The notes under the pieces: model-generated
Told to the model about the DNA's origin: nothing
The model's database searches: none
What the model saw: the letters and a program-made list of their open reading frames with translations, nothing else
Origin: Octopus sinensis
Lineage: Eukaryota
NCBI RefSeq assembly: GCF_006345805.1
Contig: NC_043022.1
Span: forward strand, 22,010,001 to 22,074,000
Direction of reading: 5' to 3'
DNA: 64,000 nt
Position numbers and translations under genes: made by a program
Shown here: positions 1 to 64,000 of the stretch, one piece after another
How the letters are laid out: every line of letters starts with the position of its first letter
Position numbering within the stretch: position 1 is the stretch's first letter

Positions 1-204
1 AAATGGTGCCTTTTATGTGCCACCTGCACAGGAGCCAGTCCAGCGGCACTGGCAATGAGCATGCTCGAATGTTTTTTCACGTGCCAGTAAGGCACTTCGA
101 TTGGAAAATGTTCCGCTTTCCAGCCTGTGTCTTCACATTCCTTGAGGAGGTTTACATAATGGTTAAATTTTTGAGCCCGAGCGGTGTCCATATTATAATA
201 ATGA

Positions 205-450
205 AATTATTGTATACAGTGCTCAGGTGCACCACAACTTGTCAGACAGTGCATATAAAGCACATGCAGTAATGTACAAATGTCTGGAAAGCGAACAGTG
301 TACAAGTCAGATACATGCTTGCGTGTGTATGGAGGGGAGAAAATCAGGTGTAGTGTTGGTGAATCTCAGAAAGCATGGAAGTTTTGAAGGATGCAGTGCT
401 CCGACAACTAACAACTGATGCCAGCAGTTTGTTCCATGCTTCAGCAACAA
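205..450. repeat. Unclassified interspersed repeat with (AAT)n end
   Basis: Its first ~140 nt are a near-identical reverse complement of 44088-44235 (gtgctcaggtgcaccacaacttgtc...). Confidence 0.55.
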
Positions 451-1145
451 CTATTACAGGTGAACATAAGACAATGGTGATGATGACTGCTACTGCTGCC
501 ACTGCTATCACCATCATCATCGTTGTCGTCATCATTGTTGGCAATGTTATCATCATCATCATTATCATCATAATTACTTTCAACAGCATCTCTGACAGAC
601 AGTTATAGGGGAATAGCATAGTTTACCATTTTAACGTTTCCTTCCACTAAATGGCTGGTACTTTATTTTACTGACCTTTGAAGGATGAAAGGTAAAACAG
701 AACCAAGCGGAATTTCAACTCAGAATTAGCAACAAGACCAGATAAAGAGACAGAAAGATTATCATCTTATCTGTGGCCTTAAATAGTTACACAAACAAAA
801 TATCTGTGTAAATATATTATATATACACATCCCACACACATTACTGTTACCATACATATGCTACCACCATCACCACCACCTCCGTGTTACTCTCAACCTT
901 GCCCTGCTTCCAAATGTTAAAGTGGAGGTGGAAGAACGACATCTTGTTCTGCATCACTGTTGAGGGTGGCGGGGGGGGGGAGAGAGAAAGAGAGAAGCAG
1001 GAATGAAGGCAGCTACATCACAACAGTTGAAGAATTGGGAAAACTAGCCTTATCTTCTTGATGAAAAGACAGAAGTGGCAGTGGTGGCCTGACACATCAT
1101 TATTGAAGCTTTGATCAGGATGTGTGTGTGTATGTGTGTGTGTGT

Positions 1146-1197
<52 letters not shown>

Positions 1198-1719
1198 TGG
1201 AAAGATGTGCTTCTGAAACAGCAATGTCAAACACATTACACTCATGCTGGAGCTCTCTCACCCACAGACACACAAACTATCACAAAATATTACACACACA
1301 CACACACACCATTACCCCACACCAAACTCAACCCATATCATACAATCACCACATCCACAATGAACAACTCACACACCACCACCACCACCACCACCACCAT
1401 CATCATCATCACATCTACACACACACACACATACATTAAGAGACAAGTGAAAGGAGAGAGATAACAAAATGATGTTAAAACAACACCACCCACCCCAGGA
1501 TGTCTGAAATACCAACTGAGTTGATACTTCAGATACCATGTGTCTATCTTGTTATATGGGATATCAACACACACATTAATTAATTGATGTTTCCCTTTTT
1601 GTATAAGCATGTATACGAGTGCATATATGGGTATCATGAGTATGTTTGTGTATGCTTGTATGTGTATATAAGTGTATGTATTTATGTATGTATGCATGTA
1701 TATAGACACATATATACAT

Positions 1720-2154
1720 AGATGTTTTCCTGGGGCTAAAAGGAGTAACATCATCCCACATAGGACTGTCACTTTGTGTTCGCAAATAGACTTTAATGCA
1801 CAGTACTGTTACTACATAGCTCTTGCTCGGAGATTTAAAACTAGCTGTTTTGCACTTTATGAGATCAGCATCTGTGTGTCGCTTTAAAAAGTATATACCG
1901 TGAGCAAAAGTGAGTGGCTTCTATCTCTGGTCAGAGGTTGTCTTGTACTGACGAAGGGTAATTACCCGGACACCATTGGTCTACAGGTATCACTACTGCT
2001 AGAAAGGGAGTCGTAGACTAAGACTCCCTTGCTCACAGTATGTGGACACAGATCATGTGTCAGTAGCCAGCTGGAAAAGATGTTTCCCTGGGGCTAAAAA
2101 GTAGTAACATTGTCCTACTTAGGACTGACACTTTGTGTTGGTAAACAGACTTTA
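1720..2154 (+). mobile_element. Short non-autonomous element with terminal direct repeats and a hammerhead motif (Penelope-associated/retrozyme-like)
   Basis: ~76-nt direct repeats at 1720-1795 and 2078-2154 (about 85% identical), internal HHR motif, TA-rich microsatellite flanks. Confidence 0.6.
1942..1987 (+). ncRNA. Degenerate minimal type I hammerhead ribozyme
   Basis: Stem I cttgta/tacagg, CTGACGA core, stem II gggt-aatt-accc, stem III acca-t-tggt, GTC site; the GAA core strand reads GGAC (defective). Confidence 0.6.
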
Positions 2155-2172
2155 CAATATATATATAAATAT

Positions 2173-2467
2173 ATCACCGTGACCGACCAGGCTATCAGAT
2201 GTTGTTTCACATCGCTGGTCACAATGCGTTTTGCATTGTTTTAGCCTTCAAATGATGCCACCCCGCTGGCTAAGTGACCAGGCCAACAGATGTGAGAGAA
2301 AGTTGTGGCGAAAGAGTACAGCAGGGATCACCACCACCCCCTGCCAGAGCCTCGTGGAGCTTTAGGTGTTTTCGCTCAATAAACACTCACAACGCCCAGT
2401 CTGAGAATTGAAACCGCGATCCTACAACTGCGAGTCCGCTGCCCTAACCACTGGGCCATTGCGCCTC

Positions 2468-2470
<3 letters not shown>
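2173..2470 (-). mobile_element. tRNA-derived SINE (sister family of 18420-18643)
   Basis: Minus strand begins gtggaggcgcaatggcccagtggttagggc (A box) with a B-box-like ggtttcaattct; head shared with 18420. Confidence 0.8.
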
Positions 2471-2501
<31 letters not shown>

Positions 2502-2648
2502 CATACATGTACAAAACTTTTGGCCCTTGAGTCACTCTTGCTTCTGCTAAATGTTAATAAAAATATACATATACTCATATTTTGAATTCTAGTTTTCCTG
2601 TTTTTACAACACCTACCTTGTACACACACATGCACACACACACACAAA

Positions 2649-2860
2649 ATGGGTACTGAAAAGTTCCTGGCCTTGGGTAAAAGAAAATACAGGTGGATCA
2701 GTTAATTATGATTTTATTCAACCTATTCTCCTCTCAGATTCACACACTTATTGCAGTAGTCTTTCCGTCTTTCTAAGCCCTGTATAAGAACTCGGAAGGT
2801 TGGTCCCCCAACCAGGCCTTTCGTGATACCCTTAAAGCCAGGAACTCTTTAGCCTCCCCT
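2649..2860. mobile_element. Mariner-type MITE
   Basis: Imperfect TIRs (ctgaaaagttcctggc / gccaggaactcttt); inverted homologue at 29937-30156. Confidence 0.7.
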
Positions 2861-2883
2861 TGTGTGTGTGTGTGTTTGTATAT

Positions 2884-3109
2884 ACTCTTTCCTCTTTTAC
2901 TTGCTTCAGACATGTGACTGTGGTCATGCTGGAGCACCGCCTTCAATCGAGCAAATCGCCTCCAGGACTTATTATTTGTAAGCCTAGTACTTATTCTATT
3001 GATCTCTTTTGCCGAACCGCTCAGTTACAGGGACGTAAACACACCAGCATCGGTTGTCAAGCAATGCTAGGGGGGACAAACACACACAAACATACACACA
3101 CACACACAC

Positions 3110-3156
<47 letters not shown>

Positions 3157-3316
3157 TACGACGGGCTTCTTTCAGTTTCCATCTACCAAATCCACTCACA
3201 GGGCATTGGTCGGCCCGAGGCTATAGTAGAATACACTTGCCCAAGGTGCCACGCAGTGGGACTGAACCTGGAACCATGTGGTTCGTAAGCAAGCTACTTA
3301 CCACACAGCCACTCCT
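2884..3316 (-). mobile_element. SINE family A (tRNA head, CORE-like accttgggcaagt segment, internal (CA)/(TA) microsatellite)
   Basis: Full-length copy of the most abundant ~400-bp repeat in the window (more than 15 full or partial copies). Confidence 0.85.
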
Positions 3317-3774
3317 ATAATACAGTATAGATGTGCGTTTGCTCAAGTAAGCAAGTGATGCGCAAATCAAGTTGTAGTGAGAGAGAATATGATTAAAAGT
3401 AGTCGCACACTCACATCCAAACAAGGAAACATATTTGGTAAGTAAAGTCCTAATTCTGCTCACTAACTAAAACTAAAGTATAGCAGCATGTCAGTTTGTC
3501 TATACCTACATACATATCTATGTACACCCCACCACAGCACACATAATACACGCATGCATACATACGGGGCAACTATACACACATGAACCAAAAAAGGGAA
3601 CATCTTAATCTGAAGCATTTAATTAATGAGAACTTTCTGGAACTAATTAAATATTAGTTGGCACAATGACTAAATCTAAATGAAAAATAAATGAATGGAA
3701 ATAATGAATACTGAATATACCTACATAAAGAAAATATGCATATATTTACAGTTACATACTAAAATATATATATA

Positions 3775-4720
3775 TCATCATCATCATCATCGTTTAACGT
3801 CCGCTTTCCATGCTAGCATGGGTTGGACAGTTCAAATACGGTCTGGGAAGCCAGAAGGCTGCACCAGGCTCCAGTCTGATCTGGCAGTGTTTCTACAGCT
3901 GGATGCTCTTCCTAACGCCAACCACTTCGTAAGTGTAGTGGGTGCTTTTTACGTGCCACTGGCACAGGTGCCAGACGAGGCTGGCAAACGGCCACAATCG
4001 GATCGTTATATATATATACATTTATATATATATATATATATATATGTATATCATCATCATTTAACATCCATTGTCCATGCTGGTATGGGTTGGCCAGTTT
4101 CATCAGGGCTGGTAAGCTGAGAGGCTGCACCAGACTCCATTCTGATTTGGCACGGTTCCTATGGCTGGATGCCCTTCCTAACACCAACCTCTCTCAGAGT
4201 GTAATGGGTGCTTCCATGTGCCACCAGCACAGGTGAAAGTTTCATGACACCAGTATCTGTCACAAATATGATATCACTTGCTTGATGGTGGTCTTCTTAA
4301 GCACAACATATTGCCAAAGGTCACTTGTAATTGCCACAATGAGGGCAAACAGTTGACAGGTGCTTTTTATGTGCCACTAGCGTAGGTGCCAGTTACACGA
4401 CACCAACAGCTGCTACAACTATGATTTCACTGGGCTTGATGGGTCTTCTCAAGCAGAGCCTATTATCAAAGGTCTCAGTTACTAGTCATTGCCTCTGTGG
4501 AGCCTGACATTCGAAGATCATGCTTCACCACCTCATCCCATGTCTTCCTGGGTCTTCCTCTTCCACAGCTTCCCTCCACATTTAGAGATCGGCATTCTTC
4601 CCACAGCTGCCCACATCCAGTTACATCCACATGACCATACCAATGCAGTTGTCCCTCATGCACACTACATCTGATGCCTCTTATGCTTACACACTGACAT
4701 TGCACATCCAGCGAAGAACA
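3775..4720 (-). mobile_element. RTE-clade LINE 3' end fragments (family C 3' UTR with (GAT)n tail)
   Basis: Minus ORF LHWYGHV...GRGRPRKTWDEVVKHDL is typical of the RTE ORF C-terminus; it runs into the family C sequence ending in (GAT)n. Confidence 0.8.
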
Positions 4721-5427
4721 CTAGCTTCATTTCTTTCAAGCCTACGTATGTACGATTGCATGTATGTATACGTGTATACTTGCGTGTGAGCCTGAGGTGA
4801 GGAGGAGGACAAGAGGTAGATAATGATGATAGAGATAAAGATAAGGTTCCATATCTATACAATAAATATGTTACAGTATATATAGAAGAGTGTAGTGTAC
4901 AAACACACAGAATTTTCCCTTAGACACAGTTTGCTAAACAGAAATGGTAAGTGAGAGAGTAGGTGGGGGTCAAGCCATAACCCCTGATATGTTTGTTGCA
5001 AAGCTAAATATATTTGAAATATATTTATATTTCATAAACACACATACACACACACACGTGGGTGGGTGGGTGTATGTATGTTTTACAGTGCTATATATTC
5101 TTTACAGGTATAGGTTGATGTATAAATATAGAAAGAGAAAAAAGTAGTGCATAAGGTATGTATATCAAATCTATGTCATATGTGATAACACGAATGAAAG
5201 TGCCTATACATGGCTATATGTATAGGACTGGAATATCAAGTGTATATGCGAACTGCAGCCATGCTGGGGTAACACCCTGAAAAGTTTAGTTGACCAAATT
5301 GATCCCAGTCCCTTTTTTTTTTCTTTAGCCTGCTACTTATTCTATTAATCTCTTTTTGCTGAAACACTAAGAATGTGGGGATGTAAACAAACCAACACCT
5401 GTTGTTAAGCAGTGGTAAGGTACAAAC

Positions 5428-5650
5428 AGTGGTGAGCTGGCAGAAACGTTAGCACGCTGGGCGAAATGCGTAGCCGTATTTCGTCTGCCGTTACGTTCTG
5501 AGTTCAAATTCCGCCGAGGTCGACTTTGCCTTTCATCCTTTCGGAGTCGTTTAAATAAGTACCAGTTACGCACTGGGGTCGAAATAATTGACTTAATCCG
5601 TTTGTCCCCTCTGTGTTTAGCACCTTGTGGGTAGTAAAGAAATAGGTAAG
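5428..5650 (+). mobile_element. SINE family B (tRNA-like head, gcctttcatcctttcggggtcgataaa central domain)
   Basis: Matches copies at 27998, 45680, 46145 and 57560. Confidence 0.8.
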
Positions 5651-6543
5651 GGACAAACGTACACATAAATGTGTGTGTGTGTATGACAGGCTTATTTCTA
5701 TCGACCAAGTCCACCTCTCACAATACTTTGGTTAGCATGGGGTTCTAGTAGATGACACTCGCCCGAGGTGCCTTAATGAAAATTATAGTATTGTTTATCC
5801 ATGTATATCTATCTGTTTGTGAAAAAATGCATCCAGTACACTCTGTGAAGCAGTTGCTGTTATGAAGGGTACCCATCTGAAGAAACCATGCCAAACCTGA
5901 GACAGCGGATAAGACCCGATCCCCTGACTCGTTAGATCCTATCACACCATCCAGTCCATATCAGACAAATGATAATGATGATGATGATGATATAAGTTCC
6001 TCGTTAGGTTGTAAGAGACATGAAAAACATTTCTTTCACAATACAACCTGAATAGGGAAAAACAGGAAAAGGACAAGAATAACTTCATTTCTCCTGAATC
6101 TATTATGAGATCCAAGCCACAATCAATCAATTTGGCTATAAAATAAATAATTGGAGAAACAACACACACCTCACTTCCGCCTTTTTCTCCAACCTCCTTT
6201 GCTCCGCTGAAAGCTTGTCATGAATATTTAACTGGATTGTCAATCAATTTGATCAGAATACAAGTGAAGTAGAAAAAAGAAGAACAACAACAACAGAAAC
6301 CTCCCTCCCCTCTGTTATATTCTCCTGTCTTTTCTCTTTTCACCCCTGAGTCTATCAATTATGTTAAGAAACAGTTGTTATAGCAGCAGGAAATGTTGAT
6401 ATTTAGATATTTATGTACTACTGAAAGATGAAAGAGAGATAGAATATGTGATGACATGTCATTTATGCAGATCAATAATTCATATATAATATATAAATAT
6501 GTGAATAGGTATCTGTGTGCTTCTGAGAGTGTATGTATAAGTA

Positions 6544-6584
<41 letters not shown>

Positions 6585-6587
<3 letters not shown>

Positions 6588-6868
6588 TGACAACCTGGCC
6601 ACTGGTGGTGGTGTAACACACCATACTAATCATATCTGTCGGGCATGTGGAAGAGAGTGTAATTCGGCAGGAGGACTCAAACGACATGCAAAGGTACATG
6701 AAGCCCAGTTACAACTACAGCCAGCTATTACCAGTAAAGGTTTTAGTTGCCAATTTTGTACAAGACATTTTGGATCTTTAGCTGGGCTAAAAAGTCACAT
6801 TCGATCACAGCACCAGTAACAGTTAAGCTTCGTGCAATGGCCATACTCGATAACGAGGGGGCAGCCAT
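6585..6868 (+). mobile_element. 5'-truncated RTE-like LINE end encoding two C2H2 zinc fingers
   Basis: CRACGRECNSAGGLKRHAKVH and CQFCTRHFGSLAGLKSHIRSQH, stop, short 3' UTR ending cagccataa; (TA)n on both sides. Confidence 0.65.
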
Positions 6869-6889
6869 AATATATATATATATATATAT

Positions 6890-7355
6890 AATCAAATTTG
6901 ATGACTGGCATCCGTGCTAGTGGAGTGCTAAGAGCACCATCTGAGCGTGATCGTTGCCAGAGCAGCAAACTGGCTTCGTGCCGGTGGCACGTAAAAAGCA
7001 CCATTCAAGTGTGATCATTACCAGTGTAGCCTTACTGGCATTTGTGCTGGTGGCATGTGAAAAAACATTTGAGCATGGTCATTGCCAGTGTTGCTGGACT
7101 GGCTCCTGTGCAGGTGGCATGTAAAAAACACCATTTGAGCACGGTCGTTGCCAGTACCGCTTGACTGGCCCTCGTGCTGGTGGCATGTAAAAGCACCCAC
7201 TACACTCTTGGAGTGGTTGGAGTTAGGAAGGGCATCCAGCGGTAGAGACTCTGCCAGATCAGATTGGAGCCTGGTGCAGGCATCTGGTTCGCCAGTCCTC
7301 AGTCAAATCGTCCAACCCATGCTAGCATGAAAAGCGGATGTTAAACGATGATGAT

Positions 7356-7357
<2 letters not shown>
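6890..7357 (+). mobile_element. Family C (RTE 3' UTR/SINE-like) copy
   Basis: Subrepeats tgccggtggcacgtaaaaagcacc, then ...ggacgttaaacgatgatgatg-type tail. Confidence 0.8.
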
Positions 7358-7404
<47 letters not shown>

Positions 7405-7679
7405 CAATATAATTATCCAGGTACTTGGATGGTATTTTATTTTGTCAACTCTAGAAGGATGAAGGGCAAAGATGACTTCAGTGGGATTTGAACCCAGAAC
7501 ATAGAGGGCTGTAACTAAACATTGCAACACATTTACCATGACACTCCAATGATTCTGTCAGTTCATAATTTTTTGGTGGGTGGGCAGAGCTGATTAAAAC
7601 ACCTCAGTATTTAGCTGGTGTTTACTTTGTCAATACCAGAGAGATGCAAGGTAAAGTTGACTTTAGCAGGAGGTGAACA

Positions 7680-8030
7680 TCATCATCATCATCGTTTAAT
7701 GTCCGTTTTCCATGCTAGCATGGGTTGGACGGTTTGATCGGGGTCTGGGAAGCCGTGAGGCTGCACCAGGCTCCAGTCTGATCTGGCAGTGTTTCTACAG
7801 CTGGATGCCCTTCCTAACGCCAACCACTCTGTGAGTGTAGTGGGTGCTTTTTACGTGCCACCGGCACAGGTGTCAGGGGAGTCTGGCAGCAGCCATGATC
7901 AGTTGGTGCTTTTTATGTGCCACTGGCACAGAAGCCAGTCAAGGCGGTGCTGGCATCAACCACGTTTGGATGGTGCATTTTACGTGCCACCGGCACAGGT
8001 ATCACAACTACTATTTCCATTTGATATTTA
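7680..8030 (-). mobile_element. Family C copy
   Basis: Begins catcatcatcatcgtttaatgtccg (reverse complement of the tail). Confidence 0.8.
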
Positions 8031-8231
8031 TTTCAATGTTCATGTACTTTGAATGGGCTGGGGCTATGCGGAACTGGTGCAGGAAGCAGCCTGGGTCTAT
8101 GCAGTCACAGCATATCTCCAGAGATATGAAACACAAAGGCTTGTAATTGAATGCTATAAAGTCTTTTGTTCTCCGTTTTCCCATTCTGCCAATTCAGACT
8201 AAAAAAAATTCTTCCACCTTTGGCAAAAGGC

Positions 8232-8262
<31 letters not shown>

Positions 8263-8709
8263 CACGCATGCATGTGTGATGGGGAAGGTCAGGGAGTTGG
8301 GAAATAAGTTGCGGAAACTGGTGTTAAATGAAATCCAATATTTGATTGATACTTTATTGTATCAGAACACAATTGAAAAACAACAAGAGCCAAAATCCAA
8401 GTCAAACAAACACATGTCGACATAGTCGCTAAACAAGCTAAAAATAGCAGCCAATTTCCCCCGAAATTCAGACTGTAAAATGTGGCAAACAATAAGATAT
8501 AGCAGTTCACTGCTGGACATTTCCTTTTTCATGTCTGAATATGATTTTTGGTTGCTCTACCGACTCTTAAAGCTGCTACACTAACTTAATGATGACTGGG
8601 CACTGACGAATAAAATACTCGTTATTTCAAGTTAATTGGACTAAAAACTATATGAAGTAATGTATTTTGCCCAAGGATACAAAAATACCTCCCAAACGGA
8701 ATTGAAACT

Positions 8710-8980
8710 ATGTGTGGCTGTTGCCAGCCTCGCCTGGCCTCTGTGCCGGTGGCACGTAAAAAGCACCATCCGATCATGGACATTTGCCAGCCTCGTCTGG
8801 CATGTAAAAAGCACCCACTACACTCATGGAGTGGTTGGCGTTAGGAAGGGCATCCAGCCGTAGAAATACTGCTAGATCAGATTGGAGTCTGGTGCAGCCT
8901 TTTGGCTTCCCAGACCCCAGTTGAATCGTCCAACCCATGTCAGCACGGAAAGTGGACACTAAACGATGATGATGATGATT
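8710..8980 (+). mobile_element. Family C copy
   Basis: ggcgttaggaagggcatccag...aaacgatgatgatg. Confidence 0.8.
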
Positions 8981-10072
8981 TTATGATCAAGAACCTGGTT
9001 GCTAAACAACTAAGCTATGTGAATTCTCATTTAATTTTTTTACATTGTAAAATTTATAATATTCAGGAAATTAAATGGTATAATATAATCAAAGATACAT
9101 GATGCCTGAAAAAATAGGCATGGTCTGAATGTTTTTTGATTGTATGTCTGGCTCTGTCAAAGGCTACCCAGGAGCTAATTGTTGACAACAACATGCCACC
9201 TAGCACCATCGTCTACAATCTCTTCCACTCTTTTTCTCTGAAACTACCACGAGATCCAACAGGCTGTCAATCAATGATGTTAGCAAGCAGTTGCTAAAGT
9301 GGCAGGAAATGTTGATATTTAAAAGTTTATGCTTGTGAAATTGGAGAGAGAATGTGATCACATGTAGTTTAATACAGATCAATGTGTGCATGTGTGTGTG
9401 TGTGTGTTTTGCAATACACACACACACACACATATATGCAGAGGTGTTATAGTAGCAGGAAATGTGAGAGAGGCTGTGACTGCACTTAGCTGCAAATGGA
9501 TCAATAATCCATAGAGATTAAATGTGCAACATTGCAATACATACACAAGCCCCTTATAAATTATAAAGGCTTTTAGCTGTTGATGTCTATTCATAAGTCA
9601 GCCCTATTCAAGCAGAATAATGAGTACAACATTCCAAGCGTGACCATCACATCTTTTACTTTTATGCAAAGAACCAAGGAACACATTACAAAATGTGCGC
9701 CTTTCTTAGACAGTTGGGTTGGATATGTTCGAACAAGATTTGGCTGTTATTTCTAGGAAGTTGAGAGACCATATAGAAGCTCCTTTGGAATTGCCTTTGT
9801 GTGTGTTAGCATAATAGTGCAGTAAATATGTATGGATACCATCACTGGATTTACTGTATCCCAAATGATTATCTATTTCATTGATCTCGGATCAATCTCA
9901 CTTTCTAACAATGTTCTTACAAGGAACAACATAACAGGGTTTTGCAAACTAACAATGAATTCTCTACTACATAGTGTATGGTTAAGGAGCTCAGTTTGCA
10001 CCCACATGGCCTTGGCTTCAGTCCCACTGCACAGCAGCTTAGGTAAATGTCATTGTTGTTGTTGCTGTTGTC

Positions 10073-10400
10073 ATTGTTCAGGTCACTGCCTGGAATCGAA
10101 CTCGGAATCTGGGGGTTAGTAGCCCGTGCTGTTAACCACTACGCCACGGGCATATGGTGTAGTGGTTAAGAGTGCGGGCTACTAACTCCAAGATTCCGAG
10201 TTCGATTCCAAGCAGTGACCTGAACAATATAACAACAACAATAATAATAATAACATCAAAAAATACCTTAGGAATGAGAACCCAGGTTCGAAATTTCCCC
10301 AAGACACCTGATGAAGGCTGGAGGGTATATCAGCCGAAACGTGTCAACAACAAACAAGATGAGAACAAATATCCGTTGAATGTAAAAATTTAAATAATGG
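10073..10400 (+). mobile_element. Composite element: head-to-head tRNA-like heads followed by a hammerhead-containing segment
   Basis: 74-nt inverted arms 10073-10146 and 10155-10228; A box TGGTGTAGTGG and B box GAGTTCGATTCC; HHR motif at 10303-10345. Confidence 0.7.
10303..10345 (+). ncRNA. Minimal hammerhead ribozyme motif, probably defective
   Basis: gacac-CTGATGA-a-ggctg(gagggtatat)cagcc-GAAA-c-gtgtc. Stem I gacac/gtgtc pairs, but no separate NUH triplet lies between GAAAC and stem I. Confidence 0.65.
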
Positions 10401-10695
10401 TAATATTTTTTTTTTGCCACTTAACCACAGGCAGTATATTACTTGTCCTTCACTTCAGTTTCACTATTGTTCTTATTTTAGTGTCCTTTTTCTGAAATCT
10501 TTCATCAGACATCCTGTAACCTCTTCAGTAATTCTCCATCCCCACGTGTCTCCTCCTGTCTTGTTTAGTCCATTCTCTATATTGAATATTTAGGCATGAT
10601 GTTACAACAAAAGGGCTGGGGACAAAATTAAATCTAATCTGGTTTTTGACAAGTACTTCATCAACCCTAGTACAGTTGTGTTCTAGGGTTGATTA

Positions 10696-11087
10696 GGTGC
10701 AGGTGTGGCAGTGTGGTTCCAGGTTCAGTCCCACTGCCTGGCACCTTGGGCAAGTGCCTTCTACTTTCGCCTCGGGCCGACCAAAGTCTTGTGAGTGGAT
10801 TTGGTAGATGGAAACTGAAAGAAGCCCGTCGTATATATGTATATATATATATGTGAATTTGTGTGTGAATACATTTGTGTGTCTGTGTTTGACCCCCCCA
10901 CCACCACGACCACATCGCTTGACAACCGATGCTGGTGTGTTTACGTCCCAGTAACTTAACGGTTCGGCATAAGAGCCCGATAGAATAAGTACTAGGCTTA
11001 CAAAGAATAAGTCCTGGGGTCGATTTGCTCGACTAAAGGTGGTGCTCCAGCATAGCCACTGTCAAATGACTGAAACAAGTAAAAGAG
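10696..11087 (+). mobile_element. SINE family A
   Basis: Near full-length copy ending gaaacaagtaaaagag. Confidence 0.85.
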
Positions 11088-12819
11088 GATGCTTTAAATA
11101 CAGAAACATATTCTAGTGCAGTCGTACTCTACCAAATTATTCTACCATACACCACCTGGTGATGATGACAATGACGAAGCTGATGGTTTCTAACACAGGT
11201 GTAAAAGTACAAATTTAGAGCAAGAGATTAATTGATTAGATTGACTCCAATACTTAGTTGCTGCTAATTTTATTGCCCACTGGCCATTTCAGAAGAATGA
11301 AAAGTAAAGTCCAGCATCAAGTTGTGAACTCTGAATTCAAAGGGACATAATCAAACTATGAAAGAGGTTTTGCGCACAATGCCCACTGATTCTATGAACT
11401 TCCCACTCTTTGCTAATTACCCATCAATGTATATTTGAATAGGGTTTAACCCTTTAGCATTCAGGTTACTCTGTCAAATGTAAAGCCTGTTTAATCGCAT
11501 TGTTTTAAATTATTTCATTGGTCTTTACATCCTAAGTTCAAATTCTACCGAGGTTATCTTTTACCTTTCATCTTTCCAGGATCAAAGGAACAAAAGCAAA
11601 ACAGTGCCAAGAAATTTGTCTACTGTTTCCGTCATTCATCAATAATTCAACCAAGATTCACGATAAATAACTCGGGAGAGTATAAATCTTTAAAAACAAC
11701 AACGAAAGTAACCATAACGAAAATAAACACGAACAGCAGCAGGTTTCAAATTTTTTGCACAAGGCCAGCAGTTTAGGGGGAAGGGGCGAAGTTGATTAAA
11801 TCGCCCCCCCCCCCGTCATCAACTGACACCTATTTTATAAGCCTTGAGGGGATGAAAGGCAAAGTCAACCTCGGCAGACTTTGGACTCGGAATGTGAAGA
11901 TGGAAGAACTGTCTGTCACTAAGCATTTCGCCCGGCATGCTAACGATTCTGCCAGCTAGTTGCCTTAACAACAGTAAATATTAGCTGCTAAGAAGTAGTA
12001 CTACCACCACCACCACCACCACCACCACCACCACCACCACCACTAGTAATAATAATAATAATAATGATGATGATGATGATGAATAATTTGTTTGTTTATT
12101 GGCCACAAGGGCTAACAAAAATCAATTAAAACATAAAGGGACAAAACACAAGATGAAATTTACAAAGGGTTTTGTCCATTTGAAAAAGACGATGATGATG
12201 ATGATGATAATTGGTGCACTTTGCACTGCACCCAAACTGCTAGTTAAGAGATGAAGGATATCGGAACTGAGACTCGCATTGTCAACTGGTAGAACAATGC
12301 AATCTTATAGTCTACAAGAATCTTAAGAAAGATTCTTCAGATCTGAAGAGACTTGTTAGCACTAAACCTCAAAACAACATCCCTGCTAACTAACACAGCA
12401 CAACAACAACAACAACAGCAATAATAATGGAGCAACTCTAGAATATCTCAGAAAATGTCCAGAAATGATCATTTTTGATTCTTTCTCATTTGTTTTTTGT
12501 TTAACTGCTTCTCTAACATACACAAAAATATAATATAAGCGTTTATACACACACACGATGTGTGTGTGTGATATGGGTAGGTATGTAGTTTTCATTCTGG
12601 TTCTACATTGGGTCCCTAGGAATATTAATTGGAATTTTCCCCTCTAAAAAGTGTTTGAGATAAAAAGAAAAAAACAATAACAACAACAACAACAACAATA
12701 ATAACAGTGTTAATAACAAAAATTACATTTTGTGTTTTGCAATGGTGAAATGAATAAACAATTAAATTTTCTTACCAGGAGATGATGGAGATAGATGACT
12801 GACAATGTTGATAATGATG

Positions 12820-12854
<35 letters not shown>

Positions 12855-13975
12855 GACGAATAATAAACAGAAAGCAAGGCAGGTTTGATGTGAACCCCCA
12901 CTACTATCACCACCACCACTAGTTCCTGGAAGAGGACAGTCAGACAGCTTACTACTGGCACAGCTGCCCTCTTTATCTAAACATTCCTACATTTATACAC
13001 ACTAACATACACACACACTGTGTTTATCTAACAGTGGCGTGAGAGGATGAGAATGAATGAGATGGCAGTGGTGTTAGCGGTAGTCTTGTTATTGTTTAGC
13101 CCTAGGCAAGTTGTGATGGAGCAGATCTATGGCCAAACATATTCACTTATATATATTTTTTCTTTTTTATCCTGTGTATATTTTTATCCAGTATATCATC
13201 CAGTATTCCTTTGGTAAGACAGTACAATGTAATCTAAGGGAGATTTGGCTGTTATTTCTAGCAAGTCCAGTGACTAGTGTTAGTGGTGGAATCTTTCAGG
13301 GTTTGAACTGAGCAGAGACCAGCTTAGCCAGAAGAGATGTAATTACATATCAAACTGCCCAGTGTGACACAACAAAGGTTTCCCGCCTCATGTGTGTAAT
13401 TTGTGTATGTTCATATTCACTGTCCACTCTGTGGACACTCCACACTCCACTGGATAATGTCCTCTGCAGCTTAATTACAATAGATGAGGCTGGCTTGTTG
13501 AGACACACGGACCAAGCTGGTTATAATAGGGTTTTCTTTCAAGTGTGCTGGAGAACAAACAGGGAGACGAAATGAGCAGGGGATACTGCTGCTACAGCTA
13601 CTACTACTACTGCTGCTGTAGTAGTTGCTGCCACTGCCCCAAACATTCTACTGCTGCTATTAGCAGTTGTGGTAGTTGTACTTAGTATCTTCTACAGCTG
13701 TGGTTCATTCACAGAGATCAAATCACCCTGCACTTACTCTAGCCTATCTCTCTCTCTGTCTGTCTTTCTTTCTCTCTCATCTTTCCTCTACTGGAGAGAT
13801 AACAGTCATGTTACTGCTGATTAAAGGATGTATCTTTGTGCCTATCTATTTGTTTATATATCTTTCTATCTATCTATCTATCAGATAGACACTATCCACC
13901 CTTATCTATGAATGCATGTAAGCATCATATATTTATTATAATGGATATCCATCCATTTACCAATCTAACTAGCTA

Positions 13976-14030
<55 letters not shown>

Positions 14031-15013
14031 TGTGTGCATGTGTGTGTGTAAATAAATAAATAAATATATATATATAATGGCGGTGCCGCAGCATGGCCAC
14101 AGCTCGTGAGCTGAAACTAGATAAAATAAAATAAAATAAACAAAAAATTAAAATATATATATATGTATATATAATCCATTGATAATTACACATACACGCA
14201 TATACACAGCTTAATATGTGTGTTTGTGTATGTGTGCATGCATGTCTGTGTGTGCGTGTAAATATATATATGTATATATATCCATCTGTCAAGCCTATAA
14301 TAAACTGTATGTATAAAATAAGGAAAAGAGAAGAGTCAGAGTGAAGTTTCAGCTCCGGTAAGTGAAAACACACAAACACACACAATTTTTTTTGTTTCTC
14401 TTTCAATATGGTGTACAAAAACATGTGTGCGTGAGTGGGTGAGTGTGCACATGCAAGCGTGAATGCATGCACATACACATACACGCAGAGGGTATCCCTA
14501 CATTATATTGATGCAGCCAGCCAGGGATGGTTGCCATAGCAGCAGGGAGATCTGGAATTCCTCAATATTACACACAGACACACACACTCACTCACAAAAT
14601 ATCCCTGGAGCTCAGCTGCTTCTGGGGTTCTGTCTGCCCCTCACATCCCACTCCCGTCCTGCCTGATACTGACCAGTTGATGCTAAAAATCTAACATCCG
14701 CTACACTCCTGCTAGGGGGGATAGGACTCGATGGTGATGGTTGTGGTGGTGATGGGGATTGTGAATGTTGTGGTGTTGGTGGTAGAAGCGATGGTAGTAA
14801 TGATGGTTGTTGTTGCTATTCTTTGGAGTTGTCTTTAGCTAGCAAATATTGGAATTTTCAAAGTAAAACATTTTTGCTCCTGACACTCACCGCTGCCACC
14901 ACCACCACCACTACCCCCTCCACATTTTGTAAAGCATAAAAGAATTTCACAATCCTGATAATGACAGACCTTTTCATCAATGTGTGAAGAGACAGATAAC
15001 ACATCCACCTCTC

Positions 15014-15056
<43 letters not shown>

Positions 15057-15899
15057 ATCACAGACATATATCGACACCTTCAATACTAATACACAACTCC
15101 TTCACTGCACATACACACACAGACCTTAACCACACTCACACTTCTGCCACACACACACATACTTCCATCATTACACATACCACCTACATACACCACTGCC
15201 ACCTCACATTATCCCCCACTGCAACTACCACCACCACCACCATCACCACTACCACTACCACCACCACCACCACTACCTACATGGAAAAATAACCCCACAC
15301 AACCTCCAGTATACCAATTGCCATTATCCCAAACTACTACCAACACCACAACCCTACCAAACCACTATTACCATTGCCTTACAACCACCATCACCCATTT
15401 AAGGAATGACAAAAAACCCCCAATAAAATCAATACCCCACTCCCCACATACACACAACCTTCTATCACCTATATTGCCTCAACATTGAAATAATGACAAT
15501 TATTCAATAAATAATGCTAATGAACCTTTTCAGATTCTAATTATTCAATCAATAAAAAAAACACTCCACTCCTTCCCATAAACTCTATTTTCTTTTGACG
15601 CCATCAAGAATTATCCTGATCAGTGAAATCCCTTTTAACACCAAGAATATCAAATGTCTGACGAGAATTGTTCATAAAAAGATAATCTCAGTCTATTTCA
15701 ATGAGTTTTGATTCTGCTCAGATGTTTAATTCATTTCTGGGTAATCTTTTATTTGTTTCAGTCATTAGACTATGGCCATGCCGGGGTACTGCCTTGGAGA
15801 ATCTTTTAGTTGAATGAATTGACCCCACGACTTAATATTTTGCTAAGCCTGGTACTTATTCTATCAATCTCCTCTACCAAACTGTTTTCTGACTTTGTA

Positions 15900-16260
15900 A
15901 ACATGTCCATGGCTGTTAGACAGGTGGAGTTTGAAAAGGTGCTCAGAGTTATTGTTTGTAAGATGGTTAATAATTTTATGGGTGTCTGCCAAGTCAGCTG
16001 CCAGACGTCGGAGTTTCAATGTGTCCATGCTCAGGGAAGTAAGGTGTTCTGATGGAGGGTATTCTCTTGGTTGCACGTCACTGAACGGCTTCCAGACGAT
16101 TAATATCCTAGGTAAGATAGGGATTCCAGACTGGTGATGCAAATTCCAGGTGAGGTCGTACCATAGCTATATAAAGCCGCAGATAGGCGGAGAGTGGCTC
16201 ACAGTCCCATGCTAGGCAAAGACATCAGTGATTTTACCAAATGAAACTTAAAGAAGGCTG
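15900..16260 (-). mobile_element. CR1/L2-group LINE 3' remnant
   Basis: Minus frame LRRLAADL..THKII...LFKL...SHGHVYKV resembles the CR1 ORF2 C-terminus (L..RR...DL...YKI...F......RGH..KL). Confidence 0.6.
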
Positions 16261-17574
16261 TGTGTGTTTGTCGACACTGCATGCTAGATGTAAACAAATG
16301 TTACCACCATTATAAGCAGTGTTGCTCAGCCACCATGTTGGGGACAGGTGAGGACTAGTGTCAAGAGTGCTCAGCCTGCCCCCAAACCTCAAAAGTTTTG
16401 TCCTACCCATGCAAACATGGAAAAATGGGTAAGATGTTGAGGACACAAATATGTTTGTGTGTGTGTGTATGTGTGTACATGTACAAACACAGATTCTAAA
16501 TATTGTGAACATACAAACTAAATATTGGATGTGTATGTGTGTATACACACATAAATATACATATATATATACACACACACACACACACATATATATGTAC
16601 TCTGAGTGTTTAACATAAAGGTGACTGATGATGATTGAAAAGCAAGTGAACTGTCATACTTAAGAAAATGGTTTTAAACTTTTAAAACTGCCCAGCATCG
16701 TGGAAAAGAAGAAAAGAAAGAAAAAGAATTATATGGAGGCTAACTACTTTGTCTTCTCTTTAATAAAGAGGCTGGTGCCAAAAAGTTCAGATATTTTGAG
16801 GGAGGGGAAGGAATGTTGACCGGTATTTCTCTCTCTCTCTCTCACACATACACACACACTCACTCACTGTAATACTTTTGATTTGTGTTTCTTAAATTTC
16901 TGACGTGAAACCATGGCTATTCTAAGCAAACTGGCCCTAGATTTGAAGTCGTTATTTTATATATCTATCTATCCATCCATCCATGCATTTTTTCCATTCA
17001 TATTCCTAGGAGGGTTGTGGAAGTGGAGTCACCAGGCACTTCCTCCACAGAATCCTATCAGAAGCAACTGTCATTACACTTCCCAGCTGGATTCTCGAGT
17101 ATGACCAACTGAGGCTATAGATATTAATCCAACCATCTTCTTTATTTCATTTAATTTGCCACAAGTGCATCACACAGATAGAAGCTTTGCGGGCTGGACA
17201 CGGACATTAATGGGATGAATGATAATGATGCAAAAATGATGATGATGGGAGAAGACAAAACGCGCCCGCCGACTTTCGCTTCCAACCATCTTCTTACTCT
17301 ATCACTAGGTCTCCTACCAGTTCGCTTGGCTTTAGAATCCATTCCCTAACTCACCTCTTTGACATTCTAACTGAAAACATTCTAACATATTTGAAATGTT
17401 GAGTGACTCACACAGTAAAACACTTCATAATTCTACTGAGATACAATTCAAAAATAAAAGTTCTTTATATATCAGTTCATTTACTTAGTGGGAGTTGACA
17501 GTTTTTTTTTGTTTTTTGGATATTCATCTGTATGGGATTGTTTCTTTATTGTGTGATATCATGATATAATTTTC

Positions 17575-17970
17575 AGATCTTTTCGGTTTGAACAGCAGTT
17601 TTTTCTAGCGGTGTCATATGAAATTGTCACCCATAATTATGACCGTAGTATTGCATTTCAATCTTAGTTAGGGTTAGGGGTGGGGGGAAGGGTATCTTTT
17701 TTTCTTCACAAATGTAAATAAACCCAATCTGTTTCTTAAACGAGGGACATATTCATACGGCACAGAATGTTTTCACCTCAATAGACGCCATTGATTGGTT
17801 GAAATTGCAGAAAAAAAACAACAAATATCTTACAAACTATAGAATTTTCTCAATACAGCCAAGAGAAAAAGATCTTTTATAAACACATTCTACCAGTATA
17901 CAAAGTTTAAAAGTGTTTAGTTACGTGGAAATTATTTTAAAAAACTGCTGTTCAAACTGAAAGGAACCTA
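17575..17970. mobile_element. MITE with ~28-bp TIRs and an internal TTAGGG-like G tract
   Basis: tttcggtttgaacagcagtttttt / aaaaaactgctgttcaaactgaaa; deleted relative at 24364-24470 (ggatcttttcc/ggaaaagatcc). Confidence 0.75.
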
Positions 17971-18419
17971 ATTTTCTTTTTCAAATAATATTTATCATAG
18001 TGAAACATATTTGAAATTAGGGTGAGACACCCCTATACTGATTTCAGACAATCAGGTTGGGCAATACAAGAGTATCATGATATAACAATTTCCTTTAATT
18101 TCTAAGTTTTCTTCTTTCTACTATATTTTTCAATGCAGATAAACTATATTAACAATAACTTTATTATATTTTATAATCAATATTAGTCATTATATTATAT
18201 ATTATTCTACAATGAAAATTCTCTTTAGTTTTCTAAATCGCTTTCAACATAATACATATGAGATTACTGTATACAGTGCTCAGGTGCAATGCATTCTATT
18301 GGATAAAATGAAAAGGACAGAAACCAACAATAAGTCAAGAAAGAAAAGACAGCAATGATAGCTAAAAGTGCATGCAAAGTACGCAGGATAAAACACAGAA
18401 AGGTGGAACATTAAATGAT

Positions 18420-18643
18420 GTGGAGGCACATGGCCTAGTGGTTAGAGCAGCGGACTCGTGGTCGAGGGATCGCGGGTTCGAATCTCAGACCGGAAGATGT
18501 GTGTGTTTATGAGCGAAACACCTAAGCTCCACACGGCTCCAGCAGAAGGTAATGGCGAAACTTCTGCTGAATCTTTCGCCACAACTTCCTCTCACTGTTT
18601 CCTCCTGCATCTTGCAGTTCACCTGCGATGGACTGGCGAAACA
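18420..18643 (+). mobile_element. tRNA-derived SINE
   Basis: A box TGGCCTAGTGG, B box GGGTTCGAATCT; head shared with 2173-2470 but a different 3' part. Confidence 0.8.
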
Positions 18644-18952
18644 AATCTGGAGAAACAAATCTGTAGCTTACACTTAGTTGTTTGGTTAACTACCATTAGA
18701 TAATGTAGTGAGAGATACACCACGTGTGAACAAAAAAGAAGCAAGCCACACATTTGATTGAAAGTGTGCTGGATCAAGACTGACAGGAGACTTTGCATCA
18801 AGGTACATCAAATAAAGTAACCTATTAGATAATGTAGTCCTAGATGCACTGTACCTAAATAAAAGACACTACATGCAATTTACTATAGACAGATGAATGG
18901 ATATGTCTGCACATAAACATACATGCATGCAGCTCAATAGATATACACTACT

Positions 18953-19363
18953 CTCTCTTTAATCTCTCTTTTACTTGTTTCAGTCATTTGACTGTGGCCA
19001 TGCTGGAGCACTGCCTTTAATTGAGCAACTCGACCCCGGGACTTATTCTTTGTAAGCCCAGTACTTATTCTATCAGTCTCTTTTGCCTAACCGCTAAGTG
19101 ACGGAGGCATAAACACACCAGCATCGGTTGTCAAGCAATGCGAGGGGGACAAATACAGACACACAAACATACATATACACACATATATATATATACATAT
19201 ATACGACGGGCTTCTTTCAGTTTCTGTCTACCAAATCCACTCACAAGGCTTTGGTCGGCCCGAGGCTATGGTAGAAGACACATGCCCAAGGTGCCATGCA
19301 GTGGGACTGAACCTGGAACCATGTGGTTGGTAAGCAAGCTACTTACCACACAGCCACTCCTGC
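18953..19363 (-). mobile_element. SINE family A
   Basis: Full-length copy. Confidence 0.85.
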
Positions 19364-19967
19364 TAGTTAGATATATGAATGGATGACAGATAGATGGGCA
19401 TACACACACTCACTAACTCATTCAAAGTGCTGCCATAACGAAGTTTATGACAGTGCCCTTTCTTGCTAATCATTGCTGAAGAGGAATGTGCTTCTATGGA
19501 TGGTAGTGATAAAATGCCAGGCAGCAGAAAGAGACCAAAGTCAGGACCATATAAGAGCAGCAACAAGAATGTTATAGAAAACATGTGTGAGACTGACCTC
19601 CCGTTCATGAGACTACTATTTCCTGTCAGGTTTCAGTTTATCATGTCTATTAAGGCAAGTGAAGTCTGTAAAATTGGTCAGTTTGACCCTTGAGACATTG
19701 TTTCTCTCATACTCAAGTGTATATGGACATAGGAAATAACGTGTACGAATTAACCCTTTAACACATGTTAAAGGGTTAATATGTATCAGAATGCATGGCT
19801 TACAACCAAGCAATATAATATAAAGTAGTTCGATATAAAATACCTGAATAGGATGGTCATGCCTGGAGCATCTTTAATTATAGGTTTGTTGGATCAAACA
19901 GTTGCTAAACAACACTAAAAACCCATCACCAAAATTCAGTAAATCTGATCATCTCTTTCATGGTTAA

Positions 19968-20191
19968 TTAACCCTTTAGTGTTTAAACTGGCCATATCTG
20001 GCCCAAATATTCTGTTTTATAATCAAACTGGGAATATCTAGCCCCTCAAACCTAACCTACATTGACATTCAAAAAATAAACAATCACATCATTGAAACCT
20101 CAAAGCTATGAGATAATGCATGATTAATTCAAAACAATTTGAGTGAAAAAGTATTACATTTAACAGAGTAATCTGAACACTAAAGGGTTAA
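19968..20191. mobile_element. piggyBac-like MITE
   Basis: TTAA-ccctttagtgtt ... aacactaaaggg-TTAA termini; family also at 48090, 57165 and 61456. Confidence 0.8.
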
Positions 20192-20376
20192 AACAAGTAA
20201 ATTATAATTTTGATTTCAGAACAAGAAAAACAACAACAGTAACAATAATACCTTAAAAAGGGTCAAAGGCATTATCTGTTTTCCTTTGAATGTGCCATTA
20301 CAAAAAAAAAAAAAGGAGGGGTGTAAGACAGACAGACAGACAGACAAAAACAAGAAAGCAGGAAATAAACACTTAC

Positions 20377-20505
20377 TCTTAGTTTTTCTAACTTCTTACG
20401 TCCTAGGTAACCTCGGCAGCAGGCTTGGAATTTGGTAATTGTTCCTGTGATCTTCTCATCACGAGCCACTTCAAGGCTAGTAAGTGAACCAGCACGGAAG
20501 AAAAC
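20377..20505 (-). CDS. MYO18: Myosin-XVIII exon: end of converter plus IQ motif
   Basis: tacag|GTT...AGA|gtaagt, 129 nt, phase 0/0. [43 protein letters not shown] aligns to recalled human MYO18A VFFRAGTLARLEEQRDEQ...FQAACRGYLAR. Confidence 0.92.
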
Positions 20506-20972
20506 CTGTAATATTGAAAATGATATATGCAATTAAGAAAGAAGGCTATCTGCTGAATTCATAAACCTAACCATTATTGAAATCACTGTTATTAACCTTT
20601 TTGATAACAATCCCACCTGAAACTTCTGCGATGCATGTTCTATGATGCGAAAATCTCTAGTGTTAATGTGTTCATATATAAGTTAATTTCTTCCAAAATT
20701 TATGTAAGAACCTTATATTAGTTATATAATAAACATTGGATGAATAACAAAGAAGTTGGTGATAACATGAATTGTAGATTTTTTCAAAATTAATTGGAAT
20801 ATATAATAAAAACAGTGTGTTTAAATAGACACATGGTCACAGGAGGGTGAAATCTTCAAAATTGCTGATGTGATATTGCATACACACATAGGTATAAATT
20901 GAAAGACAGAGAGAGAAATTAATTATAACAAACATAGGGATAAATTGAGAGAGAGGTGAGAGAGAGTGGGGA

Positions 20973-21004
<32 letters not shown>

Positions 21005-21650
21005 TTAATTATAACAGCCCCCATAGCTTGGTTGCTATTTCATTGAGCCATAAAAGAATGAAATACTGAAAATGACCTTTGCAAAATTTGAACTTACAAT
21101 GTAAAGTTATATAACTAAATACCAGGTAACAATGTCTGACACTAATGATATTGAAAATTCATTACCAGTGTAATATTGATATCAAGCGCCCTTAGAATTT
21201 TAAGGGCCAGAAGTGCTTAGATCTGATTTTATGAAGAAGGATGCATAAGGTGAATATCTTCTTGGTAAGACAGTGCATTCAGAAAGGTGCTAAAAGGGCA
21301 GAGACATTGCAGAGTTGAAGGGGTTCTTTATTTTATCTTGTCAAGGACATGACAACCTGTCTAGTCTAGTTCCATGATAAAATGCACCTAGACCATTTTG
21401 TGAAGTGATAGATGTTATGAAGGACATCTAACCTTAGAAACCAGATAAAAATGAACTTGAATGTGCTAGTGAGACATAGTAAGACTGTGCATAGGTGAGC
21501 AGTAAATACAAATAAGAACTGATTCAGGATAACCCATCCAACCCATGCCAGTATGGGAAGCAGATGGATGATGATGACAATGATAAGACTTTCATAGAAA
21601 ACAATCCTCTAAACATCTTGTTTGGGTGCACCAAAATGAGGTACATGTTT

Positions 21651-22204
21651 GGCGATGTTTCGGTTGTCATAGCACACGTTTCCGTCGATTTCCGTAAAAA
21701 ATGTAAACACTGAATCGGCCATACATACATACATACACACACACATACTTACACACACACACATACATAGATACATACACACACACACATACATGCAGAC
21801 ACACATATACACATACACTGAGTAAAAAATTACACTGAATCGGCCATACATACATAGATACATACACACATACAAACTTACACACATACATAGATACATA
21901 CACACACACATACATGCATACATACATATACACATACACCGAGTAAAAAATTTCAGTTATCTCTCTCTTTCACACATTACTCTCTCTGTCTCTTCACACA
22001 CACTAACAGAAGCACTTCACTTACACAACATACTGTCTGTCTCCCACACCCCATCAAACACACACACGGGGACTTCAAAGAGAAATTTCCTCGTCATAAA
22101 ATCGCTTCCTCTTAGTCTCTTTCGCTCTCATTACTTATGCAAAAAATTAAAAGTTTTTTACGGAAATCGACGGAAACGTGTGCTACGACAACCGAAACAT
22201 CGCC
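21651..22204. mobile_element. Young MITE, Merlin-like (GG termini, 8-bp TSD)
   Basis: 51-bp TIRs (21651-21701 and 22154-22204, one mismatch); exact TSD acatgttt at 21643-21650 and 22205-22212. Confidence 0.85.
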
Positions 22205-22355
22205 ACATGTTTTGCTCCAGAAACACAATGATATACCTGCCATGGATTTGAACTCATGATCTCTAAGCAAATAGGCCAGTTCTCCTGAACTCTCTTGCTT
22301 CTCTAATCAGATAATGCCAGTTCAAATATGTGTATTGCATTTCTTTGACATAGAT

Positions 22356-22763
22356 ACTCTTTTACTCTTTTGCTTGTTTCAGTCATTTGACTGTTGCCAT
22401 GCTGGAGCACCACCTTTAGTCGAGCAAATTGACCCCAGGACTTATTCTTTGTAAGCCTAGTACTTATTCTATCGGTCTCTTTTGCCGAACCGCTAAGTTA
22501 CGGGGATGTAAATACACCAGCATCGGTTGTCAAGCGAAGTAGGGGGGACAAACACAGACACACAAACATATACACACACACACACACACATATATATAGA
22601 TACATATATACGACGGGCTTCTTTGAGTTTCCGTCTACCAAATCCACTCACAAGGCTTTGGTCGACCCGAGGCTGTGGTACAAGACACTTGCCCAAGGTG
22701 CCACGCAGTGGGACTGAACCCGGAACCATGTAGTTGGTAAAGATGCTACTTACCACACAGCCA
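22356..22763 (-). mobile_element. SINE family A
   Basis: Full-length copy. Confidence 0.85.
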
Positions 22764-23430
22764 TACAAAGAGAATGTTTCAAGGAAGGGCATAGCATCAA
22801 TATATTAGCAGTACTTATTTTATTGGTTCCAAGGAGGTGAAGAGGCAAAGATCACCAGAGTGAGATTTGAACTCAGACTCATGATAGATGAAATTCTGTG
22901 AGGTGAATCATTTTCTATTTGCACTTCCTCCACTTTCTTTCTACCCACAGTCTACTGACAGAGATGAATAGCTTTTAGTATATCAGGTCTCAGGCCACAA
23001 ATTTATAGGGAGAGGTGATAGTGGATTTAATCAGCTCTCGTATTTAAGGTATTTATCAACTCGAGAGAGCCTCTATATAGACTCTCAGATGGGTAGAAAT
23101 AACAGCCAAATCTTTTTAAATCAATGCATCATCTAAACAAAAAGGGCTTATTGTAACAATGTAAGCAAAGCTATAAGACCTTTAACCATAGGCCTGCTTA
23201 ATTAGAGCAGACCAGGGGCTAAAAAGCAACAACAATTAAATATAAAGCTACATTTTGTAAAGATATATGTCTATCAGATATGGTCTGTATTGCCAAAGAA
23301 ATAGTTTAAAATGAGATACATAAAAAAAAAAGAGAAAGCTAAGTTTGTGTGTCATGAGGAATGGCTAAGTTCTGATGTTTCAGCTAAAGCTTTCTTTAAA
23401 GAAGAAATGAAGGGAAATATACTTAAAATC

Positions 23431-23622
23431 GGCGTAACTTCGGTATATGTACCGGTGTAAGTACCGGACACATTTCAAGAAAGTGCTTTTTTTATGGGAA
23501 GGGGGTTATTGTTAGGATTAGGGTTAGGGTTTGTGTTAGGGTTAGGGGTGGGAGAAAAGGGTTTCTGTTATCTTCAGAAATGTAAACAAAGTCACGTGTG
23601 TACCTATACCGAAAGGTTCGCC
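23431..23622. mobile_element. Older MITE with GGCG termini and telomere-like core
   Basis: Imperfect ~22-bp TIRs; degenerate 8-bp TSD ttaaaatc/ttggaatc; internal ttagggttaggg. Confidence 0.65.
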
Positions 23623-25129
23623 TTGGAATCTGTGAATGAATTTTAGGAATTCAAGAAGAATAGTTAAGAGGAAATGACCAGCCGTAAACTAGATGTTCTT
23701 TTCGTAATCTTTTTTTTTCCTGTCATTTGGATTAATTCGTCCATTGACAAATATCTCGCCCCTACATTTCCTGGAGATCAACTTACTCCAGAAACTTCCA
23801 GATCAGTTCTTCTTGAGTTTTCGCCAAAGAAAGGGTCCTGTCTTGCTTTACCTAGAACATGTGTTCGCATCCCCCACAAGACACGAACTATATGGAGATT
23901 TAAAGCCAACTAACTTTAGGCATTATTATCAAACCTATTCATACTGGGAAAAGGAATTACGATTTATATCAATGTGATACGTAAATCATATTAACAGTAA
24001 GATCACACTGACAAAAAAGCGAAGATAGAAATTACAGGGTTCAAGTCAGATTTCATAGATTTCTGGAAGAAAGGTTTCTGTAGAAGATCAAAATAATCTC
24101 AAATAATAAGAGGAGAATATCAAACTAAAAGTCCGTTGATAAAGGGAAGTAAGTCCAGTTAAGGGAGGTAACTAATACAGACTGAAATCGGGTGGAAAGC
24201 TGTCAAGTGGTTTTGCCAATTGTCTTCAATACGCTTTCTCTTGTGGAAACGATAGAAATAACTTAATTTCGTCTGTGTTTGGGTTACGTGACTGTCAAAG
24301 AAGCTAACATTGATTGATAAACACAGAAGGACGAACAAGTGGATGGCTAAAGTAAATAAAATGGGATCTTTTCCTTTTCTTTTGACACATTCTACCAGTA
24401 TACGAAGTTTTCCAGTGTTTAGTTAACTAGAAATTGTGTTGAAATCTGGCCTTCAAAAGGAAAAGATCCATAAAATGTAATAGGAGTGTGATATCTATAT
24501 ATGACTGGAATTGAAAGGATTTTAAAAGAAACTAAGGGAATGAGCTTTTATTGAGCCAAATAACCCAAGATGATTCAGTGTCAGTTCTCTGCATATCATT
24601 TTTGCCATCAAACAAGTATAAATGTTGCAGGATATCGTTTTCCTCAGTCGTGTATCACCGAAATTTGTAAATAATGTAAGCTGACGAAAACTATTACATT
24701 TACACGCGCGCGCGCACGCACACACACAATCATCGTGACACTCCGTCGGTTACGACGACGATCGTTCCAGTTGAACCGATCAACGGAACAGTCTGCTCGA
24801 GAAATTAACGCGCAAGTGGCTGAGCACTCCACGGACACGTGTACTCTTAACGTAGTTCTCGGGGTGACACAGTGTGTCAAGGCTGGCCCTGAGAATTTGG
24901 TAGACAGAAACTGAAAGAAGCCCGTCATATATATGTATATGTATATATATAAATATATGCTAAATGATGATGATAGATATGCGTGTGTGTCTGTCACCCC
25001 CAACATCGCTTGACAACCGATGCTGGCGTGTTTATGTCCCCGTAACTTAGCGGTTCGGCAAAAGAGACTGATAGTATAAGTACTAGGCTTACAAAGAATA
25101 AGTCCTGAAGAAGCTTTCATCTTGTTGGT

Positions 25130-25960
25130 TAAAAAAGTCATCAACAGCAGATGACATCATCATCACTGCAATACTGTTTCCCAGCCAAATGTTTTTTCAG
25201 GTTAGGGAACAGATGATAGTCAAATGGAGCCAAAACAGGAGAATAGAAAGTATGAAAGACCAGTTCAAAGCCACAGTTAAACACAGCAGCCATTGAAAGC
25301 AAGGACTTGCGTTCTGGAGCATTGTCCTGATGAAGCAAGACCCTTCAAAAGGGTCTTCATCAGTTTTCCTGGGTGTTTAATCTTGATAGCCTTTCATAAC
25401 TGCCTCAGCAAATTGGCATAGCACTCTTCCTTGATATTGACACCCTTTTGAAGATTGTCAATTAATGCCTTCTGCATCCCAAAAAACTGAGGTCATCACC
25501 TTCCCTGCAGATGAAATGGCTTTGGCCTTCGTTGGACCAGGTGAGGAGAGGCGTTTCCATTGCATGGATTGTCTCTCTGTCTCCGACTCAAAGTGATGAA
25601 GACAGCACATTCTGCATTAGGAAATGTTCAAAGAAACCGGCTGAATCTGCCTCAAATAACATCAGATCTTCCTGTAAAGTGATAAGCCTGGTGTGCTTTT
25701 GATAAGCCTAGTGTACTTTTGATCAGGTGTTAGAAACCATGGCACCCATCAAGCAGAGACGTTCATCATGTCAAGGTCACTGCTCAGAATATTCTCAACT
25801 CTCTTACAGGATATGCTATTAGCGCTGGCTATTTTATTTATAGTCAATTGTCTGTCATCTATCACAACATGGTGAACACAATCAATGTTTTCCTTGGTGG
25901 TGGTAGCTATAGGATTTCCACTCCCCTCCTAAATTCAACCTTCCACTTTTGCACTGTTGA
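25130..25960 (-). mobile_element. Mariner transposase remnant
   Basis: WKRLSSPGPTKAK...AGKVMTSVFWDAEG, HQDNAP and YSPVLAPFDYHLFPNLKKHL motifs; frames disrupted. Confidence 0.85.
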
Positions 25961-26076
25961 GTGAAATGAATTAATAAATATTCATGTATATGCACTTAGA
26001 ACACCCAATGGAGGTCCACAAGTAAGCATAATTGTGAAAGGTAAATTTGTGTTTATCTTAACCCTTTATTTCTCAA

Positions 26077-26385
26077 TGAGGGTCAGCTGAAAAGTTCATA
26101 AGCTGACCAAAGTGTCAGCTCCTATTGTAGTAACCATGTAAGGATGAATGTCTTTGGGGGCTAAAACCTTTTTCAGCAGGTACTTGATAACACTATAATG
26201 TGAAATTTTGTCCATTTTCAAGAGAAATCACTACTGGTTACTTTTGAAGTTTTCTTTGAACAGTCAGATTTAACTGGAAAGAAACAATGAAGTTACTCAC
26301 AAGAAGAGTTGAAATTCATGCATGCAAGACTTCACAGCTCTAGCAACACTCCTTCATAATCAGCTTATGAACTTTTCAGCCAACC

Positions 26386-26389
<4 letters not shown>
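26077..26389. mobile_element. Mariner-type MITE
   Basis: TIRs gagggtcagctgaaaagttcataagctg / cagcttatgaacttttcagccaaccctc. Confidence 0.8.
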
Positions 26390-26435
<46 letters not shown>

Positions 26436-27997
26436 TTGTTTGAGACCTGTCAAGACAAGTGAAATTGTAGTTGTGACTGATGCCAGTGCTGTCTAAGCTA
26501 GAAACCATGCTGGTGGCATATAAAAAGCACCGTTTGAGCATTGGGTCTAATGGAGACCAATACATTTGGCAATATACTGTGCTTGTGTAGACCTGTCAAG
26601 TCAAGTTAGATTGTAGTTGTGGCCAATGTCACGTCAATGACACCTGTGCTGGTGGCACGTAAAAAGCACCTGCTACACTCTTAGAGTAATTGGTGTTAGG
26701 AAGGGCATCCAGCCTTAGAAACTTTCCCAAATCAGATTGGAACCTGGTGCAGCTCCCTGGCTTATCAGTTTTCAGTCAAACCATCTAACCCATGCCAGCA
26801 TGGAAAGCAGACGTTAAACAATGGTGATGATGATATACGTGTGTGTGTGTGCGTGTTTGACCCCCAACACAACTTGGCAACTGGTGTTGGTGTGTTTACA
26901 TCCTTGTAACTTACTGCTTTGGCAAAAGAGACCAATAGAATAAGTACGAGGCTTTAAAAAATAAAGTACTGGGTGGGGGTGATTCATTCAACTAAAATTC
27001 GAGGTGGTACTCCAGCATGGCCACAGTCTAATGACTGAATTAAACGCAAGATATATATGCATTGCACATGATAGGCTAATACCAACTCTACTCACAAAGC
27101 TGTGATCAGCCTAAAGGTATAATAGAAGACACAAAGGTGTCACACATTGGAACTGAACTTGAAACCACATGGTTAGGAACCAAACATTTTAATCAGACTG
27201 CCATACCTTTACCTATATATGTACATATAACACACACACACAAATTACTGGTGCATTAAGATTGTTTTGTTTCAATGCTATTATGTTCTTGTATAGCGTT
27301 GGCTAAAATCTCTCTCTCTCTTTCTCATATATGTAGATATATATATATATATATACTTTATTTTACGTAATAACATTGACACAGAACAAAAAGCCAGTAA
27401 GTTATTAATTGAACCAGCTGCCAAGAATGCATTATACATATATATATACAGCAGGTTATTAGTATTGCTATGCCAAAGAGAAATATTAATGTATCATCAT
27501 CATCATCATCACTTAACGTCCATCTTTTGTGCTGGCATGGGTTGGATGATATGACAGGAGCCCGTCAGATCTGAAAGAAGCCCATCGTGTATATATGTGT
27601 GTGTGTGTATGTTTGTGTGTGTGTGTATGTTTGTATGTCTTTTTTTGTCCCACCACATCACTTGACAACCGATGGTGGTGTGTTTACGTCCCCATAACTT
27701 AGCGATTCGGCAAAAGCGACCGATAGAATAAGTACTAGGCTTCGAAAGAATAAGCCCTGGGGTTGATTTGCTCGACTAAAGGCGGTGTTCCAGCATGGCC
27801 ACAGTCACATGATTGAAACAAGTAAAAGAGTTATCCTGAGCAGTGATGTATGATAAAGTCAACTGATTAACCATCTGTAGTCCAAGATATTTGTCAATGA
27901 GGGAGTGATCAACACAGGCAGCTAGGTTAACTGAGACAATGTAGGCTAAATTAACTTGTATGAAGGTAGTGAGCTGGCAGAATTGTTAGAGTGTTAA

Positions 27998-28230
27998 GGC
28001 GGTGAGCTGACAGAATTGTTAGCACGCCAGGCAAAATGCTTAGTGGTATTTCGTCTGCTATTACGTTCTGAGGTCAAATTCTGCCAAGGTCAACTTTGCC
28101 TTTCAGCCTTTCGGGAGTCGATAAATTAAGTACCAGTTACACACTGGATCGATGTAATCGACTTAATCCCTTTGTCTGTTCTTGTTTGTCCCCTCTATGT
28201 TTAGCCCCTTGTGGGCAATAAAGAAATAAG
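27998..28230 (+). mobile_element. SINE family B
   Basis: aaggcggtgagctgacagaa...aaagaaataag. Confidence 0.8.
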
Positions 28231-29267
28231 AATTGTTAGAGTGTTGGACAAAATATTTGGTAGCATTTATTCCAGCTCTTAACATACTGTTAAGACTAAT
28301 GAAAGGCAAATACTTTGCTTTTCATCCCTTTCGGGGCCAATAAAATAAGTATCAGTCAAGTAATAAACTTGTACCTTACCCCCAAAAATGCTTGTCTTGT
28401 GCCAAATTTTGAAACCATGATTAAATTGTCTGTCTAGGAACACAATAAAACACTTATATGAGAGAGGAATACTCTGAAATGAAACCTGTCATATTTGTAG
28501 TCTTTGATATTTTCTTGCTCCTGCACAATCTATTTTTGCTTGTTAGTTTAATGGTTTCAAACATTGAGTGGTAGATGTAGTTGTTTCCAACAAAAACATT
28601 TGCCATAATGAAATTTAATGTGTTAGTACATCTTTTAGTCTCGCTTTTTTTTTTTTTTTTTTGCTATTTACAATTCAAAATGCTTTCCACTACAAGTCAT
28701 ACTCAAACTTCTTGGAATCCCAAAAATAAATCATCTGGGCCATCACGTGCATCTACAGCAATGAAGTTTTGACATTTCCAGATCATTCTCACTTGTGAAG
28801 ACATATGGAAAATATAATACAGGTAAGAGTAGTCCTGGTTCTCCAGTCAATAGCATGTTACATCCTCTGTAGAGTGTTGGTCTTGTCGTTTTGACATGTC
28901 TCTGCCCTTCAGAAAACCCATAGTAGGGAGTCACTAGAACTTAATGGAGTGGGTAGCACAAAAGGTAGCCATTCTTGATTGTGAGTTGACAGCCACCATC
29001 TCACACATACACACACACACACACATACATGCACACAATTTCTATCAATTTCTACCAAAATCCACCAAGAAAGCACTGGTCAACACAAGACGACAGTAGA
29101 AAATATGTACCAAGGTGCTGCACTGTGTGACTAAAAAGATTCCCTTTTCCTAATCTGATTATGTCACCTTGACTGTATTAAAGATGCTGGGAGCATTGAT
29201 AGAGTTAAGATGATACAACTGCATTGAGAAACCTTATTGAGTTCTCTTTTTTCTTTTTCTTTTTTTT

Positions 29268-29660
29268 TTTACTAGTTTCAGTCATTTGACTGCGGCCATG
29301 CTGGTGCACTGCCTTTAATTGAGCAACTCGACCCCGGGACTTATTCTTTGCATGCCCAGTACTTATTCTATCGGTCTCTTTTGCCGAACCGCTAAGTAAC
29401 GGGGACATAAACACACCAACATCGGTTGTCAAGCAATGCTAGGGGGACAAACACAGACACACAAACACACACGCACATATACATATATATACATATATAC
29501 GACAGGCTTCTTTCAGTTTCCGTCTACCAAATCCACTCACAAGGCTTTGGTCGGCCCGAGGCTATAGTAGAAGACACTTGCCCAAGGTGCCACGCAGTGG
29601 GACTGAACCCGGAACCATGTGGTTGGTAAACAAGTTACTTACTACACAGCCACTCCTACG
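29268..29660 (-). mobile_element. SINE family A
   Basis: Full-length copy. Confidence 0.85.
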
Positions 29661-29936
29661 CCTGAGTTGCTACAGATTTTTTTATAAAGCAACAAGATTG
29701 ATAAAAGTAATTTTGATTCGAATCAGAAAATGTGTCAAAACATGTCAGGTTATAACCCCGATATTATTGACCCTTAAGACTAAATCAATTCGAAATGCAT
29801 AAACAGGTGTTCATACACAGAATCATGCAAATGGACAGTCCAAAATCTTAGCAACTCAGTAATTTGCTCTGTACAGTGTAGAAAGATGGAGTAAATAGGT
29901 GGGGAAAAGATAAACAAATCTATCTAGCAATAAATT

Positions 29937-30156
29937 TGAGGGGGTGCTGAAAAGTTCCTGGCTTTAAGGGTCTCACAAAAGGCCTGGTCGGAGGCTCAAC
30001 CTTCTGAGTTTTTTTTATGGAGCTTAGAAAAACTGAAGGACTGCTGCAATGAGTGTGTGAATCTGAGAAGAGAATATGTTGAATAAAATCATAATTAACT
30101 GATCCTCCTGTATTTTCTTTTACCCAAAAGCCAGGAACCTTTCAGCACCCCATCAT
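29937..30156. mobile_element. Mariner-type MITE
   Basis: TIRs ggggtgctgaaaagttcctggc / gccaggaacctttcagcacccc. Confidence 0.8.
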
Positions 30157-31725
30157 ACATCACATCACAGATAAAGACAGGCAATTAATGCCTTGAATTG
30201 GTTACGGAAACTGCTTACCTGACAAAAACAGAAAACAGTGAGGAGTGTATTAACTAAAACAGTAGTCCAGGTAACCAACTCTGACTGAAGAATAACATCA
30301 TCAGGTTCCAGAGGACACATAGTGTCATTAACTGACTGCATTCTTATTTCCAGCAGGTGCTACACTGCACAGCAGATCATTAGAATGGTGGCAGAAAATA
30401 CACACCAATCTTCCTGGCAACTCACCCTTACCTCTCACCTTCATAACACCCACTCATGGCACACATGGCTGACCAATCAATCAAGAATTGAGTACAGCAG
30501 AAGAATGTCTTTTGAGAAGGTTTTTTTGTTGTTTTTTTTTTTGTTATTCTGCCATCTATAACCAAAGTGATAAAAGGTAAAACACTTTTAGGAGTCTGAA
30601 TGGAATTAAAAACAACAGTGTGCCAGAGTGGAGGAGATATACTTGCAACAGTAGCAGAAGAGAGTGGGTTGAGGAGTTTACTGTACACATACTGTTGGAA
30701 CACAAAAGATTGTAAGGGTGGACGTGGCATGGTGGAAGTTTCTCATTCATACATCTGTTGATAGGAGAGAAATAGTAAATAGACATAGAGATAGACAACA
30801 CAGTATTTCTTACAAGCAAATTCTGGTCGAGAAATTTATTGTTTGGAAACAGAAGAAACAATAGAATGCATTTCTTGCTTTGTATTTGGATCAAGTAGGT
30901 GAGGGTTCAAGTGTGGGGAACTACACCTAGTTGGCAACAGTTGTTTAACCACAGTTCAATCTTCATTAAAAGTATTCCAGCCATGACCATCCCAGCTGAG
31001 CCCTTCCATGTTTAAGACACAGGAAGTTTGATTTTATAGAAACTTGGCTGCTATTTCTAGTAAGTCGAGTGACCACATAGGTACCTTGATTAGTTTAACA
31101 TTATCCGATGTGTACCTCTTTGTAGTTTCTCTTTAGTTCAATCCTCATGAAAAGTGTTCCAGCCATGACCATCCAGTCTTTTATCTATGGTCTAAGTAAG
31201 ATTACATTATATAATGTGCCCTCCATTGTTGTTGGTATTCTTTAACCCTAGGCCAGCCATGATCCAAGTGACCTATGTTCAAAAGTGTTCTAGCTGTGAT
31301 CAGTTTGTCTTTTATTTGGACACAATATCTTGGATAACATTATGCAATGTGTTCCTCCTCTTTCAAGATGTCAGAGTGGGATTTCTAGTAAGTTGAGTGA
31401 CTACTTAGGTCTCCCCACTCCCATCACCATCATCATCATCATTGTTCTCTGCAGTGGTTGCAAAACAAACTTCTCACTCACACAACCATGGCTGCACCTA
31501 TGTTTATTCTTTACTCTTTTACTTGTTTCAGTCATTTGACTGTGGCCATGCTGGAAGACTGCCTTTAGTCAAGCAAATCGACCCCAGGTCTTATTCTTTG
31601 TAAGCCTAGTACTTATTCTATCGGTAACTTTTGCTGAACCGCTAAGTTACAGGGACGTAAACACACCAGCATCGGTTGTCAAGCGATGTTGTGGGGACAA
31701 ACACAGACACACATACATATACATA

Positions 31726-32260
31726 TCATCATCATCATTGTTCGACCGTGGTCAAGACAATGGAATTTACCATGCTACGCCAGACTTCATGGTCCATCAT
31801 AGCATTACAGAGGTCCTGTTGCTGGATGCCTGTATCCCTGGAGATTACATCAGGGTAGGAGAGTGTGCACCCTCTGGTATTGCGAGTAGATGGCTTCCAG
31901 AGGAGAAGAGTAGAAATTGCCTCGTTTTCAGCTCTACAACAATGTCCAGCAAACTGGACTCTTCTACCTTTCACAAGAGATGACACAGCTTCCCATATAT
32001 TTGCATTTTGGTTGGATGACGCTTCCACCATAAGAGGCTTATCTATCATAGGTAAATTTCTAAGGTGGACTGTGGTAATTTTAAACAAAGCACTGAAGGC
32101 AGAATCTCAACAAAGGCTCACAAATAAAGGAACAACTGTAAAACTGTTCTTTCATATAGGAGGCAATGACTACAAAGGAACAACCCCAGAAGGAAGCCTC
32201 CTCCAACTGATTATTCAATGCAATCTGCATCCAATATATATTGCAAGCAGGGGAGTGAGC
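31726..32260 (-). mobile_element. RTE/RTE-X LINE 3' fragment
   Basis: GRRVQFAGHCCRAENE...LLLWKP...SYPDVISRDTG...AMMDHEVWRS, followed by a (GAT)n tail. Confidence 0.75.
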
Positions 32261-32429
32261 TCTATCATCTCCCAGCCACAAGGCTGCCAGACTGTACGGT
32301 TTCAACCTCTTTGTGGTCATCTTCAGTGGTGGGGGCTCATCTGCTAGAGATAGCAGTAGTTCACTCCAGTTCGCAATATAATAGAAAAAAGACAAAAGCC
32401 CAAAACACCAAAAGGGAAAACGAAAAAGC

Positions 32430-33560
32430 ATAAGGATAGAAACTCACAGAGCCCAGGTTGTATGTAAATTTTACTTAAATGGTACCTGCTGACATGGAGA
32501 AACAGGAAAGGGCTGCAGGTTTGCCCATCCCAAAACTTATAAGAACAACAAGCAGGGAAACCTGAAACAAAGCCAGCAAAAAAATAGAGGGAAATCATCA
32601 AGCATGGATCTATAGACTAATAGTGTACCAACTGGAAGAAGTATGTCTCAAAAGAGTAGGAAAAGAGATCAATGCATGCATTTTGCATCCTTCAAAAGGC
32701 AATATGCAGAGGCTGTGCAAACTGCAGCTATCAAACAACAGTGTTTTTTGAACATGACCGAGAAGATAGTACAGCAGCTGACATGGATGTACAGGATGCA
32801 AACTCAAAGCTATGCATTCCAATGCACAAGACCGCCTCGGATGACAGTCCCAGAATGGCCACCACTAACACCTACCCCAATATCGCAACCATATTCCTAC
32901 AGAACATTGGAGGTCTGTTACATCTCAGCAACAGAGGTAAAATTCTCGATCTAAAAGAGCTTGCTACATGCAATCAAGTAATATGCATGGCACTCACTGA
33001 AATTCATCTGGCCCCTGGTGTAACAGATATGGAAGTGCACATACCACGTTGCATTTCATACAACCAGAAGGGAAAGAAGCCACAGTAGAGCTGCTATGCA
33101 CATCCATGAAGATGTCACACCTCTTGTATCACTGTCACATTCAAACTCAGTTTGTGACACCTTAATAATACATATAAAGCAAGCTGATGTAGCTGTATGC
33201 ACAATATATCATCCACCGAATACCATGAAACATGACGGAAAATTTGAGGATAGCCTCAAACACATCGAAGAGGTATTAACAAACCTAGATCAGAACATCA
33301 ACATACCTTCCACATATCAAATGGCCAGAAGGTCACATCCTCTCTGGGATGTCACTGCATAAACAAAAGCATGTAGAGTCATTATTTGAACTTACTAATA
33401 AACTGTTCATGGAGCATGTGATACTCTGGCCAACCAGGGGAAACAAAATATTGGACCTGCACTTCACAAATAATGTGGACCTTATCTATAATGTGAAGGT
33501 GATACCAATGGCACTCTCAGATCACAACATGATTGAACTATATATGGGGCAGGTTTGAGA
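32430..33560 (+). mobile_element. CR1-group LINE remnant: ORF1 CCCH finger plus APE endonuclease
   Basis: VCKFYLNGTC*HGETGKGCRFAHPK; then NIGGL...ALTEIHL, YHPP, PTRGNKILDL, LSDHNMI (APE motifs) with frameshifts. Confidence 0.8.
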
Positions 33561-33631
33561 AGAAGTTTGGGAAAAAAACAAGTTTCATTGGGAAGGTAAA
33601 TCCTCATAGTCATATACGGCATAGCAAGACA

Positions 33632-33679
<48 letters not shown>

Positions 33680-35664
33680 CTGTGTTTGTCCCCCCAACAT
33701 CGCTTGACAACAAATGCTGGTATGTTTACGTCCCCCGTAACTTAGCGGTTCAGCAAAAGAGACCGATAGAATAAGTACTAGGCTTATGAAGAATAAGTCC
33801 GGGGGTCGATTTGATTCGACTAAAGGTAGTGCTCCAGCATGGCCACAGTCACATGATTGAAACAAGTAGAAGAGTAAAAGAGTAAATAAGTTTTTTTTTT
33901 TTTTTTATTAAACATAACTAATCCTGGAACATTTTGATACCATCTCATAAATAAATCACCCCAATTATTCACACATACAAAGCTTCCTTTCAGTTTCCAT
34001 CTGTTGAATCCACTGACAAGGCTTTGATCAGACAAGGTGCTGCAAAGTGCAACTGAACTTCAAACCGCATGGTGTGGAAGCAAGCATCTTAATCACACAA
34101 CCACACACACACACACACACACACACACAGATGTCTATGTTAACACTTATACATGTGTGTGTGTGTGTGTGTATATAAATGACAAATAAAAATTTATGTA
34201 TAGATATAAATACTTATATATCTATAGAGGCAAGGAGAGAGTAATAAACATGTGGTAATATTACAGCCATTGTGATAACAGTGACCCTTGAATCTCTACA
34301 CAAGCTGAGAGCAGAAAAAAAACAAAAAAAAACAACAACAAAAAAACAATTCTTTACCCCCCCCCCCTCACTGGCTTTCCATACATATTTCATCCAATTT
34401 CCTTAGAGGCTAAACTAAACACAAACACAAGCATTTGTATAAATAGATAATTGATCTTTGAACAGCAACAACCTCTTGTAACACTTCTTTATATTAATTC
34501 AGCTCCACCCTAATTATTTGCTTATTCAGAGAAATCTTTTTGACCTTCGACACAGCCTAACCAGCTGATAGGTGGGTGAAATAACTGGCCAAAATATCTC
34601 CAGGGCTATCTCATGACTGCCACCAGCAGCTTGCTGTCAGCAAGTTTAGCAAACAGTCTGCAGCATATGGATTCTATTTTGCCCATCAAATAACATTTTC
34701 TTGATGAGTGTCTTTACTTGATATTTGCTCCATAGACACAGGCATTCCTATGTAAGAAATTTGCTTCTCAATCGCGTGATTTGGGTTCAGTTCCACTGCA
34801 TGGGACCACTTGGGGAAAGAGATTGCTATTATAGCCTTAGGACCAACCAAAGCTCTGTAAGTGGATTTGGTAGATGGAAACTGAAAGAAGCCCAGTGTGT
34901 GTGTGTGGGTGGCTGTCCAGGCCACCGTTTCACAACCATTGTTGGTTTGTTTATGTTCACATAATTTAGCAGTTTAGCAAAAGAGAGTGATAGAATAAGT
35001 ACCAGACTTGGGGAAAAATAACTTTTGGAGTCAATTTGTTTGACTAAAACCCTTCGAGGTAGTGCTCCAGCATGGCCACAGACCAAAGACCGAAGCAAGT
35101 AAAAGATAAATAAGAAGTAAACTAGAGACAAAGGCAGTAGAGTGATGGAAGAAATTACTTTTACAGCTTTGTTACATCACTTTGCCTTGTGCGTTCAAAT
35201 CCAAACTGAGGTTAACTTTGCCTTTTATTCTGCCAGAGGAGGGGGAGGGAGTTTATAAAATGAAGTACCAGTAAAATACAAAGGTCAATTTAATCAGTTA
35301 TTTTCATCACAACCCCTACATTGCTGGCTTTGTACCAATATGAGGAAACAATATTTGTCCCAAAGCACCTCTGCAACTCAAATAAATCATCATTTAACGT
35401 CCGTTTTCCATGCTAGCATGGGATGGACAGTTCGACCGGGGTCTAGTAAGCCATGGGGGCTGTACCAGGCTCTAGTCTGATTTGGCAGTGTTTCTACAGC
35501 TGGATGCCCTTCCTAACGCCAACCACTCCGTGAGTGTAGTGGGTGTTTTTTTACGTGCCACTGGCACAGGAGCCAGAGCAGGCTGGCAAACGGCCACGAT
35601 TGGTTGGTGCTTTTACGTGTTACCGACACGGACGCCAGTCAGGCAACGCTAATATCTGCCAAAA

Positions 35665-35707
<43 letters not shown>

Positions 35708-37681
35708 TGATGATAATAATAATAAATGCCCTGATGCAGTACCAGGCAGTGGCTCTTGTGGCTTCTGATCTTAACTGATTGGAAGTGTCATCATGTACAT
35801 TGTTTTGTCTTGGTATAAAAGATGGGCTACAGCAAATATTCTGCTCAGTATCACAGATTTGCTTGTCAGTTGTTTGACCATAACCAGCTGAGCATGTCCC
35901 TTAGTGGCTGACGATATGTGCATCTCTGATCACGAGCAGAAGTATTGGGGGAGCATCATAGCCAAAGAGGGATTCTTTGGGGTTTGGATAATTCACCTCT
36001 GGAAGCATGGGTGGTTCGTTCAACATCCTTTAACAATCCTTATTCAGGGATCTTTTGAGCGGGATGGGCTATTCGACCAGAAGAAAATTCTAACTGGGCC
36101 CCACCTGCAAGGTCATGCGCTGTCTATCTTGATATGAGATCACTATGTTGCGCACATATGGTTGTGATGCATGTGCTTGTTGTACCCTTATCAGACGGGT
36201 AGTCAGGATGGGTATACTGGGCTTCGTATATTTTACCCCAGTGTCACTTTGATGGCATGCACTGCTCTCTCACTCAATAATAATAATAATAATAATAATG
36301 GTTTCAAATTCTGCTACAAGGGCTGACATTGATAAATAATAACAACAAAAATATAATTTGTTATGAGAAATAACTCAACTTCTAGATTGACAAACTCTTC
36401 TACTCTCTATCCGTCACCATTAATCTATTTATCTCATTATTATTTACCACACTTAAGGTGACAAGCTGGCAGAATCGTTAGCATGCTTAGTGGCATTTTC
36501 GTCCACCCTTTCATTCTGAGTTCAAATTCTGCTGAGGCTGACTTTGCCTTTCATCCTTTTGGGGTTGGTAAATTAAGAACCAGTTGAGTACTGGGGTCGA
36601 TGTAATCAGCTTAACCCCTCCCCGAACTTGCTGGCCTTGTGCCAAAGTTTGAAACCATTATTGACCACACTTTCTCTGTATAGGTATTATCTCACACATT
36701 GCTTTCATTTTGTTCAAAGCTTTATCTTCTAATGTTTACTTGTATTTTATTAAAGCTATCACATACAAAATCCTCTTTTCTGACTGGGTGAAAAAGCTGA
36801 AACTTTAAATCCCCTGTAACATTTTACAAAAATTTTTCTGGAATAAATGAGTCACAAACTCAGATTCAGCATGAAAAAGCACACCAATATACCAATTTTG
36901 AGTATTTTTACTTGATTTTAAAATTTCAAAATCTGTGGCAGCAACAAAGAATTTCTCCTTATTTGTCTATCTCTTTCATTTTTTTGCTTTACACATGGTA
37001 AACTTTTCCCCTCTCTATAAATTTATCACACTCTCTATAAAAGTATATAGCTCATGCTTAGTGTGTGTGCATGTGTGTAATGAATTTCAATAGGTTGACA
37101 AAGTGGTTTAAAAAAGGTATGTTAAAGATTATTTTAACAGCATACTTTTCTGCTTGTAAATGTTTTATCTTACACACACATGAACTTGCTTGGTGTGAAG
37201 TGGGGGATTAAAAATTTAAACTATAATTTTTTTTTTGTTGTTGCTTAAATCTCAACAATGGACCACTGGACCATCATTTCATAAAATGTGTTTATGAGGG
37301 GAAAAAAATATTTAAAAACATCAATACGTGTGACCAAGAAATGAGGAAGGTACCAAGTGGTTGTGAATGTGCTAGAAACAACAGCTAAATCTCTCTTAAA
37401 TCACACATTTTTTTATCTGAAAATTATTTTGAAATTATAAATAGAAACAAATTGCAGATTTAGACTATCTCTATTTTAAAACTATGATTAAAAAAAAAAT
37501 TCCAAAGAAGAACCAAAATTTTAGGATTTAGGGTGGGAGTGGAGGAAACCAATGCTATGCCAGTTTATATATATATATATATATATAGCAAAAACTGTCT
37601 GAAAAACGGCAACGAGAAACTCAGAGTAACAGATTTTGTTGAATTTTCTGCTGCTTAAAATAAAGTATATATATATATATA

Positions 37682-37893
37682 TACTCTCTTTTCTCTTTAC
37701 TCTTTTACTTGTTTCAGTCATTTGACTGCGGCCATGCTGGAGCACCGCCTTTAGTCGAGCAAATCGACCCCGGGACTTATTCTTTGTAAGCCCAGTACTT
37801 ATTCTATCGGTCTCTTTTTGCCGAACCGCTAAGTGACGGGGACGTAAGCACACCAGCATCGGTTGTCAAGCAATGCTAGGGGAACAAACACAG

Positions 37894-37924
<31 letters not shown>

Positions 37925-38083
37925 CACACATATATACGACAGGCTTCTTTCAGTTTCCGTCTACCAAATCCACTCACAAGGCATTGGTCGCCCCGGGGCT
38001 ATAGCAGAAGACACTTGCCCAAGATGCCACACAGTGGGACTGAACCCGGAACCATGTGGCTGGTTAGCAAGCTACTTACCACA
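37682..38083 (-). mobile_element. SINE family A
   Basis: Full-length copy, head-to-head with the next copy. Confidence 0.85.
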
Positions 38084-38110
38084 TGTATATATGTATGTAT
38101 GTATGTGTGT

Positions 38111-38169
<59 letters not shown>

Positions 38170-38540
38170 ACAGGCATGACTGCATGGTAAGAAGTTTGCT
38201 TCCCAACCACATGGTTCTGGATTCAATCCTACTGCATGGCACCTTGGGCAAGAGCCTTCTACTTTCGCCTTGGGTCAATGAAAACCTTGTGAATGCAGTT
38301 CATAAATGGAAACTGAAATAAGCCTGTTGTATGTGAGTGTGTGCACATATCTTTGTGTTTGTATCCCACTACACCGCTTGACAACCAGTTGTTAGTTTGT
38401 TTACATCTCTGTAACTTAGTGGTTCGGCAAAGAGGCCAACAGAATAAAAAAAAGTGCTGAGTTGATCTGTTCAGCTAGAAATTCTTTGAAGCAGTGCCTC
38501 AGCATGGCCACAGTCTAATGTCTAAACAAGTAAAAGATAA
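38170..38540 (+). mobile_element. SINE family A (diverged)
   Basis: Head ggtaagaagtttgcttcccaaccacatgg to tail aaacaagtaaaag. Confidence 0.75.
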
Positions 38541-39571
38541 CACATATATATATATACACAGACTGGAACCTGGTGCAGCCTCCTGGCTTCCCAGACCCCG
38601 ATCAAACCATCTAACCCATGCTAGCATGGAAAACGGACGTTAAACGATGATGACGATGACACAAATACAGATATCATACTTTTATCACTACTATCGCTGT
38701 CATCCATGTATCTATTGCTCATGCTTCTAGCACTCATGGCCCTTACTACTTATTTCTCAATTACTACCACTCCTTCTAAATCTCACTTTACTATGCTACT
38801 AGTGTGACTAAGGATGGTAGTGTATCTCTGTTCTTCACCATACAGTGCTTCTAGTACAACTAAGGATGCTAATACTCTCGCTAACACTCTAGCCGTTCTC
38901 TCATCCTTATCGCTGCTTCACCCACATTGAGACATTTACTTAAGAACCTATTTCTTTATTACCCACAAGGGGCTAAACATAGAGGGGACAAACAAGGACA
39001 GACATAGGTATTAAGTCGATTACATCGACCCAGTGTTTAACTGGTAACCTTCCCCAGATTCACATGTACCCCATAAACTCTACCTATACTCTCTTCTAAG
39101 TTGTTTGGTATTGACCCTCATCATTCACCATCAAGATTTATCTACCTCTTTCTATCCCTCACCCATCACATTCTCACCTCTATCCTCCCTGGTGCTGGTG
39201 TCACAATAAAATGACCTCAGTGCATTCTGTTAAGAATGGGGAGAAGAGATCTTTTCAGTCTTGTCAAAGACATGGTAACCTCCCTAGTGTCGGTGCGTCA
39301 AAAAACAAAAGGCACCTAATGCACTCAGAAAAGCAGCTGTTGATGTTAGGAAGGACATCCAGGTATAGAAACCAAGCCAAAATGAAACTTATAAGCAATG
39401 TGGTCATTTGATCTATTTGGGAGTGCAGCAACAAGGTATGACACCTCTACAAGCATGGAAAGTAGATGTAAAGCAATGATGACTAATTATATGAAAACAC
39501 AAAGAGAAAGCACAACAACGCAAGGACGTGGAACAAGTATAGTATTATTGGACGCTCAGGAAAGAAGGATG

Positions 39572-39606
39572 GTTTAACGTTTTGAGCAGAGCTCTTCGTC
39601 AGAAAC
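39572..39606 (-). ncRNA. Minimal hammerhead ribozyme with G12-to-A change, in a ~220-bp repeat (about 39483-39705)
   Basis: Minus strand gttt-CTGACGA-a-gagc(tct)gctc-AAAA-cgtt-aaac; stem I gttt/aaac, palindromic AACGTT stem III. Confidence 0.7.
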
Positions 39607-40133
39607 ATAGGAAAAGGAAAGATCCAAAGAAGGGAAGACAGAGGAAAAAAAAATCGACAACAGTACACACGCGGTCACATTTTGAATGTATATATATATA
39701 TACACATCTACATATATTCAGTCAACAGCTGAAATCTGGAGGTGCTCAATATAAAGTCTTTATTGAGGACTAGGTCCCTGGAGTAAAGAGTGGCTATAAG
39801 AGAAATCTAGGTGAGCTGATATGAGTTAGTTATACAGGTAAATACAATAAGGTTTTGATATATATTAATATACATACATATACACAGAGAGACAACTAAA
39901 AAAAATTCATCCTCAAACCCAACAAATTCATTTACGTGTGTGTGTGTGTGTGTGTGTAGTTGTAGGCAGAGTAATAAAAGTCAAACATTGAGGAAGGAAA
40001 TTTATGTGGGGTTTGGTGTAGGGTTGCAACCATCCAACTGTTGCACCCTTGCAGAAACTGAACAAGAGAAACAGTAGAACACATGACACCAAGGAGCAGG
40101 GCAGGGTTTTAAAAAAAATATGATAATACATAC

Positions 40134-40787
40134 ATTGAACTCTGAACCATGAAGCTGGGGTCCCATTTTATAGTGGGAACGTATAAGAAGCTGAGGAAGA
40201 TCAACAAATTTGTTGTTGTTGTTGTTGTTAGAGTTATCTTCATCATCACTGGCAGTAGTGATCCAACAGCGAAAGTTGTTGCATATAAAATCCTTGACAG
40301 AGTATTCCAGTGACAGAGATGTGTCACAAGAAGAGTAGGCAGATGAAGAAGAGAGAGAACTGGCTAAAGATGAGCACGATTCGAAGGACGAGAAGGAAGA
40401 TTCCAAAGAAAGGAACTTGGTTTGGGTAGCAGAACCGTGAAGGCTGCTCAGGTCCTCGTCAATGTAGGAAATAAGATCATCCTCATCAGAGAGGGGTTGT
40501 TTGGTCTTGGTTTGCCCCTCACTTTTGTCTGGACTTTCAGCAGGTAGACATGGGTAAGACAGTAAAGGTAACACAGCTGTAGTAGTGTTATTTTCCTCAT
40601 CTGGCTCTTCTTCAGCAAGGTATTGTGCAAGTAACAGATTTTGGGATGGCATGATAATCATGCAGGAAATATAACTGTTCAGCTGATTGCTAAAGTCAGT
40701 GTGAAGAACAGAGTCCGGCCACTTCACAGGACACCTTGACTTCGTGCTTACTGGTAGAATTTGGTGGGTACTGATAAGTTCTTCCAT
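40134..40787 (-). CDS. Candidate alternative first coding exon of MYO18 (218 aa, Ser/acidic-rich)
   Basis: Longest ORF in the window and non-repetitive; acaATGG start; AAT|gtatgt donor after exactly 218 codons (phase 0, matching the 20505 acceptor). Confidence 0.6.
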
Positions 40788-42089
40788 TGTTGTATAACAG
40801 GGGCTGAGAGGGAAAGAGAGAGAGAGTGGATTGAAGGCAAAGAAGAGTGGGGAGGGAGTAGAGAAGGGAGTGTGTGGTATATGTGGTGAAAAAATTTAAG
40901 GGATACCAATATGAAACTGTGTTTCAAAGGAGGTGGTGGTTGAAGAACTGGTTGTTTGGGAGTGAATGGTGTCTAAAGTTCCGTGGGAAGAAGGGTTCAT
41001 AGTTACACCTTAACTACTGCAGGTAGCGAAACAGTGGATGGAACAGTCAGGATTGAAGGGGACTGTGTGAGAAGAGTCTACCCCGGAAGACTGAGAAAGG
41101 TATTCTAACTAAACTGACTTAGTTACAGTAGTAACACGGAGAGGAGAGGAGAAGGCAGAGGAGAGAGTGTGAGAGAGAGAGAGAGTGTGAGAGAGAGAGA
41201 GAGAGAGGCAGGGAGGGGGATTAACAAGTAAACAGACTGTGAATACCAACTAACAGACAAACAGCAGATGGGATGGAGGTGGAGGAGGTGAGTGTAGGTG
41301 TAGTGAATCAGATGGTAGTGAGACATCATCATCATCATCACCATCATCATCATGGGTACTGTACAGACAGTATGTGTGTGGGGGTGGGGGGGGTTGGTTG
41401 TAGTGTGAAGGTAAGGACGACAGAAGAAGGTGAACATCAACAGAAAGTCTGGTGAGGAGACTGACAGAGGAAGTAGTTGCAATGTTCAACAGTGGTGGCA
41501 ATTGTAACTACTACTACTACAACAGTAGCATTAGTAGCAGCTACAACAACTAGTAACAACAGAACTCCATCACTATATACAAAAGGTATAATGCTTGCAT
41601 GGCTTATGTGTGTGATTATAAACACACACACACATATGCACACACACACACATGCACACACACACACACGCACACACACATGCACACACACGCACACACA
41701 CACACACACATGCACACACACACACACACACATTGAAATACAGGTATACTCAAATGCACATAGAATCTCCAACCACAAATCCTCATTTAGGATCCTGGAA
41801 AAGATGCTATGCCACATCCTTTGTTGACCACGTATGGCACCCGAAGGACAAAGGGAAGATCCTAGAAAAAACTAAGTTCCTGTATCAACGGGAACAAATG
41901 TTGCAAGCTGTGCATAGCAGAATGGGCAAAGTTATTAAGGAGCTCCCTCGACCCAGGGAATATCTTAAATTCAATGATGGAAGTTTTCAGAGCCTTTTCA
42001 GAGCCTATTTACACTTCAAGCGATTCCTACTAAGATCCTGGGACCTGCAAGCTAACTGGGTGGATTGCAGATAATGGTCTAAAGAAGAC

Positions 42090-43130
42090 AACCCCTTCTT
42101 GGTATTCACACCAGAAGCTCCAATAGGAACATTTCAGAGTGTTTGAGTGTCGATCTGAGGACAGTGCAGAGGATTTGGAAAGAGTTGGATGAGTCTATTG
42201 GTGACTATGAAGGTATGGTAGATCGGAAAACTCATTCTGATCATTCTAATAAGAAAAGAACTCCTGAATTTATTGATGAGGTCCTGGTCATGATTGACAA
42301 TAATCCCTCCAAGTCAATCAGGTCCATTGCCAGGAATATGGGAGTATCTGAGTTTCTTATCAGGTAAGTAGTACATGAAGACATTCAGTATTCCTCATAC
42401 AAGATGAGAAAGGGCCAGTTTTTATCCCAAGCCATCAAGGACAAGAGGAAACACCGTGCTACGAAGCTTTTGAACAAACTCAAGCATTCTCTCCATGTTT
42501 TGGCTTTTCTCAGACGAGAACAATTTCTGTCAGGATTAGATGGTGAACACACAGGTCAACCGTTGGCTTGCTGTGTCCCCAAAACATGTGCCGAGAGTGA
42601 TACAAGTCAAACATCCAGTCAACACAGCCTCAAGCTCAACACAGAGGCTTACATCAAGTTCCTGGAGGAAGTAGTGCTGCACTGAGTGAAAAGGGTAGCT
42701 ACTAGAAGACCCTGTGTCTGGCAACAGGGCCCTGCACCATGCCACGCAAGCAGGAGAACCCAGTCATCGCTGTCAGACAATTTCTGCAACCTTAGCACCC
42801 CTAATATCTGGCCACCTAACTTCTTAGACTGAAACCCCCTTGATTATTATGTGTGAGGTGCAGTTGAGCGAGAGACCAATAAAACTCCTTGTAACAGCAA
42901 AGATGAATTGAAGGCAAGGATTATAGCAGCATTCACCAACTTAAATGAGGAAACCATCCAGAAGAGTTGCAGGAGATTCCAAAGTCATCTGGAGGCTGTG
43001 GTTTAAACCAATGACGATTTTATTGAATAAATTTACTCTTTAGTATTTTAAGATATTTTTATGTAATTTTGGTAAATATATCTATTGAAATGAGATGTCA
43101 GTGTTATTTTCAGTTTGCGTAAATTAGCCA
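42090..43130 (+). mobile_element. DD37D (maT-like) Tc1/mariner transposase remnant
   Basis: RTPEFIDEV...NPSKSIRSIARNMGVSE, FSDE, QQGPAPCH and WPPNFLD*NPLDY motifs. Confidence 0.75.
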
Positions 43131-43589
43131 ACAGCAATTGAGGAGAGTGTGACAAAGAGACAGAGACACAGAAGCAGGTGTTTTTCCACAACGGAGGAGG
43201 TGATCCAGTATCAAATGATGAAGTGTAACAGAGAAATAGAGGCAGAAATAGGTGTCTTGTTATAGAGGAGGTACATGGTTACCCAGTGAGAGAGAGAGAG
43301 AGAGAGAGAGGTACAAAAAAGAGGCTAGATACAAGTGTGCTGATGTAAAGGAGATACTTGGTGATCTAGTCTGAGGTAAAACAAGAGGAGAGAGAGAGAG
43401 AGAGAGAATAGGAAACAGCAAAAGTGTAAGAGAGAGTAGAAGAGAAATGGTGTAGTTTTAGGGTATACTCGCAAGTAATAAGAATATGAGCGTAGAACCT
43501 GGTTAGAAAAACAGGGTGTGGGTGTTGGGAGCAGGGCAGTGAGGGCAAGAAAGGAGATTGGAAAACAGTCATGATTTATGAAGAAGAAT

Positions 43590-44085
43590 TGTGAGGAAGA
43601 GAAAGATGCAGATAGAAGAGGAGTTGTAGTTCAATTTCTTAGGGCAGAGTGGGTGAGAAGTGTGTTGTTACATGTGGGTGGGACCCAACTCTTCTAGCAC
43701 TCAGTTTCATGAACGGGTCTTCCCTAGGACCTCATATCACCAAACATCTTGCTCCACTGTCATTTTCTCTATAAGTCCCGAAAATCCTAAAATCAGTCCT
43801 TACCACTTCATCCCATGTCTTTCTGGGTCTCTCTCGTCCGCAGATACCATCCACTTTCAGTGACAGGCACTTCAGTATACAGCTAGTCTTCACTCATACA
43901 CATCACTTGTCCAAACCAATGCTTTCTCATCTCCTGCAGGCCACATTTGGTCCCTCTTATGCCCAACTTTTCTCTCAACACAGTTGTGCTTTCTCGGCCG
44001 TGCACACCGATGTTGCAAATCCAACAAAGCACTCTACCTTCATTCCCCTCCAGCCTCCGCATGTCCTTCACAGTCAGAGCCCATG
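43590..44085 (-). mobile_element. RTE LINE 3' fragment
   Basis: VETWALTVKDMRRLE...LREKLGIRG...HWFGQVMCM. Confidence 0.75.
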
Positions 44086-44267
44086 TCTCAACACACACAA
44101 GCATGTATCTGACTCATACATTGTTCGCTTTCCAGATATTTGTATATTACTGCATGTACTTTATACGCACTGTTTGACAAGTTGTGGTGCACCCGAGCAC
44201 TGTATACAATAATTTCATTATTATTATTATTATTTCTCGTAGAGACATGTACGGTGGTGGGGCGATA

Positions 44268-44416
44268 GAATGGTTGTATACTGTCAAATGTATATAAGGA
44301 CACAGGGAAAAATGTGTCAAAGCCATCAGGAGGTGTTCGATGCTTCCTAGGGCTATACAGCAGTGGTGTACCCCCTACTGTCACGTTCTTGTTAGATTGA
44401 CAGTATACAACCATTC
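44268..44416. mobile_element. Small MITE with TA flanks
   Basis: Perfect 20-bp TIR gaatggttgtatactgtcaa / ttgacagtatacaaccattc, TA on both sides. Confidence 0.8.
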
Positions 44417-44760
44417 TATTATTATTTTATTATTTTAATAATGACACACAAGTGTGCATGAATGTGTGAATCTGTATGTTTTGATGTGTTCATGTGGCTG
44501 TATATATTATAGCCTAAACTTGTGGATTATTTCACATTGCTGGTTTGTAATTTTCTAATTAGCCATGCTCTTCTGATTTTCTATGTGCACATGTATGTAT
44601 GTATGTATGTATGAGTGTTGAATAAGCTGGTATTTTAATATGCCAGATAGAGTGACATTCTGGTTATATGTTTACACACACATAGTGTGTGTTTGTGTGT
44701 GTGTACATACATGTTTGCAAGGTTTAATATATGTATGAATGAACACACACACACACACAC

Positions 44761-44794
<34 letters not shown>

Positions 44795-45133
44795 GATGTA
44801 GGTGATATTAAGAACAAGATGACAGTTCAAGAAATCAAAGGTTGGGATGGAAGATCTAGCAAGAACAACAACAACATCAACAGATGTAAAAGGAGAAGTG
44901 GGTAAGAGGGGGGGAAAAAGAGTAAATATAACCAAAACATTTACATATATCAGGATGTATTGCAAAATTGAGATGAAATACAGTGAGAAGATGGTAGAAA
45001 AGGAAGAGGTGGAGGGGGGAGGTTTGTTAAGGTTTGGGTAAAATAAAAGGGTGGAAAGTGGGTAGGTGAGGACAACGTCAGCAGGGTATCTGGTGTAAAC
45101 ATGCCGAGACCCTCAGGTAAATCGTGTGTTTAC

Positions 45134-45328
45134 CTTGCCTAACCCATATGGGATGTGTAGAAAAGGGGGCAGAGTGGGAAGGGGGAAGTGGTTGTAGATG
45201 CTGGCAAGGGTAGGTTGGGTGTCTGTAGGTACAGGGGAAAGTGGGAAGGGTGGGGGCTTCTGTGGCTTCAAGGGGTTCCCTTTCTTTCTTCTATTTTGGT
45301 AACCGAGTTTAAGTCGTAAGTTCAGCAT
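45134..45328 (-). CDS. Second candidate alternative first coding exon of MYO18 (65 aa, basic/Pro-rich)
   Basis: agaATG start; MLNLRLKLGYQNRRKKGNPLKPQKPPPFP...IPYGLGK; AAG|gtaaac donor in phase 0; TE-poor island. Confidence 0.4.
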
Positions 45329-45679
45329 TCTGACAACACTAACCCAACCTTGAGTCTGCTTTTTAGTCAGCATCACTATCACCAACATCGCTACTATACT
45401 TACCACAACACCCCCCACAACTTGTCATACCCTTCTCCATTACCATATCATCTTCATCATAAGAAACCCATCATCACAACCATTTTCATAACTGTAATAT
45501 CATCGTCGTCATCTCCACCACCATCAACATTGCCATCACTTATAACACCCTCATCATCACTATCATCATCACCATCATCACATCCATCTCCATCATCATC
45601 AATATTGCCAACATAATCATCATAATGTTCATTCCTATGATCTCCATCACTATCATCTTCATTAACATATGTCTGTTTC

Positions 45680-46375
45680 TTTATTACCGACAAGGGGCTA
45701 AACACAGAGCGGACAAACAAGGACAGACAAAGGGATCAAGTCGATTACATCAACCCCAGTGCGTAACTGGTACTTAATTTATCGACCCCGAAAGGATGAA
45801 AGGCAAAGTCAACCTCGGCGGAATTTGAACCCAGAACATAACGGTAGACGAAATACGGCTACGCATTTCGTCCGGCGTGCTAACGTTTCTGCCAGCTCGC
45901 CGCCTTATTAACATATATCATCAGTATCGCTATGACATCCTAATTCTCACCATCATTATCATAGGTTCACCATCTCAACAAGCCACTGGACAGTTATAAC
46001 TAGAGTATTTTTTGATCTGCTCAGTTGTGTCCGCTTGGTCAAGGCTGATGCAGGGCTGAACAACAATAAAGGATTAGGTAACTGAACCCGTAATTGAAAC
46101 TGTAACCTATTCTGTCATTTTTCTATTTGTTTTTCACTTCCTTCTTATTTCTTTATTGCCCACAAGGGGCTAAACATAGAGGACAAACAAGGACAGACAA
46201 AGGGATTAAGTCGATTACATTGACCCCAGTGCATAACTGGTCCTTAATCTATCGATCCCGAAAGGATGAAAGGCAAAGTCAACCTCGGCGGAATTTGAAC
46301 TCAGAACGTAACGGCAGACGAAATACGGCTACACATTTCACCCGGCGTGCTAACGATTCTGCCAGCTCGCCACCT
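45680..46375 (-). mobile_element. Two SINE family B copies (45680-45905, 46145-46375)
   Basis: Reverse complements of the 5428 and 27998 copies. Confidence 0.8.
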
Positions 46376-47002
46376 TGTTTTTCACTTCCTTCTATTCAAA
46401 CCTATAAGATGATGATGATAACGAGGAAGAGGAGGAGAAGGAGCTATAAATTTTCAGGGCTCTCTCTGACTCTGTCCACCCAACTCTAAATAGGTACAAC
46501 ACAGAGGTATAACTAATGAAACACTAGAAGTATGGAAGCAGTACCATGAAATTAAAGCGTAATTAGTTAGCTTGTAGTCAGAGGAATCCTGTTTTGAGAG
46601 AAATCTACCTGCAATGGACTGGCATTCTCATCATGCCCAACGCTGCAGAAAGCAGAGATAAGCACTGCCCCTTGTACTTTCATGGAATTTGGAAGATAAG
46701 AAAAAAAGGAAAAAGAAAAAAAAATTAGTTAAAGCTGCGTTTTAGATATATCAGTTGTAATTTGAGAGGGAAAAGTATAGATAAGACATTAGGGATTAAG
46801 GTAGGTTTTCAAATTGGTGTTTAACATCTACTATGTGGGATTACAGTTATTTATAGGGTTTGGCTGGTTACAGTTTTTATCTAAAACCTGATGGATACAC
46901 ACTATTACACACAGTCTGTAACACAAATATACACACATAAACACATATATTTTCACACTCTTGGATAGATTCTATAACACACAGAATACAAAATACATAT
47001 AT

Positions 47003-47416
47003 AGGCGCAGGAGTGGCTGTGTGGTAAGTAGCTTGCTTACCAACCACATGGTTCTGGGTTCAGTCCCACTGCGTGGCATCTTGGGCAAGTGTCTTCTGCT
47101 ATAGCCTCGGGCCAACCAATGCCTTGTGAGTGGATTTGGTAGACGGAAACTGAAAGAAGCCCGTCGTATATATGTATATATATATGTGTGTGTATATGTT
47201 TGTGTGTCTGTGTTTGTCCCCCTAGCATTGCTTGACAACTGATGCTGGTGTGTTTACGTCCCTGTTACTTAGCGGTTCAGCAAAAGAGACCGATAGAATA
47301 AGTACTAGGCTTACAAAGAATAAGTCCTGGGGTTGATTTGCTCGACTAAAGGCGGTGCTCCAGCATGGCCACAGTCAAATGACTGAAACAAGTAAAAGAG
47401 TAAAGAGTAAAAGAGT
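47003..47416 (+). mobile_element. SINE family A, complete reference-like copy
   Basis: ggcgcaggagtggctgtgtggtaag (A box) ... ggttcagtccc (B box) ... aagtaaaagagtaaagagtaaaagag tail. Confidence 0.9.
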
Positions 47417-47741
47417 ATATTATTACACACAGACAACATACATATACTATCACACATATATATTTCTTTATTGCCCAAAAGGGGCTAAACATAGAGGGGA
47501 CAAACAAGGGCAGACAAAGAGATTAAATCGATTACATCGATCCCCAGTGCATAACTGGTACTTTATTTATCAACTCCGAAAGGATGAAAGGCAAAGTTAC
47601 ACTGTTACAGCACACAGAGACTACAGAACACACAAATCATTACACAGCTTGTGACACTTTATCACATAGCCTCATCCTGTCTATCACACAAAGAGACTTA
47701 TACTGATTCTTAGCAAATATATTTGTACTTTCTCTCTCTCT

Positions 47742-48070
47742 ATCCACTCAGTCGAAGTCGACTCTCGGTCACTCGTTGGATCAGTGTCCTCCAGTCAGTT
47801 CTATCCTGGGCCGCTTCTTTAAGATTGGCTATGTCCATTCTGGTATCACTTTTGATGGTGTCAAGCCAGCGGGTTCTTGGTCAGCCTCTTCCTCTCTTGC
47901 TACTGACCATTCCGAGCATGATGTCCTTCTCCAGGGATTTTCTCCGCATAATATGACCGAAATATGCCAATCTACGCTTGGTGATCCTAGCTTCTAGCAA
48001 CATTTTCAGCCTTATCTGCTTAAGAACTTCTCCATTGGTGAGCCTCGCTGTCCATGGAATCCGCAAAAGT
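47742..48070 (-). mobile_element. RTE-BovB-like LINE 3' fragment
   Basis: RIPWTARLTNGEVL...RRLAYFGHIMRRKSLEKDIMLG...DWRTLIQRVTESRLRLSG*. Confidence 0.85.
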
Positions 48071-48089
48071 CTTTGTACTTTAGCAAACC

Positions 48090-48318
48090 TTAACCCTTTA
48101 GCATTCAGATACTTCTGTCAAATGTAAAGCTTATTTATTCACACCATGTAAAATTAATCCTGCATTATTTCATGGCTTTGAGATTTCAATGATGTGATTG
48201 TTTATTTTTAAAAATGACACAATAAGGTAGCTATGAATGACCATATCGGACTAGTTTGAACATAAAATAGGTAGAATATTTTGGCCGGATATGGCCGGTT
48301 TAAACACCAAAGGGTTAA
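48090..48318. mobile_element. piggyBac-like MITE
   Basis: TTAA-ccctttagca ... caaaggg-TTAA. Confidence 0.8.
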
Positions 48319-49049
48319 ATCTGACAGGGAGGGCTTCATTAATCAAAACTTCCAAAACCGATCTAATTGACTCTTTCACCACTACTACAACAACCACTGC
48401 TCTTCTTAACCCCCCCCCCCCCCTGACTGCATAGAACCCCCACTTCTTTCACATAAAATAATTCGCTGTTCCCAAGTATATCTTTTTTCCAGACAACTCA
48501 GTAACCACTATCTTCATGCTGAAAGCAAGCCTCTCCGTTTTTTCTATTTAGAATCTCTCCCTCTGTCTTAATTACAAATCCATAACATGTATGGTGTATC
48601 CAAGACTACATTATGCAACACACAAACATATTCATTCCTAATATGTACTCTGTATTTCTAGCAACTCGTAGCAGTTGCCTACATTTTGTATGTAGTGTAC
48701 CAATAACTAATCAAACACTGTAAATAAATACCTTTCAATCATGAATCGGTTTACGTATTTGTTTACATACACACTTAACCACTACATGTGCTTTGTGTTA
48801 GAAAACAGGAAGATGCAATTTGAGATTTTAGCTGCTATTTCTAAAAGTTAGAGACTAGGCAGACTAGACATTATTTCATCACAGGCACACCTTGATTGAG
48901 TAGGCCAAAGATTAAAAAAACCTATCAGCCTGTGTCATTAATTCATTCATAATTATATAAGAAGTGTTCTGTCAGACAGTTTCAATTCATTTTCAATATG
49001 ATCAAAAATTATTAATTAACAAGATATTAGTAACTTTAAATATTGGTAT

Positions 49050-49764
49050 TGATTTTAAACAGTTTTGACCAAGTGGTCAGTATTCAATAAAATTGCCATT
49101 GGCTTCAACCACGGCCTCCAGACGACTTCAAAATCTCCTGCAACATTTCTGGATGCTCTCCTTGCTTAAGTTGGTCAATGCTGCCATAATCCTTGCCTTC
49201 AGTTCATCCTTGGGGTTACAAGGAGTTTTGTGGATCTCTTGCTCAACTGCACCCCACACATAATAATCAAGGGGCTTGCAGTCTGGAGAAGTAGGCGGCC
49301 AGATGATAGGGTAATGTGGTCACAGAAATTGTCTGACAGCCAGACCGGGTTCTCTTGCTTGTGTGGTATGGTGTAGAGTCCTGTTGCCAGACAAAGGGTC
49401 TTCCAGCAGCCACCCTCTTCACCAAGGGCGGCACTAGGCCTCCATGTGGAGTCCGAAGCAGTGTAGGAAGATGGATGTAGTCATCATAATGCTGACTGGA
49501 TGTTTGATTTCTATCACTCTTGGTACTCTGCACTATCCTCAGATTGACATCCAAACACTCTGAAATGTTCATATTGGAGCTTCTGGCATGAATGCCAGGT
49601 AGTACAGCATGTCATTTCCAAATTTCTGGCATCATGGTGGTGTTTTTCTCACAGATGGTGCCCAGCTGACTCTACTATACTGTGTAGTTGCCAAAATCAA
49701 AAACAAACAAAGCGCCTGCATGAAATTAAAAATATAAAATGCCGACAGTTTACCCATTACATCC

Positions 49765-49770
<6 letters not shown>
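49050..49770 (-). mobile_element. Internally deleted maT-like element (duplicate at about 52340-53090)
   Basis: WVKRVAAGRPFVWQQDSTPYHTSKRT motif; homologous to 42090-43130. Confidence 0.75.
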
Positions 49771-49800
<30 letters not shown>

Positions 49801-49873
49801 TATATGTAAATATATGTATATATGTATGTGTATACACATATATATATATATATATATGTATGTATGTGTATAC

Positions 49874-49907
<34 letters not shown>

Positions 49908-49990
49908 GTATACATATATATATATATAATATATATATATGTATGTATGTGTATACATATATATATATGTATGTATGTATGTATGTGTAT

Positions 49991-50028
<38 letters not shown>

Positions 50029-50095
50029 GTATGTGTATACATATATATATATGTATGTATGTATGTATGTGTATATATATATATATATATATGCA
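49770..50095. repeat. Long compound (TA)n/(TATG)n microsatellite (counterpart about 53090-53375)
   Basis: Direct inspection. Confidence 0.95.
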
Positions 50096-50909
50096 CACAT
50101 ATTTGCCACTATCTCTCCTGCTCTCTCTAGAACTCTTGCTGTTTTCCACTCTTTCTCTCTCTCTCTCTCTCTCTCACTAGGTAACCATGTACTTTTTCTA
50201 CAGCAAGGCACCTGTTTCTGTCTCTCTATAACACTCTAACCTGCCATCATCTGATATTTTTATTTTCACATAATAGGTGCAGGCGTAACAGTGTGGTTGA
50301 GAAGTTTGTATTTTTGGATTCAGTTTTCTACTGCATGGCACCTTAGGCAAGTGTCTTCTGACGTTCACGATGGAAACTGAAAGAAGTCATTCATACACAT
50401 GCATGCATGCACGTATGTGTGTATGTTTGTGAATATGCTTCTGTTACCTTGTCTTGACATTGCATTATTGTTGAAAACAAACGTCATTCATTTCCAATAT
50501 TCTTCAAAAACATGTCTAGCCTTGGAAGAAGCATCATCTTGCTGGGAAACAAGTATGGCTTGGCAACAAGAAAAGCATTCAGCTGGAGAAAACCTGTCTC
50601 AATAAACAGTCCAACAAAAGCAGGCATAGAAATGTGACTACAAATGTAATTCTGAACAATTTACAGTTTTTGGCTCGCTTTATGTGGCTTCTTCGCATTA
50701 GACTCTTTACTCTTTTACTTATTTCAGTCATTTGACTGTGGCCATGCTGGAGCACCGCCTTTATAGTCGAGCAAATCAACTCCGGGACTTATTCTTTGTA
50801 AGCCTAGTACTTATTCTACCAGTTACTTTTGCTGATCTGCCAAGTTATGGGGACGTAAACACACCAGCATCGGTTGTCAAGCGATGTTGGGGGGAGGGAC
50901 AAACACACA

Positions 50910-50961
<52 letters not shown>

Positions 50962-51300
50962 TATACATACATACACACACACACACATATACAATGGGCT
51001 TCTTCCAGTTTCCGTCTACCAAATCCACTCACAAGGCTTCGGCTGGCCTGAGGCTATAGTAGAAGACACTTGCCCAAGGTGCCATGCAGTGCGACTGAAC
51101 CTGGGACCATGTGGTTGTTAAGCAAGCTACATACCACACAGCCACTCATACTATATATTTTTCTTGCAGAATATGTCTCAATGTAACTCTTCCATCCACT
51201 CAGTCATTCTTTTAAGATGTCAGACAGTCAGTATTCATTGATTTAACATCTTTCTATTTTTCAGTCAACTAGTGTCTGGGTAAGTAATAGTAAACACTAT

Positions 51301-51343
51301 ACTTCTCTGAGGAGGTCTAATAAGACTGAAACATATCTAGAGT
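51301..51343 (+). ncRNA. Hammerhead motif, duplicate copy 1 (cleavage triplet ATC, stem III pair broken)
   Basis: CTGAGGA-ggtct(aata)agact-GAAA-catatc. Confidence 0.6.
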
Positions 51344-53088
51344 TACCAATGAACCTACCAAATATAAAACTTTTCTCCACTACATACTCACATACCCACT
51401 ATCTATTTCTAATTGATTTTAATTAATTTAAATCCCTCGTTATTCTGGAGTCGTTTCCTCTTAACTTCTGGGACCAGAATTAATCATGAAAACTAATTGC
51501 TTTTCCTCACTACAATTCATGTATTCTTATATTTGTTTCAGTCATTTGACTGTGGCCATGCTGGAGCACCGCCTTTAGTCGAACAAATCGACCCTAGGAC
51601 TTATTCTGTAAGTCCAGTACTTACTCTATCAGTCATTTTTGCCGAACCACTAAGTTACGGGGACGTAAACACACCAGTTTGGTTGTCAAGCGATGGTGGG
51701 GGGAACAAACACACATATACATACATATATATATGACGGGCTTCTTTCAGTTTCCATCTACCAAATCCACTCACAAGGCTTTGGTCGGCCTGAGGTTATA
51801 GTAGAAGACACTTGTCCAAGGTGCTAACCTATCAGCCTGTGTCATTAACTCATTCATAATTATATAAGAAATGTTCTGTCAGACAGTTTCAATTCATTTT
51901 CAATATGATCAAAAATGAGTATTTTTTTTCATTTACTTGTTTCAGTCATTTGACTGTGGCCATGCTGGAGCACCGCCTTTAGTCGAGCATATTGACCCCA
52001 GGACTTATTCTTTGTAAGCCTAGTACTTATTCTATCAGTCTCTTTTGCCAAACCGCTAAGTTACGGGGACGTAAACACACCAGCATCGGTTGTCAAGCGA
52101 TGTTGGGGGAGGAGGGCAAACACAACACACAAACCTACATATATATATATATTATATATATATATACGACGGGCTTCTTTCAGTTTCCGTCTACCAAATC
52201 CACTCACAAGGCTATAGCAGAAGACACTTGCCCAAGGTGCCACACAGTGGGACTGAACCCAGAACCATGTGGTTGGTAAGCAAACTACTTACCACACAGT
52301 CACTCCTACACCTATTAGTAACTTTAAATATTGGTATTGATTTTAAACAGTTTTGACCAAGTGGTCAGTATTCAATAAGATTGCCATTGGCTTCAACTAC
52401 GGTCTCCAGACGACTTCGAAATCTTCAGTAACATTTCTGGATGCTCTCCTTGTTTAAGTTGGTCAATGCTGCCATAATCCTTGTCTTCAGTTCATCCTTG
52501 GGGTTACAAGGAGTTTTGTGGGTCTCTTGCTCAACTACACCCCACACATAATAATCAAGGGGGTTGCAGTCTGGAGAAGTAGGTGGCCAGATGTTAGGGT
52601 AATGTGGTCACATAAATTGTCTGACAGCCAGACCGGGTTCTCTTGCTTGTGTGGTATGGTGTAGAATCCTGTTGCCAGACAAAGGGTCTTCCAGCAGCCA
52701 CCCTCTTCACCCAGGGCGGCACTGGGCCTCCATATGGAGTCTGAAGCAGTGTGGGAAAATGGATGTAGGCATCAACATCACCATCGCTAGTAATCACTCC
52801 AAACACCATAACACTGACTGGATGTTTGATTTCTATCACTCTCAGTACTCTGCACTATCCTCAGATTGACATCCAAAAACTCTGAAATGTTCATATTGGA
52901 GCTTCTGGCATGAATGCCAAGTAGTACAGCATGTCGTTTCCAAATTTCTGGCATCATGGTGGTGTTTTTCTCACAGATGGTGCCCAACTGACTCTACTAT
53001 ACTGTGTAGTTGCCAAAATCAAAAACAAACAATGCGTCTGCGTGAGATTAAAAATATAAAATGCCGACAGTTTACCCATTACATCCTC

Positions 53089-53122
<34 letters not shown>

Positions 53123-53210
53123 TATATGTAAATATATGTATATATGTATATGTATATATATCTATGTATATATGTATATATATATATATGTATATATGTA
53201 TATATATGTA

Positions 53211-53254
<44 letters not shown>

Positions 53255-53300
53255 TGTATATTTATATATATATATGTATATATATATGTATGTATACATG

Positions 53301-53379
<79 letters not shown>

Positions 53380-54320
53380 TATTTGCCACTATCTCTCCGG
53401 CTCTCTCTAGAACTCTTGCTGTTTTCCACTCTTTCTCTCTCTCTCTCGCTAGGTAACCATGTACCTCCTCTACAGCAAGCCACCTGTTTCTGTCTCTCTA
53501 TAACACTCTAACCTACCATCGTCTGATATTTTTATTTTCACATAATAGGTGCAGGCGTAACAGTGTGGTTGAGAAGTTTGTATTTTTGGATTCAGTTTTC
53601 CACTGCATGGCACCTTAGGCAAGTGTCTTCTGACGTTCACGATGGAAACTGAAACAAGTCATTCATACACATGCATGCATGCACGTATGTGTGTATGTTT
53701 GTGAATATGCTTCTGTCTCCTTGTCTTGACATTGCATTATTGTTGAAAACAAACGTCATTCATTTCCAATATTCTTCAAAAACATGTCTAGCCATGGAGG
53801 AAGCATCATCTTGCTGGGAAACAAGTATGGGTTGGCAACAAGAAAAGCATTCAGCTGGAGAAAACCTGTCTCAATAAACAGTCCAACAAAAGCAGGCATA
53901 GAAATGTGACTACAAATGTAATTCTGAGCAATTTACAGTTTTTGGCTCGCTTTATGTGGCTTCTTCGCATTAGACTCTTTACTCTTTTACTTATTTCAGT
54001 CATTTGACTGTGGCCATGCTGGAGCACCGCCTTTATAGTCAAGCAAATCGACACAAGAGCTTATTCTTTGTAAGCCTTGTACTTATTCTACCAGTTTCTT
54101 TCGCCGAACTGCCAAGTTACGGGGATGTAAACACACCAGCACCGGTTGTCAAGCGATGTTGGGGGGAGGGACAAACACACACACACACATATATATGTAT
54201 ATATATGTGTATATATATATGTATATATATATATAAAATTAATTAAGGGTAGAAATTGATATTTATCAATTAAAACCAGTGGTCAAGCATATTAAAAAAG
54301 AATCCGAAGATTAAAATATT

Positions 54321-54457
54321 TATATATACCAATTAAGGACTGAACACGAAAAATGGACTGTCAACATGCTAGATATAGACGTTTTGTGGAGAATGGCGAT
54401 TTGACATCTATATCTAGCATGTTGACTGTCTATTTTTCGTGTTCAGTCCTTAATTGG

Positions 54458-54466
<9 letters not shown>
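54321..54466. repeat. Long inverted repeat (~59-bp arms) within an insertion in a SINE microsatellite
   Basis: tatatataccaattaaggactgaacacgaaaaat...gtcaacatgctagatataga and its reverse complement, 2 mismatches, 27-nt loop. Confidence 0.85.
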
Positions 54467-54499
<33 letters not shown>

Positions 54500-54812
54500 T
54501 ATACAATGGGCTTCTTCCAGTTTCCGCCTACCAAATCCACTCACAAGGCCTTGGTTGGCCTGAGGCTATAGTAGAAGACACTTGCCCAAGGTGCCATGCA
54601 GTGGGACTGAACCTGGGACCATGTGGTTGTTAAGCAAGCTACATACCACACAGCCACTCATACTATATATTTTTCTTGCAGAATATGTCCCAATATAACT
54701 CTTCCATCCACTCAGTCATTCTTTTAAGATGTCAGACAGTCAGTATTCATTGATTTAACATCTTTCTATTTTTCAGTCAACTAGTGTCTGGGTAAGTAAT
54801 AGTAAACACTAT

Positions 54813-54855
54813 ACTCCTCTGAGGAGGTCTAATAAGACTGAAACATGTCTAGAGT
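54813..54855 (+). ncRNA. Hammerhead motif with intact catalytic core, duplicate copy 2
   Basis: CTGAGGA (54819-25), stem II ggtct/agact, GAAA (54840-43), palindromic ACATGT, GTC site at 54847-49; stem I only partly paired. Confidence 0.65.
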
Positions 54856-55446
54856 TACCAATAAACCTACCAAATATAAAACTTTTCTCCACTACATACT
54901 CACATACCCACTATCTATTTCTAATTGATTTTAATTAATTTAAATCCCTAATTATTCTGGAGTCGTTTCCTCTTAACTTCTGGGACCAGAATTAATCATG
55001 AAAACTAATTGCTTTTCCTCACTACAATTCATGTATTCTTATATGTGTTTCAGTCATTTGACTGTGGCCATGCTGGAGCACTGCCTTTAGTTGAACAAAT
55101 CGACCCTAGGACTTATTCTGTAAGTCCAGTACTTATTCTATTGGTCATTTTTGCCGGACCGCTAAGTTACGGGGACGTAAACACACCAGCTTTGGTTGTC
55201 AAGCGATGGTGGGGGGAACAAACACACATATACATACATATATAAATGACGGGCTTCTTTCAGTTTCCATCTACCAAATCCACTCACAAGGCTTTGGTTG
55301 GCCTGAGGTTATAGTAGAAGACACTTGTCCAAGGTGCTAAGCAGTGAGACTGAACCCAGAACCATGTGGTTCGTAAGCAAGTTACTTACCACACAGTCAC
55401 TCATATATTATCACAATTTTGTGCCTCACTTTTAAAATATATTACC

Positions 55447-55832
55447 GGAGTGGCTGTGTGGTAAGAAGCTTGCTTCCCAACCACATGGTTCCAGGTTGTC
55501 CCACTGTGTGGCACGTTGGGCAAGTGTCTTCTACTATATAGCCTCAGGCTGACCAAAACATTGTGAGTGGATTTAGTAGATGGAAACTGAAAGAAGCTTG
55601 TCATATATATATATATATATTTGTGTGTGTATCTGTGTTTGTACCCCCACCATCGCTTGACAAACGATGTCGGTGTGTTTACGTCCCTGTAACTTAGTGG
55701 TTTGGCAAGTGACCAATAGAATAAGTACTAGGCTTACAAAGAATAAGACCTGAGGTCGATTTGTTCGACTAAAGGCGGTGCTCCAGCAAGGCCACAGTCA
55801 AATGACTGAAACAAATAAAAGAATAAAAGAAT
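55447..55832 (+). mobile_element. SINE family A, head-to-head with the minus copy at 55047-55402
   Basis: Full-length copy. Confidence 0.85.
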
Positions 55833-57164
55833 CTACTGAAATGATATTTCAAAAAATATTTTTTAATGCAGAAGGCATCTCTGACTAATTCCTTCATTGG
55901 GGTTGACACAGATGTCAAAGGTTACTTCATCCACAGTTCAAGTTTCTGCTTGTTGTAAACATAAGTGTATCTTATAGTGACAGCCAGAAAAAAGCCTGTA
56001 TGTGGATGATTAAGAAGACAAAGAAAGTCAGGTTTGGTAATGTGGAAATAGTCAGAGCTGGAATGTGTTTCATCACAGGTCTGCTCAATCAAGGTTGACC
56101 TGGGGTTAAACAACAACAGCAACGACTTTCATTTACTCTTCCTTCTCCCTCCTCTCCTCATCACCCCTCCTCTCTTTGTTCTTCGACTTCATTATTTCCA
56201 CATGATGCACTACTGGAACCATTCCAAAATGGATAAAAAAAAATAAAAACGCAAATAGTTTGTCATCTAACATATGCTTGAGTGGGAGGGAGCATAGAAA
56301 TGTGTTCGGTTGCATACCAAGCAAGTACCATCATATGTGCAGCACAACTACCAAGCAAACCACCACCTCTGAAATATCTCAGGCAGATGATGTGTAAGTG
56401 CCATGGTCATTTGAACAGCTCAGACACATTCAAAGACAATAAGGCAAAATAACAAGGTACCACATTAATTCTTGAAACACCCTGTTCTTGCTCACTGCAG
56501 TACAATATTCCCTTAAAACCAATATGCTGATTTACAAAATTAGTAATATGCTAATTATTATGAATTGCAAGATATTTTATTTTTCCTCTATGAAAAATAA
56601 GTAAATAAAAAATCAAAAATAATTTCTGGCAAGAAATATATGCAATATAAGAAAGTATCGAATTTCAAAGTTGTTTTATATAAAATCTTCTTCAGATATA
56701 GCTATAAGTTCAAGGCTAATTCGAAAAGCAAAAGAACATAAAAAAAAAAAAATGAAAATAAAAATAAAACAAATTTCTGTCAAGAAGTAACGAAATTAAA
56801 TTTGGTTTCCCAGCAGAGTGCTCCGAACTGAACATGTGCTGTGGTACTAAATATAGATCACATCAAATAAAACCTGGCAGTCATCTCTTCTAATATGATT
56901 ATACACATAGCAAGGGTATGTGTATGTGTGTGTGCTGATAGACAAACATCAACTCTACTAACCAAAAGAGAAATGTTAACAGAAACAGAGACAGGCACAC
57001 GAACAGACAAGACTAAAACTAGGAAGAATAAACAGTGACATTTCATTAGGAACAACACACCAAGATATACTTTCTGACTCACACTCATACATTCTTTTCC
57101 AGCACCTGTGTATGTGTTATGCATGTCCAAGTGACTATATCAGAAATCATTGCAACAATTATGA

Positions 57165-57393
57165 TTAACCCTTTAGCATTTAAACCGGCCATATCCAGCC
57201 AAAAGTATTCTGCCTGTTTTATGTTCAAACTGGCCAGATCTGGTCTCTCACACCAACCCTACAATGTCGTTTTAAAATTTAACAGCAACCTCATCAAAAT
57301 CTCATAGCTACAAGATAATGCATGATTAGTTCAAAACAATTTGGATGAAAAAGCATTAATTTTGGCAGAATAATGCAAACACTAAAGGGTTAA
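57165..57393. mobile_element. piggyBac-like MITE
   Basis: TTAA-ccctttagca ... actaaaggg-TTAA. Confidence 0.8.
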
Positions 57394-57559
57394 AGCAATG
57401 AGGTGGCAAAATTGTTAGCATGCTGGACAAATGCTTAGCGGCATTTTGTCTGTCGCTAGATTCTGAGCTCAAATTCAGCCAAGGTAAACTTTACCTTTCG
57501 TTCTTTTGGAGTCAATAAAATAACTTACCAATCAAGTACCAGGGTCAATATATATCTCT

Positions 57560-57783
57560 TTACTGCCTACAAGGGGCTAAACATAGAGGGGACAAACAAG
57601 GACAGACGAAGGGTTTAAGTTGATTACATCGACCCCAGTGCGAAACTAGTACTTTATTTATCGACCCCGAAAGGATGAAAGACAAAGTCGACCTTGGCAG
57701 AATTTGAACTCAGAACGTAACGACAGACGAATTACCGGTAAGCATTTCGCCCAGCGCGCTAACGGTTCTGCCAGCTCGCCGCT
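57560..57783 (-). mobile_element. SINE family B
   Basis: Reverse complement of the family B consensus. Confidence 0.8.
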
Positions 57784-60047
57784 AGGGTCAATATAATCGA
57801 CTAATAGCCCTTCATCCAAATTTCTGGACTTTTGCTTTTAGCAGAAACATTATTATTAAAGAAGCAAGGTAGTAGAATTGTTAAGGTGTCAGACAAAATG
57901 CTTAGGAACATTTCATCAGGCTTTTTACATCCTGAGTTCAAATTCCATCAAAGTTGACTGCCTTTTGTCGTTTCGGGATTAATTAAACAAGTACCTATTC
58001 AGTCTCAGGGTCAATGTAACTGACTAACCCTTTACCCCTAAAATTACTGACCTAGTGCCAAAGATTTGAAACAATTATCATTAAGGTAGTGAACTGGCAA
58101 CATTTTTTCCAGAAATTTATATTTTGAGTTCAAAGGCAGAAGTCTTTGATCCCTTCTATGTTGATAAAATATAATACCAGTAGAGTACGGAGGACAGTGT
58201 GATCGACTTATTCCCTCCCCTCAAAACTGTTGACTTTGTGTTAAATTTAGAATTATATTATAATTATTATTATTATTATTATTATTGCACAAGAGAGCAG
58301 CACATGCCATCAAGTGATACTAGGACATAAATATATGAACATCATGAGAATCCATCTGATAAGGATACACCAGTGATATGCATCACAACCATATGTGCAT
58401 GACACGGTGACTTTATATCAAGGGGATCTAGTTAAAATTTTCTTCAGGTCAAGTAGCCCATCCTGCCTAAACTAACACCAGTTGACAAGGTAGTAGGGGA
58501 CAAAGACAACACACACACACACACAACAGGCTTTGTTTCTGTTTCTGTCAACCAAATCTACTCACAAGGTTTTGGTTAGTTCAGGGCTATAGTAGAAGAC
58601 ACTCACGAAAGGATTGAACCTGGAACCATGTGGTTGGGAAGCAAACTTCTTACCAGACAATCTCACCTACTGCCTTTCTTTCAATTAATTTTGGAAAAAA
58701 AAACCCAAAAAAACTTAGGACTCTAGTAAAATAACTTTGCCATTGTTAAGCTGGTGTTTGAAATAGAACATGAAATTTTAATGGGTTTTAATTTTGGTCC
58801 CTTGAGAACCAGGATTGGTCTTCATGGGATAGGTACCAAAAGGATTAAAGAGATAATTGTTAGAAACATTGAATTTAAAAAGGAATGAATGGTTTTGGTA
58901 TTCAGTTAAAACCCTTATGCTCTGAGTTCAAATCATATCACGGTTGACTTAGCCTTCAGGTGGCAACAAAAGCTACCAGGGAAATATTGGGGTTGTTCTC
59001 GTAATTAAGAAACCTTCCTTCGAAATTTAAGTCCTCCTGTCTATATTAGAAAGAGTTATCCAAATTACATGGACCAGCAGAATTGTACAAGTGTTGGTAT
59101 TTGTTCTGGCTCTTTAACTTCCAAGTTCATATCCTGCCAAGGCCAACTTTGCCTTTAAAATCCCTTGGTTGGGAGAGGGGAGGGGGGTCAATAAAATAAA
59201 TTTCCAGTCAAGTACTTGAGGTAAATATTATCAACAGCCATTCCCTCCTTCTGCCCTTGTACCTAAACACAACAATTATTTATAACTGCAGATGGCGGAA
59301 TCAGTAGAGCAGTGAACAAAAGGGGGAAAAAAAAAATTGTTGGTATTTTAGTTACTTCCCTTCAGATTCTGAGTTCAAATCTCAACAAGGTTAAGATTGC
59401 TTTTGAAATCAAATATTAGGATGAAGGGGAGGGGAACAACTTTAATTATCTATATCCTTTCCTTCCTTCCCCAAAAGATATGTGGCCATATGCCAAGTCA
59501 GAAAGCAACCATTGTTATTGTTGTTTTTCTTATTATTGAGAGATTTTTGTTTAGTTTGGCATTTTTTTTTTTTTAACCAAAGCCAACCTTGGCACAGTTC
59601 CTAAAATTTCAAAACCAAAAGCAAGAACAATGAAGGAACATTTCCAGACCTGTTATGTCAAAAACAGAGAGGTTAACAGAATGACGGTAAGTGATTTAGC
59701 AGAAAGAGAGAGAGAGAGGTTGAGAGAGAAAGAAGGAAGGAGATGAAGAGAGGAAAGGAGAGAGACAGAGAGAGAGGTGAAGAATGAGAAGAATGATAGT
59801 AGTGATGCTGGTGGTGGTGGTGGTGGGTGGCTCAATGTTTCATGTAAACAGATTATTTAGGAAGTAGAAATAGTCGAGAGAATGATAATAGGATGAAGAG
59901 AGGCAAGTGGATGCATTAGGCAAAATATTTTGCATGGAACTACTGAACTCATGCTGCATGTGACTGTAACAACAGTGCACTCTGACTGCAACAGCAGCGA
60001 ATGTAAATGCATCAATAGTGTACTGTGACTGTAACAGAAGTGTACTG

Positions 60048-60571
60048 TGAGGGTTGTCCGGAAAGTTTGTGTCGATTTATAGTAGGTTACTTTACAACTT
60101 ATTTTAGAACATGGTTGAGTCCATAAAATAGGATTTGACTACACCCCCATTTAAAGCACAGTTTATGCTTTCTTTTCGTGGAAGAAGATTTATGTTCCTA
60201 TAACCTGTATTAATTCTGTAACCCTTTAAAATGGAAGATAAGAAAGTTCATTTTCGGCACTTGATGCTTTGGCAACCAGACAAAAATTGCTGCAGCTCGG
60301 CTGGGATGCATTATCCCACCCTCCATATTCACCAGATATTGCTATGGTAAAAATTTTAATTCCTTGGATGACGTAAAAAGATGCCCTAATGAATTCTTTG
60401 CCATGAAACCACCTCAATTCTGGGAAGAGGGTATTTTCAAGTTAAAGGAAAGATGGAGACGCATTGTGCAACAAAATGGTTCATATTTGGTTGATTAAAA
60501 ATGTAATGGCAAGTATTTATTGACCTTTTTCTTTACTTTGAAAATTGGCACGAACTTTCCGGACAACCCAA
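60048..60571 (+). mobile_element. Internally deleted mariner element
   Basis: TIRs gggttgtccggaaagtt / aactttccggacaaccc; HPPYSPDIA motif; ...WRRIVQQNGSY end. Confidence 0.85.
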
Positions 60572-60729
60572 TACATGTTTTATATTTATTGAATGTTTTC
60601 TTTTTTAATAGGTATTATCTGGAGAAAGGACACCATGCTCTGTCTTTTAGCTCTCCAGGACTGGTGAGCTGGAAGATGTTAACATTCCTCTTCAGTCACT
60701 GAACCAGTCAGCATCTACAAGTAAAACAT

Positions 60730-61043
60730 GATGGTTCCGGGTTCAGTCCCACTGTGTGGCACCTTGGGTAAGTGTCTTCTGCTATAGCCTCGGGCCGACC
60801 AAAGCCTCATGAGCGGATTTGGTAGATGGAAACTGAAAGAAGCTCGCTGTATATATGTATATGTTCGTCCCCCAACATCGCTTGACAACCGATGCTGGTA
60901 TGTTTACGTCCCCGTAACTTAGCAGTTCGGCACAAGAGACTGATAGAATAAGTACTAGGCTTACAAAGAATAAGTCCTGGGGTCGATTTGCTCAACTAAA
61001 GGCGGCGCTCCAGCATGGCCGCAAGTAAAAGAGTAAAAGAGTA
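60730..61043 (+). mobile_element. SINE family A (5'-truncated)
   Basis: ggttccgggttcagtccc...aagtaaaagagtaaaagag. Confidence 0.8.
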
Positions 61044-61333
61044 GTTGTAGGGATGAGACTGTAACAGTATTGAGGTGATTAAAACAGTGGTGATGCACCC
61101 ATATCCTACTGTAAATGTGTAAAAAAAAATGAAATGTAATACTACAGAAAGGTGACATAGTAAATAGTGGTATAGTACAAGCTACCCTGACATGCTACAG
61201 GTAACATTACCGAAGACCAGAGACGGTAACATCACAGTGGATGACAATATAAATAACATAAGGAACCACCGGGGGTGGCCTCACAGAGGGTGTCAAAATA
61301 AATAGCATAATCAATGAATATAAAGGTCCTTAC

Positions 61334-61399
61334 CTGACTTAATCCAATGCGATAGTTGAGTTTATCGATATCCATGTGATCCAGATAATGTTTGATAAT
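61334..61399 (-). CDS. MYO18: Myosin-XVIII converter exon
   Basis: tcttcag|ATT...CAG|gtaagg, 66 nt, phase 0/0. IIKHYLDHMDIDKLNYRIGLSQ matches recalled human [22 protein letters not shown] in length and in the GLS motif. Confidence 0.88.
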
Positions 61400-61577
61400 C
61401 TGAAGAGTAAATAACAACAATAAGACAGAAATACAACTGCAACATTGAACAACAATTAACCCTTTAGTGTTTAGATTACTCTGTCAAATGTAATACTTAT
61501 TTATTCACATTGTTTTGAATTAATTGTGCCTTATCTCATAGCTTCAAAATTTTGACGATGTGATTATTTATCTTTAG

Positions 61578-61761
61578 CCATTTAATCTGCCTGAAACTTT
61601 ATTCCATAACTCGGATTTACAGCTCAGTAAATCAACAACTATTGGATTACAGTTTGTAGCAATCATGGATCAATCTGGATTTCCAATCATCAAATTAGGG
61701 GACCCGAAACTGGAAGGGAAAAAATGGAAGGTGGCATCGAAGATTATCTCTGGCAGCGTTG
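61578..61761 (+). pseudogene. Orphan exon resembling an adhesion-GPCR GAIN domain (subdomain B strands)
   Basis: tttag|CCA...GTTG|gtatgt; PFNLPETLFHNSDLQLSKSTTIGLQFVAIMDQSGFP...KVASKIISGSVG follows the LP..L..N / QF.....F / S.VI..S.G pattern of recalled ADGRG2 and ADGRG6. Confidence 0.6.
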
Positions 61762-61884
61762 GTATGTATGTGTTGGCCTTGTGAAGGGGTCGGGGAGAGG
61801 TTTGGGTCAACTTTACTTTTGTTCTCATTGTCAAGAACATCAGCTACACAGACAAGTCTGTTCGTATGTCATTTGTGAGATGGG

Positions 61885-62145
61885 CACCTATGCCGGTGGC
61901 ATGTGTAAAAAGATTCGAGCGAGGTCATTGGCAGTACCACCTGACTGGCCCCATGCCGGTGGCACGTAAAAAGCACCCACTACACTCTCGGAGTGGTTGG
62001 CATTAGGAAGGGCATCCAGCTGTAGAAACTCTGCCAGACCAGATTGGAGCCTGGTGCAGCCATCTGGCTTGCCAGTCCTCAGTCAAATCATCCAACCCAT
62101 GCTAGCATGGAAAGCGGACGTTAAACGATGATGATGATGATGATG
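61885..62145 (+). mobile_element. Family C (RTE 3' end) with (GAT)n tail
   Basis: ggcattaggaagggcatccagctgtag...ggacgttaaacgatgatgatgatg. Confidence 0.85.
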
Positions 62146-62739
62146 AATGACATTGTAGGGTAGGCGCGAGAGGCTGAATATCATAAGTTTGAACATAAAA
62201 CAAGGATAATATTGTGGCCGGATATGGCCGGTTTAAACACTCAAGGGTTAAAGAATACAGAAATGTTTTTTGTTTTTGGTGTTGTTACTGTTTAGCCCAA
62301 GGTAACTTCTGATCCAGCAGACCTATGATCATTCAGCCAAAGTGTACAGAGGACTACATTATCATATCTGTCCTACTGTGATGTTGGTGTTTGGCGCCAG
62401 GTCAGCCTTGATCTAAGGAGCCTATGACCAAAGATGTGCCAGCAGTGATCATCCCTTTGTTTATTCAGACATTATCTCTAGGACTACATTATTTCATGGG
62501 ACTAAACAATAACAAGTGAACCAATGTTAAAGCTTCTGCATGGTAACTCAACTTGCTAGAAATAGCAACCAGATCTTTAATTCATTGACTGTCATCGTGG
62601 AATAGGAAAGAATGCATTGGATAAAGCAATTCTAGACAACCACTAAATAGATTGGATGGTCAGAGCTGGAATGTCTTTGACTATATTTTTGTTAGATGAG
62701 GGTCTAAACAATAACAACAAAAGTGTGTGTGTGTGTGCA

Positions 62740-62796
<57 letters not shown>

Positions 62797-62828
62797 AAGT
62801 GAAAGAGAAAGAAGAAGAGAGTACTAAC

Positions 62829-62923
62829 CTGTCTTTCATCCATGCCATCTGTTTTGAGGCCAAGAGGCATGAGAACCTCAAAACGGTGTTTAAATTCGCT
62901 GAACTGCAGGAAATCAGGGAAAC
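62829..62923 (-). CDS. MYO18: Myosin-XVIII motor exon (post-SH1, GYP-equivalent)
   Basis: gtttcag|GT TTC CCT...CAG|gttagt, 95 nt, phase 1/0. GFPDFLQFSEFKHRFEVLMPLGLKTDGMDERQ vs recalled human GYPDHMVFSEFRRRFDVL...VDERR. Confidence 0.92.
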
Positions 62924-62951
62924 CTGAAACAGATGGTAGAGAAACAGTTGA

Positions 62952-63351
62952 TTAACCCTTTCATTACCAACCCAGCTGAAACTGGCTCTGGCTCTGTAGT
63001 ACAAATGTCTTATTTTCATAAGTTTTGAATTAAAATCTTCCACCAAACCTTAGTCACAATTTATGTTCCTAACACTAGCTTAACGATAACTAAGTTATTT
63101 TCCTAAATTCTTTATTATATTTAAAATTAATTGAAAGAAACACAGAGCATCTCAACAGAAATATAGTAACAAAATGTCTTGTTTTCATAAGTTCTGAATT
63201 AAAATCTTCCACCAAACCTTAGTCACAATTTATGTTCCTAACACTAAGCTTAATGAGAACTAAGTTATTTTACTAAATTCTTTGTTATATTTAAAATTAA
63301 TTGAAAGAAACACAGAACACCTCAATAGAAATTTGGTAACAAAAGAGTTAA
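62952..63351. mobile_element. piggyBac-like MITE with an internal 169-bp tandem duplication
   Basis: TTAA termini, imperfect TIRs; repeat units start at 63003 and 63172. Confidence 0.75.
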
Positions 63352-63654
63352 GGAGTATCAGTGAAGGAGTATAGAAGAAGAGAAGGGAGTAGTCGGTAGA
63401 CGGAGTGCTGTTGGTGGTGTGTACATATGGTGGTGGAAGGTTGTTGACAAGGTGATGAGTGAGGTGGGGGTGGGTGGGACATAGTGTGTAAAGGGAGATG
63501 GGTAGTAATAATGTAGAAAGCAATACTGGAAAGTTTGGTAGTTTGTTTATATACATAGTTTGTTGGTTGTCAGGGTGGAGGACTGAGTTCATATCCTGTA
63601 GCGCTTGACTTAGCCTTTTGGTAGCAACATAAACTACCAGGGAAATACTGGGAT

Positions 63655-64000
63655 CATCATCATCATCGTTTAGCGTCCGCTTTCCATTCTGGCATGGGTT
63701 GGACGGTCTGGGAAGCCAGAAGGCTGCACCAGGCCCAGTCTGATCTGGCAATGTTTCTACGGCTGGATGTCCTTCCTAACCCACTACACTTCCTAAGAGT
63801 GTAGTGGGTGCTTTTACGTGCCAGATGAAGCTGGCAAACGGCCATGATCGGATGGTGCTTTTTACGTGCCACCGGCACGGAAGCCAGTCGGGGCGGTGCT
63901 GGCAACGGCCACGTTCGGATGGTTCTCTTATGTGCCACCGGCACTGGTATCACAGCTACAATTTCCATTGATGTTGATCGATATTGATTTTCACTTGCCT
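63655..64000 (-). mobile_element. Family C copy
   Basis: catcatcatcatcgtttagcgtccgc... Confidence 0.8.

What the first reader, a model, noticed from the sequence alone, without database searches (positions are those of the whole stretch)
40134..40787. Intronic 218-codon first exon predicting a headless, catchin-like myosin-18
Seen: the longest ORF in the 64 kb, non-repetitive, strong acaATGG context, acidic/Ser-rich (SDEDD, SDDED, a long Ser tract), AAT|gtatgt donor after exactly 218 codons, phase 0 like the acceptor at 20505; about 2 kb TE-free around it. An upstream acceptor (ctcag| at 40803) would give 670 nt, out of frame with the motor exons, so this cannot be an in-frame cassette and must be ATG-initiated. 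Known: bivalve catchin/myorod and Drosophila MRP arise from an intronic first exon of a myosin heavy chain gene joined to the rod; headless Myo10 is similar; MYO18A co-assembles with myosin-2 filaments. Inference: an apparently undescribed cephalopod protein = unique phosphorylatable N-terminus + IQ + coiled-coil rod, without motor.
Basis: partly seen in the sequence, partly recalled or inferred. Interest (0 to 1): 0.88.

Follow-up and report, generated by a model that had tools for sequence, protein, structure and literature searches.

The report
Conserved intronic coding exon in myosin gene
A 218-codon open reading frame inside a 40.8-kb intron of a myosin heavy-chain gene is a real protein-coding exon, kept by selection in cuttlefish as well, and probably starts a motor-less ("headless") form of that myosin, though the splice that would prove this could not be checked.

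Summary
On the minus strand, ATG 40787 opens 218 codons that end at AAT|gtatgt (40134|40133). It is the longest ORF of the window: no block-wise dinucleotide shuffle out of 300 reached its 297 stop-free codons.

New comparative evidence:
- A homologous ORF exists in cuttlefish (Sepia/Acanthosepion pharaonis and two other Sepia lineages).
- It lies downstream of an annotated Myosin_head gene on the same strand.
- Among the Sepia lineages, codon positions 1+2 vary 4-fold less than position 3 or the flanking introns. The coding part has no indels.
- 22/22 nt are identical between the window and cuttlefish across the exon|intron junction (TCAGAGTTCAAT|GTATGTATTA). Similarity collapses after it.

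So this is a selected coding exon with a conserved donor in phase 0.

It sits in the 40.8-kb intron between the last converter exon (61399-61334) and the IQ exon (20505-20377), which are both in phase 0. It cannot be an in-frame cassette in the window.

Not shown:
- the 40134→20505 junction;
- the class-18 identity of the host gene;
- that this is the first exon. A very strong acceptor lies 16 nt upstream of the ATG, in both species, which suggests an upstream 5' exon.

Verdict: partly supported. It is a new variant of the catchin/MRP type of headless myosin.

The parts
40134..40787 (-). Coding part of the intronic exon: ATG plus 218 codons, Ser/acidic-rich and predicted disordered. Homologous to a 183-codon ORF in Sepia.
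   Evidence: ORF. The single homologue cluster among 1.84 billion proteins is P0001, E 6e-13. Alignment A1: 38% identity. Purifying selection in Sepia. pLDDT 30.8.
40124..40133 (-). Intronic half of the conserved splice donor, gtatgtatta. With the last 12 exon bases it forms a 22-nt block identical in cuttlefish.
   Evidence: blastn: window 40145-40124 = L002 10349-10370, 22/22 identical, E 3e-5. No variable site at +1..+10 among the three Sepia lineages. Protein similarity collapses after SEFN|VCI.
40788..40803 (-). 16-nt untranslated leader between the acceptor and the ATG; it contains no upstream ATG.
40804..40825 (-). Polypyrimidine tract plus CAG acceptor (tctctctctctttccctctcag|). It is the only AG in the 108-nt open stretch upstream of the ATG.
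   Evidence: Acceptor score 11.7 bits, top 0.03% of 3,700 AG sites. Sepia has an equivalent acceptor at L002 9758|9759.
40257..40286 (-). Most conserved motif of the product, ICNNFRCW(I/V)T (residues 168-177).
20377..20505 (-). IQ exon of the host myosin (VFFRAG...[18 protein letters not shown]; 43 codons, phase 0 at both ends). It is the proposed splice partner.
   Evidence: Sequence. Pfam IQ. PDB best match is non-muscle myosin IIA residues 761-801, E 1e-9.
61334..61399 (-). Last converter exon of the host myosin (IIKHYLDHMDIDKLNYRIGLSQ|gtaagg; phase 0 at both ends).
   Evidence: Joined with its two neighbours it aligns without gaps to MYH9 residues 707-801, E 1e-20.
62829..62923 (-). Converter exon of the host myosin ((G)FPDFLQFSEFKHRFEVLMPLGLKTDGMDERQ|gttagt; starts in phase 1, ends in phase 0).
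   Evidence: Pfam Myosin_head positions 619-679 of 679.
20506..61333 (-). The 40.8-kb host intron that contains the exon: 20.5 kb lie upstream of it and 19.6 kb downstream.
   Evidence: Follows from the exon coordinates.

Best explanation
The ORF is the first coding exon of an alternative transcript of the host myosin heavy-chain gene.

Proposed mechanism:
1. Transcription starts somewhere in the 20.5 kb of intron upstream of the exon. It probably starts at a short untranslated exon that is spliced to the strong acceptor at 40804|40803.
2. Translation starts at an ATG inside the exon. This is 40787, or the conserved Met43/Met46.
3. The conserved phase-0 donor at 40134|40133 is joined to the next constitutive exon of the host gene, the phase-0 IQ exon at 20505.

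The product would have a unique, disordered N-terminus of about 180-220 residues, Ser- and Asp/Glu-rich, with conserved short motifs (SSAYSSC, ICNNFRCW.T, PQL..SH, SEFN). That N-terminus would be followed by the light-chain-binding IQ region and the tail of the myosin, without the motor domain. By analogy with catchin/myorod and the Drosophila myosin rod protein, such a protein would co-assemble through the tail with full-length myosin and change filament properties.

Shown: a coding exon under purifying selection, a conserved donor, the position inside the myosin gene, and phase compatibility.
Inferred: the upstream 5' exon and promoter, the junction to the IQ exon, the existence of the tail, and the function.
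For: 1. The ORF is not a chance ORF.
- Its 297 stop-free codons compare with a mean of 158 (sd 23, maximum 276) in 300 shuffles.

2. It is conserved.
- Full HMMER against 1.84 billion proteins gives one hit, P0001 (E 6e-13).
- The 90% cluster of P0001 holds Sepia pharaonis CAE1229497.1 and five proteins from Logan assemblies.
- The alignment has 38% identity with collinear conserved blocks.
- Composition is nearly the same in both: Ser 17-18%, Asp+Glu 14.2%.

3. It is under purifying selection in the ORF frame, measured among three Sepia lineages.
- Variable sites: positions 1+2, 7/366 (1.9%); position 3, 14/183 (7.7%; Fisher p 0.0017); flanks, 54/720 (7.5%; p 7e-5).
- Position 3 does not differ from the flanks (p = 1).
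- There are 0 indel columns in the 549 coding nt, against 6-40 gap columns per flanking region in the comparison where both contigs span the flanks (L002-L003; the larger counts in pairs with L007 come from its shorter downstream flank).
- Codons with synonymous: non-synonymous differences are 9:5, 7:4 and 10:7 in the three pairwise comparisons.

4. The donor is conserved.
- 22/22 nt are identical between the window and cuttlefish across the junction.
- The read-through part evolves like intron.

5. The position inside a myosin gene is conserved.
- In the window, the exon lies between the converter exon 61399-61334 and the IQ exon 20505-20377.
- In S. pharaonis, an annotated 868-aa Myosin_head gene on the same strand ends 743 nt upstream of the ATG.

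6. It is not an in-frame cassette.
- 670 nt is not a multiple of 3. Read from exon B, the frame hits a stop after 35 codons.
- The only AG in the open stretch upstream is out of phase.
- The frame offset at the acceptor differs between the species (1 in the window, 2 in Sepia).

7. The donor is in phase 0 and the IQ acceptor is in phase 0; the joined frame reads ...GSEFN-VFFRAG....

8. tblastx of the Sepia locus (10 kb either side) against the whole window finds no other conserved coding block.

9. Precedents exist: catchin and MRP (PMC3912159), myorod (PMC4410989) and headless Myo10 (PMC6345916).
Against: - No transcript, junction read or spliced protein could be consulted. All six proteins of the homologue cluster read through the donor, and every contig fetched for them (L001-L008) is collinear with genomic DNA, so they say nothing about splicing.
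- Phase compatibility alone has a 1 in 3 chance.
- In Sepia neither the converter exons nor the IQ exon lie within 10 kb of the ORF. Its intragenic position there rests on an automatic gene model.
- No tail exon lies in the window.
- The strong acceptor means that the exon could also be included in transcripts from the main promoter, which would end in a premature stop.
- No promoter signal was found. CpG observed/expected is low (0.17-0.27) for 4 kb upstream.
Confidence: 0.55

Rival explanations
1. Independent nested gene. The exon is the first coding exon of a separate, same-strand gene housed in the myosin intron. Its remaining exons and poly(A) site lie inside the 19.6 kb downstream, or it skips the myosin exons, so the product has nothing to do with myosin.
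For: - The exon has its own acceptor, ATG and donor.
- The Sepia annotation treats it as a separate gene.
- No junction to the IQ exon has been seen.
Against: - tblastx finds no second conserved coding block in the 10 kb downstream in Sepia when compared with the whole window. Short exons could be missed.
- From general knowledge of splicing: a same-strand donor inside a host intron is expected to pair with the next host acceptor unless a closer one exists.
- The Sepia model is a read-through of a donor that is conserved and followed by neutrally evolving sequence, so it is not evidence for a separate gene.
Confidence: 0.25
2. Alternative internal or 'poison' exon of the full-length myosin transcript. 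The strong acceptor at 40804|40803 takes the exon into transcripts from the main promoter. That shifts the frame and ends the protein 35 codons after the converter, giving a tail-less head or a target for nonsense-mediated decay. The long ORF would then be secondary.
For: - The acceptor is the best-scoring one on the window's minus strand (11.7 bits), and an equivalent one exists in Sepia.
- Inclusion gives a premature stop in both species.
Against: - The substitution pattern is that of a translated ORF in the ATG frame: positions 1+2 are constrained and position 3 is neutral. It is not that of a nucleotide-level regulatory element.
- The frame that would be read from the motor exons is closed after 23-35 codons and is not the conserved one.
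- This use could coexist with the best explanation, but it cannot account for the conservation.
Confidence: 0.1
3. Unspliced single-exon gene. The whole 261-codon ORF (40787-40005) is translated as it stands, as in the Sepia record (159 aa, read through the donor).
For: - The frame stays open for 43 codons past the donor in the window, and for 39-72 codons in the Sepia sequences.
- The Sepia annotation reads it this way.
Against: - Past the donor, the Sepia lineages differ as much as introns do (4.8-9.2% pairwise). The L002-L003 pair, whose contigs both span this stretch, has 31 gap columns there.
- Similarity between the window and Sepia ends 3 codons after the junction, and those 3 codons are the donor consensus.
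- The read-through tails end at different places in different Sepia sequences.
Confidence: 0.05
4. Chance ORF in pyrimidine-rich, low-complexity DNA, or a decayed transposon or retrogene ORF.
For: - The sense strand is C/T-rich and the Ser tract comes from TCT/TCC-rich DNA.
- No Pfam family matches.
- AlphaFold gives no fold.
Against: - The shuffle test.
- Conservation between the window species and Sepia, with a codon-position signature of selection and no indels.
- The sequence is single-copy in the window and has no bracketing terminal repeats.
- It has no relative among 1.84 billion proteins other than the syntenic Sepia ORF.
Confidence: 0.02

Closest known systems
Catchin / myorod of molluscan catch muscle (Yamada et al. 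2000, as described in PMC3912159; myorod in PMC4410989)
   Same: [quoted passage not shown]
- The N-terminal domain is a phosphorylation target in myorod (PMC4410989). Here the N-terminus is Ser-rich with acidic clusters, so it could be one too; that is an inference.
   Different: - Catchin comes from the muscle class-II Mhc gene and joins the rod well inside the coiled coil, without the light-chain-binding region. Here the host is a divergent class-II-like gene (possibly class 18), and the next exon encodes the last converter strand plus the first IQ motif.
- No sequence similarity to anything but the Sepia ORF was found. Whether catchin is in that library is unknown.
- The junction to the tail is not shown here.
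Drosophila myosin rod protein (MRP; Standiford et al. 1997, as described in PMC3912159)
   Same: A headless product of a myosin heavy-chain gene, made from an alternative start inside the gene, with a unique N-terminus joined to the tail.
   Different: - MRP's N-terminus is a 5' extension of the first tail exon, and it is not conserved even among closely related insects (PMC3912159).
- Here the exon is separate, 19.6 kb upstream of its presumed partner, and conserved between two distant cephalopod lineages under purifying selection.
Headless Myo10 (brain-specific Hdl-Myo10; PMC6345916)
   Same: A motor-less isoform of a myosin, made from an internal start.
   Different: It belongs to a different myosin class, occurs in vertebrates only, forms no filaments, and lacks a long unique N-terminal domain of this kind.
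Myosin-18A isoforms alpha, beta and gamma (PMC7900500, PMC11112018)
   Same: Isoforms differ by alternative N-terminal extensions. Myo18A-gamma has a muscle-specific N-terminus and a Ser-rich extension.
   Different: [quoted passage not shown]
- Class-18 membership of the host gene is not established here.

Membership tests
Headless myosin isoform from an intronic alternative 5' coding exon (catchin/myorod, MRP type) | A unique coding exon lies inside an intron of a myosin heavy-chain gene, on the same strand and downstream of the motor exons. | tested here: met
   - The exon 40803-40134 lies between the converter exon 61399-61334 and the IQ exon 20505-20377.
- The three host exons, joined, align without gaps to MYH9 residues 707-801 (E 1e-20) and to the end of Pfam Myosin_head plus IQ.
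- In Sepia the homologous ORF lies 743 nt downstream of the end of an annotated Myosin_head gene on the same strand.
Headless myosin isoform from an intronic alternative 5' coding exon (catchin/myorod, MRP type) | The exon is really protein-coding, that is, conserved under purifying selection. | tested here: met
   
- 38% amino-acid identity between the window ORF and Sepia.
- Variable sites: positions 1+2, 1.9%; position 3, 7.7%; flanks, 7.5% (p 0.0017 and 7e-5).
- No indels in the coding part.
Headless myosin isoform from an intronic alternative 5' coding exon (catchin/myorod, MRP type) | Translation starts inside the exon; it is not an in-frame cassette of the full-length mRNA. | tested here: met
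   Window:
- The exon is 670 nt (mod 3 = 1).
- The only AG in the open stretch upstream is out of phase, and an in-frame TAA lies at 40898.
- Read from exon B, the frame stops after 35 codons.

Sepia:
- The main acceptor gives 602 nt (mod 3 = 2).
- One weak AG (exon start at L002 9779) would be in frame, so the exclusion is less strict there.
Headless myosin isoform from an intronic alternative 5' coding exon (catchin/myorod, MRP type) | The exon's donor is spliced to the downstream neck and tail exons of the same gene. | not testable with these tools
   - Only compatibility is shown: donor phase 0, IQ acceptor phase 0, and an open joined frame.
- The donor itself is conserved.
- No RNA-derived sequence was reachable. 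All Logan contigs are collinear with the genome.
Headless myosin isoform from an intronic alternative 5' coding exon (catchin/myorod, MRP type) | The isoform has its own promoter or transcription start inside the host intron. | tested here: inconclusive
   - Strong acceptors just upstream of the ATG in both species point to a further 5' exon.
- No upstream sequence is conserved between the species.
- CpG observed/expected is low for 4 kb upstream. A peak at 45.5-46.5 kb overlaps dispersed repeats.
Headless myosin isoform from an intronic alternative 5' coding exon (catchin/myorod, MRP type) | For homology with catchin proper: sequence similarity of the unique N-terminal domain to catchin or myorod. 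| not tested
   - No catchin sequence was on hand.
- The library search returned only the Sepia cluster, and Pfam returned nothing.
- The host gene is not the muscle Mhc gene: squid muscle MHC (3i5f) scores lower than human MYH9. Orthology with catchin is therefore unlikely.
Class-18 myosin (Myo18A / Mhcl) | A class-II-like motor followed by IQ motifs and a coiled-coil tail. | tested here: inconclusive
   - The end of the converter and one IQ motif are present.
- No coiled-coil exon lies in window 1-20376.
Class-18 myosin (Myo18A / Mhcl) | The motor sequence groups with class 18 rather than with class II. | not testable with these tools
   - No class-18 motor is among the PDB matches.
- The 97 residues are about 47% identical to MYH9.
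- The argument by exclusion is an inference. A true non-muscle myosin II or muscle MHC orthologue would be expected to be far more similar to MYH9/10 or to squid MHC in this region.
Class-18 myosin (Myo18A / Mhcl) | [quoted passage not shown] | not testable with these tools
   The 5' part of the gene lies outside the window. The Sepia model carries only a Myosin_head hit.

The most novel reading that the evidence does not exclude
Coleoid cephalopods carry, inside a class-18 (or otherwise divergent class-II-like) myosin gene, an old dedicated exon that is conserved between the window species and cuttlefish under purifying selection. This exon makes a motor-less protein of 'IQ plus tail' with a Ser/acidic-rich regulatory N-terminus. 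That would be the first headless isoform of this myosin class. It would be a catchin-like filament component that evolved independently of catchin and, unlike catchin, still binds light chains.
Probability: 0.4. Interest if true: 0.75.

Novelty: new variant of a known kind. Interest (0 to 1): 0.62.

Why it matters
Headless myosins such as catchin/myorod, MRP and headless Myo10 are rare. They are informative because they show how the tail alone is used to tune filaments.

According to a 2021 review (PMC7900500), every known isoform of class-18 myosins keeps the (inactive) motor. A conserved motor-less form that keeps the IQ region would give a direct handle on three questions:
- what the tail and the light chains do without the head;
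- how cephalopod muscle or non-muscle filaments are regulated;
- whether such isoforms arose repeatedly in molluscs.

There is also an immediate practical point. The exon is a real coding sequence that the public cuttlefish annotation treats as an anonymous stand-alone 159-aa protein read through a splice donor. Gene models in cephalopod genomes should be corrected accordingly.

Tried and rejected
- Word-index protein searches found nothing: the ORF and the IQ exon. The first missed P0001, which full HMMER later found. Human MYH9, which shares at least 7 five-residue words with the IQ exon, was not found either. Nulls from that tool are therefore weak for animals.
- A third word-index search, with the window+Sepia alignment, returned only P0001. 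It gave no further species and no spliced form.
- An exact look-up of the 261-aa ORF found nothing on record.
- I tried to map host exons by concatenating filtered stop-free stretches of the minus strand and running phmmer against the PDB. There were no hits, although exon B was inside the first query, so the method was too insensitive.
- Strict myosin-motif regular expressions found only VFFRAG.
- What worked for the exons was different. Both were then verified against real PDB sequences and Pfam.
- A search for flanking LTRs or terminal inverted repeats around the ORF found none.
- A search for conserved non-coding sequence upstream of the exon, window against Sepia, found nothing beyond CT-rich low complexity.
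- A search for the converter and IQ exons in the Sepia locus (10 kb either side) found none.
- AlphaFold on the 4-sequence alignment gave no confident structure.
- The recursive-splicing reading was rejected: the sequence after the acceptor is cag|cccctg, so no donor is regenerated.
- The in-frame-insert reading was rejected.
Full report
**1. The observation**

- On the minus strand an ATG at 40787 (context acaacaATGg) opens 218 codons. They end with AAT, followed by gtatgt at 40133.
- The frame runs on to TAA at 40004-40002, giving 261 aa. Counting the 36 open codons upstream of the ATG, it is stop-free for 297 codons.
- Over the same 654 nt the other five frames carry 6-19 stops each.
- It is the longest open stretch of the window. 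The runner-up, 210 codons, is microsatellite sequence.
- In 300 shuffles (dinucleotide-preserving, in 2-kb blocks) the longest open stretch averaged 158 codons (sd 23, maximum 276). None reached 297.
- The region is single-copy within the window: the fraction of repeated 13-mers is 0.15, against 0.35 overall.
- It contains only one small tandem repeat, (AAC)6, which gives the Asn run. No terminal repeats bracket it.
- The acceptor ctctcag| at 40804|40803, the exon length of 670 nt and the 19,628-nt distance to the acceptor at 20505 are all as stated.

**2. The host gene**

I found three exons of a myosin heavy chain on the minus strand.
- 62923-62829: (G)FPDFLQFSEFKHRFEVLMPLGLKTDGMDERQ|gttagt.
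- 61399-61334: IIKHYLDHMDIDKLNYRIGLSQ|gtaagg.
- 20505-20377: [43 protein letters not shown]|gtaagt.

The test is this: the three exons joined align without a gap to residues 707-801 of human non-muscle myosin IIA (E 1e-20). They also match the last 60 positions of Pfam Myosin_head followed by an IQ motif.

So the ORF lies in a 40.8-kb intron (61333-20506) that separates the end of the converter from the IQ exon. Both intron borders are in phase 0. The Pfam motor model ends at the fourth residue of the IQ exon, so a protein that starts in the ORF and continues at 20505 would lack the motor.

No tail exon lies in 1-20376.

*Class of the gene.* The 97 residues are about 47% identical to MYH9. They are equally identical to my recollection of MYO18A. 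Squid and scallop muscle myosins score lower than MYH9. An orthologue of non-muscle myosin II or of muscle MHC would be expected to be much closer in this region. Class 18 is therefore a reasonable guess by exclusion, but it is not tested.

**3. Is the ORF coding?**

- It scores 5.1 bits on a simple PWM, in the top 5.7% of all GT sites on the strand. Two real donors of the gene score 8.5 and 12.0 bits.
- It is one of ten phase-0 GTs in the ORF.

The decisive result came from the exhaustive HMMER search of 1.84 billion cluster representatives. It gave exactly one hit, P0001 (236 aa, E 6e-13).
- The 90% cluster of P0001 contains CAE1229497.1, an 'unnamed protein product' of Acanthosepion (Sepia) pharaonis, and five proteins from Logan assemblies.
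- The alignment with the window ORF has 38% identity and is collinear. Conserved blocks include CLPAE, SSAYSSC, ICNNFRCW(I/V)T, PQL..SH and the terminal SEFN.
- Both proteins have 17-18% Ser and 14.2% Asp+Glu.
- Similarity ends three residues after SEFN, and those three residues (VCI) are simply the translated donor gtatgtat.
- At the DNA level only two pieces of the two loci can be aligned. One is the SSAYSSC-ICNNFRCW region (73% identity). The other is a 22-nt block that is 100% identical and straddles the junction, TCAGAGTTCAAT|GTATGTATTA (window 40145-40124 = L002 10349-10370).

*Selection within Sepia.* Contigs from three Sepia lineages, 3-5% divergent, allow a direct test.
- Variable sites at codon positions 1+2: 7 of 366 (1.9%).
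- Variable sites at position 3: 14 of 183 (7.7%; Fisher p 0.0017 against positions 1+2).
- Variable sites in the flanking introns: 54 of 720 (7.5%; p 7e-5 against positions 1+2).
- Position 3 does not differ from the flanks (p = 1).
- The 549 coding nt have no indel column. In the comparison where both contigs span the flanks (L002-L003) the flanking regions have 6-40 gap columns each.
- The ten intronic bases after the donor do not vary.
- The part that the database proteins read through after the donor diverges like intron (4.8-9.2% pairwise), and it has 31 gap columns in the L002-L003 comparison.

This is the signature of a translated exon that ends at that donor. It excludes a chance ORF, and it makes an unspliced 261-aa protein unlikely.

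**4. Conserved position**

In the S. pharaonis assembly the ORF starts at position 9812 of L002. L002 is CAHIKZ030000616.1:768899-789378, part of GCA_903632075.3. The ORF lies 743 nt downstream of the end of an annotated 868-aa gene whose product hits Pfam Myosin_head, on the same strand.

The real converter and IQ exons of Sepia are not within 10 kb on either side. The introns there are therefore also long, and the intragenic position in Sepia rests on that automatic model.

tblastx of the 20-kb Sepia locus against the whole window finds no other conserved coding block. The remaining hits are low-complexity sequence and a shared LINE-like relic.

**5. How the exon is used**

*Window.* The only AG in the 108-nt open stretch upstream of the ATG is the acceptor at 40804|40803. 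It is the best-scoring acceptor on the window's minus strand (11.7 bits, top 0.03% of 3,700 AG sites). The three real host acceptors score 3.6-7.8 bits.

*Sepia.* An equivalent acceptor...ccacatctcag|, lies 53 nt upstream of its ATG.

Neither leader contains an upstream ATG.

The offset from acceptor to ATG is 16 nt in the window and 53 nt in Sepia (mod 3 = 1 and 2). The exon lengths are 670 and 602 nt. Two things follow.
- The ORF frame is not continued from an upstream coding exon in any conserved way.
- Inclusion in the full-length mRNA gives a stop after 35 codons in the window and 23 codons in Sepia.

In Sepia one weak AG would be in frame; the window has none.

I conclude that translation starts inside the exon, and that the exon is more likely the second exon of its transcript than the first.

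The first 42 codons of the window ORF have no counterpart in Sepia, whose Met1 aligns with Met43. The conserved protein therefore starts around Met43-Met46, and the window species may carry an N-terminal extension.

**6. The splice partner**

The donor is in phase 0 and the IQ-exon acceptor is in phase 0. The joined frame reads ...[15 protein letters not shown]....

For a same-strand donor inside a host intron, the next host acceptor is the default partner. That rests on general knowledge of splicing and is not shown here.

No RNA-derived sequence could be reached.
- The protein collections hold only genomic read-through versions.
- The Logan contigs are collinear with the genome on both sides of the exon.
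- The last word-index search, with the alignment, found no spliced form.

The central claim, a headless myosin, therefore stays an inference. I rate it 0.55. The main rival is an independent nested gene, at 0.25.

**7. The product**

AlphaFold on the four-sequence alignment gives a mean pLDDT of 30.8, with no confident element. There is only a low-confidence hairpin over ICNNFRCW. Pfam finds nothing.

This fits a disordered, Ser- and acid-rich region with a few short conserved motifs. It is plausibly a phosphorylation and docking region, as in myorod (PMC4410989), but that is an analogy.

**8. Comparison with what is known**

- Catchin/myorod and Drosophila MRP are headless products of muscle Mhc genes. 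Catchin has a long unique exon that is conserved among molluscs. MRP's N-terminus is not conserved (PMC3912159).
- Headless Myo10 is a vertebrate brain isoform (PMC6345916).
[quoted passage not shown] The Myo18A isoforms differ in their N-terminal extensions (PMC7900500, PMC11112018).
- A literature search for a headless Myo18 found none.

The present case works like catchin, but it differs in three ways.
- The host gene is not the muscle Mhc gene.
- The join point is before the first IQ motif, so light chains could still bind.
- The sequence of the N-terminus differs.

I file it as a new variant of a known kind. Whether current cephalopod annotations already list such an isoform could not be checked.

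**9. Verdict**

- The exon is real, coding and conserved, with a conserved donor (confidence about 0.95).
- The headless-myosin reading is the best explanation but is unproven (0.55).
- Class-18 identity is untested.
- 'First exon' is probably inexact.

Interest: 0.62.

Noticed in passing
window 49000-54800: A tandem duplication of about 3.3-3.5 kb inside the same intron. The copies lie at about 49.0-51.2 kb and 52.3-54.8 kb and are 93-97% identical. The fraction of repeated 13-mers is 0.8-0.95 for 50-56 kb.
   Followed up: partly
window 47863-48150 (minus strand); L002 3771-3935 and 5026-5094: A relic that looks like the C-terminal end of a LINE reverse transcriptase (...RRLAYFGHIMRR...GRG.PRTRWLD...). 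Similar relics lie in the cuttlefish locus (tblastx). Pfam gives no hit.
   Followed up: partly
window 45001-46500 and 24001-25000: Local peaks of CpG observed/expected (0.85 and 1.02, against a window mean of 0.38). The first lies 4.7-5.7 kb upstream of the exon on the minus strand, where an alternative promoter could sit. It overlaps dispersed-repeat copies (45673-45853), so it may only reflect a young repeat.
   Followed up: partly
L002 10001-10480 (S. pharaonis CAHIKZ030000616.1): The public cuttlefish record annotates the homologous exon as a stand-alone 159-aa 'unnamed protein product' (CAE1229497.1). That model starts at an internal Met and reads through the conserved splice donor into neutrally evolving intron. 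It is probably a wrong gene model.
   Followed up: yes
window 38948-39031 and 45673-45756; 36497-36619 and 45731-45853: Copies of a dispersed short repeat (83-90% identical, in direct and inverted orientation) flank the repeat-poor 40-44 kb stretch that holds the exon.
   Followed up: no
window 40661 and 40652 (Met43, Met46 of the ORF): The cuttlefish start codon aligns with Met43 of the window ORF. The first 42 codons (40787-40662) are unmatched. The window species therefore either has an N-terminal extension or starts translation at the internal, conserved Met.
   Followed up: partly
tools: The word-index protein search missed the cuttlefish homologue, which the exhaustive HMMER search found at E 6e-13. 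It also found no animal myosin for the IQ exon. Its null results should not be read as absence for animal genes.
   Followed up: yes

What the first reader, a model, noticed from the sequence alone, without database searches (positions are those of the whole stretch)
61578..62145. Apparent 5' transduction of an adhesion-GPCR GAIN exon into a MITE inside a myosin intron
Seen: a piggyBac-like MITE is cleanly split (tttag | aatgac) by 568 nt made of a 184-nt open exon with a phase-1 G|gtatgt donor, about 123 nt of intron-like sequence, and an RTE-type 3' end with (GAT)n tail. No other GPCR exons are visible in the window. Known (recalled): GAIN-B of ADGRG6/ADGRG2 reads LPPNLLEN...AQFTFF...LVSYVMACSIG and LPASLMNN...VQFNFF...LISYVISSSV, paralleling LPETLFHN...LQFVAI...VASKIISGSVG. 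Inference: reverse transcription started at an intronic RTE tail in an aGPCR pre-mRNA and copied the upstream exon. The MITE supplies a usable acceptor, so the exon is splice-competent on the antisense strand: exon shuffling caught in progress, within a potentially mobile DNA carrier.
Basis: partly seen in the sequence, partly recalled or inferred. Interest (0 to 1): 0.75.

Follow-up and report, generated by a model that had tools for sequence, protein, structure and literature searches.

The report
Receptor exon fragment retro-copied into transposon
A 568-base piece of an octopus adhesion-receptor gene (part of one exon, the start of its intron and a neighbouring short repeat) was copied through RNA into an old DNA transposon inside a myosin intron; it is a real but decayed one-off of a known kind of event, with no sign that it does anything.

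Summary
A 225-bp piggyBac-like MITE (TTAA-flanked, 61460-62247) is split cleanly by a 568-nt insert (61578-62145). Three intact copies in the window run straight through the break point.

- **Exon piece.** The first 184 nt match one protein among 1.8 billion: Octopus vulgaris ADGRA3-like adhesion GPCR, residues 378-435 (91%, E 2e-25). These lie just before its GPS motif. A model of that region has the GAIN fold.
- **Junction kept.** Homology stops at G|GTATGTA, the same exon-intron junction as in the Argonauta orthologue. The copy lacks about 12 nt of that exon's 5' end.
- **Rest of the insert.** 119 unique nt follow, then a two-unit SINE-like repeat ending in (GAT)6G. Its tail also ends a LINE fragment in the window.
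- **Context.** No other aGPCR exon lies in the 64 kb. The host is a minus-strand myosin II-like gene.

Best reading: target-primed reverse transcription started at the repeat's tail on an unspliced ADGRA3-like transcript and ran upstream (5' transduction).

The donor locus could not be fetched, so template switching stays open. "RTE-type" is unverified. Splice competence and mobility of the carrier are speculation. This is a new member of a known kind, of modest interest.

The parts
61456..61459 (.). TTAA target-site duplication, left of the MITE
   Evidence: Read directly. The same TTAA flanks the other MITE copies.
61460..61577 (+). Left arm of the piggyBac-like MITE; ends ...TTATTTATCTTTAG
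   Evidence: Aligns with three intact copies in the window. Inverted end is CCCTTTAGTGTTTA.
61578..61761 (+). 5'-truncated copy of an ADGRA3-like GAIN-B exon (61 codons plus 1 nt)
   Evidence: Matches P0001 residues 378-435 at 91%, E 2e-25. tblastn E 5e-29. 78.8% nucleotide identity to the Argonauta exon, L001 79482-79665. The GAIN fold of the parent region is shown.
61762..61880 (+). Intron-derived unique sequence; starts with the native donor GTATGTA
   Evidence: Protein homology ends exactly at 61761, and GTTG|GTATGTA is shared with Argonauta. There is no other copy in the window or in L001. Similarity to the Argonauta intron is not significant.
61881..62126 (+). SINE-like repeat: two ~60-nt units plus a ~165-nt tail region shared with a LINE 3' UTR
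   Evidence: At least 9 further copies in the window at 78-90% identity. Unit structure read. The tail is 79% identical to the LINE 3' UTR at 4050-4229(-).
62127..62145 (+). (GAT)6G microsatellite tail, abutting the MITE right arm
   Evidence: Read directly. The same tail ends the other copies and the LINE fragment.
62146..62247 (+). Right arm of the MITE; starts AATGACATTGTAGGG
62248..62251 (.). TTAA target-site duplication, right of the MITE
61334..61399 (-). Host myosin II-like exon (IIKHYLDHMDIDKLNYRIGLSQ). Its acceptor lies 56 nt from the MITE's left TTAA and 178 nt from the insert.
   Evidence: Myosin-9, E 5e-14, for the two exons joined.
20377..20505 (-). Next myosin exon ([18 protein letters not shown]...IQ motif), 40.8 kb downstream on the minus strand
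   Evidence: (IQ motif).
4050..4720 (-). LINE 3' fragment that shares the repeat's tail (candidate partner LINE family)
   Evidence: The ORF ends ...GRGRPRKTWDEVVKHDLRMSG. The 3' UTR holds the same unit and a 183-nt tail plus GAT repeats.
19968..20191 (-). Intact MITE copy, used as an empty-site reference (others at 48090-48319 +, 57165-57393 -)

Best explanation
This is a dead retro-copy made by target-primed reverse transcription.

In an Octopus ancestor, an ADGRA3-like adhesion-GPCR gene carried a sense-oriented SINE-like repeat in the intron about 120 nt downstream of one GAIN-B exon. The repeat's 3' region and (GAT)n tail are those of a LINE family.

1. The LINE's reverse transcriptase recognised that tail on an unspliced or intron-terminated transcript of the gene.
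2. It primed on a nick inside an older piggyBac-like MITE in a myosin intron. The target there reads AATGA, which can pair with the GAU repeat.
3. It copied the repeat and kept going upstream through the intron piece and most of the exon.
4. It stopped about 12 nt short of the exon's 5' end.

The result is a 5' transduction of an exon-intron fragment.

**Shown:** the split MITE, the identity of the exon, the retained exon-intron junction, the LINE-type tail exactly at the 3' junction, the 5' truncation, and the absence of other aGPCR exons.

**Inferred:** the donor arrangement, the RNA intermediate, and the enzyme.

The copy has since decayed and has no demonstrated function.
For: - **Insertion.** The joined flanks rebuild a complete MITE, collinear with three other copies.
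- **Exon identity.** Residues 378-435 of O. vulgaris ADGRA3-like protein, E 2e-25. They lie just upstream of the GPS motif at 462-505. The region models as a GAIN domain: pLDDT 84.8, and the top 12 PDB fold matches are all GAIN domains.
- **Unspliced template.** Homology to the spliced protein stops at 61761. The next bases, GTATGTA, equal the donor of the Argonauta orthologous exon.
- **Truncation.** The Argonauta exon starts about 12 nt further 5'.
- **Retroelement tail at the junction.** (GAT)6G abuts the MITE right arm. The same tail ends at least 9 other copies and a LINE fragment with an ORF2-type C-terminus. A related Argonauta LINE fragment has an RT domain and the same tail.
- **Same strand.** The intron piece runs directly into a canonical unit start of the repeat.
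- **Unique cargo.** Exon and intron piece are single-copy in the window and in the 92-kb Argonauta locus.
- **Precedent.** LINEs of the RTE clade, one of the microsatellite-tailed clades, are reported active in octopus (PMC9115989, PMC13282606).
Against: - The donor locus was not seen. The O. vulgaris gene spans 214 kb, so no DNA was returned. No other route gave octopus DNA.
- No target-site duplication flanks the insert. By eye, three other copies of this repeat in the window also lack clear ones, so this is weak evidence either way.
- The 119-nt 'intron' piece is not significantly similar to the Argonauta intron: 22 of 300 shuffles score as high. Its intronic origin rests on its contiguity with the donor site.
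- The first three codons of the copy differ from both orthologues (PFN against AIY). The 5' junction may therefore hold a 1-nt indel or non-templated bases.
Confidence: 0.62

Rival explanations
1. Template-switch chimera. Reverse transcription began on a free transcript of the SINE-like repeat. At the repeat's 5' end the enzyme jumped to an unlinked ADGRA3-like pre-mRNA or intron fragment and copied about 300 nt of it. In the donor gene there would then be no repeat next to the exon.
For: The unique piece joins the repeat exactly at a canonical unit start, which is where two other copies examined also begin. That is where a full-length repeat RNA would end. From memory, chimeric retrocopies made by template switching are described for mammalian L1 (Buzdin and colleagues); I did not check this in a paper here. 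The donor arrangement is unverified.
Against: It needs a second, nuclear, unspliced template entered at an internal intron position. Linked read-through is simpler, given that repeats of this kind are reported at about 12% of an octopus genome (PMC13282606) and are dense in genes: more than 100 tail matches lie in the 92-kb Argonauta orthologue locus.
Confidence: 0.22
2. DNA-level capture. A genomic fragment of the ADGRA3-like locus was pasted into a double-strand break in the MITE during repair, without an RNA intermediate.
For: There is no target-site duplication. The exon-intron junction is retained, which is as expected from DNA as from pre-mRNA.
Against: The fragment ends exactly at the end of a retroelement's microsatellite tail. 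A random DNA fragment would do this only by coincidence. The orientation and 5' truncation fit reverse transcription.
Confidence: 0.07
3. A native exon of a plus-strand aGPCR gene nested in the myosin intron, or a live exonised cassette used by an antisense transcript.
For: The frame is open over all 61 codons. A pyrimidine-rich ...TTTATCTTTAG precedes it and a good donor follows it. Octopus introns can be tens of kb long, so partner exons could lie outside the window.
Against: - No other aGPCR exon lies in the 61.5 kb upstream.
- The first ~12 nt of the orthologous exon are missing, and a TAG sits immediately upstream in frame.
- Both ends coincide with the break point of a MITE.
- There are six private amino-acid changes against two on the O. 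vulgaris branch.
- By my rough estimate (about 15 changes, each with a ~4-5% chance of making a stop), an open 61-codon frame has roughly even odds under neutral decay at about 8% divergence.
Confidence: 0.04

Closest known systems
5' transduction by non-LTR retrotransposons (human L1 and SVA, e.g. the SVA_F1 subfamily carrying MAST2 exon 1)
   Same: Host sequence lying upstream of a retroelement, exon included, is reverse-transcribed together with the element and inserted elsewhere. The element's tail sits at the 3' junction and the 5' end is variable (PMC4859970, PMC12593883).
   Different: Here the partner is a microsatellite-tailed LINE/SINE pair of a cephalopod, not L1. The cargo is unspliced (exon plus the start of its intron) rather than a spliced first exon. 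No target-site duplication is seen, and there is no evidence that the chimera became a source element.
Exon shuffling by L1 3' transduction (Moran et al. 1999, cited in PMC4859970)
   Same: A retroelement's machinery moves a host exon to a new intron.
   Different: That cargo lies 3' of the element and depends on read-through of its poly(A) signal. Here the cargo lies 5' of the element, and no new functional exon is shown.
Chimeric retrocopies made by reverse-transcriptase template switching
   Same: A retroelement 3' part is fused to a copy of an unrelated cellular RNA at its 5' side.
   Different: That mechanism needs no linkage in the donor genome. Only the donor locus can tell the two apart.
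Gene-fragment-carrying DNA transposons (Pack-MULEs, Helitron captures)
   Same: An element with terminal inverted repeats contains a host exon fragment between intact ends.
   Different: Here the cargo arrived by an ordinary nested retro-insertion into an old MITE, not by capture during transposition. No second cargo-bearing copy is known.
ADGRA2/ADGRA3 (GPR124/GPR125) adhesion GPCRs
   Same: The parent protein has LRR, Ig, GAIN/GPS and 7tm_2 domains. The exon encodes GAIN-B strands carrying the conserved LPxxLF, LQF...FP and VxSxVIS motifs.
   Different: The window holds only 61 codons of it. It has no GPS motif, no cleavage site and no 7TM region.

Membership tests
Adhesion-GPCR GAIN domain (origin of the ORF) | Significant sequence homology to an aGPCR within the GAIN region | tested here: met
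   61 aa against P0001 residues 378-435: 91%, E 2e-25 among 1.84 billion proteins. P0001 is named ADGRA3-like and has GPS at 462-505 and 7tm_2 at 522-715. A precomputed GAIN_ADGRA3 hit is on record.
Adhesion-GPCR GAIN domain (origin of the ORF) | GAIN fold of the parent region (helical subdomain A plus beta-sandwich subdomain B) | tested here: met
   AlphaFold2 model of P0001 230-520: pLDDT 84.8. The top 12 Foldseek PDB matches are GAIN domains, led by 6v55 at 8e-13 and 4dlo at 4e-11. The exon corresponds to model residues 149-206, in the beta part.
Adhesion-GPCR GAIN domain (origin of the ORF) | Pfam or profile hit of the 61 aa alone | tested here: not met
   hmmscan of the 62 aa at E up to 10 found no family. 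The fragment is too short, and the local Pfam copy did not report GAIN_ADGRA3 for P0001 either.
Adhesion-GPCR GAIN domain (origin of the ORF) | GPS motif and HL|T cleavage site present in the window | tested here: not met
   Only residues 378-435 are represented. No other P0001 segment matches the window.
Non-LTR retrotransposon insertion with 5' transduction | The element's 3' tail lies exactly at the 3' junction with the target | tested here: met
   (GAT)6G at 62127-62145 abuts the MITE right arm. The same tail is on other copies and on a LINE fragment.
Non-LTR retrotransposon insertion with 5' transduction | An empty target site can be reconstructed | tested here: met
   The joined flanks equal an intact MITE, judged against three paralogous copies. 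The orthologous empty site in another species was not available.
Non-LTR retrotransposon insertion with 5' transduction | Target-site duplication flanking the whole insert | tested here: not met
   No duplicated bases at the junction. By eye, three other copies of this repeat also lack clear duplications, so the feature may not define this family.
Non-LTR retrotransposon insertion with 5' transduction | A donor locus in which the transduced sequence lies directly upstream of the source element | not testable with these tools
   The O. vulgaris gene spans 214 kb and no DNA was returned. Word-index searches failed, the look-up of the window ORF found nothing, and the metagenome scan was empty.
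piggyBac-like MITE | TTAA target-site duplication | tested here: met
   TTAA at 61456-61459 and 62248-62251, and around the other copies.
piggyBac-like MITE | Terminal inverted repeats starting CCC...; short, non-coding, multi-copy | tested here: met
   13 of 14 matching ends, 225 bp, four copies in 64 kb at 74-81% identity.
piggyBac-like MITE | An autonomous piggyBac partner with the same ends; evidence of recent mobility | not tested
   No genome-wide search was possible. PiggyBac and MITE families are reported in O. vulgaris (PMC13282606).
RTE-clade LINE tail | The partner LINE's reverse transcriptase groups with RTE | not tested
   Only C-terminal LINE fragments were available.
RTE-clade LINE tail | Microsatellite 3' tail; single-ORF LINE without a Cys/His domain after the RT | tested here: inconclusive
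   A trinucleotide tail is present. Microsatellite tails are called common in RTE (PMC9115989); from memory they also occur in the CR1/L2 groups. The related Argonauta LINE fragment with this tail has a PHD finger after RVT_1.
Myosin heavy chain (host gene) | Motor-domain C-terminal end plus IQ motif | tested here: met
   The two joined minus-strand exons match Myosin-9/-10/-11 at E 5e-14 to 1e-11. Pfam IQ hit at E 1e-4.

The most novel reading that the evidence does not exclude
The exon-intron-repeat chimera is not a dead end. Either it became a source element, or its MITE carrier moved, spreading a GAIN-B coding fragment with a native donor site to other introns. Or the cassette is spliced into a plus-strand transcript antisense to the myosin gene. 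Either would be a live case of retrotransposon-plus-MITE exon shuffling in a cephalopod.
Probability: 0.04. Interest if true: 0.7.

Novelty: new member of a known kind. Interest (0 to 1): 0.33.

Why it matters
It is a clean, fully dissectable example of a microsatellite-tailed LINE/SINE system in an octopus carrying host coding sequence along with it. In my two literature searches, the examples of this process that came up were human L1 and SVA.

Octopus genomes are about two-thirds repeats and are reported to have active LINEs (PMC13282606, PMC9115989). Such events may therefore be common there, and could be counted systematically once one knows what they look like.

This particular copy appears inert, so its value is as an illustration and a search template, not as a functional discovery.

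Tried and rejected
- **Pfam on the 62 aa:** nothing.
- **Word-indexed protein search with the 62 aa:** no candidates. A 97-aa substring of P0001 also found nothing, not even P0001 itself. Negatives from that tool on short queries are therefore uninformative. The exhaustive phmmer search is what found the parent.
- **Rfam on 61300-62400:** no match.
- **Looking up the 81-aa window ORF that spans exon, intron and repeat**, to find sister contigs: not on record.
- **Degenerate exon pattern against metagenome contigs:** no match.
- **Is the 119-nt piece recognisably the Argonauta intron?** Not significant: 22 of 300 shuffles score as high, and other places in the locus score higher.
- **Frameshift at the copy's 5' end.** I first thought PFN against AIY needed one. 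The Argonauta DNA shows that an in-frame alignment with substitutions is equally possible. Left open.
- **Other exons of the receptor gene.** I looked for them in the window; there are none.
- **Myosin hallmark motifs (P-loop, switch I and II).** Absent, because the window holds only the motor's C-terminal end onward.
- **Classifying the LINE by Pfam.** Only RVT_1 and a PHD finger were found, so the clade stays unresolved.

Full report
**What the window is.** The window is repeat-rich animal DNA of about 40% G+C. The only close protein match to the finding is a protein named adhesion G protein-coupled receptor A3-like of Octopus vulgaris. The repeats are also found abundantly in an Argonauta hians locus. 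The window therefore comes from an octopod, most likely an Octopus species. I could not fix the species.

**The split transposon.** TTAA at 61456-61459 and at 62248-62251 bracket an element whose ends are CCCTTTAGTGTTTA and, reverse-complemented, CCCTTGAGTGTTTA. BLAST of the two arms finds three further copies: 19968-20191 minus, 48090-48319 plus and 57165-57393 minus. In all three, the arm sequences are contiguous. Joining 61460-61577 to 62146-62247 gives a 225-bp element that aligns end to end with those copies. There is no gap and no duplicated base at the joint. Pairwise identity among copies is 74-81%, so the family is old.

**The first 184 nt.**
- The frame starting at 61578 is open for 61 codons and is followed by G|GTATGT.
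- Pfam and the word-indexed protein search found nothing with this short peptide.
- An exhaustive phmmer scan of 1.84 billion representatives found one real hit: P0001, 1435 aa, 91% identity over query 4-61 and P0001 378-435, E 2e-25. The three other listed hits are bacterial repeat proteins near E 1e-7 to 1e-4, with unrelated architecture.
- P0001 has LRR, Ig, GPS (462-505) and 7tm_2 (522-715) domains. It is named ADGRA3-like, with orthologues across molluscs and in deuterostomes, annelids, brachiopods and insects. A precomputed GAIN_ADGRA3 hit is on record.
- An AlphaFold2 model of P0001 230-520, built on 24 homologous segments, reached mean pLDDT 84.8. Its twelve best PDB fold matches are all GAIN domains: ADGRG6 6v55 at 8e-13, BAI3 4dlo, latrophilin 4dlq, CD97, GPR56 and others.
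- The exon corresponds to model residues 149-206, in the beta-strand part. It keeps the family's conserved LPxxLF, LQF...FP and VxSxVIS motifs.

The GAIN-B exon claim is correct.

**An exon-intron junction, and a truncated exon.**
- tblastn of P0001 against the window shows that identity ends at ...SGSVG. The spliced protein continues YSITNLS, while the window reads on into GTATGT....
- I fetched the Argonauta hians orthologue locus L001 (92 kb). Its orthologous exon lies at about 79460-79660. The window insert, nt 8-191, aligns to 79482-79665 at 78.8%.
- Both sequences read GTTG|GTATGTA at the 3' end. The copy therefore includes the gene's own donor site and came from unspliced RNA or from DNA.
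- At the 5' end, the Argonauta exon begins after tttcag with GACATAATATCT, then GCAATATATCTG. The window copy starts only at the position of GCA. About 12 nt of the exon are missing.
- An in-frame TAG from the MITE sits immediately upstream.

**How the copy compares with its relatives.** Over 62 aligned residues, the window copy has six private changes, O. vulgaris two and Argonauta three. At two sites the copy keeps the state seen in Argonauta where O. vulgaris differs. This fits either an old copy or a window from another Octopus species.

**No gene around it.** tblastn with P0001 and its ADGRA-like homologues finds no other aGPCR exon anywhere in the 64 kb. Together with the truncation and the MITE junctions, this rules out a native nested gene as far as the window allows.

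**The middle and the 3' part.**
- 61762 to about 61880 has no other copy in the window or in L001.
- Beyond the first seven bases it is not significantly similar to the Argonauta intron: 22 of 300 shuffles score as high. That is unsurprising at this evolutionary distance.
- From about 61881 the sequence is a repeat with at least nine further copies in the window.
- Copies consist of one to five tandem units of about 60 nt, a 3' region of about 165 nt, and (GAT)n. The insert has two units, and the unique piece joins at a unit start.
- The last 183 nt plus tail are 79% identical to the 3' UTR of a LINE fragment at 4050-4720 minus. Its reading frame ends ...GRGRPRKTWDEVVKHDLRMSG.
- In Argonauta the tail occurs more than 100 times in 92 kb. 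One occurrence ends a LINE fragment with the C-terminal part of RVT_1, a PHD finger and a similar C-terminal motif.

The repeat is thus a SINE, or a truncated LINE end, that uses a LINE's tail. Whether that LINE is of the RTE clade is not established. Microsatellite tails are described as common in RTE, and RTE elements are reported active in octopus (PMC9115989). From memory, a PHD finger after the RT is not a classic RTE trait.

**The host gene.**
- On the minus strand, 61334-61399 encodes IIKHYLDHMDIDKLNYRIGLSQ between a good acceptor and a good donor.
- 20377-20505 encodes [43 protein letters not shown].
- Joined, they match the end of the motor and the first IQ motif of myosin II heavy chains: Myosin-9 at E 5e-14, and Pfam IQ.
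- The intron between them is 40.8 kb.
- The MITE's left TTAA lies 56 nt upstream of the 61399 acceptor, and the insert 178 nt upstream. The insert is antisense to the gene, in an intron whose upstream exon is beyond the window.

**Mechanism.** All shown features point one way: a retroelement tail exactly at the 3' junction, same-strand unique sequence running upstream from the element's 5' end, a native exon-intron junction, a ragged 5' end inside the exon, and a target reconstructable as intact. They fit target-primed reverse transcription that began at the tail on an unspliced or intron-terminated ADGRA3-like transcript and continued past the repeat. That is a 5' transduction. The target bases AATGA next to the tail could pair with the GAU repeat.

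No target-site duplication is present. By eye, three other copies of this repeat in the window also lack clear ones.

The main rival is a template switch from a free repeat RNA to an unlinked pre-mRNA. Only the donor locus can separate the two, and I could not obtain it. DNA-level capture is unlikely, because the fragment ends precisely at a retroelement tail.

**What is not supported.**
- The MITE's ...TTTATCTTTAG does look like a possible 3' splice site, and the native donor is intact. But there is no evidence of any plus-strand transcript.
- The piece is 184 nt long, so it would shift the frame of any host.
- By my rough estimate (about 15 changes, each with a ~4-5% chance of making a stop), an open frame over 61 codons has about even odds under neutral decay at this divergence.
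- The MITE family is old, and no second cargo-bearing copy is known.
- The repeat in the insert is about 8.6% from a rough consensus. On the scale of PMC13282606 that is roughly 20-25 million years. This is an inference.

**Comparison and verdict.** The closest known events are L1 and SVA 5' transductions, including SVA_F1 with MAST2 exon 1, and L1-mediated exon shuffling (PMC4859970, PMC12593883). This case differs in four ways: the retroelement system, the unspliced cargo, the lack of a target-site duplication, and its landing inside a MITE. It is a new member of a known kind. It is well documented at the recipient site, unverified at the donor site, and without evidence of function.

Noticed in passing
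window 49482-51827 and 52804-55340: Two adjacent segments of about 2.4 kb are 92-97% identical: a local tandem or segmental duplication. Just upstream of each copy, and partly overlapping it, lie short minus-strand ORFs (49131-49611, 52428-52854) that look like mariner-type transposase remnants by eye; the one ORF tested had no Pfam hit.
   Followed up: partly
window 20506-61333 (minus strand): The myosin II-like host gene has a 40.8-kb intron between the exon ending ...YRIGLSQ and the exon starting VFFRAG. Nearly the whole window is this one intron, filled with repeats.
   Followed up: partly
window 4050-4720 (-); L001 83654-84922 (-): LINE 3' fragments share the SINE-like repeat's tail. The Argonauta fragment has the RVT_1 C-terminal part, then a PHD finger, then a ...RRLLWFGHVERM...GRGRLRRTWNDAVKEDL... 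motif. The partner LINE's clade is unresolved and may not be RTE.
   Followed up: partly
window 6903-7357, 7678-8010, 61881-62145; L001 throughout: The SINE-like repeat has a variable number (1-5) of ~60-nt tandem units at its 5' end. BLAST of the insert found no match to its unit region in the 92-kb Argonauta locus, whereas the ~165-nt tail matches there more than 100 times. The units may therefore be an Octopus-lineage addition to an older tail.
   Followed up: partly
window 6541-6816 (+): A C2H2 zinc-finger ORF (two fingers, Pfam zf-C2H2 E 2e-6) lies about 90 nt upstream of a five-unit copy of the SINE-like repeat, separated from it by an (AT)n run. It may be a remnant of a LINE or of one of the expanded octopus zinc-finger genes.
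   Followed up: no
window 40005-40895 (-): A 297-aa open frame rich in Ser, Asp and Glu has no Pfam hit. It lies in the only part of the window with strong positive GC skew (40-44 kb). It is the longest ORF in the window, and its nature is unknown.
   Followed up: partly
window 47743-48117 (-), 43735-44113 (-), 31738-32106 (-), 32660-33359 (+): Several other short ORFs carry what look by eye like LINE ORF2 C-terminal motifs (...GRGRPRTRWLD..., ...GRERPRKTWDEVV...) or an endonuclease-like stretch. They do not share the (GAT)n tail. The two tested by Pfam (47884-48117, 32660-33085) gave no hit.
   Followed up: no
tool behaviour: The word-indexed protein search returned 'no candidate' for a 97-aa exact substring of a protein it had itself returned earlier. 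Its negatives for short queries should not be read as absence.
   Followed up: yes
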